A stretch of DNA of 63,490 bases, filler included, from Collodictyon triciliatum (taxonomy: Eukaryota), in assembly GCA_043381765.1 (NCBI GenBank). It is 6 parts of 6 records of this genome, joined end to end, with 100 filler letters (N's around TTAATTAATTAA, not from the genome) between each part and the next. Parts side by side here need not be neighbours in the genome. Positions count along the whole stretch, not along the records: positions 1 to 18,536 come from JBHJMP010001362.1; 5 more parts are not named here. The stretch is one strand, 5' to 3'. The notes beneath the pieces are model-generated. The model made no database searches, was not told the DNA's origin, and saw nothing but the letters and a program-made list of their open reading frames with translations. The position numbers were made by a program, and so were the translations under genes. Positions 1-63,490 of this stretch are shown one piece after another; the stretch's first letter is position 1; every line of letters begins with the position of its first letter.

Positions 1-100
1 AAAGAAAAAAAGAAAAAAAGAAAAAAAGAAAAAAAGAAAAAAAGAAAAAAAGAAAAAAAGAAAAAAAGAAAAAAAGAAAAAAAGAAAAAAAGAAAAAGAA
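1..100. repeat. (GAAAAAAA)n simple repeat
   Basis: Directly visible. Confidence 0.95.
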
Positions 101-246
101 ATAAGACACAAGCTAATAATAAAAAAAATGTAAATTAATGGGATAAAATAGGATAAAGTAAAATATACCATTTTATGTAAGAAGAATAATCATAAGAATT
201 AAATTAAATTAAGCCAATGAGATAAAATAAAACAAAAAATTATAGA

Positions 247-1640
247 ATGCGTCGGTCACCGTCGCCGGCGTTCTCTGCATACCTCACGAATGCGACTCCG
301 TTCGGGTCATTTGCCCAGCGCAGTTCGTCACCCTCGCTGGCCAGCTCATTCGGGCCCAGCCACAGCTTTGCAGGCAGCCGGCCTTCGAATACTGCAGCCC
401 ACACATACGCACAAGCCTTGATGAGGCACAATGAAGCCACCCAAATGCGACTGCTCCGATCGAAAAAATACGTCGCTGGTTTGCAGGTTTGATGGAGGCG
501 GATTAAACATGCATATTATTTTCGCATGTTTGAGTTATAAACACGATAAGAGTTAATTGAATTATTTTGCTGGTTTGCTTCATCTGTGTGCTTAATGCAA
601 ATACAATCTATATTTTCTTTAGTCATATTTTCAATCCTGAATTTATTCTGTACCCAATATTATTTCTGGCTCGCTCTGCAATACAGGGTGTCCATATTGG
701 TACGGGAGGCCATACAGAGGCACAATTTCAGACAAGTCAGCCAGAGTATAACAATAAATCATCAAACATACAATATCCTATGACACCCAAACATCCTGTG
801 TAGTTATTGTATTTCTGGACAACCTCCCATGCGACGTTGATTTTAACAGAAACATTTCATAGCAACAGGATTTTTCTCACATTTATTCACCATCCACACC
901 ATTCACTATTTCCCACATATCCTCTTGGAGCCGACATATTTAGCCATGATCGTATTGTAATTTCTAAATTTGTGCGCCTTGTCATAGGAATATTGCATAT
1001 AAACAAATCATACACCCTCCCGCGGATGCTGACATTCACGGAGATATTCCCGTCCTTTCAGGGGTCATTCATACTTCAGAAGTGCCGATTCTAGAGGCTG
1101 CAGCTCAAATGGTTTATAATTGAAATATATGAACGACTTCCATTTTTCTCGTATTGTAGAACTAGCACATTCTTTTTCTTCTAATTTATTATGCTTTATC
1201 TATTGAATGCACGCGTAGTTTCACAAAGTCGGCACACGAGAATATTATTTATTGCAATGGTTATCTCCATATTTTTGAATACTTTTTCAGGATACAAAAC
1301 TACTCAACTTGAAACTACAACTCGAGTCGAGAAGAGCCTTAGCTGATGCTTGCGATAGAGAATTGAGAGAAAGTGAGATCATGGAAAAACTGGAGAATGA
1401 ATATCATGTATGTTCGATAGCCACACGAAATCCCATCAGATTCATGCATTCCTAATTCGAGGCGCCATTAATTCAATATTTCTTGGAAAAGAGATTTCAT
1501 GGTTTGTATCAAATTTGATAAGTCACATCTCAAATAGGAATGTAGCTGGTGCAACAAAATATTCACCAAACATGAGTCATTAAAACGTCATGTTGAGATG
1601 CATCATAATGAGATTGGGCGTAGAAAATCCCACCAGAGAC

Positions 1641-1675
<35 letters not shown>

Positions 1676-3694
1676 CCTTCGTCTTCATCATCGTCGACAA
1701 ATTCACCCTTGTTTCACACTGAGAGGGATTCTAGGAAAGAGCTGCGAGGGAGTAAATCCACTAAACTTGAGCAAGGTTTGTCACTGCTGTATAAGTTGAT
1801 AATTGGTTCATATATTATTAATTTTGGAATATGCATCTAAGCAGGAACCTCTCAGAATGCAAATACACATCATGAACTGCATATTATTTACATTTGATTT
1901 TAGTTTCCGGTCTAGTTCAAGCCGCAATTGATACCCATGTCAACCAAAAGATTACTCCTGCCTTAGAAAGACTTTTTGATGAATTGAAGACATTAAAGCA
2001 GTCTCGAACAAAAGCAACTGATTCACAGGTTCTATATATACTTCATCATTAATTACAAACATATATATTTCGGCCGATTTTTTCTATGATATGGTATCGA
2101 TATTGTGAAATCATGCACTTTTTTTTTTTAAAAAATTATTCAATGGTGTCCTCTCCACAAAATATATGCATACATGAAGTAAAATAAACTGAACTAAAAT
2201 CATGAAAAATCCTAAGCACCGACCTACTGCACCCGACGATCATGTTAACATCGAAACTAAACTTCGCATGGAAATGCTAGAGAGACAATTAAATGATGTA
2301 CATAATGTTCCCCAAATTAATACCTAAAATTTTATGCGTGATATTTAGATTAGGTCAATTTTGAAACAAAATTAATTCATTCGAAATCATATTCTTCTCT
2401 TTGTCACATTTAGATCCGATATCGTGAACAGCAAAAATCGCAACAAGAAATCAAGCAAGAGTTTAATTCTATTGTGGAAACATTAAAGTCTGAAGTACAG
2501 CTAATTAGTTCAAAAGTTCGATATGCGACGCCAGCAACACCTTCTAACTTAGCGCCTGCCTCTATTTGGCCTACTCACCCATCGAATAGCGCAATTGTTG
2601 GGGTTTTATACATATTCCTCACTTCCTATTTGTATCTCATCAATAGCCCTAAAATGATCACTTATCATTCAAGTAATTGGCTACTTTCCTTTCTTTAATG
2701 AACTTTATAGAGCCCTGGTTCGCAGTACGTTTTCCCTGTTAATTCGCAAGCATCTCCTGCTCGAGTCTGGACTAATGTACGAAAACTGTAACACTGGATA
2801 CTATCAGTTGATTTCAGTTGTTATTTTCCGTAATACATATAGAAATTTCAAATGAAGTATACATATTCAATTGTTAACAAGTTGGTGACACATCAGTAAA
2901 TCAACATAACTAAATCTAAGGCCGATGATAAAACCCGGACTTCAAAGAGTAAGAGGAGGCAATCATCCAAAAAGAAAAAAAAGAAGCTAATTTCAGCTCA
3001 ACTTTCATCAAATTCGACGTCAGACACTTCATCTAGCTCCTCTAGATTTTTTAGTGCTTCTAGTTCGTCTAGTTCGTCCAGTTCGTCCAGTTCATCAAGT
3101 TCATCCAGTTCTTCATCCTCATCCTCATCAGAACCTCCAGCAGGGGGTTTGACCTCTTCAAAATCAAGCAGTTTACCCCCTTCAAAAAAATTGCCGAAAC
3201 AGGACAGGAAAACTCCCCATGAAAAATATATCCCTATCAAGAAAGATAAGCATAGGGTCGCCGGAGAATTAAATACACAAAATATCGAAAAAAAATCAGA
3301 GGAAAGAAAGAAGAAATCGAAAGGGGGTAAATCAAAGACTAAAAAGGAGGCAGAAGCGGAAAATGATCCGTTTGGAAGCAAGAAGGATGAAAAACCTATT
3401 CAAACACCCAGTACTCATGGCGCTGATGGTATGATGGACCATGATCATTCGAGACCCCGCGTTAAATGGGCTCATAAATCCATGAATTCAAAGGAATATC
3501 AACGACGGGTAGAATCGCATCAGACTGAAGAATTTCCAATCACCACTGATGCGACAGGTTTTGTACCAGTCGATACTATTATTCGAAGATATAGTTTCTT
3601 GCTTAACTTATTTGTTCATTTATTTATCTGTATGTATGTATGTATGTATGTATGTATGTATGTATGTATGTATGTATGTATGTATGTATGTATG

Positions 3695-3725
<31 letters not shown>

Positions 3726-6700
3726 CAGGTATGTCAGTGATACGCAATCGATTTTTTAATTACCCTAGAAACGGAAGAGGCTGGACTCCAAATAAGTTTT
3801 GAGATATCCGATTTGACCAACAAGCAAGAAAATACCCAAGATACTATAATTTCCCCTCTAACGCAAAACATTTCCAAGGAAAATATTGATCAAAAGCAAA
3901 CTTCACTACCACATTCGAATATTCCTATCAAATTCGATGAAACATCAATTGCGGGTCTTACAAAATATCAAATGGTGTCTGTCGGTACAAGCTATTCCGA
4001 TGCATCGGAGGATCAACACGCATCGTCAAACTATGCGCTTGATGTCCTTCTGGTTTCTGATGAAAAAAAAGCACCTTTTGGGAGCGAAAAACATCACTTG
4101 GGTAGCCACCCAATTCTTAATGGCACAGGTGATATTTAGTTAACAAAGAAACAGAGAAACAAAACAAAACAAAACAAAACAAAACAAAACAAAACAAAAC
4201 AAAACAAAACAAAACAAAACAAAACAAAACAAAACAAAACAACAAAAGGAGAAAAGAAAAATTTTATTAAACCATTAAATCGAATCGCAATATCACAATT
4301 TGATATAGAAAACAAGTTCAAAATGTTCGCACATCTCCCTGTAGAGCGTTCAAAGTCCTATAGTAAATTGGCTATTCACAAAAGGTCACAGTTGTCACAT
4401 GATGACTATGGAAAAAAAGCTCTAGGTCAAATTTTTGTAAGTCTTTCTATTCTTTTTATTTTTAATATGGAATAATGTAGATCAATTTTGAAAAAAAAAG
4501 AGCAGGAAGAGGTCGATGAAGACTCATTATGAGATGTAGTGATACCAATACATTGAAATTAAATGAAAAACGGCATATAATATCGGAATAAAAAATTATC
4601 ATTTCTATGCAGAAAATTGGTGAAGACCTTGATGATGATGAAGTGCAAGATCCTCTAGATGGTTCCTTTTATTTATTAATATCTGATCAAGAATTAAAAT
4701 ATGGCTATGTGTTTCCAACAGATGATAAGATAGCTCCCCCCTTTTAAACAAAAAAACTTGATGTTCTGTTCATGCGAATACATACCTGAATTTTTAGACG
4801 GAATAAGCAGCACCATCGGTGATAGTGTCAAGTCGGATGACATTTTGTTTGATGATGCAAATGGAAGAAATCCCGTCACTAATATTAAAACAGAGTCACC
4901 AAACACCACTCCACATGTTGTAAGTACTGAAATTGGTTGGAATTTTTTCCCAGTTAATCATGATGTGACAGTTATTACCGAAAATTTTCTCCTCATTCGA
5001 GTCAAAGGTAACTGCAGGATTGTATTCAATTTTTATATATACAAAGAAGGCCCCTCCTGACTACTTAGGTGACGTCCCACCTGTCCTCAGAGATTTGGCA
5101 AGCTCTTCATTGCTCTATAAAAAAGGTATATTGATGATTTTTTTGTAACCATTTTAAGTGAAAAAAAAAGGAAGGAAATAATACATATGTTATTTTATTT
5201 ATCTAAATATGTACATAAATGTAAATCAAAATTTTTAAAAAAAACAGAAATAATGATTAATGTCACAATACTTATTTTCCGATTCATCATATAAGAGCCA
5301 TTCGTCATTCAAGATCACTGTTTATCCACGCAGATTCCTCTCCGCAACTCTTCAAAAAAGAAAAGGATATCGCTTCATCCAAAAAATTCTTCGATGACTC
5401 TGCCAAAGTCGGAGGAAAAGATGCTAGAGGGAGTAAGCATACTATGCCAAAATCTCGAAAACATATGCACAGCAGTGATACTCTCCCCTTGCAACCCAAG
5501 TTTGAGCACGAATTTTATGAATCAAAAAAGACGCCCAAGGGTAAAGGTACTCCTTTTTTTGAATCAGACGTCAATAATTACACTCCATCTGGACAAAAAT
5601 CGAGGCAACCTCCAGCTGTGCGCTCAGGCTCGGCTTATACTGAGATGCCCGACAAAGTGAAGAAAATTCACCAAGACAAAGAGCTATCTCGAATGAGAAT
5701 GTTAAAAAAGAGCGATTCACATGTGGGTGACACCATTCGAACACCCGTTCCAATGGACTCAACGCGTGGTGCTGCAGCCTATAAAATAGACCGAGACTTG
5801 ATGTTTCACAATGTCCAAGGGTTTCCTGATTCTGACGAAAACGACAGCTTTTTTGGTCCCAGCGAAGAGGGTCAGAACCGTTACGCGAGTATCACACACG
5901 GGCCCCCGGAGAATGCCACTACCATATCAGAAAGGGAGCATCTATTCAAGCTTCATGCAAAGGATAGGTACTACAGACAAAGGAGAAGCCCAGAGTCAAA
6001 TGGACATTACCATGGAGTGTCAAGCAGGGCCATGAGCAGGAGTAGAATTGAAGATGAAATCAGATTACTTCGTCAACTGGAGAAAGAAAGAATCAAGTTT
6101 GACCAAAGAGCAGCTGAAAGACGAGCAGAGATTACGGAGCGAAAAATGCAGGAAGAAATTGCATTTCGTATCGAACAAGAAATGAAAAAAAGGACGCAAG
6201 AGGAGGAACAATTCAGAAAGGAGAGGGAAATTGAAAGAGACCGGCTCTTGCAATTAGAAAGGAAGCTCCTGGAGAGAGAAGAGTCTCTCAAAGCTCAGAC
6301 TAATAGAAACCAGCAACTGGCTGCCGAAGACACTTATGGAGATACAGTGCCCATCTCTGACCACGAAAGGCGTGTCCAGGAGATGGTTAAAAGGCTTGAA
6401 GAGGAGAAATCTGAATTGGAGAAGCAGAAAAAACTCGAGGAGGAGTTAATGGAGAGACAAAAGAAAAAAAAGCTCTCAAAGTCAAAGCCCGCTGAAAAGG
6501 CTGTTAACGTCAATGCTGGTGCGAAGCAACCAAGCAGTGTGAAAAAAACATCTGCGGGTGAACCGTTGCCTAAGGCTGATGACCCAATAACGGGTCCTCA
6601 AACTGGCATTCTCCCCAATCCGGCTATTACTTTGAATAAAACTGAGGCACAGTCTACTGCAGACACGCAGAGCTCTGTGCATTCGAACAAAAAATCGAAT

Positions 6701-9700
6701 GCTCCAAATGTCGCACCACCCCAAGCTTCACTTCATATTCCGTCACGTGCAAATACTTTTGGGAAGCCTCAAGAGAGTCGTTTTGATACTTTGAACCATA
6801 CCAAATCACTACCTGCTATTACAACATCGCACAGTGTCGAAAATTCTGTACGGCCTTTAATCCTTACATTTTCATTTATCTGTATGAAATATTCAGTTCA
6901 TCTCTTGAATGAGATTTTATTTAAGCCTTTCACACTTATTATCTACTTGGAGTTTACTCTAATGGATTCTTAAACCTTATAATATTTTCATACGTACACG
7001 TTTGTATATCTTTGTACTCATTGTCTACCCTTAGAGTCTTCTTTGTCGTCTTTGTTATATATTTATTTTCTACTAACATCAATTGCTACAGGATGATGAA
7101 TTCGACACGCTTCCAAATGGTCCAGCCGAAATATCTGGAAAAGTAAACGTCACAGAGACCCAGCCCTCACCTGCTGCGCCTGTATCAAGACTCCTATCTG
7201 GTCCAAGGTTTTGCCTGATTCAATCAAATGTAAAAAGTACTCGTAATTTAATATAAATAAATAAACCTAATATTTTCTTTGTGCACTCATTACTTTTCCT
7301 TACAAAATATAAAGTCATAGCGTACCATCAATGATGACGAATTCAACTACTAAAAAGGAACAATCAGGTTTTTGGAACATTTTACTGGATGTTCCGGAAA
7401 TTTATTTTCATAGCAACGTTTGAGTTATTAACTTGTGATTTCATCGGGGCGAGTATTTCGTGCTTTTTGCATTCAAAAATAAAAGTTCAACAATCACCTA
7501 TAAACCTATATATATATATATTTACATTTACGTTTATGGCAGGAAAACGGAATATCCCATCAGTTTTGAGTGCTCTCAAGGGGTTCAACACAGAGCTGGA
7601 TGAAGATGATACTGAAGACGAACAAGAAAGTGTAGTAGGACCTCTTAATTGATTGGACACATACGCGATTGTTATCTCTATGTTATTAGCCGATCAATTT
7701 TTTTTAAATTAATAGTCTATGAATGCTTTTTGACCTACCTCGAACATTATTTTTTTTTTATTGCTTATCTTTGAATAAGATTTCAGTTACTAAAAACAGC
7801 GTCTTAATTTATTATTTTTTGAACATGTAGCCTATAACGATATATAGCAAACCAATCCCTCAAAACATGTCCCAGCCAAAATCTACCATCAACCAAACTT
7901 TGTCAAAACCCGATTCATCAAAAATACACACACCTCTTAAGATGGTACTAGATATATATGTTATTCTTGCCATAGTCTCTCTTTTCAGTTTCTTTACCTC
8001 CTTGTTTTATTGTTGCACGACAATTCTCTTAATTTTCCCTTTCATTCTCCATTAGTTCCAATACACATAGCAAATTATAGCTCTACTGATAGAGTCAGGA
8101 ATTATTTTTTTTATTACATCAACACCTTCTTTATCACTTATTACGATTTTCTCAATAAATGGAGCAGGGACAAACCGAAGAAAAGAAGGAGGCTAATATC
8201 GGGCCATCAAGGAAACCTTTATTTGGAAAGCAGCTGCACATTCAAACGAGTAACTTTGATGACATAGATGAATTTGAATCCTCTGAAGATGAGAGAGTCC
8301 ACCAATACACGTCTCCAATCGTAAACCCGAGTAACACACCAAAGGGATATCAAGATGGCATTATGAAAAGAACATCATCTTCGATTGTACCAGCCAACAA
8401 ACCTTCTATAGACTTTGCCTCTCGGTTGGGCATAACAACACCAAAAGCGGTGACAAAAGTAGAGTCCTCCGATGACGAATTTGGAGACGATGATACTGAT
8501 AGAGATAATGGCGGTGTCAAAGCGAATAGCAGAGTCGCTCCAAATCAAAGTCAAAAACCACAAACAGAGAGTATCCCAAGTGTTTTCCAATCCTCGATTC
8601 CAATACACGATACCATCAATCAGAACTCAAGCACTTCTTACATCTCCTCTGCTGATAAAACAAAGCGTGGAAAAGAAGACGCCCAGATGGAAATGACTCA
8701 TGTGCGCTCAATATCTTCATCTTCATCTTCATCTTCGTCATCCTCGTCGAGTGAGAGAAAGCCGCCACCACCAAAGCCAAACCGTGGTTTGATTGAGTCT
8801 GCACCAGCCACGATGTACCCTTCAGACGACTCAGACAGCGATTCCGGTGATGAATCAGAGAGGACGGACAGAAGCAAGCTATCAGAAGCTCGATCTGAAA
8901 TCAGGAAAAAGGGCCCCAAACATTCTTCGCGTGAGAGCGGGCACAAGGGCAGTTCGAACCAAGGAGATAAATATGTAGACACTGAATTAAAGACGTCAAG
9001 GCCAGTGGATGATAACACCACGATGAAAGACTCTGCTGCGTCAAGGGTAGATGCAGAGAGACGCCAAAGTATCGAAAAAATCACTGCACCCATCCCATCT
9101 GACCGACAACAGCCGGCAACCACAGCATCGTCGGTCAGCGGGAATACACAGGCTACAGAGACTCCAGAAAGCAAGAAATCAAAGCCTGGGTTTTTTGGAC
9201 TATTTGGGAAGCATAAAGTATCCTGAACGAATTTTATTTACTTACTTCATACATTGATTTTATATATCCTAAACTAGCTTTTGATTCATTCGACTGATTT
9301 AACCATTCTGTGCCTTTATATATATATTTTATTTCATTTGACTAACTGAAATCATGCCTTTCATTAAAGCAGGGAGACATGTCCAAAAATTATCCATCGA
9401 AAGAAATACATGAGCCCCCGAAAAAGATTGAGCAACGGGCAAATCATCCAGAATTGTCTGGTGTGATGGATAAAGAAGGTCTGCGCCTCGTCCAAATATA
9501 TAAGATGAAGGGATAACATCTGAACAGCCAAAATATTAAGATTTATTATAGACTCAATTTGCCTACTTCCCTTATCGCCCATATCGACCTCCAAAAATTT
9601 TATAATTTAACATTTTTCGATGAAAAATTTAGACGATAAGAAAAGCAAGAAAGGATTTTCTTTCTTTCGCAAAGGAGGAAAGGGTAAGTTCTTGTGTTTT

Positions 9701-10193
9701 TAACTCATCATAGGCTTACAAACCACCTTTGAAAAGGAATTTATTTGTAATTTATCTTTGTTTTTAGAATGGAAGTTCATCGTCTTTATCTCTCCTTTGT
9801 CATCTCTGTATGGCATGTACTATAATCTCTCGTTTTTTTTTTTTTCACCTTGGACGAAAAAGAACTAAAAGAAATTTAAAAATTATATGCCTATCTGTAG
9901 ATGAACCGAAAGCGTCGAATTCAAAACCTCAGACTAATCGATTCCATGATGACCCAAGCAAGAAAGATGATGTTCAAAACACGTCTACAGCATTGTCTGC
10001 AAGTGCGGCTGGGTACGAAATCGAAAAACTGGACGATATTTCTGGGAATGACTCGGCAGCGACGGGCAATCTACCAGTTTCGAACGCTGCCGCTCCCAAT
10101 TCGAGAAAAACGGATGCGATAAAAGTCCCTCCAGAGCCATCACACACTGGGTTTGTAATTATAAATGATAAATCAATCAGTCAATCAATCAAC

Positions 10194-10273
<80 letters not shown>

Positions 10274-11824
10274 GAATCAATAAACCAATAAATCAAAAAG
10301 TAAATGAATGAACTGATATGATACTAATTGAGAGATGATACCGACAAACTTTTCCAAGTTAAGCATTTCTATCCCACTTATATTATAAATGATTTAGAAA
10401 AAATGGAAGTAAAACCTAAAAATTTGTAAATAGCATACGGCGTCGAAAATTGGAAGACGGCACGTCAACAGTCCCCAATAGCATAGTAATTTTCACACAT
10501 ATTAATATAGCATTTTTATTTGTAAGCAAGGCCCGAATCATTTAATCATCGCTATCGCCATATATGATTTTCAAATTTCTCTTGCCATGTGTTTCAGTTT
10601 CTTTTAAAAAGGTGATTCGATATTTATTTTAAAGTACACCCTAATAAACTATAGCGCTTGAAGGCCCTTAAGGCGTTTACAATGAGAGTTGAAAAGCTCC
10701 TCAGGGAAGCAGATGGAAACGTTTCCAAATTCTACTCTGGTTCACAAGTCCCCCTCCCGCAAGCAGTTATGGAAAGGTAGAATAATTCTATTTTATGATG
10801 GTCTTCTTGTGCTGCGTAGTTTTGAGATATCATGACTCATTTTCATCATTTTTATTTGTTAGCTCTTTTTGGCAAACTTGTTCTGTAAATACATAAATAC
10901 GCGTCCTTCTGACCAGTTCTGATGTGTAATGCCACTTCATTTGCATGGGCTGATATGATTAATACTTATTTTCTAGCATTTCGTCTGGGTCGATAAAATC
11001 TGTTGAGGATGTATCGAATTTCGACGTCAATATCTCGTGCGCAGCGGTCTGCTACATTTTGAAGCTCTCACATGGTTGGTTTAAAGAAACTTTCAATATC
11101 AAATTATAAATAGCTTTGGAATCCTTTTCAAATATATATATATATATATATATACTAAGACATAACTTCTAATTACTTTTTTTTTTTTTTCATGTTGCAC
11201 TACCCAGATTTATTTACAGACAATTTTTACAACCAAATGGAAATAAGAGATGTAACTTCGTTCCAGGAGGATGAAATTGTCGATTTAATTTCAACCCAAT
11301 GCTGTGGTGTGTAGTTTGTCGAATTAATTTACAGATGATAATACGTCAGTCGATAGTAATCACAAACGAGTATACCCTCTGCTAATATGTTTGCTGATAT
11401 CTCGTAAAAACAGACATTTGGAACTGGATTATAGCCCATTGTGTTCGTTTAAAATTAAATGAAGCCTTAAATGACGCAAATATCGGGAAGATATTTGATT
11501 GTGATGTACAAAAGGACTTTAAGGTGCGTGTGGCATTATTCTTCATTGACTCACATATCCTTTTCAACGTGCTTGCAATTTCTTTTATGTAATAATAATT
11601 ATTATGTTGATACTGGCTATGATGTTAATTGAGGTAATTATATGAAATGTGCATCAATATCCGGCCATATATACACATTTCTCGAATATATGAAGCATCG
11701 CTTTTACGGACATATTTACAAACAGCCTGGGTTTATTAACCTTATCGATTTTATTCTCTTTTTTATGACACTTTTACAGATGATTGCACTGGTTCAACAT
11801 ATTGTCCAGAAACGATTGGAATGA
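247..11824 (+). CDS. Large multi-exon, low-complexity/coiled-coil protein with a C-terminal divergent RhoGAP-like domain (may be more than one gene)
   Basis: Successive + strand exons with GT-AG borders, the largest being ORFs 3149-, 5444- and 8159-. Terminal exons (10433-11824) join in frame to ...RLKALKAFTMRVEKLL...SKFYSGS...NFDVNISCAAVCYILKLSHDLFTDNFYNQM...WIIAHCVRLKLNEALNDANIGKIF...MIALVQHIVQKRLE*, which follows the RhoGAP helix pattern (DV..A..LK, LFT..Y, HL..V, N.A.IF). Not every internal junction was verified. Confidence 0.55.
3630..3723. repeat. (GTAT)n intronic microsatellite
   Basis: Directly visible; lies within predicted intron 3558-3768. Confidence 0.95.
4157..4243. repeat. (AAAAC)n intronic microsatellite
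   Basis: Directly visible. Confidence 0.95.
10171..10281. repeat. (TCAA)n intronic microsatellite
   Basis: Directly visible. Confidence 0.9.
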
Positions 11825-12179
11825 TGACGAGAAATTAGAATGAATCTACACGTGTTTAATGAGTCGAAACATAAACTCTTTAGTTCCTTTTCCCCTTTCC
11901 CTTTCCTTGTTCATTTTTATGTCATTGAACGACACACTCGTTTATACCTCGATGAACCATAAAACAGTGTCTAATTATCATTATTTTTTTAAAAGAAAAG
12001 AAAATACAATGAAAATGATGGTCTTTTCTTCCTTTTCCTCTTTGGTTTTATTTTTCTTTAAAAAAAAATAGGTATAGTATCCTCTAGAGCAATCATGACC
12101 ACACGATGCAATGGCATTATTGCTTGGGAAATAAAACAAAGAGAGAGGATGAAAGAGATGTCTTTTTCGTCTCATGGCT

Positions 12180-15100
12180 TTACGATACTCCATACATCTC
12201 GACTCCGGATCTGTGCTCCTTCTTCGGCCTTGATTTTCGGCGGTGGCGGATTAGTAAGCAGGAAAGCGCAGCAATGAATAATCCGCCGCCGGTGGCCGGT
12301 GCGAACCATACGTGTTTCTCTTGTGTATCCTGTATGAAAATAAAAGCCAGAATATCGTAGCTGTAAGAGACTATGACTTGAGGAACATACAGTTTTTTTT
12401 TATTAAGGTCGTGTATGACTTTTCCTGTTATCTATTTACTTTGATATTAATATTTGATGAAATTTTGTAAAGCCCCGAATTCTACTACGATTTCAAAATT
12501 TAATGACACAGAAGAGACAAAATAGCGAGGATACCTCGAGATGGTAATTAAATAAATAAAGGAAAATACAAAATGGAGAAAAGCAAGGAAAGATCACGTT
12601 AAAAAAAAAAGAAATGTTTTGAAAATTGTGTTATGCAAAGTGTGTTCATTCGCGTGTCTGTCCGCACAAAAATATTACCGAGAGCCACTTTCCAACGTCT
12701 TTGAAAAACTTCGCAGCAGAATTAACACCTCCAGAACCAGAATCATCCGAACTAGAATCTTTGGACACAGAAACATTCTCAATATATGCAGTTCGGCCCT
12801 GATTTTGTGTGCATAAATATCGAGGTCAAATTAGCGTAATCACGAACGATTATATAATACTGGTAAACTATATTACTGCATTATTTTTTTTGTATGATTA
12901 TTGTAGAGTATTCAGCAAATAAAGTAAAATAAAAAAAGCCAGGGTTCCACAATATTACTGTGATGTATGTGAGCGAATGGGTTCTATATAAATGCATGAA
13001 TACATATATACAAGGAAAGAAAAGACGAAAGGTGACATATATATACTAGCAAATAGTAAAGAATGGGAGTTAAAATGTCTTATGCATTAGTAATTCATTC
13101 TTCCTTCCTTTCTTTTTTTTTTTTTTTTAGAAAAAAAGAAAAAAGTGAAAGTTACCGATGTATCAGTCAAGACTATTGTTGTGGTGGAACCAAGACCAGA
13201 AGATGGACTTTTCGGAATTACAAAACTGGCTTCAGAGTCACTTGTTGTCGAGAAATCTACTGTCTGACCGCACCACATAGAGATGGTGGAAAGCTTGAAA
13301 AAGTTTGAGCCTGTAGAGACAAAATAAGAAGCTGTGAGTATCCCGTCGAGTGGGTCGCCCACGGCACAATACCTCGGATGGTCACAGTAGAACCCACAAA
13401 TATGGAGCCGCTTGATGGTTCGATGGAGTCCACTTGAGGCCATGTTGTGTCCTGTGAATAGATGTGCAAACCGGGTCAATCAAAGGCCGGCAATAACAGG
13501 TTTCATTCCATCACATGATGAGTATGATTATGAGTATTGTTATCGGTATCTATTTATTTAATATGAACACATGCAAGGTAAAATACTTTTATGTGTATCC
13601 ATATCACGAGCAGATTGTTATTCGTGTCAAGAATTTCAAATTGCAGATCAAAAGAGAAGAAAGAAGGCAAAACAAAAATAATTCTGAAAATCGTATATAA
13701 TAGGGAGATAGGTAAATAAAATAATCATAATAACAGAGAAATGAAAACATACAACTGGAGCGCCGTCGCATATAGGCTCATCGGGACAAAGGAATCTACC
13801 CTCGAAACAGAGTCCTTCTACAACATCTTTGTTAAAACCAGAGAGATTTGTGCAATCATGGTACACCTATAATTGATGAGTAATCGTAATTGGTATAAAA
13901 ACAAAAATAAATAGATCAATAAATAAACTAGATCAAGAATAAATTAGCGGTGATATTTTCACATCTTAAGAATGAATGCACCTGAATTCAATAATCTACA
14001 AGGGAAAATATGAATTTTTAAACAATGCACTTTTTTTTTTAAGGATAATAAAAATTGAGTCACCACAGCAGAATTACCCCTGCAACTTTAACATGGACAC
14101 TATTTGGGCCTTTGCAAGCAGTTTGGTAACAGGCACCTGTTTCGCCAACAGGGCTTATTCCTGTACGCAAGACAGTTCGTAGAGTGCATCTAGAGCCTTG
14201 GCCGTATGATTCACCCAGATAAGTGATTCCGTCATTCACTGAACTGCATGTCTGAGGGTCGAATGCATCGAATAAAGACAATAAAATGGTTTACAGAAAC
14301 AAAAGTGAAGACTTTTTGAAATATTGGTACTAATATATATGTATATATATTAATAATCTCGCGTGTTCATTCATGGTAAAAAAATGGGTATTTAGTTATT
14401 TTCTTTCAAAAAAAAAAGGCGTACATCTGCATACTCGCAGGAACAAGTAGAAGTCCACATAGGGCAATTATCCGCAAAACTGTCATATCCTAAAAGTAAC
14501 AATAATTTTAATAATAATTACAATAATGGTGATAAAAATAATATATATAGTCAACATAAAATATTCTTCGTTCTGTAGTTGAGGATTAAGCTCAGCAGAA
14601 AGACTATAATTTAAAAGAACCAAACGTAACACAACATGGACAGAAAAAAAAGAAGGAAAAAGTATTTTGATGAATAGTAGATAAAGATGAGAGTAAAAAC
14701 AAAAAAAAAAAAGAAGCAGAAAAGAACCTCCGTATGTCGGATCCGGTCCTATGCGGTACTGTGAAGGAACATTGTAAGAGAGTTTGGAAAGAGAACACTG
14801 CGCCTTTTGCCTCTTATCGATAAAGCAGCTATTACCCGAGCCCGTACAACGATAATTATTGGGCCAAAGCGTCCCCCACTCATCGCAGCGACTCTGGACG
14901 AAGTTACAGCCTTGGCCTTGACCAAAGACAAAATCCGTGTCTGCAAAAGTCGGATTTGGGGAGTACCACAGAGTATCTGTAAGCATGGCCACAGTGAAGG
15001 AGGATACAACGGGGTGCTTTGAGAGCGTGGATGACATGATTTCATTTGGAAAGAGGCGCTTCTCCCAGTGAGAGCCGGCCGAGCCGGAACCTCCACTGTC

Positions 15101-16456
15101 TTCCAAAGGGACACCCACAAGCGAGCCACATCCGTAGAAGGTGGCTGCATGATTGCGCACGTTGTCTGAGCCGAGACTGGTAACCGTGTAGGCAGTGGCG
15201 TATTGTGTGCTGGGATAGGACATGGGCGTGTCCATGGACGCAATCACGCCGCTGCTGAAGCCAAGCACATGAATCATTTCGTGGGCCATGACATAGGCCA
15301 TCTGCCGCTCATATCCGCTGCCTTGCACGACAGAATCCAGAATGTGCAGCCCGACATTCATGAGCCCCATGATCGGCCGGCCTGTGGATCCGTCATACAC
15401 ACACGAGGCTGCATAGGCTAGGACGCCCGATGGGGTTGGACGCCCGCCCACAAGGATGACGAGATCCACGTTTTGTGGGCCCCTGTTTGTACGATATCGG
15501 TTGGGAATGGACATGCCGACACAGGAGGCCAGTGCAGTCTGAATGAGCGACTGCAGCGGCACTGAGACTAGCAGAGCGTCCTGGATAATTTCAGCAGCCA
15601 TGGGGAAGAGGCGGCTCTCCAGGAGAGAGACTTTGTTTGATGTCACAGAGTTTGAGCCGGTGCATTCTACTATTGCAGTGTTTCCTCCTGTTGTTACAAC
15701 GACTGAGCCTGTGGCTGTAATCGTGGGTGAGATGAGATGAGATGAGATGAGATGAATTGAGATGAGATGAGATGATAAGATATGATATGAGATGATATGA
15801 TATGATATGATATGAGATGAGATGAGATGAGATGAGATGAGATGAGATGAGATGAGATGAGATGAGATGAGATGAGATGAGATGAGATGAGATGAGATGA
15901 GATGAGATGAGATGAGATAACTGAGATAATGCTTTGGTTACATAGTACATCAACGAACCTGTGTAACAGGTGGATGGGTCGTAGTTTGTGGAAGTCAAAG
16001 GTGTAGTATCGAAGTAGATTCGCAGCTTTGAAGGCGTTGCTTTCTGAGATGGTTGAGTTCATAAACAGATCAGTCATTATACCTCAACACATCTGCATGG
16101 GCAGTAGAGGTTCGATTAAGGGTCTTGCATAAGTAGCTGAACAGTAAGATATAGAGGGTACAAAAACTGGTTATCAACAATCAAGAGTCAGAGCTCTTTC
16201 TGTGCCACAATCAGAGTATATTACAAATCATGCTGCAGACCTTTGCGGTCTGCGACTTTGCCCAGCGGGATCGAACAGAGGGATCGCCCTTTGGGAACTC
16301 CAAAGCCGAGTGTATGCAAGTGTGAGACAACTCTGTCGCGTTGGACACTCTCTTTTGCACGGGGTGCGCGATCATTGGGGAGGCCAGAGCCGTCGATGCG
16401 AGGCCCAAGAGGAAAACCCCCGCGAGATAAGTAGCCCACGCGCGAGTTACTTTCAT
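12180..16456 (-). CDS. Leishmanolysin/GP63-family (peptidase M8) zinc metalloprotease, multi-exon, predicted type I membrane protein
   Basis: Signal peptide (MKVTRAWATYLAGVFLLGLASTALA), pro-peptide cysteine switch HTCIH, GVLAYA..C..GRPIMG, zinc motif HEMIHVLGFS, LEDSGGSGSAGSHWEKR, Met-turn EIMS and Cys-rich C-terminal exons. The last exon encodes a hydrophobic segment plus basic tail and ends TAA at 12180-12182. Confidence 0.92.
15728..15918. repeat. (GAGAT)n microsatellite in a leishmanolysin intron
   Basis: Directly visible. Confidence 0.95.
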
Positions 16457-17044
16457 GCGACCAAGGCGCGTCTATCTTCCTTGGGTGATAAATGAATGAA
16501 TTAAACAATCAATCAATAAGGAAATAAATAAGCAAATCAGTAAATAACTCAGTATATAACTCAATAAATAAATAGAAACGAAAGACACAATAATATGTAC
16601 CAAAAAAACAAGAAAAGAAAAGAAAAGAAAAGAAAAGAAAAGAAAAGAAAAGAAAAGAAAAGAAAAGAAAAGATCAGGAAAAAGAAAAAGAAAAGAAAAA
16701 GAATAAGGCCGCTGGGCGAAGCGCCCGAACAGGAATCGATGTTGGGTTTGAGTTTTCCGTCGCTGGTTTTGATGATCCGAGAAAGAAAAAAAGACTAATT
16801 CAACGATGAAAAGAGGAAAAAAGTGGGAAACGCACTTGTCCATCCATATATGGTATGATTACACATGTTCTGATAAGTCCGGTTTGGCCTTCTGCCGGAA
16901 AGGATGTGTTCTGTAAGGCCTATGACGCACGAGTAGACAAACGACAGGAAGGGCATCAAAGACAAAACAGGAGTATGATTTTGGAAGAAGGATAAAGTGA
17001 GACACCAAGGCGCCGGATACACACCGCACGATATTTTGTCAACA

Positions 17045-17200
17045 ATTCCCCTTTAAATGTAATTTCATGCCACTTTACATTTGTAACTAGGAGTATACCA
17101 TCCTTCGATGGGTTAACCTGTTCTGCTAGTATCCAAGGTCTCCCCACTTTTTTCACAAAGATTGTGTAGTGGTGAAGGCTTCCAGGAAAGACCCGACAGC
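17045..17200 (-). ncRNA. Putative Fanzor omega-RNA scaffold / element right end
   Basis: Cluster of stems overlapping the ORF 3' end: 17185-17193 with 17137-17145 (9 bp including G-U), 17168-17172 with 17144-17148, 17162-17166 with 17154-17158, 17126-17130 with 17086-17090, CCAUC-GAAG-GAUGG (17098-17111), and an 8-bp stem 17075-17082 with 17055-17062. The position matches known TnpB/Fanzor omega-RNAs. Confidence 0.5.
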
Positions 17201-18536
17201 ATATTGTTTTTTAAAGAAAGATGTATGCTTATTTTGAAGGATTAAAAGAACTTTCTTGAGTATATTTTTAGCGCTGTTAAAGTCCCTTGTCAAGAATACA
17301 GTTTGCTTGCTTTCTGAGCGATTGCATTCTTTACATATGAGACATATATACAGCTTTTTTGAATTACCTTTCAGTTTCATATACCCAGTTCTTTTTCGCA
17401 GTTGCAGCACATCTTGGAGGTTCTAAATTCATCTACATTAACTGTTTCAAAACGTTTGGATAGTATTTTTCGTAATCCTCTTCCGATTGTTGGCATAAAA
17501 TGTTTCATCTGACATTTTCTGCTCCAGTCTCCATACGCCAGTACAACGTCCTTGCCAAATGTCTTTTCGATTCGGTCCATAAGCAACTGTTCGCTTCTTT
17601 TTGTATTAACATAGTGTCTCCGTTTCATCTTTCGAAAAGTCATTTGTTCATAAAATATGGATAATTCTACCTGGCATCTTGATTTCATAGATACACATTT
17701 TCGAATTTTTTCATAATCGACCGTGCATGAATTATGTTTACTCGGTTTTGTCTCTAAATCGATTAAAGATATTCTTGATGTCTCAAACCGCTGATTCTCT
17801 TCAAAAGTCATGCGACCAAAAGAAACAGCACTTTGTAAACCTGTTGCCATATATATATCCGTGAAGCATCGTACTTTTCTTTTTTTCTTGCAAGAGTATT
17901 TTGTGATTTTTAAGATATTTGCTGTCATGTCTTGTTTGGTGTGCCGTGTAACGGAACTTCTTACCTGTCTCATCCACCATGTAAACAAAATTAAACTTGC
18001 CTGCATCAATCCAACTATTTTTTTTTTGTCGCTAATAAAGATAACTGCTCTTCGGAAAGTTCATCTATATATACATATTCTTGGATTTTTGTTTATATTT
18101 GATTCTTGAATTTGAAATGCGTTTCTTTTCAAACAATAATGACACCACCAAGCCTTCTGTTTGTATCGTGTATTTAAAATTGTAGTCTGATGAAAGACCC
18201 TTTTCTTCATTTCAAAGAACGTATCCCATAGTGTCTCTTTGTATCCTAATATAGTCTTCAGTAATAATGTTTTTCCAGATAATACTAATATATCTATCAA
18301 ACATGCAGCATCTAGAGTAATTTGACACGGTATATTGTTAGTTCTTATAGAGATTGGTTGAAACAGTTTGGTTCCAATGTCCTCAAAAATGCGATTCATG
18401 TAAATCAGACGTGGAATGTACTTATTTGGATTGACTTTGGCGTCATATTCTATATCTTTTACAATATCGCTGGGATGATACGATTCAGATGCATTGCAGC
18501 CCATTCTTCATATTTTCCGGTATTTCAAGATTCTTG
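17153..18536 (-). pseudogene. Fanzor1 (eukaryotic TnpB-like RNA-guided RuvC nuclease) relic, multiply frameshifted, 5' part lost in assembly gap
   Basis: Collinear motifs across shifted frames: KLFQPISIRTNNIPCQITLD; YNFKYTIQTEGLVVSLLF; YIDELSEEQL; RuvC-I IVG(I)DAGK (D 18005-18007) followed by FVYMVDETGKKFRYT; LAYGDWS; MKHFMPTIGRGLRKIL; RuvC-II VDEFRTSKMCCNC (E 17428-17430); zinc finger CKEC; RuvC-III TRDFNSAKNI (D 17282-17284). No introns seen. Confidence 0.88.
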
Positions 18537-18636
18537 NNNNNNNNNNNNNNNNNNNNNNNNNNNNNNNNNNNNNNNNNNNNTTAATTAATTAANNNNNNNN
18601 NNNNNNNNNNNNNNNNNNNNNNNNNNNNNNNNNNNN
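18537..18636. other. Artificial contig spacer N-TTAATTAATTAA-N (also at 37212, 51229, 59668 and 62171)
   Basis: Identical palindromic 12-mer with stop codons in all six frames, always embedded in N runs. Confidence 0.95.
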
Positions 18637-19620
18637 CAAAAACAAAAACAAAAACAAAAACAAAAACAAAAACAAAAACAAAAACAAAAACAAAAACAAA
18701 AACAAAAACAAAAACAAAAACAAAAACAAAACAACAAAACAACAAAATAAATTGCATGAACTTCTGAGTAAGTATACATTATCAAATGATTCAACTGAGA
18801 GGGCGAACATCTTACGTTTCATTATGGTCCTCACAACCCAAAATTTTGTAGGGAGTATTCAAGCCGTCATTTTCGTGCTGGAAAGATTTGAAAGGAGGTT
18901 AATAATGCTTATGATATGTTTTAATGTGATTTTTTTTTGTAATATTATGAAATGAACCATAAGCAAGACTGAATAATAAATACTTAAAATTTAATAATAA
19001 TACTAATAATCATAATAACCACACCTTTATGGGAAACAATTGGCGATGTGCATCTATTAAAAAGTACACAAAAATATTATTGAAGATGCAAATGATTTTA
19101 GATTTCTAATGAGTTACACATATGTTATTAAAAAAAAACCGCGAAAAGAATTACATAAATGGTTAGAATAGATTCTTGAGTTGTGATAGACGACAAAAAA
19201 TCATCATGGTAATTCGAAATAAACCCTCGGATGGCATCTGTAGGTACTGATTTGAGCGTGAAATATGATGGTCAAGTTTCGAGAGAATGGCCAACTGCTT
19301 CCCCTCTTTAGTTCTTGAATCACCATTTAGTGCATTGTTCGCTTTTGTGGTAGTCTGTTTCCGACTGAGCGTTGAAAAGCATAGAAAAAAGGTGTGGTAA
19401 TCAGAAACGTGTGGCTATTTTTTTAATAAGAGATATGTAATTACAATATCCCAAGGAAAAAGTTTAAGAATAACGATGTACAATTCATATAAAATATGTT
19501 TTCCTTTGAACGTAAATGCGGTATAATGAACTCACGAGTTGGTGGGAGATGTGGAGTTCTCGTCCTGCTGGAAATAAAAATGGGCACAACCCAAAGCGTA
19601 TATCAAATGCAAATAGGTGG

Positions 19621-20601
19621 TTAAAAGGAGGTGAATTTCGGGTTTAATTTATTATTAAAATTTTTTTTGACATGCAAAATATGGTGGAGGGTATGAAATG
19701 AAAAAAAAAAGAAGACAAAGAAGAGGTAGATGTGGTGCCTTTGTACCGGAGTCACTTGGCTCATGGAGAGGCCACTGGGAGACCAGTAAGGAAACGCCGC
19801 GGCAGGCTGTTTCGGGGCGTGGGAGGCGGTGACGAGGGCGAGCTGCTGCTGGAGGTGCAGGATGTGTTGGTGCTGGAGCTGGATGAGGTGCTGGTGCCTG
19901 TTGAGGCTGTCCATCATCGCCTGCTGTTGCGAGCGAAGGGTGTGGAGCAGAGCGTGGTGGGAGTCCTGCTGGCGCTCGAGCCTCCGCATGTGCGCAAAGG
20001 CCCCGGCGCTGTCGAGCTCTGCGGCGTCCGGATCGGGCAGCCTGCGGGCGGGTGGGCCGTCCAGCGAGGGGGCGCGCCGCTTTGCCTTGCGCGGCGGATG
20101 CAGGCCGGGGGTGGAGACGTCAGCGACGGCTGTGGCTGTGGCTGTGGCTGCGGTTGTGGTTGTGGCTGCAGCTGTGGTTGTGGCTGTGGCGGTGTTCGCG
20201 GCGTCCGCAGAGGTCCAGGCAGGGTGCAGCAGGCTGTGGGCCGCCGTCGGGCTCAGCGCCACCAGCGGCAAGGCGCCTGCATCCGGCGCGGCCCGTGTCT
20301 CGTGCAGCGTGCGGCCAAAGAGCTCTGCCGGCCCCTCGTTCGGGTCGCGCGCGGCAAAGTCGGCACCCGCCTCGCACCCGCTTTCGCGCAGCAGCTCGCG
20401 CCACAGATCGGGCCGCGGTGCGTGAGGCGGCGGGCAGGGGCGCGGGTCCTTGTCGGGTGCGGGTCTGCGGGTGGCGTTCGGCCCGTCGCCACACTCTGCG
20501 GGCGCAGGCAGGCCGCCCTTCGTCGCCGCCTCCTCCATCTGCAGCGGGTGGCCCAGGAACGAGCCTGCCCCCGCAGAGTGTGCCGGCTGCTCGGGCTCCA
20601 T
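19621..20601 (-). CDS. GC-rich low-complexity protein (Ala/Thr/Pro tracts, Gln/His coiled coil), function unknown; probably spliced near 19755 to further exons
   Basis: 326-aa ORF with GC-rich coding-like composition and a heptad segment (LERQQDSHHALLHTLRSQQQAMMDSLNRHQHLIQLQ). A GT donor after ...MSQ is followed by AT-rich intron-like sequence. Confidence 0.55.
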   Translation of the reverse strand: MEPEQPAHSAGAGSFLGHPLQMEEAATKGGLPAPAECGDGPNATRRPAPDKDPRPCPPPHAPRPDLWRELLRESGCEAGADFAARDPNEGPAELFGRTLHETRAAPDAGALPLVALSPTAAHSLLHPAWTSADAANTATATTTAAATTTTAATATATAVADVSTPGLHPPRKAKRRAPSLDGPPARRLPDPDAAELDSAGAFAHMRRLERQQDSHHALLHTLRSQQQAMMDSLNRHQHLIQLQHQHILHLQQQLALVTASHAPKQPAAAFPYWSPSGLSMSQVTPVQRHHIYLFFVFFFFSFHTLHHILHVKKNFNNKLNPKFTSF

Positions 20602-20856
20602 CGCTGGCTCGGCGCGTCTGCGTTGGGGAGGGGGGGCGGGTTAGTCGCGGGGTCTTCGTCTGGGCCGCACGGGGTGATCGCGGTGAGTGATCGCTGTGAT
20701 GTGATGTGATGTCTATTCCTGCGTCAGTCTCTTCCACATTCGGGAAGGGTGCAGAAGGGACGGAGTGATCTGATTGTGATCTGATTGTGATTGTGTTTGT
20801 GTTTGTGTTTGTGTTGCTTTCGTATTTTATTGTCCTTCTTACTGTGTCTGCAAATG

Positions 20857-23065
20857 TCACGGCCCCGAGTCGTACCCATACCTCCGCGCCAGCGACCGTA
20901 TGGCATCGGCGATGCTCGGGTCCACCTCGTAAAGGTCATCCCAGGTCATTTGCTGCGGCCTTGCTCTGCTTCGGCCTTGCTGGATGGGCGATGCAGAGCT
21001 GGTGCGCCCGCTTGTGGCCACGCCAGTACCCAGGCGTCTGGTTTCCATCAATTTGCCCTTATTTGCAAGAGATGGAGTCCATCCAAGGATACGAACCAAT
21101 TTGTTTGGCTGGAAGTTTTCGATTTGCATTCGGTACTGTGATATCATCTCTACATGCCGATTCCAACGCAGCCAATATTCCATGGCCATTTTCATCCGCT
21201 CATGCACCGGCACACCACTGTAGTCACTTTTGCTCCACTCAGCGATATGAGACCCCTTTCGAGGTAGCGATAATTTGATGTATTTTGAAGCAAAATACCA
21301 TGAAGCTGCATCTGCCCGAGGCTGTTGCGTGAGATTGCCATGGGAGCAGAAACAAGAGCTCAAACTAGATATCGCAGCGAGCGGGTTTCGGACAAGATGG
21401 ATGATGGGGCGGAATTCCACACCCAGAAATGTTTGGTGGAGAGTCGTAATGTTTTTTGATGAAAATATAGGGTTGCTCCCCATGTATCTGCGCATAAGCT
21501 TTTCACACACTTTTGTTGGTGCTAAAGACGAGTTTGTTCGTGTGGTGATGCCAGAAAAGTCTGCTGTCCGAACGGCGTAGCTAAGAGGTTCTTCAAAAGG
21601 ATACTTTCTCGACCGGTGGGCGTACAACCACGATACAGCGCCCTGGGAACCAATCGACTCATGTTGAACATCAATTCCATGATGTAAACGCATGTCTAGA
21701 GCAACAGCGTGTGTCCCACTCCTTCCGCACCCTGTAACTAGCGGCAAGCGCAAAAGTCGACCCACAAACATGGCTGAGCGAATTGTTTTTGATAGAATTG
21801 TGGCGTCCTCGCTTTGCTTGACAGACCAATATTCGAATCCTTTGCACGCGCAGAGGCTTTGCAAACTGTATTTTTGGTCTCTTTGGTTCTTGTGGTCTCC
21901 TGATAGGTTTACTCGCTGAATAATAGCAATATTGTGTCCTTGTGGGATAACTGGTAGGAATGTAAAATCGGCATAAGAAGAAACCACGATAATCATGGAA
22001 TAGAATGGATAGCTTGATACCAATAAAGACGTAATCTTATTCCAAGCGTCATGAGCGTTTCCTAGTGCGTGGTACACAAAACGATGGGGACTTTCTGGTT
22101 GACGAGAGATCCACTTATCGTTTAAGTGACGCATGTGATCGATTATTTTTGAGGGCGTGGATGAGACAAATAGAATATGGGTTTCATGTTCACCAGTTTG
22201 ATGTGCAGATCGGTGGTGATTGGTATTGTGTTGGGGTTGTCGCAATGGAGCCAATGATGATAATTTTTTGCACAGCTTGACACCAAGCCATGCAAAGCTT
22301 ACGAGCGGAGACTGTCTTTGCTGATGAAGCCAGTTTTCAAGAGGAGATGAATTGTTTTCCAGAGAGTTTAGAACATTCCAGTCTGAGAGACGTTCGGGTT
22401 GCCACGAGACAAAAAATAGGCGGTTGATACAATATTTTGAGTCAGGAAGAAGACGTTGAATAATGACTGTTGGATACATTTGATGCAGCCATGATATATC
22501 GGCATGGATGGGAATGAGAAGAGTCAAGTTACGTTGAAGATTTCTACCGAGAACACCTGCGGCATAGATTATGGTCTGAATGGTGATTTTGTCTCGAGAT
22601 CTTTCCCTATGACCGGCCCAGCCAAGAGAATCAGCAAAGAGGGCTCTATTTAGAAAGTAATCACAGTTTCCTAGACGTCTAGGAGCAGAACCTTGGTTGG
22701 TTGCTTGCAAAACACTTTCAGCAGATACTTGGAGAGAATCAAAGATGGAAATCTGGGGATGAGTGTCGAAGGTAAAAACGATACCATTGTTATTTGTAAG
22801 GAAAGACGCATTTCGCAGGATGTTGAGATGCCTGGTGAAGTTTGAATGATTCAGGAACGAGTCGTATAAGGCTTGCTCGTGGGGGGATGTTTTGTAGATG
22901 TCCGGGTCAAGAGAATGACCCAGAATCTTCAGTGGGCGACGATCTCTAACAGAGAGGCGTTTTAAAGAAGAGAGAGTATGATTGCTGAACATGTCGAATA
23001 GTTGCTGTGTGTAGTAAGTCTCTTTGTTTGGCATACTGTCCGCTGTTGGTGGCGGGGATGTGTGC
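20857..23065 (-). CDS. Intronless protein with C-terminal PAPS-dependent sulfotransferase-like domain (5' end in or beyond gap)
   Basis: Stop-free frame of over 700 codons. 5'-PSB loop LVTGCGRSGTHAVA, then DVQHE...GAVSW, 3'-PB motif IIHLVRNPLAAISS, EYWLRWN and terminal LARRYGY. Confidence 0.7.
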
Positions 23066-23691
23066 NNNNNNNNNNNNNNNNNNNNNNNNNNNNNNNNNNN
23101 NNNNNNNNNNNNNNNNNNNNNNNNNNNNNNNNNNNNNNNNNNNNNNNNNNNNNNNNNNNNNNNNNNNNNNNNNNNNNNNNNNNNNNNNNNNNNNNNNNNN
23201 NNNNNNNNNNNNNNNNNNNNNNNNNNNNNNNNNNNNNNNNNNNNNNNNNNNNNNNNNNNNNNNNNNNNNNNNNNNNNNNNNNNNNNNNNNNNNNNNNNNN
23301 NNNNNNNNNNNNNNNNNNNNNNNNNNNNNNNNNNNNNNNNNNNNNNNNNNNNNNNNNNNNNNNNNNNNNNNNNNNNNNNNNNNNNNNNNNNNNNNNNNNN
23401 NNNNNNNNNNNNNNNNNNNNNNNNNNNNNNNNNNNNNNNNNNNNNNNNNNNNNNNNNNNNNNNNNNNNNNNNNNNNNNNNNNGTATACTTTGTTTGCTGT
23501 TTGCCGGCTACGAGTGCAGGTTTTCTACCACGCTTTGCCGCTCGCAACACCCGGACGCGCGCAGCTGTTTGGACTGACCGGACGCCTTTTGGGTGTTGAC
23601 GAACATGCGGCGAAGTGTGTGGGGTGCTGCTTGATTTATTTCAGAAATAGGGACGAAAGTCAGGGGGGAAGGCAGGGGATGCAGGGCGGGG

Positions 23692-25481
23692 TCAGTACTC
23701 AAAGTGCTCGTCGGAGGGCGCGTCCCAGGCGGGGTAACCGGAGGCGACCGAGGCGGGCGGGCGGGGATATGGCTCGCGGGTGGCGCTCGGGGCGATGCTC
23801 GGGGCGATGCTCGGGGCGTAGCTTTGGTGGCCGGAGGAGGGCGGGTGCGGGAGGTGGATGAGGGCAGGGGCAGGGGCGAAGGCGCGGGTGGTGGGCTGTG
23901 GCTGGGACAGGAACTGCAGCTGTGGCTGTGGCTGTGGCTGTGGCTGCGGCTGTGGCTGCGGCTGCGGCAGGAGCTGTGTGTGTGGCAGGGGATTGGCGGG
24001 GGCGGCAGCAAGGGCCGGGGGCAGGGGCGTGCGGATGCGGACGGTCTGGGCATCCCAGGCGGTGTCGGGCAGCTCGACGGTCTTCTCGTTGAACTCGACC
24101 AGCTTGGTCTCGACGGTGCGGGGCTGCATGACGACCTCGCGCAGGGTGACGGTGCGGGGCACAAAGACGGTCTCCTCGATCTCGACGGCGCGCTGGACCA
24201 TCTGCACAAAGGGCAGCTCGATCTCCTCCTCCACAAGGACGGTCTCGGGCACCTGGATCTGGCGCGGCACCAGGGTGGTGAGGGCCAGGTCCAGGGTGCG
24301 GGGCTGCAGCACAAGCTCGTCGACCTCGATGGTCTGGCGCAGGCGCGAGACGACGGGCACGTCCACGTCCTTGGTGACCAGGGCCGTCTCGCTGACGTCG
24401 TGCTCCCTGCGCACCATGCGCGTGACGTTGTCGGTCACCGTCTGCTTGCGCACCACCGTCTGCGCCTCCTGGATCACCTGCCGCTCCTGCGCAAGCACCG
24501 GCTCGCCCCGCTCGTTCAGCCGCGTCACGGGCACAAGCACCTCCCGCGCAACCTGCACCACCTCCGGCACGTCCACCGTCCGCGTCACCGCCACCGCCAC
24601 GGGCTCCTCCGTCACCCGCTTCCCCTGCGTCCGCACCACCTCCTGCACGCTCTTGCGCGTCGCCTGCGACACGTACCGCACAAACTCCTTCTCGCTCTTG
24701 GTCGCCACCGCCTCCTCCACCGTCACGCTGCGCGTCTCCTCCACCGGCTCCTCGATCGTCCGCGTCACCATCTTTGTCACGGGGCGCTTGATCTGTGTGC
24801 GGGGGGTGTCAGGTCAGGTCAGGTCAGGTCAGGTCATCTTGAAGGCAAGAATAAAAGAATAGCAATCATGTCATGTCAGGTCATCTTGAAGGCAAGAATA
24901 AAAGAATAGCAATCATGTCATGTCAGGTCATCTTGAAGGCAAGAATAAAAGAATAGCAATCATGTCATGTCAGGTCATCTTGAAGGCAAGAATAAAAGAA
25001 TAGCAATCATGTCATGTCAGGTCATCTTGAAGGCAAGAATAAAAGAATAGCAATCATGCCATGTCATGTCAGGTGCGCCCACCTTCTGCTTGACGTGCGT
25101 GATCACAGGCTCCTCGATGTACTCGATGCGCGTGCGCTTCTCCGGCACCTCGATGACCCGGGTCACGTTCACGACCACGGGGTACTCCACGCGGTTGCTG
25201 TACGTGCGCAACACAGGCTCCTGCTGCACAACCTCCGACGTCCCCGCAATCGGCACCTCGATCGTGTGCACCGTGTAGTGTGCTGGCTCCTCGCCCGCGC
25301 CCACGCTCGCCACAGCCACAGCCACAGGCGCCGCCCCGCTGCCCGCCCCGTACCCGCCCATGTTCATGCTCGTGCCTGTGCCTATGCCTATGCCTGCTGC
25401 CGACGACGACGACGCCGACGACGTTACCAGTGTGCGTGCGCCGCTGTACATGTATGGCGGTTGCGCCTCGTTCATCTGCAT
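23692..25481 (-). CDS. Articulin/alveolin/epiplasmin-like cortical cytoskeleton protein (V/E/P/R/T-rich repeats), 2 exons
   Basis: Exon 1 25481-25083 and exon 2 24792-23692 join in frame (VITHVKQK|IKRPVTK) across GT-AG intron 24793-25082. Repeated alternating Val/charged motifs: TIEVPI, RVEYPV, VIEVPE, TIEEPV, TVDVPE, EVLVPV, DVDVPV, QIQVPE. Gln/Pro-rich tail. Confidence 0.75.
24828..25062. repeat. 47-bp minisatellite x5 inside the articulin-like intron
   Basis: Unit GTCAGGTCATCTTGAAGGCAAGAATAAAAGAATAGCAATCATGTCAT starting at 24828, 24875, 24922, 24969 and 25016, preceded by (GTCAG)n. Confidence 0.95.
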
Positions 25482-25512
25482 TGTGGGGGTGCTGCGCTGC
25501 CTCAGTGCCTTG

Positions 25513-25790
<278 letters not shown>

Positions 25791-26301
25791 CCAAGAACAC
25801 AGACCTTAGTCACAGACTCTCGCACACACACTGCGCCCCAGCAAACTGCGGCCAACGAAATGATCGACATTGGTATGATGCGGGTTTCGAGTGTTTGAAT
25901 CTGATTGTGTCCGCATTTGGTTATTCTATTGATTTTATTCTTATCTATGCTTTTTAAGGATATTGAGTGAGAATATTTCACTCTTTCCTTCTCTGGATGA
26001 TTGGCTACCAATATCCACACGACCGTATAAAAATAAAACCCAATATCCAAACGGCTACGCGGCCTTGCCCATATAAACATGCCTGTCAAGCCGCTCGCAA
26101 GCAACAATCAACCACTATACTACACAAGCGAGATTGCGCCGCGGGCACATGTTACGTCGGGGAGGTCTAAGACACCAGAGCTCCGAAAAACGCCATAACT
26201 TGACCAGCTACACAACCCGATCCCAAACAGCTTAAACACCATCCAACCTTCGTTCTAGGTCCTCACTTCGTCCAAGTTGCAACCCCCCGTACAAACCGCC
26301 C

Positions 26302-29300
26302 ATGGCTACCCCACTGGTACACTTTCACCAGCCCCAATCTACTTATTCACTCAACGCTACGCTCCTAATTCTGTAAAACCAAACGTCACAGAACAACCCG
26401 ACTCTCCCCGGCTTCATCCCTGAAGCTGACGCCGTTGCGCTGTACGAAGCCATGAAGGGCATCGGAACCAACGAGGCCGTTCTCATCGACTTTATCACTG
26501 GCCGCACTCGCGAGCAGGTTTCAAATACTCTCTTCGATTCCTCCTATTAAATACTCTTTTTTATTACAGTTTTCTTTTGGGTTATGTTCTTTCTCAACTC
26601 GTACTCTTTTTCCTTTATTTTTCTTCTTTCTTCGCCTCAGCTCCAGCACGTCAAGATGGCTTATCTGCAAAAGTATCACAAGCCTCTCGAGGAAGTAGTC
26701 AAGAAGGAGACCAGCGGCAACCTTGAGAATGTCCTCATCGCCCTGCGTGAGTCAATTTTTTGGCCTACTTCAACTATGTAACCCCTTATCTCACAATAAA
26801 TGTCCAAAGTCCGTGTTTCCCTCCCTTGCTCATTCATCGCAAAACTCAAGTCAAGGACGGTGCTGAATTCGACGCCTGGCAGATCCACAAGGCTGTTGAC
26901 GGTCTTGGAACCACAGAGAGCGTTCTCATCGAGGTATCTGCTATCATCTATGTTACACACGCTACCCCCAATCCCCATCCCTTTTCTTTTTTTACTCTGT
27001 TGCGCAATATTTATTAATTCGCCCTGTCCTCCTGTAATACTAAAGTTGTTGAATCTTTTCACCGAATATCATTCTCACTGAGCCATAATGAAAAATACCA
27101 TCTTTACTTATTGACATTTTTTATGGCCTACCTTACATGTATATGTGTGTCTTTTTCTTGTCACACCTAAAACTGCGTACATGCGGGTATTTTTTCTCCC
27201 AAAGATGAAAATAATATGACATATATTGTAAGGTTCTCACCACGCGCAGCAATGCAGAGATAGCTAGCATCAAGCTTCGCTACCGAACAGAGTACAATAG
27301 CGAGATGGATGATGACATCAAGGTTGCTGTTTTGTTTTGTTTTGTTTTGTTTTGTTTTGTTTTGTTTTGTTTTGTTTTGTTTTGTTTTGTTTTGTTTTGT
27401 TTTTGTTATAGATATTCAAGAATTAACTAGTCCCGATTTTCAATCAATTGGTTTAACTCATCCCTCAACAATATGTAATATCGAACATGCAGGGGGATGT
27501 TTCTGGGGATTTCAAGAAAGGATTGAAGGGACTTCTGTCTGTATGATTCCGCTTCTTTTCTTTCTCCTACCTTAGAATCGGATATTTCCTACGTAATTCA
27601 AATATGCCCATGTGCACCCAGGGGAATTATCAACATCTCATGGCTGACTGAATATTTTTAGTTCTCGCTTATGATCGAGCTTCGGAAGCAACTTTTTGAA
27701 ACCTTTCTCTAAACATATAATAGGGCAATCGCTCCGAAGAAACAACTTTGTCTCCCAGCCTTGTCGAATCCACTGCTCTTAGACTCTTCCATGCTGGTGA
27801 AGATCGCTTGGGGACCGACGAAAGCGTGTTCACAACTATTCTCACCAGTCACAGCTGGAGGCAAATCGAGCTTATTGCCCAGGTCTCTGTGCTTTTTTTT
27901 ATACCTTTTTCCTTTTCTCTTCTTCTTCCCATCTCCCCACTTATCTACACCGTAACTATATGTAGTATCTCCCTTTATTTCGAGGCATTGCGAAATATAG
28001 TATTTTAATCTAGTATGTTTCTCATTTGCTTTTCTGCCCGGCATAGTCTCTAATTTCCTTTTAAAATTGCAAACTTTCTAGCAATACGCTAAAATTAGCA
28101 CCAAAACCTTGGAGAAGGCAATCATCGACGAGACATCAGGCGACTACAGAGACCTTCTCTTCGCCCTGGGTATCTACCTCCTACTGACCTATTTGCTCGC
28201 ATATTGCAGAATGTCGCCTATTTTATGATTTGTGAATTCAAGGAGCTGATGACTATCTCGTCTTGAAGTGAACCCGGCCAAGTACGTCTCCGACCTCGTC
28301 CACAAAGCCATCAAGGGAGCCGGAACAAACGATCGTGCTCTTATTCGCATTCTGACTCGTTGTGACAAGGCAAAACTTGCCGCTGCCAAAAAGATCTTCA
28401 AGGCTGAGCATGGTCTCAGCATGGACAAAGCCATCGAGAGTGAAACATCCGGGTAATAGCCTTGTTCACCTTGCTGTTATAGATTGATTCAATTACAATA
28501 CGCATTAGTATTCCTATTGAAAGGAAATCAAATATAATCAGTCATACAAAAATACTTGGAATCGACATGGGGTGATATCATTAAACTTCTCTCAAGTCAT
28601 GTATCCAATTCACCTCTTTGTGCTACATCCATCTTGTCGCGTGTATGTCCTCACCTATCGGTTTCAATTACGATAGTGACTTCCGGAAGGCGCTTCGACG
28701 TTGCCTTTGCTGTAATCAGGATGACTTTTTTGCCGTAATCTTGCGAGAGTCCATGAAAGGAATGGGCACAGACGAGAAGGCTATTATCCGAGTCATTACG
28801 TCGCTTCCCTCCAAAAAAGCGGTATTTATATGCAGCTCAATCCTGACTTCCAAACATTCTCTGCATGTTTGTCGAAACCATGAAATTCACCACTGCCCCT
28901 CTTCCTCCGATTTACCTTTTTGTCTTTACTTTTTTTTTTTCTGTTTTCTTTTTTTAGATACTCGGTGTTGCAACATCCTATGAGCACAACTATGACAAAC
29001 CTTTGGTCCAAGCTTTCAAGGACGAGCTGAGCGGGAACTTTGAAAATTTCTGCGTGGCGCTGAGTATATTTTTTATCTCTTGTTTTTGTTTCTGTGATTA
29101 TTTTTTTTTATTATTTCGTATCTCTAGTCTATTTAACAAAAGGATGCATTTTTTGACGTTTGCATGAACATACACAGCTTTACCAAAGGAGGTTCTTGAT
29201 GCCCGCAGCTTAAGAAAAGCGATGGGCGGGGTTGGAACCAACGAGGCCATCGTAATCGATGTTCTTACTTCCAGGCAGGATTTTACTCGGTTCTTTCGCT

Positions 29301-30751
29301 CTGTCTCTCTTTCTATCTTATATTGACACAAACTTTTTCCTCTTGCAGTTTTCACACTTCTTGATGTCGTTTATTTTCATGCATTCCGTAAATATGATTA
29401 CGCGTGTATTTTCTTCCTTTTCCTGATTATTTCTGCCCAGCCAGAGATGCAGATTTTGAATTCCTCTTACTACCAACCAGGAGTGCAGCTGACATCCGAG
29501 CAATTCACGCTGCGTACTCCCACGAATTCAGCCGCGATTTGCTGAAAGACCTTGAGAGCGAACTTTCAGGAAGTCTGAAGAAGGGTTTACTTGCACTTGC
29601 ACAGGTATTTTCTTTTGAATGCTATATTATTTGCCATTCTTGTTTAATAATAAAAGATATATTGAGTGAAATCATCGTATTCCACAAACGGCATACTTCT
29701 ATATGGTAAGATTATTTTAGAAGAAGGACATTCAACATTTATCGCTATTCAAAACAGGGAAACCGACGTGCCGGAACTGGTCCTTTGTCCCCTGGAGAGG
29801 CAGGTGCTATGGCCGAGCAACTTTACCAAGCTGGAGAGGGTCGCAAGGGAACCGACGAGGAAGTCTTTAACAGAATTTTCACCACTTACTCACCGGCTGA
29901 GGTATTTTGTCCTTCTAATCAATATTAAAAACGTGTCCTTTTCATATTAATTCATAATCTGGTATTGTAGTATCTAAATACATGATCTTTGTGATAATAG
30001 CTGACAAGTATTGATGCCGCTTACCAAGCCAAGTACAAGAAATCTTTGGAAAAAGCCGTCAAGAAAGAAACTTCTGGCGACTATGAAGAATTCCTCCTTG
30101 CATGCTGTTTGTCTCATATATATTTCTTTCGTTTATTTTTATCTTTATCTTCATTATTTTTATCTGGCACCTTAAATTTACGTTGACAATCATTTTCATG
30201 AAAAACCATAATCTTATGCGACCTCTTACTGGCTGAGTTGTTTTCTAATTTGTCCTTTAAATTCATAGTGGATCCATTCGAGAACATCGCCAAGCACCTC
30301 AAACGTGCCATGAAAGGTATGGGCACAAACGACGACGAAGTCATTCGCATCATCGCCTCGAGAGAAAAGGTTGGTCATTATGGATTGAAACCTCTAGGTT
30401 TTCTCTCGTGGCTTTTCTCCCAACTACCCTTTCCTAGCTTATTGATTTTCCTCGTTATGCTTTATAACGTATGATGGTTAAGCATTTGTAGCACTATCCT
30501 TTTTACACATTTTGCTTCAGAATGAAATCCAGGAGCTCAAGGTTGCATTCCAAGAGAGAGCCAAGAAGAGCTTGCCTGACTATATCGAAGGTTCTTGCGT
30601 TTTGCGCTCATTTTCATTTTTCTTACGTCGCCTGATGGCGCCATTCATTGTAGCAATTTTGAAAAGAACACAGATTCAACACAGCTTCCTCTTCTTTTTA
30701 GGTGAGTGCTCTGGAAATTATAAGAAAATCATTCTTGCGTACATTCGCTAA
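26302..30751 (+). CDS. Annexin with eight repeats (octad), multi-exon
   Basis: Spliced product has eight GxGT loops (MKGIGT, VDGLGT, GEDRLGT, IKGAGT, MKGMGT, MGGVGT, GEGRKGT, MKGMGT), each followed by an acidic cap + SG motif (ETSG, DVSG, ETSG, ETSG, ELSG, ELSG, ETSG, ECSG). ATG 26302, TAA 30749-30751. Confidence 0.93.
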
Positions 30752-30905
30752 AGTGACCTGGTGCCGAGCTGCTGTTTTCTCAGCACTGGCGAAGCTTCCA
30801 TCGCTTTTTTTTCTGCAAGTCAGCCAGAGGATTAAAACCAGCGACCCACATATTTCTTCGAAGCAGAAAAAAAAAGTTTTTTTTTGTAAAGGTTGTGAAC
30901 CGTTT

Positions 30906-33757
30906 TTATGAAACTTCCTTCGTTTTTGGGGATTGAGCAAAAAGCAGAATATTCTCTGGGGAGTGCGCAGGGTCACAATAACGAATGAGCCGAGCATCAA
31001 ATCCCTGCTCCCTCAGGTACAGGATGCGTCCCCAATCAAGTAGCCGCTTGGCTTTGTATCCCACCCGACTTCGTGTGCTGTAGTCCATCTCGTATGCCTC
31101 GCTACCAACCATGTCAGGCTGCCACTCTGCCACTGGCTCCTCCCCACCCGCCTCATCAAGCTCCTCCCCATCAGCCTCTTCATCTTTGCGAGGAATGTGA
31201 TTGCCCTCTTCGTTCTTGAGGGTCTTCGCCCTCGTCCCACACACCGCCCAACTGGTCATCTTGCAGAGCACCCTGAACTAATTGCAACCAGTTAGAACGT
31301 TGTGCTCAGAAAGCGTTGCAACAGCATATGACGGAATCATTACTTCGTCCTTGCTAAGCCCAAGCGTATCGCGGATGAAGCCTTTATCTACCGTCAATAA
31401 ATAGCACATTATTAACTATGTAAGAGCACGTTTGTGCACGAAGGTCTAAACAGAAATGTGGTGTGGTAAAGATAAGCCCTGGAAAAAAAAAGTTCTTTGA
31501 CGAAATTCAGGCGTTGATATCGGTATATTGTTTTCCTTTTTGTTACTGCACAATTTACTTAGTCTTTGTGAGTTTTTTTTTTATATCGCGCGAGTTTAAA
31601 TGTCTCAGTATACACCATAGTTATATCTCGTCGTTTTTTTTTCTTTTTGAGTTAGGCAAAGTAACTTACTGGTGTAAGACTTCCAATCACAAATGTGGTG
31701 GCAGCATAGGGCTATGCACACACCATGAACTAAACCGTCAACAGAAGACCTTGGGTGTGTGCGGAAACAACGGAGAGTCAAGTCAGTTGCAGGCCCGCAG
31801 AGGTGTTTGCTAAAGGTCACAAGGTAAATAAAGTGAGTTAAAAATGTAAATAAGACATTTGCGTTTTGTGAAGGGCCGCAAAACAAAAAGGAATTTTATT
31901 TTTACAAGAACAATATCGCAGGCATGTAACATTCTTACCCGATGGCAACAACAGGTTTGTTTGTTATCGTCTCAACACCCGCCAAATTTAAGTCCTACTT
32001 TCAATATTGTATATAAATATATAGATGAAGCCCGAGGAGGAAATAAAGCTAGAGTAGAAATTGCGTGAAAGGTGTCTGAACCCCAGCAGCGCGTTAGTGG
32101 ATAATGATTCACATTCTACCTTGATGTCAAGCTTAATTCGTTGAAATCCGTCATTTTCTCTTTCAAACCGATCAGCCTGCACTCAAGTTATTGACATGTG
32201 AATTATACATTAAAGAAATATATGTACGTAATTACTTTAAGCGATAAAAAAACTATAAAAAAAACCGATGAACCCAATAAAAAGAAAAAAGACAAAAGAC
32301 ATTTAGAAACGGATGAGCACCTTCTGCCGAAATCCTTTTCTGTCAATAAGAATAGTCCCACATTTGAAAACTGTAAAGAGAGTCAGTAGGGTTGGAGAAT
32401 TGTTTGTGAAATGGAGAGCAATGTACAATAATGCGAAGGATTTACCAGCGTGGACCATTTGAGACAAAATTCCTTTCCCAGCACCGAACTCTAAACATAC
32501 TGTCTCCTCTGAGCACATGGATGATTTCTTCATGATGGAAATCATGTGCGATATTTGGGAAACGTGCTTCATGTTTCGCCTTGAGAATATTGTCCAATTA
32601 TAAGATAAGTCATTTTGATGAAAAATTACTACTACTATGAATCTAATGCGTTTCATTTTTGGTAAGCTTTCCTGAGAAGTGTTGGTCGGTTATCATTCTA
32701 AAAAGGAACGGGAATATAAAAATAGTTCAAAAAACTGAAAACTGCGAAAAATAGATTGCACACCCTTCCAAGGAACCAAAGGCTGCCAAGCATTCTTCAG
32801 AATCCGATATGTCTTGGACAATATCGGGTAATATGGCGTCTGCCAGTTGTTCGATGCGCTTGGACAGATTGTAAAGTTCGACGGGTGATATTCGATGAAG
32901 TAGAGACCGTTGCTTCTCCTTCTCATGAGAAACAGGTATATTCGGTCCGACAGATGATGCCAGTTTCTCCATGTTCATTTTTTCTGGAGGCTTCGCTGGG
33001 TCTTTGCAAGAGATAGGGTCTATACCTCCGTCTTCAGAATCCTCCCCTGTATTGATGTCTTCAGAATAAAAGGGCTCGAATCTTTCAATAGGGCGCTTGT
33101 TGCAGATTTTCATGTGTTTGTTGAGTTTGTGCAGATGGACAGCACTAAATGGAGCGATAAGACGGGGTCAGATTATCCTTTTTTTTTCTGTTTGTTTGAT
33201 TAACATGGGTATGTGAGCGCACTTGAGTATGCCTTTTGAGATATTGTTGCGACATACTGTGTCGGATCGAAAGGGCATGGGATGCGGGCAAGCTGCTCCG
33301 TGGGTGTGTCTGAACCTTTATCGACTCCTACCGATGAATGATGGCCGCAATAGAGGTTCCCAGCCTTCACCTGGATGTTGGAAATAAAAAAAATCATCGA
33401 TTGCCTTCACTATCTCAGCAGATACCAGAACTTCACGAGCAGGCCAGGCACACCAACATCATGAAAGTAAGAAGTAAAGGGAAAAGATAGAAAGAGACAG
33501 TTCCGAGAAGTAGGAGAAGAGGGAGTGAGCAGCACCTTGGTGGGGCAGAAGCGGGATTTTGTGACGAGGTAGAAATGACAGCCCCCTGATCCGTGCGTTT
33601 GCTTTGGCGCTGTTGGGCTCAAGACGTCTGCAGAGGGCGCCACCGACGGCTGTGCTGACTCGGCCAACTTGGCTCGCTTTTTCGCTGGAATGTGCCCATA
33701 CTTTGGATTGGCATGCTGCGGCCTCATGTCCGGCTCTGAGCCCTCTCTGTCAGCCAT
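30906..33757 (-). CDS. TRM13: tRNA:m(4)X 2'-O-methyltransferase TRM13, multi-exon
   Basis: CCCH finger (CHFYLVTKSRFC...YCGHH), CHHC finger (RIPCPFDPT..H..KHMKICN), SAM motif EFGAGKGILS, KHLCGPATDLTLRC, IALCCHH, KRLLDWGR..YL and YCDPAHSPEN. Confidence 0.9.
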
Positions 33758-34537
33758 TTCCCCACTCGCCGCCTTGTTCTGTCGGGGTTTGTGTTATGTG
33801 GCTGCGTTGCGGCTGTGGGCTGTGCGCTCACGCAACGTGTCGCTTATACAAGAAGGTGGGCGTGAGGAGGGTATGTGGAACTTGACTTTATGGGAATCCG
33901 CGGAGGCCGCGACTTGTTTTCTCTTTTTCTTTTCTTTTCTTTTCTTTCGTGCCGCGGTGCGCACAACAGGCAGACGAGATGGTGCGGACAAAAAGACCAG
34001 GAGTTGGGCAAAGCCAATTACCTTTGTCGGGGTAATAGGGCGGAGGTTTACATATTCGGCTTCAAGACGCAGGGAGCACATGCTCAGGGCTGGCTGCTCA
34101 CGAGGAAGGGCTGCACCTTGGGGTTGGCGGGGCCGGCAGAGTCAGCGAGTGGAGGGGCGACCACCTGATGCCCGGGCCTGCGTGCTGGTCTCGCGCTCTC
34201 TGCCCATCAAGATATAGCCCGTTTGCGAGAATAAACTGCGGGATAGCCAGCGAGAAAGGCAGCAAGCGAACTATTTGCGGTTTGTTTGGTGGATCGAAGG
34301 ATGGCAGGTCTGCGTCCAGGCTCGGGTGTGAGGGGAAGGGCGGTCCCTGTGGCCACGCTTCGCTGCGACCGTGCGTTCTGTTGTCATATTACAAACAACA
34401 AATAAGCGCGTCTTTCGGGGTTTAATTTGTGTCTTCTGATGTGTGGCATCATGATGATAAGAAGTGGCAATTTTGGATTCGCCCTATATAATATTTAATG
34501 TCATGCTGATTTCTCATAATCTGTGGGTATCAGAGAC

Positions 34538-35805
34538 TCACGAAACAGGTGCCGGTTCCTTGGTCTGGTCGGTGTTTGTCGAATGGCCACTAGAGGCATG
34601 TAACTCATGGTATTGTGAAGTGGTAGGCTCTTCTGATGGTTTAATCATGTAATCCTGAGGGCTTTCGGTTTCAGAGAGGACCAAAGAGGATATGAGTTCC
34701 AAACCTGACCCATTGCCTTTCAGATTTTCCTAATGAAAAATGGCCCGGCGATTGAGATTTGGGAGAATAAAGTAAAGATAAACATATTGTACATTTACTT
34801 TAAACATCTATTGACAATATTAAAAGCAGGTATGTAAATTTATCTAGGGAAAGGAATTATTCCTGGTATGTAAAATTGCAAAAAGAAAAGTATTGCCAGT
34901 TATTTGAAAAAAAGTGTGAGTTGATAAGAATTATGACATGTGGTGCATACATCTAAGCCAATACACATTCTCTTCTTTGAAATAGCCTCATAGTCAATAC
35001 GCGATTCCTTCCTCTTGAAGTATTTCTGAGCATGACTGGCGACTTGTGATGGCGTTCTTGATCGGATAACGTTTTTGGCTATCATCGTCCACTCTCCTCG
35101 CCCGTATGTTTTTAACCCGTTCAAAAAAAGTTGGTGTTCTTCATCAGACCAAGGAACTCCTGTTCAGTGATAATTTTATCTTTAAAAAATAACAATTATT
35201 TGGACCTATTCAAGTGTTCTAAGCAGAGTGAATAGGGCGCAGTGATGAAAATACTCTATGAAGCCAAAGCTGAAGAATTAATTCTTGCGAAAATATAGAA
35301 AATATTATTTCCTTTTGTTTTAAAGTAAATAGATATAGATATAGATATAGATATAGATATAGATATAGATATAGATATAGATATAGATATAGAAATAGAA
35401 ATAGAAATAGAAATAGAAATAGAAATAGAAATAGAAATAGAAATAGAAATAGAAATAGAAATAGAAATAGAAAAAACTGACTAGTACGACACTAAAGGAC
35501 AATTTCTTCACTATCTTCCATAAAAAAATCGAAAGTTTATGAATTATCTGAAATAGCACATGAATAATGGGGCCATCCATATTGAACAGACTTACCATAT
35601 AGTGGGTTTTTGCCTTTGAATCTTTTTCTTGGATCCAGAGGCGGGTCAGGCTACATAAATTCAAAAAAAGTTTGCCCAAACGTAAATATAAAAATGAGGC
35701 CAAAAAAAAAAGGTTGCATAGTTGTTCGTTAGTGAGCATTTGAAAAACTAGATAAGAGAGGCAAAGTCACATTACCTTCTTTTCGGGGTGATCGACTTGG
35801 GACAT
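34538..35805 (-). CDS. Single-repeat SHAQKYF-class Myb transcription factor; 3' exon structure uncertain
   Basis: Exons join to [78 protein letters not shown]. Confidence 0.85.
35329..35471. repeat. (ATATAG)n/(AAATAG)n compound microsatellite in a Myb intron
   Basis: Directly visible. Confidence 0.95.
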
Positions 35806-37268
35806 TTCCCTACAAAGAAAAAAAAAAGCTAGGCAATACAGGCAAAAAAACGTCTGAGAAAAAAAAGGAAAAGGACGATGAGGCAAAAGACGGTGGCTGC
35901 GAAATGCAACACACAATGGTTCAGTGGAGAGTCAAGACAAGAATTAAGCTTCGATTCGGTCTTTCAAACTCTCGTTCCGACCGACGTGTCTAACAAGCAC
36001 TGCTGCCTGTTGCTGGTTCTTCAGGATCGGGCGACATATAGATTTGATTGATTGATTCCTCTCTTTCCATATTCGTCGACTTGAGAGGCTATTATTTGTG
36101 GAAAATGTATATTATGAACATATATGATTGATTACGCGATATTGTAAGGCGTTGATTACGATGTAAGGAAATGGATTATAATTATACCTACAAATACTCT
36201 CGCTAATACAGCTGTACACTTTAGTTGAGTCCCGATGGTTAAAAGCCATTCCACACGCTTGATTTTATAATTTTCAAATTTTGTGCAGGATGATAGATGT
36301 TGGCTGGTTCGCTAGCATCGCTTGCATGGACGCTACTTGGTGGCCGGGTGGCGGAAAAGTAGTCGGTAATCAGTAATTGCATCCTGTGCTTTGGTCTGTA
36401 GGCTGGGTCTTGTGCTTGCATGAGAGAGACAAGGCGAGGATGAATATCTTTACACAGCATATAACTGCCATTCCCTAGTCTTCACCAAGAAATCTCCCGC
36501 CCGCGCCTGTTATGCAGCCGTCAGTATTCCTCGTGATGCCCATATTGATATGGAATGCCTCGCCGTCCTCAATCCCAAGGAAACACTATTGCATCTACCA
36601 ATCGAAGAACCAGCCAACACTCATACAAAAACCAGAATAAGGAAAGAAAAAAAGAAATAGAAAAATGGGAGGTTTAGTAGCGTTGTGGATGCGCTTCCTC
36701 CCTTATATAACGAATCTCAATCCACCGAATAAGCTGTATTTCTATGAATCTTCAGTCTGTCCAGATCAAAGCGATTTCTTCGATCAAGCAGAATCACAAA
36801 ATATCAAACAGGAAATCGCAGCAACTCACAAAGCAGGAAAGCCAGAGACAAAACAGACTGAATCGCTGCGTATCTGCGTTCAAAGCCAGCGTGTTGTGAA
36901 GAGCCCCAAATAACAGCAGCTTAAATACTCTCTTTATTGTGCCGTGAAATACAATGGAGAAGAAACTGTTGTCGACCGCGTGGCCAACCTTGGGCTTTCC
37001 TGGCGGCTGTTCGGGGCGATCGCTGATAGCACACCGTGTCCTTTGAGGATCTCGTCGAAATCACGGAAAAGAGTAAGAATTGAATTTTTCCATTTCCTTT
37101 TCCTTTTCCTTTTCCTTTTCCTTTTCGTCTTTTTCTTTTCTTTTTCTTTTTTCCTTATTCTTTTCCTNNNNNNNNNNNNNNNNNNNNNNNNNNNNNNNNN
37201 NNNNNNNNNNNTTAATTAATTAANNNNNNNNNNNNNNNNNNNNNNNNNNNNNNNNNNNNNNNNNNNNA

Positions 37269-40200
37269 ATGTTTGAATTGACACCAACCTCTTATCCAAT
37301 TTACAAGAAAGATTCTCTATACAACACGAATAAAAACTATGATTGGGGTGCATTCCGCTCTCTAGCGGAGAAAATGAAATCCAGCTCCAAACCTAAGCTG
37401 TTTATTGTTTCATTTTCAGAGCCTGGAATATACGTTTTTGAGGACTCATCTAATCCATCGAAAGAAACAATCATATCAGTGATGCAAACTGGACAGCAAT
37501 GCCCCACCGATTCTCGAATCAACCCCTTGACATCTTCGACTTTGACGAAATCAGGCGTCTCCAAAAACTCCAAACCATTGCAATCACCAGACTGGTCATT
37601 GGTTGGGTTATTAGTAGGAATACCGATGGGCGCCGTTCTGCTCTCATTAGCATCAATCAAGGCATGGAAGTCCATGAAACCGACTGAAAAGGCTGGGCAA
37701 TACTCTAAATACCGAGAGGATGCTCTAGAGAAGGACTTTGGTCAGTATATATCAAAAGGATCTCAACAACATCGTTTGAAACAGTATCAGAAATCAGCTG
37801 AGAGTTTGGATACCGAGGCTTTTGAAAACGACTTCTGGGATTATGAGCATCAAGTTGATCTGGAAGGATTTAGTGTTCAAGGGTTTAACGACAAGCTTTC
37901 GGAGCAAACAGAAAAAGTATTTGCTGAGGTATCAAAACGCTCTGGCCAAGTGAGGCATATGTATGATAGTATTTCCCAGCAAGCCGAACAACTCAAATCC
38001 ATCCTTTCTTCCAAAATGGATACCCTTACACAACATGCCGATCTTGTTCTGGGAAATGATAACATAGGTGGGAAGCTCTATGACATCGGGAGAGAAATCG
38101 AACGTAGACGCGCCATAGCCGAAAGTTTCGGAATTATCCTTCATGTATCTAGCCAAACAATTACTCTTGACATGAGCTACCGGTCGTCGTTTGAGAGACT
38201 GGAAAATGAGGTATATTCCAAAGTGCATGATATCATACTTCGACTTATTCCAGAATTCCATGCAAACATAGAACAACGGTCCAATATTCCAGAGATATTG
38301 CAGGAGATGGTCGCTGATATGGAGGCAAACATCAACTTTCTCTTCGTAGAGCGAGACAAGGAATGTCGCAGGCGGTGCATATGGCCATCTGTCAATGAAC
38401 CGTTGGGCTGTCCGTTGGTTGACCCGGAAACAGGTCGTGATGTATCTCATGAATATTTATTCGATATGAAAGGGCACCTCCAGGAAATTCCAGGATTAAT
38501 AGAAAAAAATCGCAAAAGCGGGCTATACCTCCCATCTGTTGGGTCCTTGATGAGAATGCCAAGCGGTGAGGTATATCAAATACCGATTGGCTCTATGTGC
38601 ATCCACCCCGATACTGGTCGCGTTATACCGATAGAAGGTTCTGTTTGCGTCGACCTGGGAACTGGAAGACTTATTTACACCCACAATGTCGAACCTGAGT
38701 ATGAACCCATTGGAGAAGTGGTCCCTCTCTTCATCAACGTGATAAACCCATCCACCGGGCGAATGGTCGACACGCCCTTCAAAAAGTATGCCAATAAGTT
38801 CCCATTTCCTTCCTCGATTATTGACCCCAGCTCTGGCCAACTGGTTCCAATTTTGGGTGTCGCCTTGGACCCATTCAACGGTTCATTGGTCCCTATTGGA
38901 GGAACGATGCTTGACCCTGTGACAACACTCCTTCGGCCAATTGTTCCGGGTTACATATATCAGGACTCAAGCTCTCTATCCATTCTTCCTATCGCATCCG
39001 TTTTACTGGATTTGGTTACTGGGAAAGCCATTCCAGTCGGTGGGCAAACGACAGACCCAAGAACAAAGCAATCTGCCTATATTACTCTTGGAGCACACTT
39101 CACAGAAAACATGAGTGGAAAGGAGGTTCCTGTCGCTGGGTGTTTCCTAGATCCGATGCTCAACCAGACTGGCCCAATGTACGGCGGTGAAGGGATGCTC
39201 TTGGACAATCTTGAGATGGATGCTGTTGCATCCTTTGTCACAGTGCTTGACGAATGGAAGGAGCTCATAAAGCAAGTTGTTCAAGAATTTATAATTTCGA
39301 CTGCAGAGTACAATAGCAGAATGGAGGATGTCTCAGCAACAATCGATTCATCCTCTTTGGGTTGGATTGTATCTGAATATAAGAGAAAGATCGCGAGAAT
39401 GGGAACAGATTTTGACTCTAGCAACAGAAAATTTGAAACCGAGGTCCGATCAAAGAGACAAAGAATTGACAACTTGCGAAGAAGAAATAAAGAAAAGCGC
39501 ACTAGATGGTACCAGAGGCTGAGAAATCTGGAGATTCAGAACAAGAAACTTTACGAAACTGGTGGCATAGAAGGCTATATCAAAGATACCCTCGCAAACA
39601 CCAATATACCAATTATGATTGGAGAGTATGTGAAGGACAGAAACACTGGTTTGATGTGCCCTATCCTCGGGGTACATATCGAAACTGAAACTGAAAGAGT
39701 TATCCCACTAGCTGGAACCATGAACGACCCATTAACGGGCGAAACGGTACCGATCATTTTAGGAAACAAAATGCGTGATATGGAGAGTGGAAAAATCGTC
39801 TTTATTACTGGCGCGTACTTTGAGGAGGAGACTGGGCGCGTCCGCCCCAAATCTGACCAATCATCTATTGAGAGGGACACCTGGAGAGAGCAATTGTCGT
39901 TGGTCGAGAAGGAGTTATTGTCTCGCGATAATTTCAATCAAAATTTTCGTATGACGTTAGAAAGCATGTCATACCTAGAACCGAATATCATGCAACAGAT
40001 GCAAATAATTGCTACGCAACCAAATCCTGAGGCTTTGAAGAAGCTGGGAGAAATGGAAAAGCAATACCATATATGGAAAGAACAGCTTATAAATCTCGAC
40101 TTGCATGAATTCAATGAGAGACCTAAAGATCATCATTCAAAAATGATGAAATATGAAATTCATCACGACCTCACCTCCAAAGATCGTCTCTTAAAGTCAA

Positions 40201-43200
40201 GCGCCGAGGAAGTTATTCTTGGAGCTGGTAATCTTTTGAAATTCATTCAAGAAATGCAAAGAAAACTGGAATCATGGAACATTACTTACAGTACAAAGAT
40301 GAAATCGGCCTCTGGAGATGATGCAGCTGTCCACATGATACAAGAGGAAGCTGACGGCATGAGTAGGTCTCTGCAGGAAGAAATTAAGACCCGATTCCCG
40401 ACATTAATTGCAAATATAAAAAAGAAGACCATGAGGTATATTATGACAAACGATGAGGTGAGCGGCCATGGAAACATCATTAAACGAAATATTACATCAC
40501 AATTGGCAACATTAGCCCCAGATATTCATAGCGAGGAGAACCGTGCAAAAAATTCCACCATTCCTCCCGAATTACAATTGCTGGTCAACGAGCTCATTTC
40601 AGTTTTATCTTCTCAACCTGAAACGATGTTCCTGTCAGAGGCGAGAGATAGGATTTCGACTGGGAAAGAAGAGGCCATCAAACTGAAAAGTAATGAAGGC
40701 CAGTTAGAGGAACTTGAAGGCAGAGAATGGATATGGCAGATGAAATCGGCAGCTAGTCAGATTCCGACTGTATCTCAAGAGGATCGATCCATAACTGAAC
40801 AAGTTATTCAGGAGCAAATAGAAAAGGAAGAGAAGGAAGAGGTGGAGAAATTTCAGCAACAAATGAAAGAAATCAAGGAACAGCAGATCGCGGAGAAGGA
40901 GAGAGAGATATTGGCAAAATATGGTGTTGAAAACGCACCTGAGGAGCAGCAAGCTGTGGTTCTTGCTGAACACAAAGATGAAATACATCAACTGGAAAAA
41001 ACACTAGACATGGAGAAGGTGCGCCAAGAGGACCATATGAGGGAAAGACTGACATCGACCAGGCCTAGAAGAGTAAAATCAAAGCAAGAACGAATAGAGC
41101 AGGAGCTCGGAACAAAAAAGACTATCATATCTCAAAGTGGGAAAACAAACGATGCAAAGGTTCCAGAAATAGCGAATTTGGTGAATACTATGCAAGTGAG
41201 CGGCTTGATTGTGCAAGGGACTCTCCAAATACAAGATCAAATCCAGAAAGAGGAGAGTAGTGAATTAGAAAAACTGCGCAAACAACTGGAGGACAAAAAA
41301 GAAAGCACCATTCAAAAAATGAGGGAAGAGCTGGACCAAAAACTCAGAAAAGAAGCCGAGCTGGTTGAACATGAGCGTGAGAAGCTTGTTTTGTCCTACG
41401 AAAGATCAATTAACCAAATGATGGCCCAGTATGACGATGAGGCTCGACGCAAAGGTGCAATAATTCAAGCGGATTTAAAGAACAAGAAGGATCTCTTGGT
41501 CCATAAGGTAGCAAGGTCAGCCATCCAACATACTTTGCAGACACAAATAGCAAAAATGGAAGGAAGTATGATTCAAGCTTTACCAGCTCTCCAAAGCCAG
41601 CAAATCGAGAATCTAACTCAAGACGTTGATACAAAAAGAAAACAGATGGAATCTCGAATTGTAGAACAGTTAAAGATGGAGGAGGAGGCCGCGATGGAGG
41701 CTATACGATCCAAAATCAAGCGTTCCAAGGAAAAGGCTGTATCTTCTCTAAAGTCTAGTGCAATAAAAAAATTACAAGAGGTCGAAAAGATTGCCGAAAA
41801 ATCACCTTCTGAACCCAGCATTGAAATTGAAATGGGCAAGCAAAAAGAAAAAGAAAAAATCATGCAAGAGTCAAAGAACGAGTTGCAGGCTCTTGAGAAG
41901 GAACTAGAGAAAGAAAGACAGAAGCAGGAGCAGTTTTTGAGGGAAAGAATGGAAACTAGGATGAGAAAAAGACTAGCAAACGCTGCCAGCAATGCAGTAG
42001 ATGAGGTATTGATGACCAAGGTATCCAACGAAGAGGAATTGGCCAAGAAAAAGGAAGAAATGAAATTGAAACTGGAGCGCCAGCTTAAAGATGAGGAAGA
42101 GGCCGAACTGCAAGTGCTTAAAAAACAGATAGAAGAGCAGAAAAAAGAGCTTTTGGAGAAAAGGAAGAAAGAATTAATTGAACAGTATGAGTCACAGCAG
42201 ATCCAAGAACTTCAAGATTTGGAGGCTGAAATGATTCCAGCTGCTGCAACACTTCATATGCAAGAGACTTCCAAAAAGTTTCCTTGGATTATGAAAAAAA
42301 GATTGAGGATTTCACGGACAAGTTGAAAGAAGCAACCAGAGAAAAAATAGCCATGGTTCAAGAGAGCTTGTATAAGAAGTCTATTGAACTGATGGAAGCA
42401 GAGACAAAATATGACAACCTGGTTAATGATGCTGAGGCAAAGTTCCAAGAGGGGATTAATGCTCTGATTGATATCAACGGCATTGTGAAGAGGAAGCTAA
42501 GTGGTACCTTTGGCAAAATAGCATCTCTCTTTGGCGGGAAGGATAGAGATGAGCGCGAAGATGGTAGCCGAATTTCCGAAATCGTAGGCAATATCATTCA
42601 AACAATATCTGGTGAATTCGAAGAAAAGAAGATTCAAGCTCAAGAAATACGACAGCAATTAATTCAAGAAAAAGAAAGAATCAAGGCTACTGCAGGTGCT
42701 GATATGATGGAACAGATTATTTCTACCGTAGTGGATGACCCAAACACGATGTTGGATTTGGTTCATAAGGCTCAAGAAAAACTTGCAAATCTCGAAAAAC
42801 AAGAGATGTTGGAGACTTTGGAGTTGTTGAAGAAAAAGGCTAAAGAAGAAGTCATCGACAGAGTGAAGAAATTCATAGAGTCGCTTATCCACAGCCCCGC
42901 ACCAGTACTGAAGATTGAACTCCAAATTATCCGTGATATCAGAAAATTGAATGAAGAAAAATTCACAGATATTTCCAAAGCCGATGGTGTTGTCCGCGAA
43001 AAGATTCATGAGAAGATGGAGGAGCTGAAGCGTAGCCTTGTTGATAAATTATCTGAAGCAGACACGGAAGAACAAAGGAGGAAGATCATCGAGCAGCAAA
43101 TGAGGGATATTCAATCAGTATTAGATTCGCACGAAATGGAGAAAGGAATCTACCTGAAGAAATTAGATGAAAAGTACCAAGAACGGAGAAAGAAACTTAT

Positions 43201-46200
43201 GGAAAAGCGAGAAAAAATTACTGAGCAAATGGCTGATGATTATGACTCCATTGACAAGAAAGATTTGATGAAAGAGATAGAAGAAGAGTATACCATGTTG
43301 ATGAAACAAGAGCAGGAAAAAAATTATGCTCGTCTGGAGAATGACGCTAAGAAAAGCTTAGAAGAGACCGCTCTTGAGAGGGTTGAAAACGCTGCAAGAC
43401 AGATCGTTTCAGAGTTTAAGCTTGACCAAGAAAAGAAAAATATTGACAAAGAAGTAGAGAGTGAATTTCAACAAGATGTTGATATGGTTGACAAACAACT
43501 TACTCTGGAGCTAAGGGATAAAATTCAATCCTTGGAAAGACATCGCAATAGTCTCATGGAGAATGCATCTTCTGAGGAAGATAGGAAAAGAATACTGAAA
43601 GAATTTAGCGAGAGAATGAGCCAGATAGAGCAAGAACAGCATCGAGAGAAGCAGAGACAGCTAGAAATGCTAGAAGAGAGAAAAGAGCAACGAAGAAAAC
43701 AAAAATCTCAAAGGCTTACATTAAAAATCCCTCGAATTATCACTGAAGATACTGATTTATCGGAATCGTTGGAGTCAAAAATGAAGGATATGAGAGAAAT
43801 AATCCAAAAGCAGTTGAAGGTTCAGGAGGAGAAGGAAATGGAAGCATTCAGAGAAAAACTTCGAGTCGAGATGCTTATCCGAATGGAAAATGAGAAAGGA
43901 AGAATATCCAGAGAGGAAAAAACAGATTTAAAAATGGATAGAGACTCACCACGGGAAAAAGAAGAGCATCTCAAAAAGCAAGAAGAGGCCGAACAAATGA
44001 TTGCAAATCAGACAGAGCGAACAAAAGAACTATTAGAAGAGGTTGAAAGGAAAAGGATAGAGCTCCTAAATGCAGAGAAGAATGAAGCGGAATCACTTGA
44101 AGCATTAAGAAGAAAGTTGGCAGGAGAGGGATTTGAAGAAAAAAAGAGACTATTGGAGGAACAAATTCTACAAGATGAAAAGGACCAAATTGAAAAATAC
44201 AAAGAGGACCTGCAAAAACAATTGCATGAAAAAATAGCAAAGTTGAAAGAAGAACTACTCAAAAAGTCTCTGGAGGAATTAGAGCTTGAAGACATGAAAG
44301 TTCAAATCATCAAAGATGTAGAAAATGAAATAAAGAGAAAAGTCAACGATTTACAGGAAAAGACAAAAGAAGAGTTGTCTCAAAAAATGGACCAATTAAA
44401 GTCGGATTGTATGGAGAAAGTCGCTGTTGCAGATTCTGAACAAGAAAAAAGGAAAATTTTACAATCTTACGAACAACAAAAGGAAGAAATGCAGAGAGCT
44501 ATGATAGCAGACAGAGAGAAGCAAATCCAAGACCTCGAAAGAAAGAAACATAACCAAATTCAACTTAAAATTGCAAAGCAAAAGGCCAGAAAGCAGGCCG
44601 AAATGCATGAAGAATCAGAGAAGATGGGAGTTAACTTGGAAGAAAAAAGGAAACAAATCGAAACCATCATGGAGGAAAATATTCGTGAAGAGCAGCAGTC
44701 TATGATTGAAGATTTTAGGATGAATTTACATGACCGAATGGAGATGAAAACAGAGGCTGTAAGAAATCTTACCCAAGAAAATATTATGCCACACATAGAG
44801 AATATAATCGATGTTGTTGGTGAAAATGTTGGATATCAAATTGAAGCTTTGCAACAAGATTTGGCCTCTCAGTTATCTACGTCCATACCTGCCGACATCA
44901 AGGATAAACTAATTCAGGAATACGAGGAAAAGAAATCTATTATAGAAAGAAACGCAAAATTGGAGAAATTTAAGGTCGATGTAGCTGGAACCTTGCTTAA
45001 ACAGTTAAAAACTGAAATTGTGAGTGAGAGTGACGAACTTGGAATCAAGAAAGAAACCTCAGAGGAGAGAAAGGCGAGATTAGAGGAACGAATGAAAATG
45101 GAGGAAGAGGCCGAGTTGGAAAAGTTTAGACAGAAGCTGAAGGAGAAACTTGCTCAACAACTAGAAATTGAAGAACAAAGAATCGCAGAAAGAGCATTAA
45201 TTCGGGTGAGGGTGGAAGAGAGATTGAACGCTCTTGTCGCCACAGAAAGTGAAATAAAGAAAGAAAGTTCGAATATCGAAGATAGTACCAAACGTCAAAA
45301 AGAACAGAAACTCTCAGAGTTGGAGGAAGAAACAGAAAACAGACTGAACATGGCAAATACTGAGGACGAAAGAGCAAAAATCATTGAATCATATGAAAAG
45401 CAAAAGAATTTGATTGAAGAAGAAACAGAAAAAGAACGTAGCAGACAAGAACAACTGTTGGTGGAAAGAAAAAATGCTCGAATGAAGGCCAAGATGAACA
45501 GAACATCGGTTAAATTTGCGGATGCACATGAAGAGATTGGAGCAAAACTGTCAGATGAAGAGATACAAAGAAAAAAGTTTGAGCTTAAAGAGAAATTGGA
45601 ACGTGACCTTTTCGAAAAAGAACAGAAGGAGTTGGAATCATACCAGAAAGAACTGGAACTCCAGAAACAAAAAATACTGGATGAGAAAAAGAAAGAAATT
45701 TATGATAGAATGAGGCTAGAAGAAGAAGCTGCTCTGAAGGAAATAAATGAATCGAATGCAGAGTTAAAAAATGGAAAGAAAATTCCAAAGGCACTATCCA
45801 ATTTGGCTGAGGCACAGGTTGAGGCGGAAATAATGGAATTAGAGGCTCAATACAGAGAATCTTTGAAAGAGGACTACGAAAAAAGGAAAGCAATCACAGA
45901 GGCAGATTTGGACGAAAAAAGCCTACTCCATGTAAAACTTGAAGGAGGTTATCTTAGCATTGAAAAGGACGTCGAAGCTGAATCAAAAGAAAATGCCCAA
46001 GATATTCACGAGTTCGTGGAAAGGAACAAGGATGAAAGGGTTCAACAGCTAAAGCAGAAACTGGTTTCTGACCTGAACTCAGTTCAAGCTCAGGAGGAAA
46101 AAGATGCCATAATATCAAAGTTTCACGATGAAACAAAAAAGATAGAATCAGAAGCAGATATGGAGAAACATAGACAAACACAGCTCATGAAAGATAGATT

Positions 46201-49200
46201 GGAGGAAAAAAAGAAAAAGAGAGCTCTACAGATGATGAAAGAGGTTACATCACAAGTCGCTTCTTCAGATGGAGCCGACATAGCTGCAACTGTAGTGGCA
46301 AATGCAGGAGCCAAAATTATATCACAAAATGCTACCACCACTGACATTATGAAAATGGCAGAAGAGCTGAAGGCTGCGTTAATTAGAGAAGCCTCTGAAA
46401 GAGGAAAAGAAACTGCACAGTTTGAGGCTATCCAGGGGTTACTAGGAAATATTCCTGCGCTTTTGGGTGTGGATGCCGCTAGCCTCCCTAGCGAACTTTT
46501 TGATTCACACCCAGCAGAGGAGATGGTTGCTCTCAAGGATGAGCAAGAACGCCTTCGCCTCGAGATGAAGCAAAGGCAAGAACGCGAGAGAAGAGCTCTT
46601 GAAGAACAGCTGAAGGACGAAGAAAAGAAAATGGAGGAAGAGCTGAAAGTAATCTTGGATGAGCGCACAAAAAAATTGAAACAGGAGAAGGCTGCAAAGA
46701 TATCAGCAGAAATAGCATCTCAAGGCCTTTCCAAAGAAGACGCAGAAAGAATTATACAAGAACAGCAATCTGAGCTGGCAAACGTGGAAAACATGTTGGA
46801 GAGTGAGAAGAATCGACAATCCGAGGCACTGCGATCAAAGTTGGCTGAAAAGAAGCAAAAAAAACTGAGTGAACAGAGGAAAAAGCATGAGTTGGAAATG
46901 ATGAAAGAGACCTCTATCCACCACCAGGAAACCACAGACCTACAATCTCGGATTGCCAAAGATAAGGAACAAGAAATCATTGATAAGTTGTCCGAAAACG
47001 TCTCGGGTGAGAAGATACCTGAGGTCGTTGAGCTTGTTCTTCAACAGCGACACGCTCGTGAGCTCCAAGAGCAAGCTGCACAGCATTTGTTGGAACGGCA
47101 AATGAAACTACAAGAGTTCAACTCTTCAATTCAATTGATGAATAATCAGGAGCAAAGTGAGCTTTTACAGCTCCATCAACAAGAAGTAAATCAGTTATTG
47201 AAACAAACAGATATTCCTCTGGATGAAATGGAGATTAAAAGGAGTGAGTTGGATGACAAGCAAAAAGATGAAATGAGAAAACTGGAAACCAAACAAGTGA
47301 AATCGATGAATGAAAAGAAATCCACATTTATGAAGGAATTGGACTCTAAGCAAAGCAAGGATAGATTTGACCTTAGACAGAGGCAAATTAAAGAGTATCA
47401 AGAAATGATGAATAGTCTGGGATTGAAGCTTGAGTCTTCTATGCGAGGATACCACGATGAAGCCGAGTCTGAAGCCATATCCAGGGCATTAGAGATCTCG
47501 CAACAAAAAAAACTTGAGGCTGAGAGGACTATGCAAGAACTTGAAAGCTTGAGGACACAGCAGGAGGAAGAGAAGAGCCTTCGCATTCAACAAATGGCCG
47601 AAGAGCGCGCCAGGTTTGATGAAGAACTGAAGAGAATGAAGGACCAGGAACTGAAAAAATATGAGGAAGAGCTGGAAAATGAGAGGAAAGCGGAAGAGGA
47701 AAAGCTGGAAAAAGCATTGAGGAGAAAGAAAGAAGAAGTTCTGAAAGAGAATAAGTTGAGACAAGAGAAAGAATTGCAGGGGTCTATGAATCTATCTGAA
47801 GAGCAAAAACAGGCACTGTTGGACCGCCATCAAAATGAACTCAAAGGATTGATATCGTCCTTGGATGGAGAAAGAAATAGGCAATCTACGATGGTTTCCG
47901 ATCGGATAGCAAAGAAAAAAGAAGCCAGGAAGAAGCTCAAAGGCCAAGAAATCGAAGTGCTTGCAAAGAAGGAGCTAGTCGAAAAAGAACTAGCGAATCG
48001 AGAGGAATTATCAAAATTGGAAAAGAAGCAAGCGCAAATGTTGGACGAAAAACTAAGGAAAGATTTGGATGTTAAGGTGATAAAACAGGATGAAAGAAGT
48101 CCTCGTCTGACGAAACAAGCAAGTGTTAATTCCATGACGAAGTGGAAAGATGTTGTTCTGGATGCGCACCACCCTATAAGAGAAGGGGCTACTTTGCATC
48201 GACCAGGCTCTGCTCCGTCGACTAAAGAAGGACACATACCCTCCCTTTACGATACATCTTTGGTGGCTCCGCTGATGGGCAAACTTGCTCAAATAGAGAA
48301 GTTACTGATGAAAAATCTGCGTGATACTTCCCAATATCCTGTAATGTTAAGTAGAGGGGGAGGTAATGACCGGAGAAGCATTCAACCTGGTCAAATAGAT
48401 AGCACAGGACAATTCTCTTACCAGGATGCACAGGATAGTAGATGGGAAAATGAAGGTGAACTAATCCCATTGGAGCCCATCAACATGAAGGCTATCCAGT
48501 TCATCGCCTATAGATTTGCTCTACATGTCAGCAACTCAATAGCTGATAGGCTCAAAACGCCACCTATTACATTGTTGGCGGCTCGCAACATACCCCCAAA
48601 CAACTACCATAGAAATGCATTCAGAAACTCATACTATTACAAACAAGATAGCCGAAGCCTATTTATTCGACAGCAACGATTCGAATCTATTGGAAACCTC
48701 TCCCTGGTGTTGTTGCACGCAATCTCACATATCAAAGTGGGCGACCTTGTCGATGATACGAACCCAGAGTTCTTGCAGGAGTTTTATCGAGGCGTTAGTA
48801 TCCTAGGAGAGCAACTTTTCCATCACTCATTAGAAAGAACATCACATTCGAGCTACCCACCTCACAACAAATCCAAGCTAGACGGCGGTAGAGATGGCAA
48901 GCAGAAGTCTCTCTTGGAGTCTGCATTCAAACGGAGGACAGATATTCGAGGAAGTTATGACTATGTGGAAGACCTGTGTAAAGTCAAAGCAGGTGTTGGA
49001 ATCGAATCAGAGACTCATTCTATGGCTCAGGTGCAATTGTTTAAGAAATTCGAAGAGTTTGAGTATTTCATAAAGAATGAAAAGCTTGGCTCGTTTTTGA
49101 AAGGACTCGAGGAGGAAATACTCAAGAAAAGGCCAGGGGCCGCTGAGTCAGACGCCATAGAGACGCGATTGAGTGAGCTAATGGAAGCTGAGAAGGCTTC

Positions 49201-49740
49201 CATTTCAGGGCACCATCCCTTTGACCGTCTTGAAGAATCGAAAGAGCATGCAAAGATATCTTATCAACAAATTTTAGAGAGCCAGATGAAAGAATATAAC
49301 GACCGATTGGATAGACTTTATGCAGAATATATTAATGTCACTAAGCTGGCGTCTCAGTTAAATATTTCTCTCCGAAAGAAAGACACTGAGTTGAGGAGAG
49401 AATTAAAGGCACTTGACGAGTTGGCAGAAGGCACTGAAGAGCATCGCATCCAGCAAACAAAGGTTGGCGCTCTCACTCTGGATGTGAAGAGATTAAGAGA
49501 CAAGAGCGAATTCATCAAGTCAGAATTGGTGAGTTTTTTTTTCTCTTTATTCTCATCACTTTTCTTTCTTTTTTCCCTCTCATTTAAAGGCTATGTCGGT
49601 TTGAATCAATCTCGCTCGCATTATTTTGAGAAAACTCTTGACAAAAAGAAAAAATTGAAATGTAGTCTCGTTTGAGTCTGAGTATGAGCAAGTTGAAACA
49701 AGTCATCGACGAAAAAGCCAGAGCTATTGCTGCGTTGTGA
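37269..49740 (+). CDS. Giant (>4,100 aa in view) single-pass membrane protein with DPxTG repeats and long coiled coil; 5'-truncated by gap; one frameshift near 42230-42326
   Basis: ORFs 37269-42326 and 42284-49675 overlap in different frames and share the same coiled-coil repeat. TM segment WSLVGLLVGIPMGAVLLSLASI. Terminal intron 49529-49665, then last exon ending TGA at 49740. The motifs YPIYKKDSLYNTNKNYDWGAFR and PPNNYHRNAFRNSYYY...LFIRQQR...HAISHI recall uncharacterised giant cysteine-repeat (GCC2/GCC3-type) membrane proteins; this is from recall, not a search. Confidence 0.75.
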
Positions 49741-50542
49741 TGTGTTCGTGTGGGAGTTCTTGCATACTCGACAGCTCATCAGGATTTCTTTTGAAGTTCA
49801 AAATAAACTCATGCATATCACTTACGTGCTGAGGCACTTTATGTAGAAGAAAAAAGTGACTAACGCGATGACCATCAAATGAAAAATATAACTACCTACA
49901 TGAGAAATTCTGCAGCTTACACAGTGAGGAAGTAATAAATCAAAACATCAATAAAACAGAATTGAGCTCTAGGCGCAGAGAAGCCTAAGGTAAAAAAAAA
50001 AATATACAATAAATTTTACACAAACAGACTAGATAAATATATGTTCTTCACCGAGCCCTTTTCATGGACAACACATCACACTTGATAGATTCATGAATAT
50101 ATTCACGACGAAATAAGAGAAATAACCAACTCCCATTAGATATTAAATCATCGCTATTCGCAATCCACACCCTCAATAATATGATGAAAATGATAATAAT
50201 GAATGTAATAATGAATGCATCGATACATGTCAAGTAGTAAGAATTGGCCATTACTCCTCCCATTATCTGTTGTGTTGTCGGCACATTAATACCACGATAG
50301 ATGACACGAGATAGGCATTGTCAAGGGCATATCCAACTTTTCATCGTGCTGTGTGGATAGAAAGGAAAGAGAAAAGGGCGATAGAGGACTCACTGCGAGT
50401 GTAATCATGCAGAGGGATTTATATTTAGACGAAAAGGAATGATTGGTCGAGAAGTAGGATCGATGAAGGAAACAATGACAGACAAGCAAATCGAAGAACA
50501 GGCGGGCCTCTTTGAAGAGAAAGGTATTCGATAATGGCAACC

Positions 50543-50922
50543 CTATGATAAAGTGCAGCAAGAAGAACTCTGCTGCTCGGGTGGATGGGCGTTGGGTTTG
50601 TCAATCACGCCGATCAGAAACTGTTCCCGTGATTGGATAGCATCACGGGAATGGCCCACATCAGCAAAGAATTCTGTAGCGTCTTGACCTGCCCGGAATG
50701 TAAAAAAAAAAAAAGCCGTCATAATACTCATGTTAGCAATTGTCATGGTTTGGCCTGCTTACCCGAAGAAACCTACGATTTATCAAAGACTGTTGGGCTT
50801 TGTGAGGAAAGGTTTGTTTAAGGCAAGTGTGGAGATGAGGTGTGTATGTGGCAACCTGCGACTTTGAGAATCATGTCATTCCCACCAGGATGCTTGGGTG
50901 CAAACTTGGTTACATCATATAC
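50543..50922 (-). CDS. Cytochrome b5 heme-binding protein, last two exons (5' end lost in gap)
   Basis: Exons 50922-50856 and 50688-50543 give [39 protein letters not shown]...FLIGVI...SSSCCTLS*. Both axial His motifs (HPGG, GHS) are present. Confidence 0.9.
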
Positions 50923-51290
50923 CTACGCAATTAGAAGATATCGTTGTGTTTTAATGGTATTTAATTTTACATTAATAAAGCCAATATGTTTTATTTGTAA
51001 GCAATTGTGGTGTGTGAATAGTGCGGATAGGTTTTTCAGATTTGTTTGTGTTTCAGATTTGTTTGTGGTTTTTGTTTTTGTTTTTGTTTTTTGTTCTTTT
51101 TTTGTTTTTTTGTTTTTTTGTTTTTTTGTTTTTTGTTTTTGTTTTTTGTTCTTTTTTTGTTTTTTTTGTTTTTTTTTGTTTTTTNNNNNNNNNNNNNNNN
51201 NNNNNNNNNNNNNNNNNNNNNNNNNNNNTTAATTAATTAANNNNNNNNNNNNNNNNNNNNNNNNNNNNNNNNNNNNNNNNNNNNAAAAAA

Positions 51291-51340
<50 letters not shown>

Positions 51341-51583
51341 AAAAACCTCTTCCCACTCTGAAGGAAACTTTGTGTTGATATCCCCATATTGGATTGGTAT
51401 ATCAAATTCGTATTTGATAAGGTAGAATACCTCAATCGCTATACTTTCATATTGAAACAGACCAAGCATCTTTTCATAGGAGACCCATAAGTCAGGGGAA
51501 TTTTTTTATACCTTTCATCATATTAATATAAGGTTAAAATTAATTGTGAATTTTCATTTACAAAAAGTGCATCGTAAGGAATA

Positions 51584-53105
51584 GGATTTTTTACGAAGAT
51601 TTTTGCCTCAAGTGGATATTCTTTATCAAGGCAAGTGCCCTTTTGATTGCAACCTTTAAAGTGTATTATAATTTTCTTTTTGTTAAAGTTTTATGACAAA
51701 TGTTGACCCACTTACTATCACATCAACAGAGAGCAAGTGACGAAACTCAAAAAAGAAAGTTGCTGTCATTGACAAGAACTTTATTTGGTCTTTTAAGAAA
51801 ATCTATGGGTCTGCGAGCATCTGAGTCGCAATTTATTACATTAACTTCGAAGACTCGTTCAGATGCGACCAAGTTCACTGCCATAGACGTTTTTTGTGAT
51901 AAAGAGGCCGACGGTTTCTATGAAAAAAAGGAATTAAATTCTAATCCTTTTAGTCAGAGATGTATAAACTCATTAATTGCGTTACTGAGTTGTTTATCGT
52001 CTTTCCTCGCTAAGGATGAATTTTTGGAGCCTCAAGAGAAAATTGTAATACAAATATGATTTCATATATATATTATTAAAAAAAAAGATATTTTTTTTCA
52101 TGGTTAAACTAGTTTGTAATCCTTTCCTCCTTTTAAAAAATAAATATATAGCGTCATTGAGATTTGAACACCTTTATAAAAATTTTTTTATTTCTTAATA
52201 GGAATTGAACGAGTCGATATGTCAATTTATTCAAGATATGTTTATCATTTTGGACTCATCAACAGCATTTTTCGTTTATGAATATTATTATTTGGAAAAT
52301 GCAAATAACCCGACATATATTCTTGAGCTTATTCGGATTTTGGCAGAATCTCCTGCCTATTCTCTCCTCAATTTACCATGCTCAGTCCCGACATTTACAA
52401 CGCTTCTGGCCCAAGGAGGAAATTTTTTATCAAAAACAGAGGGTATTAAACTATTCTCACCCAAAAATATATTATTTGTGGGATCTAATCAAATCCATCA
52501 TAACCGCTTTTATTCTTTTTTTTTCTTTATTCGATTCAAAGTATAACCGCTCTTATTCTATTATAGAGGGTCTAAGTAAGGATGTTCCAGCATTGATCAT
52601 TATTGATGAATTGAAAAAAGCGTTAGAGCTTCCTGACCCTTCCTCTTACAAGAAGCAATTAAGTATGTATTGAACATTTTTGTTTCTTTTGCAAATAAAA
52701 AAGCTATCTGCCATAACCAAATGGTTTCAAAATGGCTAAACCTATTCTGCGGAAGTCAAATATTTCAATTAAAACAATATCTTTTTCTTTTTCCTTATTC
52801 CTAATAGTTGGAATTTTAAAGTCTCTTCTCACAAAACATGATTATGACTCCGATTATCAAAATCGGGACACGAAAGCCCAACTTGCTAAGAAATACAGTC
52901 AACTGTTAACGATATATAACATTCCTGAAGACAAAGATGATAGGCTAACCTATGTATACTGTGTCCTGTGGGTCATGAAAAGTATGTCCCCCAACGACTT
53001 GAAGGAAGCTCTTATGGTGAAATTTTACTTTCCTTTTTCAAATTGCCAACAATAAACATATTTCTATCCCTGCCTCGTAATTTACTGGACGAATTCTCTC
53101 TCTCT

Positions 53106-53183
<78 letters not shown>

Positions 53184-63490: not shown

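Follow-up and report, generated by a model that had tools for sequence, protein, structure and literature searches.

A decayed Fanzor1 gene in Collodictyon triciliatum and the predicted omega-RNA scaffold at the right end of its probable Helitron carrier

A broken Fanzor1 gene of Collodictyon triciliatum runs on the minus strand into a stretch of mutually complementary segments, raising the question of where the mobile element that carried the gene ends and whether its last nucleotides could have served as an omega-RNA. The window, by which we mean the whole stretch of DNA analysed (63,490 nucleotides, filler included), contains the 3' part of this gene with its final stop codon at 17155–17153. 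The catalytic motifs DAG, DEFRTS (DEFRTSKMCCNC) and TRDFNS are all present in the window copy, but across three different frames, and stops and frameshifts interrupt it. These motifs and the family consensus contain the RuvC D-E-D triad, comprising D-phi-G, the E before a C4 zinc finger, and RD. The best match among solved structures was PpFz1 (E 5.6e-11), with SpuFz1 at E 2.9e-5, and identity to the intact relative P0001 was 63–64%. A Pfam and NCBIfam search with three Fanzor pieces gave no family match, and no intron was seen in the Fanzor1 gene of this family. On the same strand lies a leishmanolysin-like Peptidase_M8 gene (14486–16456, E 4e-46), whose introns are full of microsatellite and which has a signal-peptide-like start at 16456.

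We consider it probable that a non-autonomous Helitron, now decayed, has its right end at positions 17087–17202, and that this Helitron carried Fanzor1 and was moved in trans by a RepHel of this genome (Table 1). Sequence comparisons established where the element ends, that its ends and backbone are held in common with a RepHel family, and that the putative RNA has homologues and covaries. The window locus itself is a relic, all scored copies being dead, and its RNA is predicted from sequence.

Table 1 Features at the right end of the Fanzor1-bearing element, in window positions.
Feature	Positions	Strand	Basis
Decayed Fanzor1 gene, 3' part	17153..18536	minus	frame analysis; contig end at 18536
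Omega-RNA scaffold region (predicted), last ~116 nt of element	17087..17202	minus	family fold; homologous RNA in relatives
Stem-loop 1, within coding frame	17177..17200	minus	family fold; hairpin at same place in 3 folded relatives
Stem-loop 2, A-rich bulge, contains stop codon	17141..17175	minus	cross-family covariation
ACUAG, terminal-helix inner strand; aligned with UUUAC of mariner-borne relatives	17126..17130	minus	
Subterminal hairpin (CCAATC-GAAA-GATTGG in the family), serving as Helitron terminator and third RNA stem	17097..17112	minus	
CTAG-3', element right end	17087..17090	minus	67 of 99 ends CTAG, 62 of 99 CTAG^T (caret: element boundary)
Host T of A^T target, predicted to close terminal helix	17086..17086	minus	pairing counts
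Predicted guide, about UACAAAUGUAAAGUGG, host DNA	17070..17085	minus	boundary and published Fanzor1 RNAs (PMC10711439, PMC10432273)
AAAUGUAA/UUACAUUU hairpin, flanking DNA outside element	17055..17082	minus	end alignment

The boundary was derived from the other copies in the genome. Exact matches to one 17-mer of the family occurred 138 times, compared to none for a control, indicating at least 138 copies, and a search for family copies gave 351 candidates in the genome, 40 of which were scored. Aligned copies remained alike through CCAATC-GAAA-GATT-GG-TATACYCCTT-CTAG and diverged beyond. We collected 99 distinct right ends with unrelated flanks, 32 of them placed by alignment alone; the first flanking base was T in 60 of 65 right flanks. 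In the window the true right end thereby falls between 17087 and 17086, after a hairpin, about 10 nt and CTAG. The preliminary description had expected paralogues to be conserved downstream of the open reading frame, which they are, with a sharp loss of identity after CTAG; the end at 17045–17050 that it proposed lies about 40 nt too far out. It put the guide about 600 bp upstream of the leishmanolysin ATG; this ATG is at 16456–16454, at a distance of 631 bp from the true end.

Full-length copies measure ~3.4–3.7 kb. Many are shortened on their 5' side, some merely by contig ends or gaps. Over their final 1.4 kb, 23 of 26 copies matched the consensus at 91–94% identity; the remaining three are shorter copies at ~80%, a value that includes flank. 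The family consensus frame retains all three catalytic motifs. No intact nuclease was found among 68 scored of the 1130 candidates obtained with P0001, and every match longer than ~180 codons contained stops. The window copy, as all scored copies, no longer encodes a nuclease. The earlier suggestion that a dead locus could still supply guide RNA in trans thus found no support, since none of the scored candidates is intact and the scaffold of the window copy is itself decayed.

RepHel is encoded in this genome (Helitron_like_N, three matches; PIF1, seven matches) and was found on contigs C6377 and C1887, occurring in cis with Fanzor only as remnants. A poly-pyrimidine piece adjoins the RepHel remnant on C1887, and after it come a GTGC-GAA-GCAC-type hairpin, 9–11 nt and CTAG^T. 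This end yielded 22 matches, with T as first flanking base in 18 of 18 distinct flanks, and the start of the same family, TCTATACAATAAATTTG, yielded 37, of which 29 were exact (control, 1). Among 30 of its 5' contexts, four directly followed CTAG in a head-to-tail CTAG^TC arrangement and 19 of the 26 others had A at −1. The Fanzor copy L115 has this 17-nt start as well. Of 33 full-length Fanzor copies, 15 show ATAAATTTG with up to two mismatches immediately ahead of their 5' microsatellite, compared to 3 of 33 further upstream; the 5' end of the Fanzor family is recognisable in less than half of the full-length copies. Six copies (L035, L036, L039, L134, L137 and L153) have RepHel 5' DNA upstream of the Fanzor gene in the same orientation at 70–80% identity, and the Fanzor consensus shares the poly-pyrimidine piece preceding the RepHel terminator, the Fanzor module replacing that terminator.

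These properties support a carrier of the canonical Helitron type, A^TC ... hairpin-CTAG^T, which would have been ~3.5 kb when complete. As in Helitron1 elements, a CTRR-3' end is followed by host T (CTAG^T in 62 ends), the CCAATC-GAAA-GATTGG hairpin precedes the end by ~10 nt, and RepHel occurs in a family with a common 5' end and backbone. Two features of Helitron2 elements of the CRe-1/2/3 type, asymmetric terminal inverted repeats and insertion after TTTT, were not seen, with no repeat between the ends and A at −1 in the RepHel sister family; the best local match between the two ends of L115, searched for a terminal inverted repeat (TIR), was just 4 nt. TIRs, a TA duplication and a DDE transposase, as expected for Tc1/mariner elements, were seen in relatives alone. 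Left flanks showed A at −1 alone, and no TAM was legible.

Loci L159 (G000:C6377:627-4208), L177 (C1887) and L187 (C2589:124-1348) belong to one RepHel Helitron family. It contains a frame of 1194 codons that is open (partly N), and its young non-autonomous members bear a ~10-nt minisatellite. Another abundant repeat, represented by L160:362-1172 and L161:2999-3516 at ~90% identity, has inserted into many Fanzor copies or next to them, among them L031, L092, L120, L146 and L155.

We compared the predicted fold of the window copy with that of the family, using shuffles as controls. All complementary stretches that had been named are present on the minus strand: GGUCUUUCC (17193–17185) pairs with GGGGAGACC (17145–17137), CCACU/AGUGG (17172–17168/17148–17144) surrounds CACAA/UUGUG, ACUAG/CUAGU (17130–17126/17090–17086) encloses CCAUC-GAAG-GAUGG (17111–17098), and AAAUGUAA (17082–17075) is complementary to UUACAUUU (17062–17055). 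They do not, however, all nest as proposed, as the first two stems collide at 17145–17144. Moreover, the 9-bp form of the first requires G17143, a base peculiar to this copy (T occupies the position in 82% of 62 copies), and the family fold places GGUCU in another hairpin, GGCUGUYGGG/CCUGGCAGCC (stem 1), which has 10–11 bp in the family and has lost two pairs in the window copy. A candidate GGUCU/AGACC pseudoknot was set aside, being in competition with stems 1 and 2. The stretch around the named stems did not stand out from its dinucleotide shuffles (z −0.28, 75 of 200 as good; z −0.58 for 17045–17200).

At the level of the family the picture was different: its consensus over the final 120 nt folded into three stems with z values of −4.3 to −5.4 and none of 300 shuffles as good. 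Sixteen upstream consensus windows ranged from −2.0 to +1.7 and the reverse strand reached −2.5, while 30 single copies averaged −2.3 and the window copy −0.2. Stem 2 of the consensus fold is UCACCACU/AGUGGUGA with inner CACAA/UUGUG. The consensus of long copies folds ACUAG/CUAGU around the GAAA hairpin, whereas that of alignment A1 forms two separate hairpins instead. The last stem doubles as the Helitron terminator, a point missed in the preliminary description; its loop in the 99 ends is GAAA in 36, inverted (TTTC or TTCC) in 12 and otherwise composed or degraded in 51. Within the family we detected no covariation (5 double changes compared to 6.8 in shuffles), which is what dead copies descended from a single ancestor should show. 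RNAalifold on 59 copies was weak and uninformative, and an Rfam search of the window region returned nothing meaningful, with a single chance match at E 1.1.

A search with window-frame residues 100–227 for longer proteins only gave 18 matches. The closest, P0001 (648 aa), was 70% identical over the searched residues and 43–48% identical to its aligned relatives, whose profile matches SpuFz1, PpFz1 and GtFz1 (E 5e-54 to 3e-40). Searches for loci with P0001 as sole query yielded none; an alignment of 15 of the 18 matches served to retrieve 79 viral and 80 metagenome loci. The family covariance model R1, which scored 114.8 bits on the window scaffold by construction, was run on 100 of these loci and matched five, each time where the Fanzor gene has its 3' end, with rough E-values of 0.0007–0.3 and three of the five matches near-identical. 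Of the 159 loci, 50 contained a core motif; 26 were left once near-duplicates had been discarded, and removal of L242, where the motif lies inside the gene, reduced these to 25 relatives. The nearest relatives with known context are Tc1/mariner-type TIR elements ending in TIR and TA; a left TIR was located in 14 of the 25, and a DDE_3 transposase was found in all three relatives tested. These Fanzor1-bearing TIR elements on giant-virus contigs (L212–L345) have a conserved RNA core, CAATCAGTTGATTTTAC, and end in GGTG-TA, the next base being A in 25 of 25.

Across families, stem 2 covaries. Five copies and 18 relatives gave 49 double changes compared to 16.8 ± 3.5 in shuffles, with none of 500 shuffles reaching this value; slid controls were lower, and kinship as well as hand trimming around a motif inflate the counts. 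The covariation proposed as a check on the scaffold is absent within the family but present for stem 2 between families. Together with the family fold, the homologous covarying RNA at the 3' end of intact relatives supports the original idea that an omega-RNA scaffold overlaps the end of the Fanzor frame.

The terminal helix differs between the two groups. In the relatives, UUUAC after the linker pairs with G, TA and AA at the element end, all five pairs being formed in 21 of 25, and L300 shows a compensatory UUUGU/AUAAA combination. The aligned 5-mer in the Collodictyon family is ACUAG, which pairs with CUAG and the following U; in 37 ends that had not been chosen by motif, all five pairs were present in 22, four in six and three or fewer in nine. 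Three of the five pairs are thereby exchanged on both sides between the family and the mariner-borne relatives. A terminal helix that takes in invariant target base(s), as in known Fanzor1 RNAs, is thus predicted here from sequence. In a tree, the window copy grouped with a second copy from this genome and with P0001, inside a clade of mostly TIR-ended elements. We infer only tentatively that the Fanzor gene and its RNA passed from a Tc1/mariner-type TIR element to a Helitron, as the tree was quick, midpoint-rooted and without a one-clade test; elements outside that clade are also mostly TIR-ended.

According to our explanation, RepHel would have copied the element in trans, stopping at the hairpin-CTAG end. 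The last ~120 nt, transcribed with 15–20 nt of flank, would have given an omega-RNA consisting of two hairpins, a linker and the terminal helix ACUAG/CUAGU around a third hairpin, which may have guided the nuclease to the empty site. Gene and RNA would derive from a TIR element of the Tc1/mariner type; in the RNA, the Helitron terminator would have taken the place of the TIR half and the terminal helix would have been re-paired from UUUAC/GUA+AA to ACUAG/CUAG+U, so that the same 30 nt would be both DNA terminator and end of the RNA scaffold.

The alternative that fares best takes the end as a DNA-level Helitron terminator beside fossil hairpins, with Fanzor as a read-through passenger that never worked through RNA within the Helitron. 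It is in keeping with the public runs, in whose contigs no such RNA is evident, the missing within-family covariation, the broken state of all scored copies and the inverted loop in 12 of the 99 ends, which points to a DNA hairpin; the ACUAG match, moreover, needs little luck, CTAG being self-complementary. We nevertheless regard this as quite unlikely, as the inner strand differs from that of the relatives at three of five homologous positions, each time matching the new end, while the consensus frame retains its three catalytic motifs and stems 1 and 2 were kept.

The preferred reading, a Fanzor1-bearing Helitron moved by RepHel, also has to account for the insertion sites. Both the Fanzor family and the RepHel family have a 3' flank bias, T-N5-7-ATAAA, present in 33 of 65 Fanzor-family right flanks compared to 0–8 in control windows, with 13 ATAAA starts among 18 flanks of the RepHel sister family (L184–L205). 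The motif resembles the Helitron's own 5' end, TCTATACAATAAAT. An exact search for target duplications found none, and a loose search over 44 junctions gave a mean of 7.0 compared to 6.8. In a permutation test that compared each copy's own 3' flank with those of other copies, own-flank matches at the 5' junctions of 33 copies were enriched (score 147 compared to 124 ± 8.5, p 0.006; three copies dropped for missing flank), as they were among 26 5'-truncated copies (p 0.025). Scores of at least 9, the clear cases, occurred in 4 of 33 copies compared to 0.7% expected; in a post hoc test the own flank fitted the junction better than the 5' motif in 13 copies, worse in 15 and equally in 5. From this enrichment with its few clear cases, a signal coming only from permutation tests on anchored junctions, a minority of 5' junctions look like target duplications of ~11–14 nt, which departs from the absence of duplications expected for Helitron1.

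Such duplications would also suit an unclassified, TIR-less, duplication-flanked Fanzor1 element like MCi-2 and MCi-5 of Mucor circinelloides, with the Helitron letters and RepHel pieces being incidental: own-flank matches of 11–14 nt are enriched here, and MCi-2 is described as having 11–12-bp target duplications of the pattern ATAATTNNNN(N) and no TIRs (in the section of PMC3627910 on these elements). This is very unlikely in our view, given that the 5' 17-mer, the layout of the ends (A^TC, CTAG^T), the flank bias and the backbone are all common to the RepHel family, and that variable target duplications are also reported, in part of the same source, for Fanzor-bearing Helitron2 elements (PMC3627910).

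A further proposal extends the Helitron reading by making Fanzor a working part of transposition. Because the insertion sites resemble the left end of the element (T-N5-7-ATAAA), the guide of each copy would open with a mimic of that end; transcripts of circles or of tandem junctions (CTAG^TC) would bear the left end itself as guide, and the nuclease could introduce nicks or cuts at donor ends or in target strands, giving rise to 11–14-nt duplications and 5' truncations, neither of which canonical Helitrons have. We rate this as unlikely. If true, it would offer a testable reason for a transposon of the copy type to retain an RNA-guided nuclease; a part for Fanzor in the duplications of Chlamydomonas Helitron2 elements is raised as speculation in part of PMC10288648.

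With the boundary at 17087, the guide of the window copy would start at 17087–17085 and read about UACAAAUGUAAAGUGG, its start being uncertain by 1–2 nt as the last two helix pairs use flank bases in the relatives. Published Fanzor1 RNAs likewise absorb the target duplication and extend ~15 nt beyond it, as reported in parts of PMC10711439 and PMC10432273. The preliminary arrangement, in which the element ends at 17045–17050, the AAAUGUAA hairpin belongs to the scaffold and UUGUUGACAAAAUAUCGUGC is the guide, is practically untenable after the end alignment: although two other loci (C9266 and C1304) carry this flank, the other 96 of 99 ends lack it, and the host DNA in common extends over 218 nt in C9266 and over only 82 nt in C1304. 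Consequently the hairpin is flank, and UUGUUGACAAAAUAUCGUGC, like the end itself, is misplaced by about 40 nt, since copy identity stops at CTAG^T. The predicted guide and UUGUUGACAAAAUAUCGUGC each matched only their own loci among the collected loci compared.

The two other loci with this flank differ in kind. L002 (G000:C9266), compared with window positions 16869–17500, occupies the same insertion site with a flank identity of 214 of 218 nt, but the two elements share just 89% identity across 1369 nt, close to the highest value for unrelated pairs; an assembly chimera, gene conversion or repeat-directed mutation may lie behind this mismatch. L003 (G000:C1304:13141-13222) holds the 82 nt of window flank 17001–17082 at 89% identity and is thus as diverged as the elements themselves, which fits an old 3' read-through beyond the terminator. 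A search for the empty site with 387 nt of flank gave three matches, every one filled. A public DNA contig was identical across 17022–17240 and may come from the source sample itself. In the public runs, shares were at most 0.30 and all data were contigs; two runs, which we guess to be RNA, had many diverged contigs over the element and none over the flank, with ends and strand not readable.

Several known systems share parts of this architecture. CRe-1, CRe-2 and CRe-3 (CrFNuc) of Chlamydomonas reinhardtii are likewise non-autonomous Helitrons with Fanzor1 whose 3' end is fixed while the 5' side is often truncated, and which have target duplications of varying length and structured 3' RNA, as described in parts of PMC3627910 and PMC10530073. 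According to the same parts they are Helitron2 elements with asymmetric inverted repeats, insertion after TTTT and an intron-bearing gene, whereas the Collodictyon family has Helitron1 ends (A^TC, hairpin-CTAG^T); CRe-1 copies are ~98% identical, in contrast to Collodictyon copies, which lie ~7% from their consensus and include none intact among those scored. The omega-RNAs of SpuFz1 and the SfAV Fanzor1 resemble the predicted RNA in their right-end scaffold, three-stem shape, invariant target base(s) within the scaffold and guide from ~15 nt of flank, these being predictions in Collodictyon. Their elements, in the parts of PMC10432273 and PMC10711439 concerned, end in TIRs with short target duplications, in contrast to the rolling-circle terminator and ~120-nt scaffold overlapping the reading frame found here.

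The mariner-borne, IS630-like elements with DDE_3 on giant-virus and metagenome contigs (L212–L345) belong to one protein clade with the Collodictyon family and have homologous stems 1 and 2, linker and terminal helix, but differ in their TIR and TA end, UUUAC/GUAAA helix, open Fanzor frames and DDE transposase (3 of 3 tested). Helraiser, a Helitron1 element, is similar in its 5'-TC start, which is clear in the RepHel sister family and partly so in the Fanzor family, and in its CTAG-3' terminus, a hairpin ~10–11 nt before the end, the A^T target, head-to-tail junctions and 3' read-through (parts of PMC4778049). It has no Fanzor, and Helitrons are said there to leave no target duplications; a further difference is the likeness, in the Collodictyon family, between the target's right half and the 5' end of the element. 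MCi-2 and MCi-5 share Fanzor1, the lack of TIRs, variable 5' regions and 11–12-bp duplications of an AT motif, but are unclassified, with Crypton or Harbinger pieces, and a link to RepHel is absent from that section of PMC3627910.

Fanzor1 in Helitron2 has already been published (parts of PMC3627910 and PMC10530073). A 2026 review treats Fanzor in Helitrons as an open point concerning the fate of the donor site and cites further Helitron cases in Repbase (parts of PMC13565253). Our literature search, covering sources other than Repbase entries and most subscription papers, found neither a TC/CTAG Helitron with Fanzor1 nor a re-paired terminal helix described. That Fanzor1 genes switch transposon superfamilies, and that their RNA absorbs bases of the end and the target, was already known; in the present case a putative hand-over can be viewed from both sides, with UUUAC/GUAAA in the mariner-borne relatives and ACUAG/CUAGU in the Helitron-borne family. 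The re-paired helix predicts the boundary between scaffold and guide, and one 30-nt stretch would unite a rolling-circle terminator with the end of an RNA. Elsewhere in the window, on the minus strand at 23692–24813, we noted a 373-aa frame rich in V/E/T/R repeats of V-P-V type, which may encode a protein resembling the cortical proteins articulin or epiplasmin.

Follow-up and report, generated by a model that had tools for sequence, protein, structure and literature searches.

The DNA analysed here, called the window throughout, is a 63,490-nucleotide (63-kb) stretch from the eukaryote Collodictyon triciliatum. It consists of separate contigs joined by five linkers of the form N44-TTAATTAATTAA-N44, with stops in all six frames. 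Adjacency across the linkers is meaningless because the contigs were joined artificially. Two plain N gaps, at 23066-23482 and 58135-58464, are ordinary scaffold gaps. The remnant of a Fanzor1 gene lies on the minus strand and reaches the end of its contig at 18536, where an artificial linker follows (18537-18636) with unrelated DNA beyond it. The N-terminal ~190 residues, corresponding to the 5' third of the gene, are missing through assembly loss at the contig end and have not necessarily been deleted. The coordinates of the features described below are collected in Table 1.

A homologue search with the longest piece of the relic as query returned 20 longer proteins of 494-861 residues. The best of these, P0001, is an intact metagenomic protein of 648 residues from a 2.6-kb metagenomic contig. 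Frameshift-aware alignment to P0001 placed the homologue encoded in the window at 17165-18512 on the minus strand, with 272 of the 444 aligned residues identical (61%) between P0001 residues 193-642 and window positions 18512-17165. A tblastn search of the window with P0001 gave three collinear segments in three frames (joint E 5e-110), and the pieces of the relic are stop-to-stop frames between 17153 and 18507 on the minus strand. The alignment to P0001 is collinear without extra DNA, so that no intron is needed and the preliminary description of the sequence as intronless holds. When read through with an X at each break, the relic yielded 452 residues with 7 X and no stops, and this read-through matched the family profile with a score of 466 bits (E 9.3e-144) over profile positions 196-606 of 632. 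The N terminus of P0001 opens with a run of basic residues. A nuclear localisation signal is reported at the N terminus of ~60% of Fanzors (PMC10530073).

The relic and a leishmanolysin-like (Peptidase_M8) open frame are on one contig, as there is no N between them. The best relatives of this frame are 35% identical to it, and dictyostelid, Entamoeba and EukProt matches are 26-31% identical. The contig is AT-rich and full of microsatellites, and together with its peptidase gene this indicates that the source is a eukaryote. One (GAGAT)n / (GATAT)n microsatellite, at 15698-15967, translates as LISSH repeats; it lies where the Peptidase_M8 frame has its upstream end and is probably non-coding or intronic. 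Elsewhere in the window two open frames lie end to end on the plus strand of one contig, at 37224-42326 (1700 aa) and 42230-49675 (2481 aa). In both, A strongly outnumbers T (AT skew up to 0.45) and Pfam gave no match; together they may form one gene, more than 4000 codons long, for a low-complexity charged protein. A GC-rich block at 19600-26000, not on the contig of the relic, reaches 68% GC in a window that is otherwise 30-40% GC; it has long overlapping open frames on both strands, the sole match being a weak one to a ZIP transporter (24996-25898, E 4e-4). No second Fanzor1 copy and no end fragments were found in the 63-kb window. Rfam gave no match within 16000-18536 at E ≤ 1, nor in the whole window at the gathering score.

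Table 1. Coordinates of the features of the remnant and its surroundings, and of the sequences compared with it
Feature	Position	Strand	Remarks
Fanzor1 pseudogene remnant	17156..18512	-	Equals P0001 residues 193-642; three frames, seven breaks, 0 in-frame stops
TIQTEG	18152-18169	-	Motif placed by script
VSLLF	18131-18145	-	Motif placed by script
YIDELSEEQL	18042-18071	-	Motif placed by script
RuvC-I motif WIDAGK	17996-18013	-	D aligns to SpuFz1 D383
GDWS, vestigial canonical RuvC-II position	17521-17532	-	G replaces TnpB glutamate
MKHFMPTIGRGLR	17470-17508	-	Motif placed by script
VDEFRTSK, relocated catalytic glutamate	17413-17436	-	Aligns to SpuFz1 E541; 34 residues after the G of GDWS
Zinc-finger region	17324-17409	-	CCNC at 17398-17409; frame break near 17384; CLIC/CKEC (CLICKEC) at 17324-17344
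RuvC-III motif TRDFNSA	17270-17290	-	D aligns to SpuFz1 D606
Stop codon of window copy	17153-17155	-	In other-run copies the stop is 16 codons earlier, 17199-17201
Probable 3' non-coding tail and inferred right element end	17098..17152	-	Ends ...GGATGG, then TA 17096-17097
Frame breaks in relic	near 18481, 18185, 18084, 18026, 17877, 17860, 17384	-	From frameshift-aware alignment to P0001
Compensating indels in other copies	+T 17383/4; +T 17879; -1 at 18020; +TCTT 18187		Copies from other runs
Contigs matching relic stretch, per run	X1 129; X2 9; X3 222; X4 3		Logan contigs
Leishmanolysin-like open frame (Peptidase_M8)	14483..15937	-	E 1.9e-47, one stretch, unbroken; ~1.2 kb from relic
Artificial linkers	18537-18636, 37168-37267, 51185-51284, 59624-59723, 62127-62226	.	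N44-TTAATTAATTAA-N44
Complete ~3.33-kb mariner-type elements	L003:4616-7949, L083:5404-8719, L081:174-3503, L087:5486-8818		Divergent DDE_3 and Fanzor1; giant-virus-sized contigs

Fanzor1 identity of the remnant

A profile built from 19 aligned homologues (length 632) was compared with solved structures and matched PpFz1 of Parasitella parasitica (E 3.8e-72), SpuFz1 of Spizellomyces punctatus (E 5.1e-69, spanning profile positions 3-607) and GtFz1 of Guillardia theta (E 2.3e-46). The matches at E ≤ 1e-40 were exclusively Fanzor1 chains, the remaining ones being three chance matches with E values of 0.4-0.7, and no TnpB, Fanzor2 or Cas12 chain appeared in the PDB profile search at E ≤ 1. By the family profile the likeness extends over full-length Fanzor1 (REC/WED/RuvC/NUC), the window covering the part noted above. 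Pfam searches with the separate pieces gave sub-threshold matches only (OrfB_IS605, E 0.012; Cas12f1-like_TNB, E 0.12, for the zinc-finger region), and of the 20 homologues all but one carry the precomputed family PF26935.1.

The metal-binding residues of SpuFz1 are given as D383, N385, E541 and D606 by Saito et al. (PMC10432273). With chain 8gkh_P renumbered by an offset of 394 for the MBP fusion, D383, E541 and D606 fell on the aspartate of DPxK, the glutamate of DE(F/Y)(R/K)TS and the aspartate of RD(L/M)N in the family. Their aligned counterparts in the relic, the aspartate of IDAG, the glutamate of DEFRTS and the aspartate of TRDFN, are all kept. The matches to the three structures and these aligned residues together support the preliminary assignment as a Fanzor1 relic with all three RuvC acidic residues. 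A single motif had been misread: the sequence given as GIDAG has the catalytic aspartate, but its first residue is W and not G. The GDWS motif, the two CxxC pairs (CCNC and CLICKEC) and the upstream TIQTEG and VSLLF were all found as described, on the minus strand. Fanzor1 is reported to have a rearranged RuvC-II in which G or P takes the place of the canonical glutamate, with an alternative one ~45 residues downstream (Jiang et al., PMC10530073). This arrangement is present in the relic, where GDWS is followed 34 residues on by the glutamate of DEF. The CxxC...CxxC zinc finger between RuvC-II and RuvC-III is also present, with a frame break between the pairs.

Frame breaks, decay and related copies

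Frameshift-aware alignment required seven breaks, where about five had been proposed; those at 17877 and 17860 fall within an insert of low conservation and might count as a single break. Six read like the loss of one base and the seventh, in the T10 run, like the gain of one. This T10 homopolymer, at 18018-18027, had been singled out in the preliminary description and is real. Two of the seven breaks are in homopolymers (T10 and T7) and five are elsewhere, and one is a 4-nt difference from other copies. The relic belongs to the family by descent; with seven breaks, an open frame able to make a Fanzor1 protein is absent. A literature search found no paper on Fanzor1 with the term "pseudogene".

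Logan contigs of four sequencing runs contained swarms of short contigs matching the relic stretch at 85-99% identity. Some of these copies lack the frame breaks of the window copy and mostly keep the conserved residues; others are broken too, for example X3 record 17, which has 8 gaps. A compensating indel was present in some other copy at four or more of the seven break sites. The earlier expectation of intact copies elsewhere is made likely by these swarms, some members of which are without the window's breaks. A 151-nt contig (X2 record 14) matched 17952-18101 with no mismatch and one gap and carried the window-private letters at 17954, 18072 and 18092. Over 17022-17240, a range that spans the 3' edge of the element, a 219-nt contig (X4 record 25) was identical to the window. 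Judging from these contigs, the window copy and its flank junction exist outside the window's own assembly, unless the X2 or the X4 run is the source sample. Many diverged copies of this family occur in freshwater metagenomes and in one or more named organisms. When sequencing runs were searched by sampled window words, no run with the source reads was found, the best share being 0.11, and no RNA run was among those listed as sharing words.

It is very improbable that the relic is a collapsed or chimeric consensus, made by the assembler from several repeat copies and matching no existing copy exactly. Such a consensus would be favoured by a contig that ends inside the element and by a multi-copy family whose members are 85-99% identical, but the two other-run contigs reproduce 150 nt (with one gap) and 219 nt of the window copy, private letters included; either run could be the source sample.

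Indel errors in the draft assembly of a gene that is intact in the organism would account for several of the features described above. The window comes from a draft and consists of contigs strung together, with N gaps, two of the breaks are in homopolymers, there is no in-frame stop, as indel errors would also give, and the catalytic residues are kept. In addition, the single gap between X2 record 14 and the window falls in a stretch that holds two break sites. Against this explanation stand the five breaks outside homopolymers and the 4-nt difference. The open frames of 2481, 1700, 570 and 484 residues elsewhere in the window served as an internal control and are unbroken, as is the adjoining Peptidase_M8 gene. 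Because the long frames of the window are unbroken, five indels per kb is not a general rate of error in the assembly.

Indel errors would also leave unexplained the private non-synonymous changes at conserved positions. Of the columns that are invariant in the family alignment and covered by the relic, 21 of 23 are kept, as are 27 of 36 nearly invariant ones. The 40 best-supported of 363 differences from other-run copies were tested, a selection that favours window-private sites, and 39 of them fell in aligned codons, 31 being non-synonymous and 8 synonymous. At 18 of the 31 non-synonymous sites the other copies keep the P0001 residue, and at none does the window keep it. These 18 sites include W491R, Y466C and L450P in the window and also L381, D313 and T261. 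We consider indel error improbable as the explanation of the frame breaks. The damage looks like real decay and not like sequencing error, given the unbroken neighbouring open frames, the few homopolymer breaks, the changed conserved columns and the private amino-acid changes. The 18-versus-0 direction and the near-neutral ratio show, even in a biased sample, a copy that drifted after disuse. With its frameshifts and many private amino-acid changes the window copy cannot make the protein.

Relatives, carrier element and origin

A scan of IMG/VR found 251 relatives in viral contigs. Of the 80 kept, 31 had "GVMAG" in the contig name, and several contigs were longer than 100 kb. We take this label to denote giant-virus metagenome-assembled genomes, and these numbers bear out the giant-virus flavour noted earlier in the sequence. 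A search of JGI metagenomes with an alignment as query found 517 relatives, the best being 53-54% identical, and no close relative was found there with the window's own peptide patterns. All context-bearing relatives found were in viral or large metagenomic contigs.

One recurrent neighbour was present within 2.5 kb of the Fanzor gene among 160 relatives' loci, namely a DDE_3 transposase with HTH domains (E 3.2e-15). It was represented by 40 ORFs in 37 of the 160 loci, and 37 of these ORFs lay upstream on the opposite strand, divergent from the Fanzor gene. The element is ~3.33 kb long, L003 and L087 being 95.8% identical over 3334 bp. Inverted matches of 53 nt (L003 versus L083) and 33 nt (L083 versus L081) were observed at the element ends, and in the relatives the ends are ~30-nt inverted repeats that are mostly flanked by TA. 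The element of the relatives is a Tc1/mariner (IS630-like) transposon carrying Fanzor1. Complete elements from separate contigs share 74-96% identity, suggestive of recent mobility. Several viral contigs have two Fanzor genes within a few kb (L087:982-2742 with L087:1-948; L077, L080 and L108), and the second Fanzor of L087 is highly diverged, with an end branch of 3.0 in the tree and a separate DDE_3 transposase beside it.

At the 3' end of the relic, cover by related copies falls to zero within 17072-17133. In the viral relatives the Fanzor stop is ~50 nt from the right end, which reads ...GGTG and is followed by TA. By analogy with these viral ends, and with cover by related copies stopping in that range, the right end of the window element may be at ~17098. 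Blastn comparison of the window element with the relatives' loci showed similarity confined to the coding parts, and a search of the window by nhmmer with a profile of viral 3' ends gave no match at the relic, the best match (E 3.8) lying elsewhere. Among the relatives, the last 63-81 nt had common start and end motifs in 67 of 145 loci. A short hairpin at the inner edge of the repeat had a mean of 5.49 bp against 4.15 ± 0.13 bp in shuffled sequences; none of 200 shuffles reached the observed value. Arm changes occur on both sides of the hairpin, and in an alignment of 53 viral 3' ends (for example L149:8673-8738) the 5' arm varies with a C/G variant of the 3' arm in the inverted repeat. RNAalifold gave no supported structure for the MAFFT alignment of the 53 ends. 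No omega-RNA signal was found in the window, where positions 17000-17330 did not fold better than shuffles (z = 0.23). The 3'-terminal hairpin region of the viral elements is a candidate for the omega-RNA scaffold of the viral clade.

The family is very large: 7991 cluster representatives match at E ≤ 1e-3, of which 1693 reach E ≤ 1e-30. A FastTree phylogeny was calculated from 55 rows, which remained of 150 collected after removal of 95 that were at least 85% identical to a kept row. In this tree the window pairs with P0001 (support 100, stem 0.62), and the pair is sister, with support 87, to a group of the giant-virus contigs L004 and L002 with proteins P0002-P0015. The tree gives no direction of transfer, as it is unrooted. 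The window sequence is ~60% identical to P0001 and at most 44% identical to every other member compared, and an insert of ~35 residues after RuvC-I is common to the window and P0001. An uncharacterised Fanzor family had been proposed for this host. The distance beyond P0001 supports a distinct subclade, but one that lies within a large family of known kind.

The placement beside giant-virus contigs, and the restriction of all context-bearing relatives to viral or large metagenomic contigs, could be read to mean that the stretch is itself a giant-virus genome, an integrated giant-virus region or viral contamination, and not a transposon copy in a host chromosome. There is a precedent in the element HMa-1 of a Hydra contig, judged viral from its neighbours by Bao and Jurka (PMC3627910). 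We think this origin unlikely for the window. No other window ORF matched any ORF of the 160 relatives' loci, which are a small set of viral flanks. The contig is rich in microsatellites, and the leishmanolysin-like gene that it carries is separated from the relic by 1.2 kb free of N. The hundreds of diverged fragments present in a single small run from a named organism point to a dispersed repeat.

The best explanation, to which we assign a probability of roughly 85%, is that the locus holds a dead Fanzor1 gene copy, most likely brought in by a Tc1/mariner (IS630-like) transposon of a type abundant in giant-virus genomes. In working relatives, the DDE transposase would move the element between TA sites, and Fanzor1 with an RNA from the 3' end of the element would cut DNA that matches the guide, a role taken from the literature. 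At the window locus six to seven frameshifts and numerous private amino-acid changes have accumulated in the nuclease gene, and its 5' third and any transposase gene lie beyond the contig end at 18536. We infer from the relatives that the window copy arrived in a mariner-type element; the nuclease and guide mechanism would apply to its intact kin.

A more tentative proposal, which we regard as possible and somewhat less than even in likelihood, is that the window and P0001 represent a host-resident offshoot of the giant-virus mariner-Fanzor1 transposons. This offshoot would have reached dozens of copies in a eukaryote living in fresh water, would still include intact and possibly active members, and would differ from the viral elements in its 3' end and consequently in its guide-RNA scaffold. 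If so, the lineage of the window and P0001 would allow the passage of an RNA-guided nuclease transposon from virus to host to be traced.

Comparison with known systems

Fanzors are eukaryotic RNA-guided nucleases, of interest for their natural role and for their movement between giant viruses and hosts. A dead copy adds little alone; it points to a eukaryote, seemingly common in fresh water, in which a distinct Fanzor1 subclade has many copies. The nearest relatives of this subclade with known context are transposons of giant viruses. Should intact members be obtained from that organism, they could provide material for the study of virus-to-host spread and of new guide-RNA scaffolds.

Fanzor1-bearing Tc1/mariner elements, among them PGv-1 of Phaeocystis globosa virus 12T and PUl-1, were described in 2013 by Bao and Jurka (PMC3627910), and Jiang et al. 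list Tc1/mariner among the Fanzor1 associations (PMC10530073). Compared by their description in the former paper, PGv-1 and PUl-1 are like the relatives of the window gene in having a mariner DDE transposase together with Fanzor1, inverted ends and TA flanks. The same paper reports that viral and cellular Fanzor copies are intermingled and proposes viruses as spreaders of Fanzor, and such intermingling is also seen among the relatives of the window gene. In contrast to PGv-1 and PUl-1, the window has just the 3' two-thirds of the nuclease gene, in broken form, any transposase, left end and TA duplication lying beyond the contig end at 18536.

SpuFz1 (PDB 8GKH), PpFz1 (9CF0) and GtFz1 (9CER) have the same D/E/D positions, the GDWS and (D/N)E(F/Y)(R/K)TS motifs and the zinc finger, and they match the profile over its full length. 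According to Saito et al. (2023, PMC10432273), these proteins are omega-RNA-guided DNA endonucleases. They are distant from the window gene, with scores of 162-247 bits against more than 450 bits within its own family, and the ~35-residue insert after RuvC-I is peculiar to the window and P0001. The SpuFz1 elements, according to that paper, have no transposase between their repeats.

TnpB (IS200/IS605 and IS607), Fanzor2 and Cas12 share with the window gene a split RuvC nuclease and a zinc finger. The window gene differs from them in that the canonical RuvC-II glutamate is replaced, by the G of GDWS, and relocated, and in that its REC part is long. The relic is a further member of a Fanzor1 family whose relatives are mariner-borne; the element type, its carrier and the connection with viruses have all been documented in the literature since 2013.
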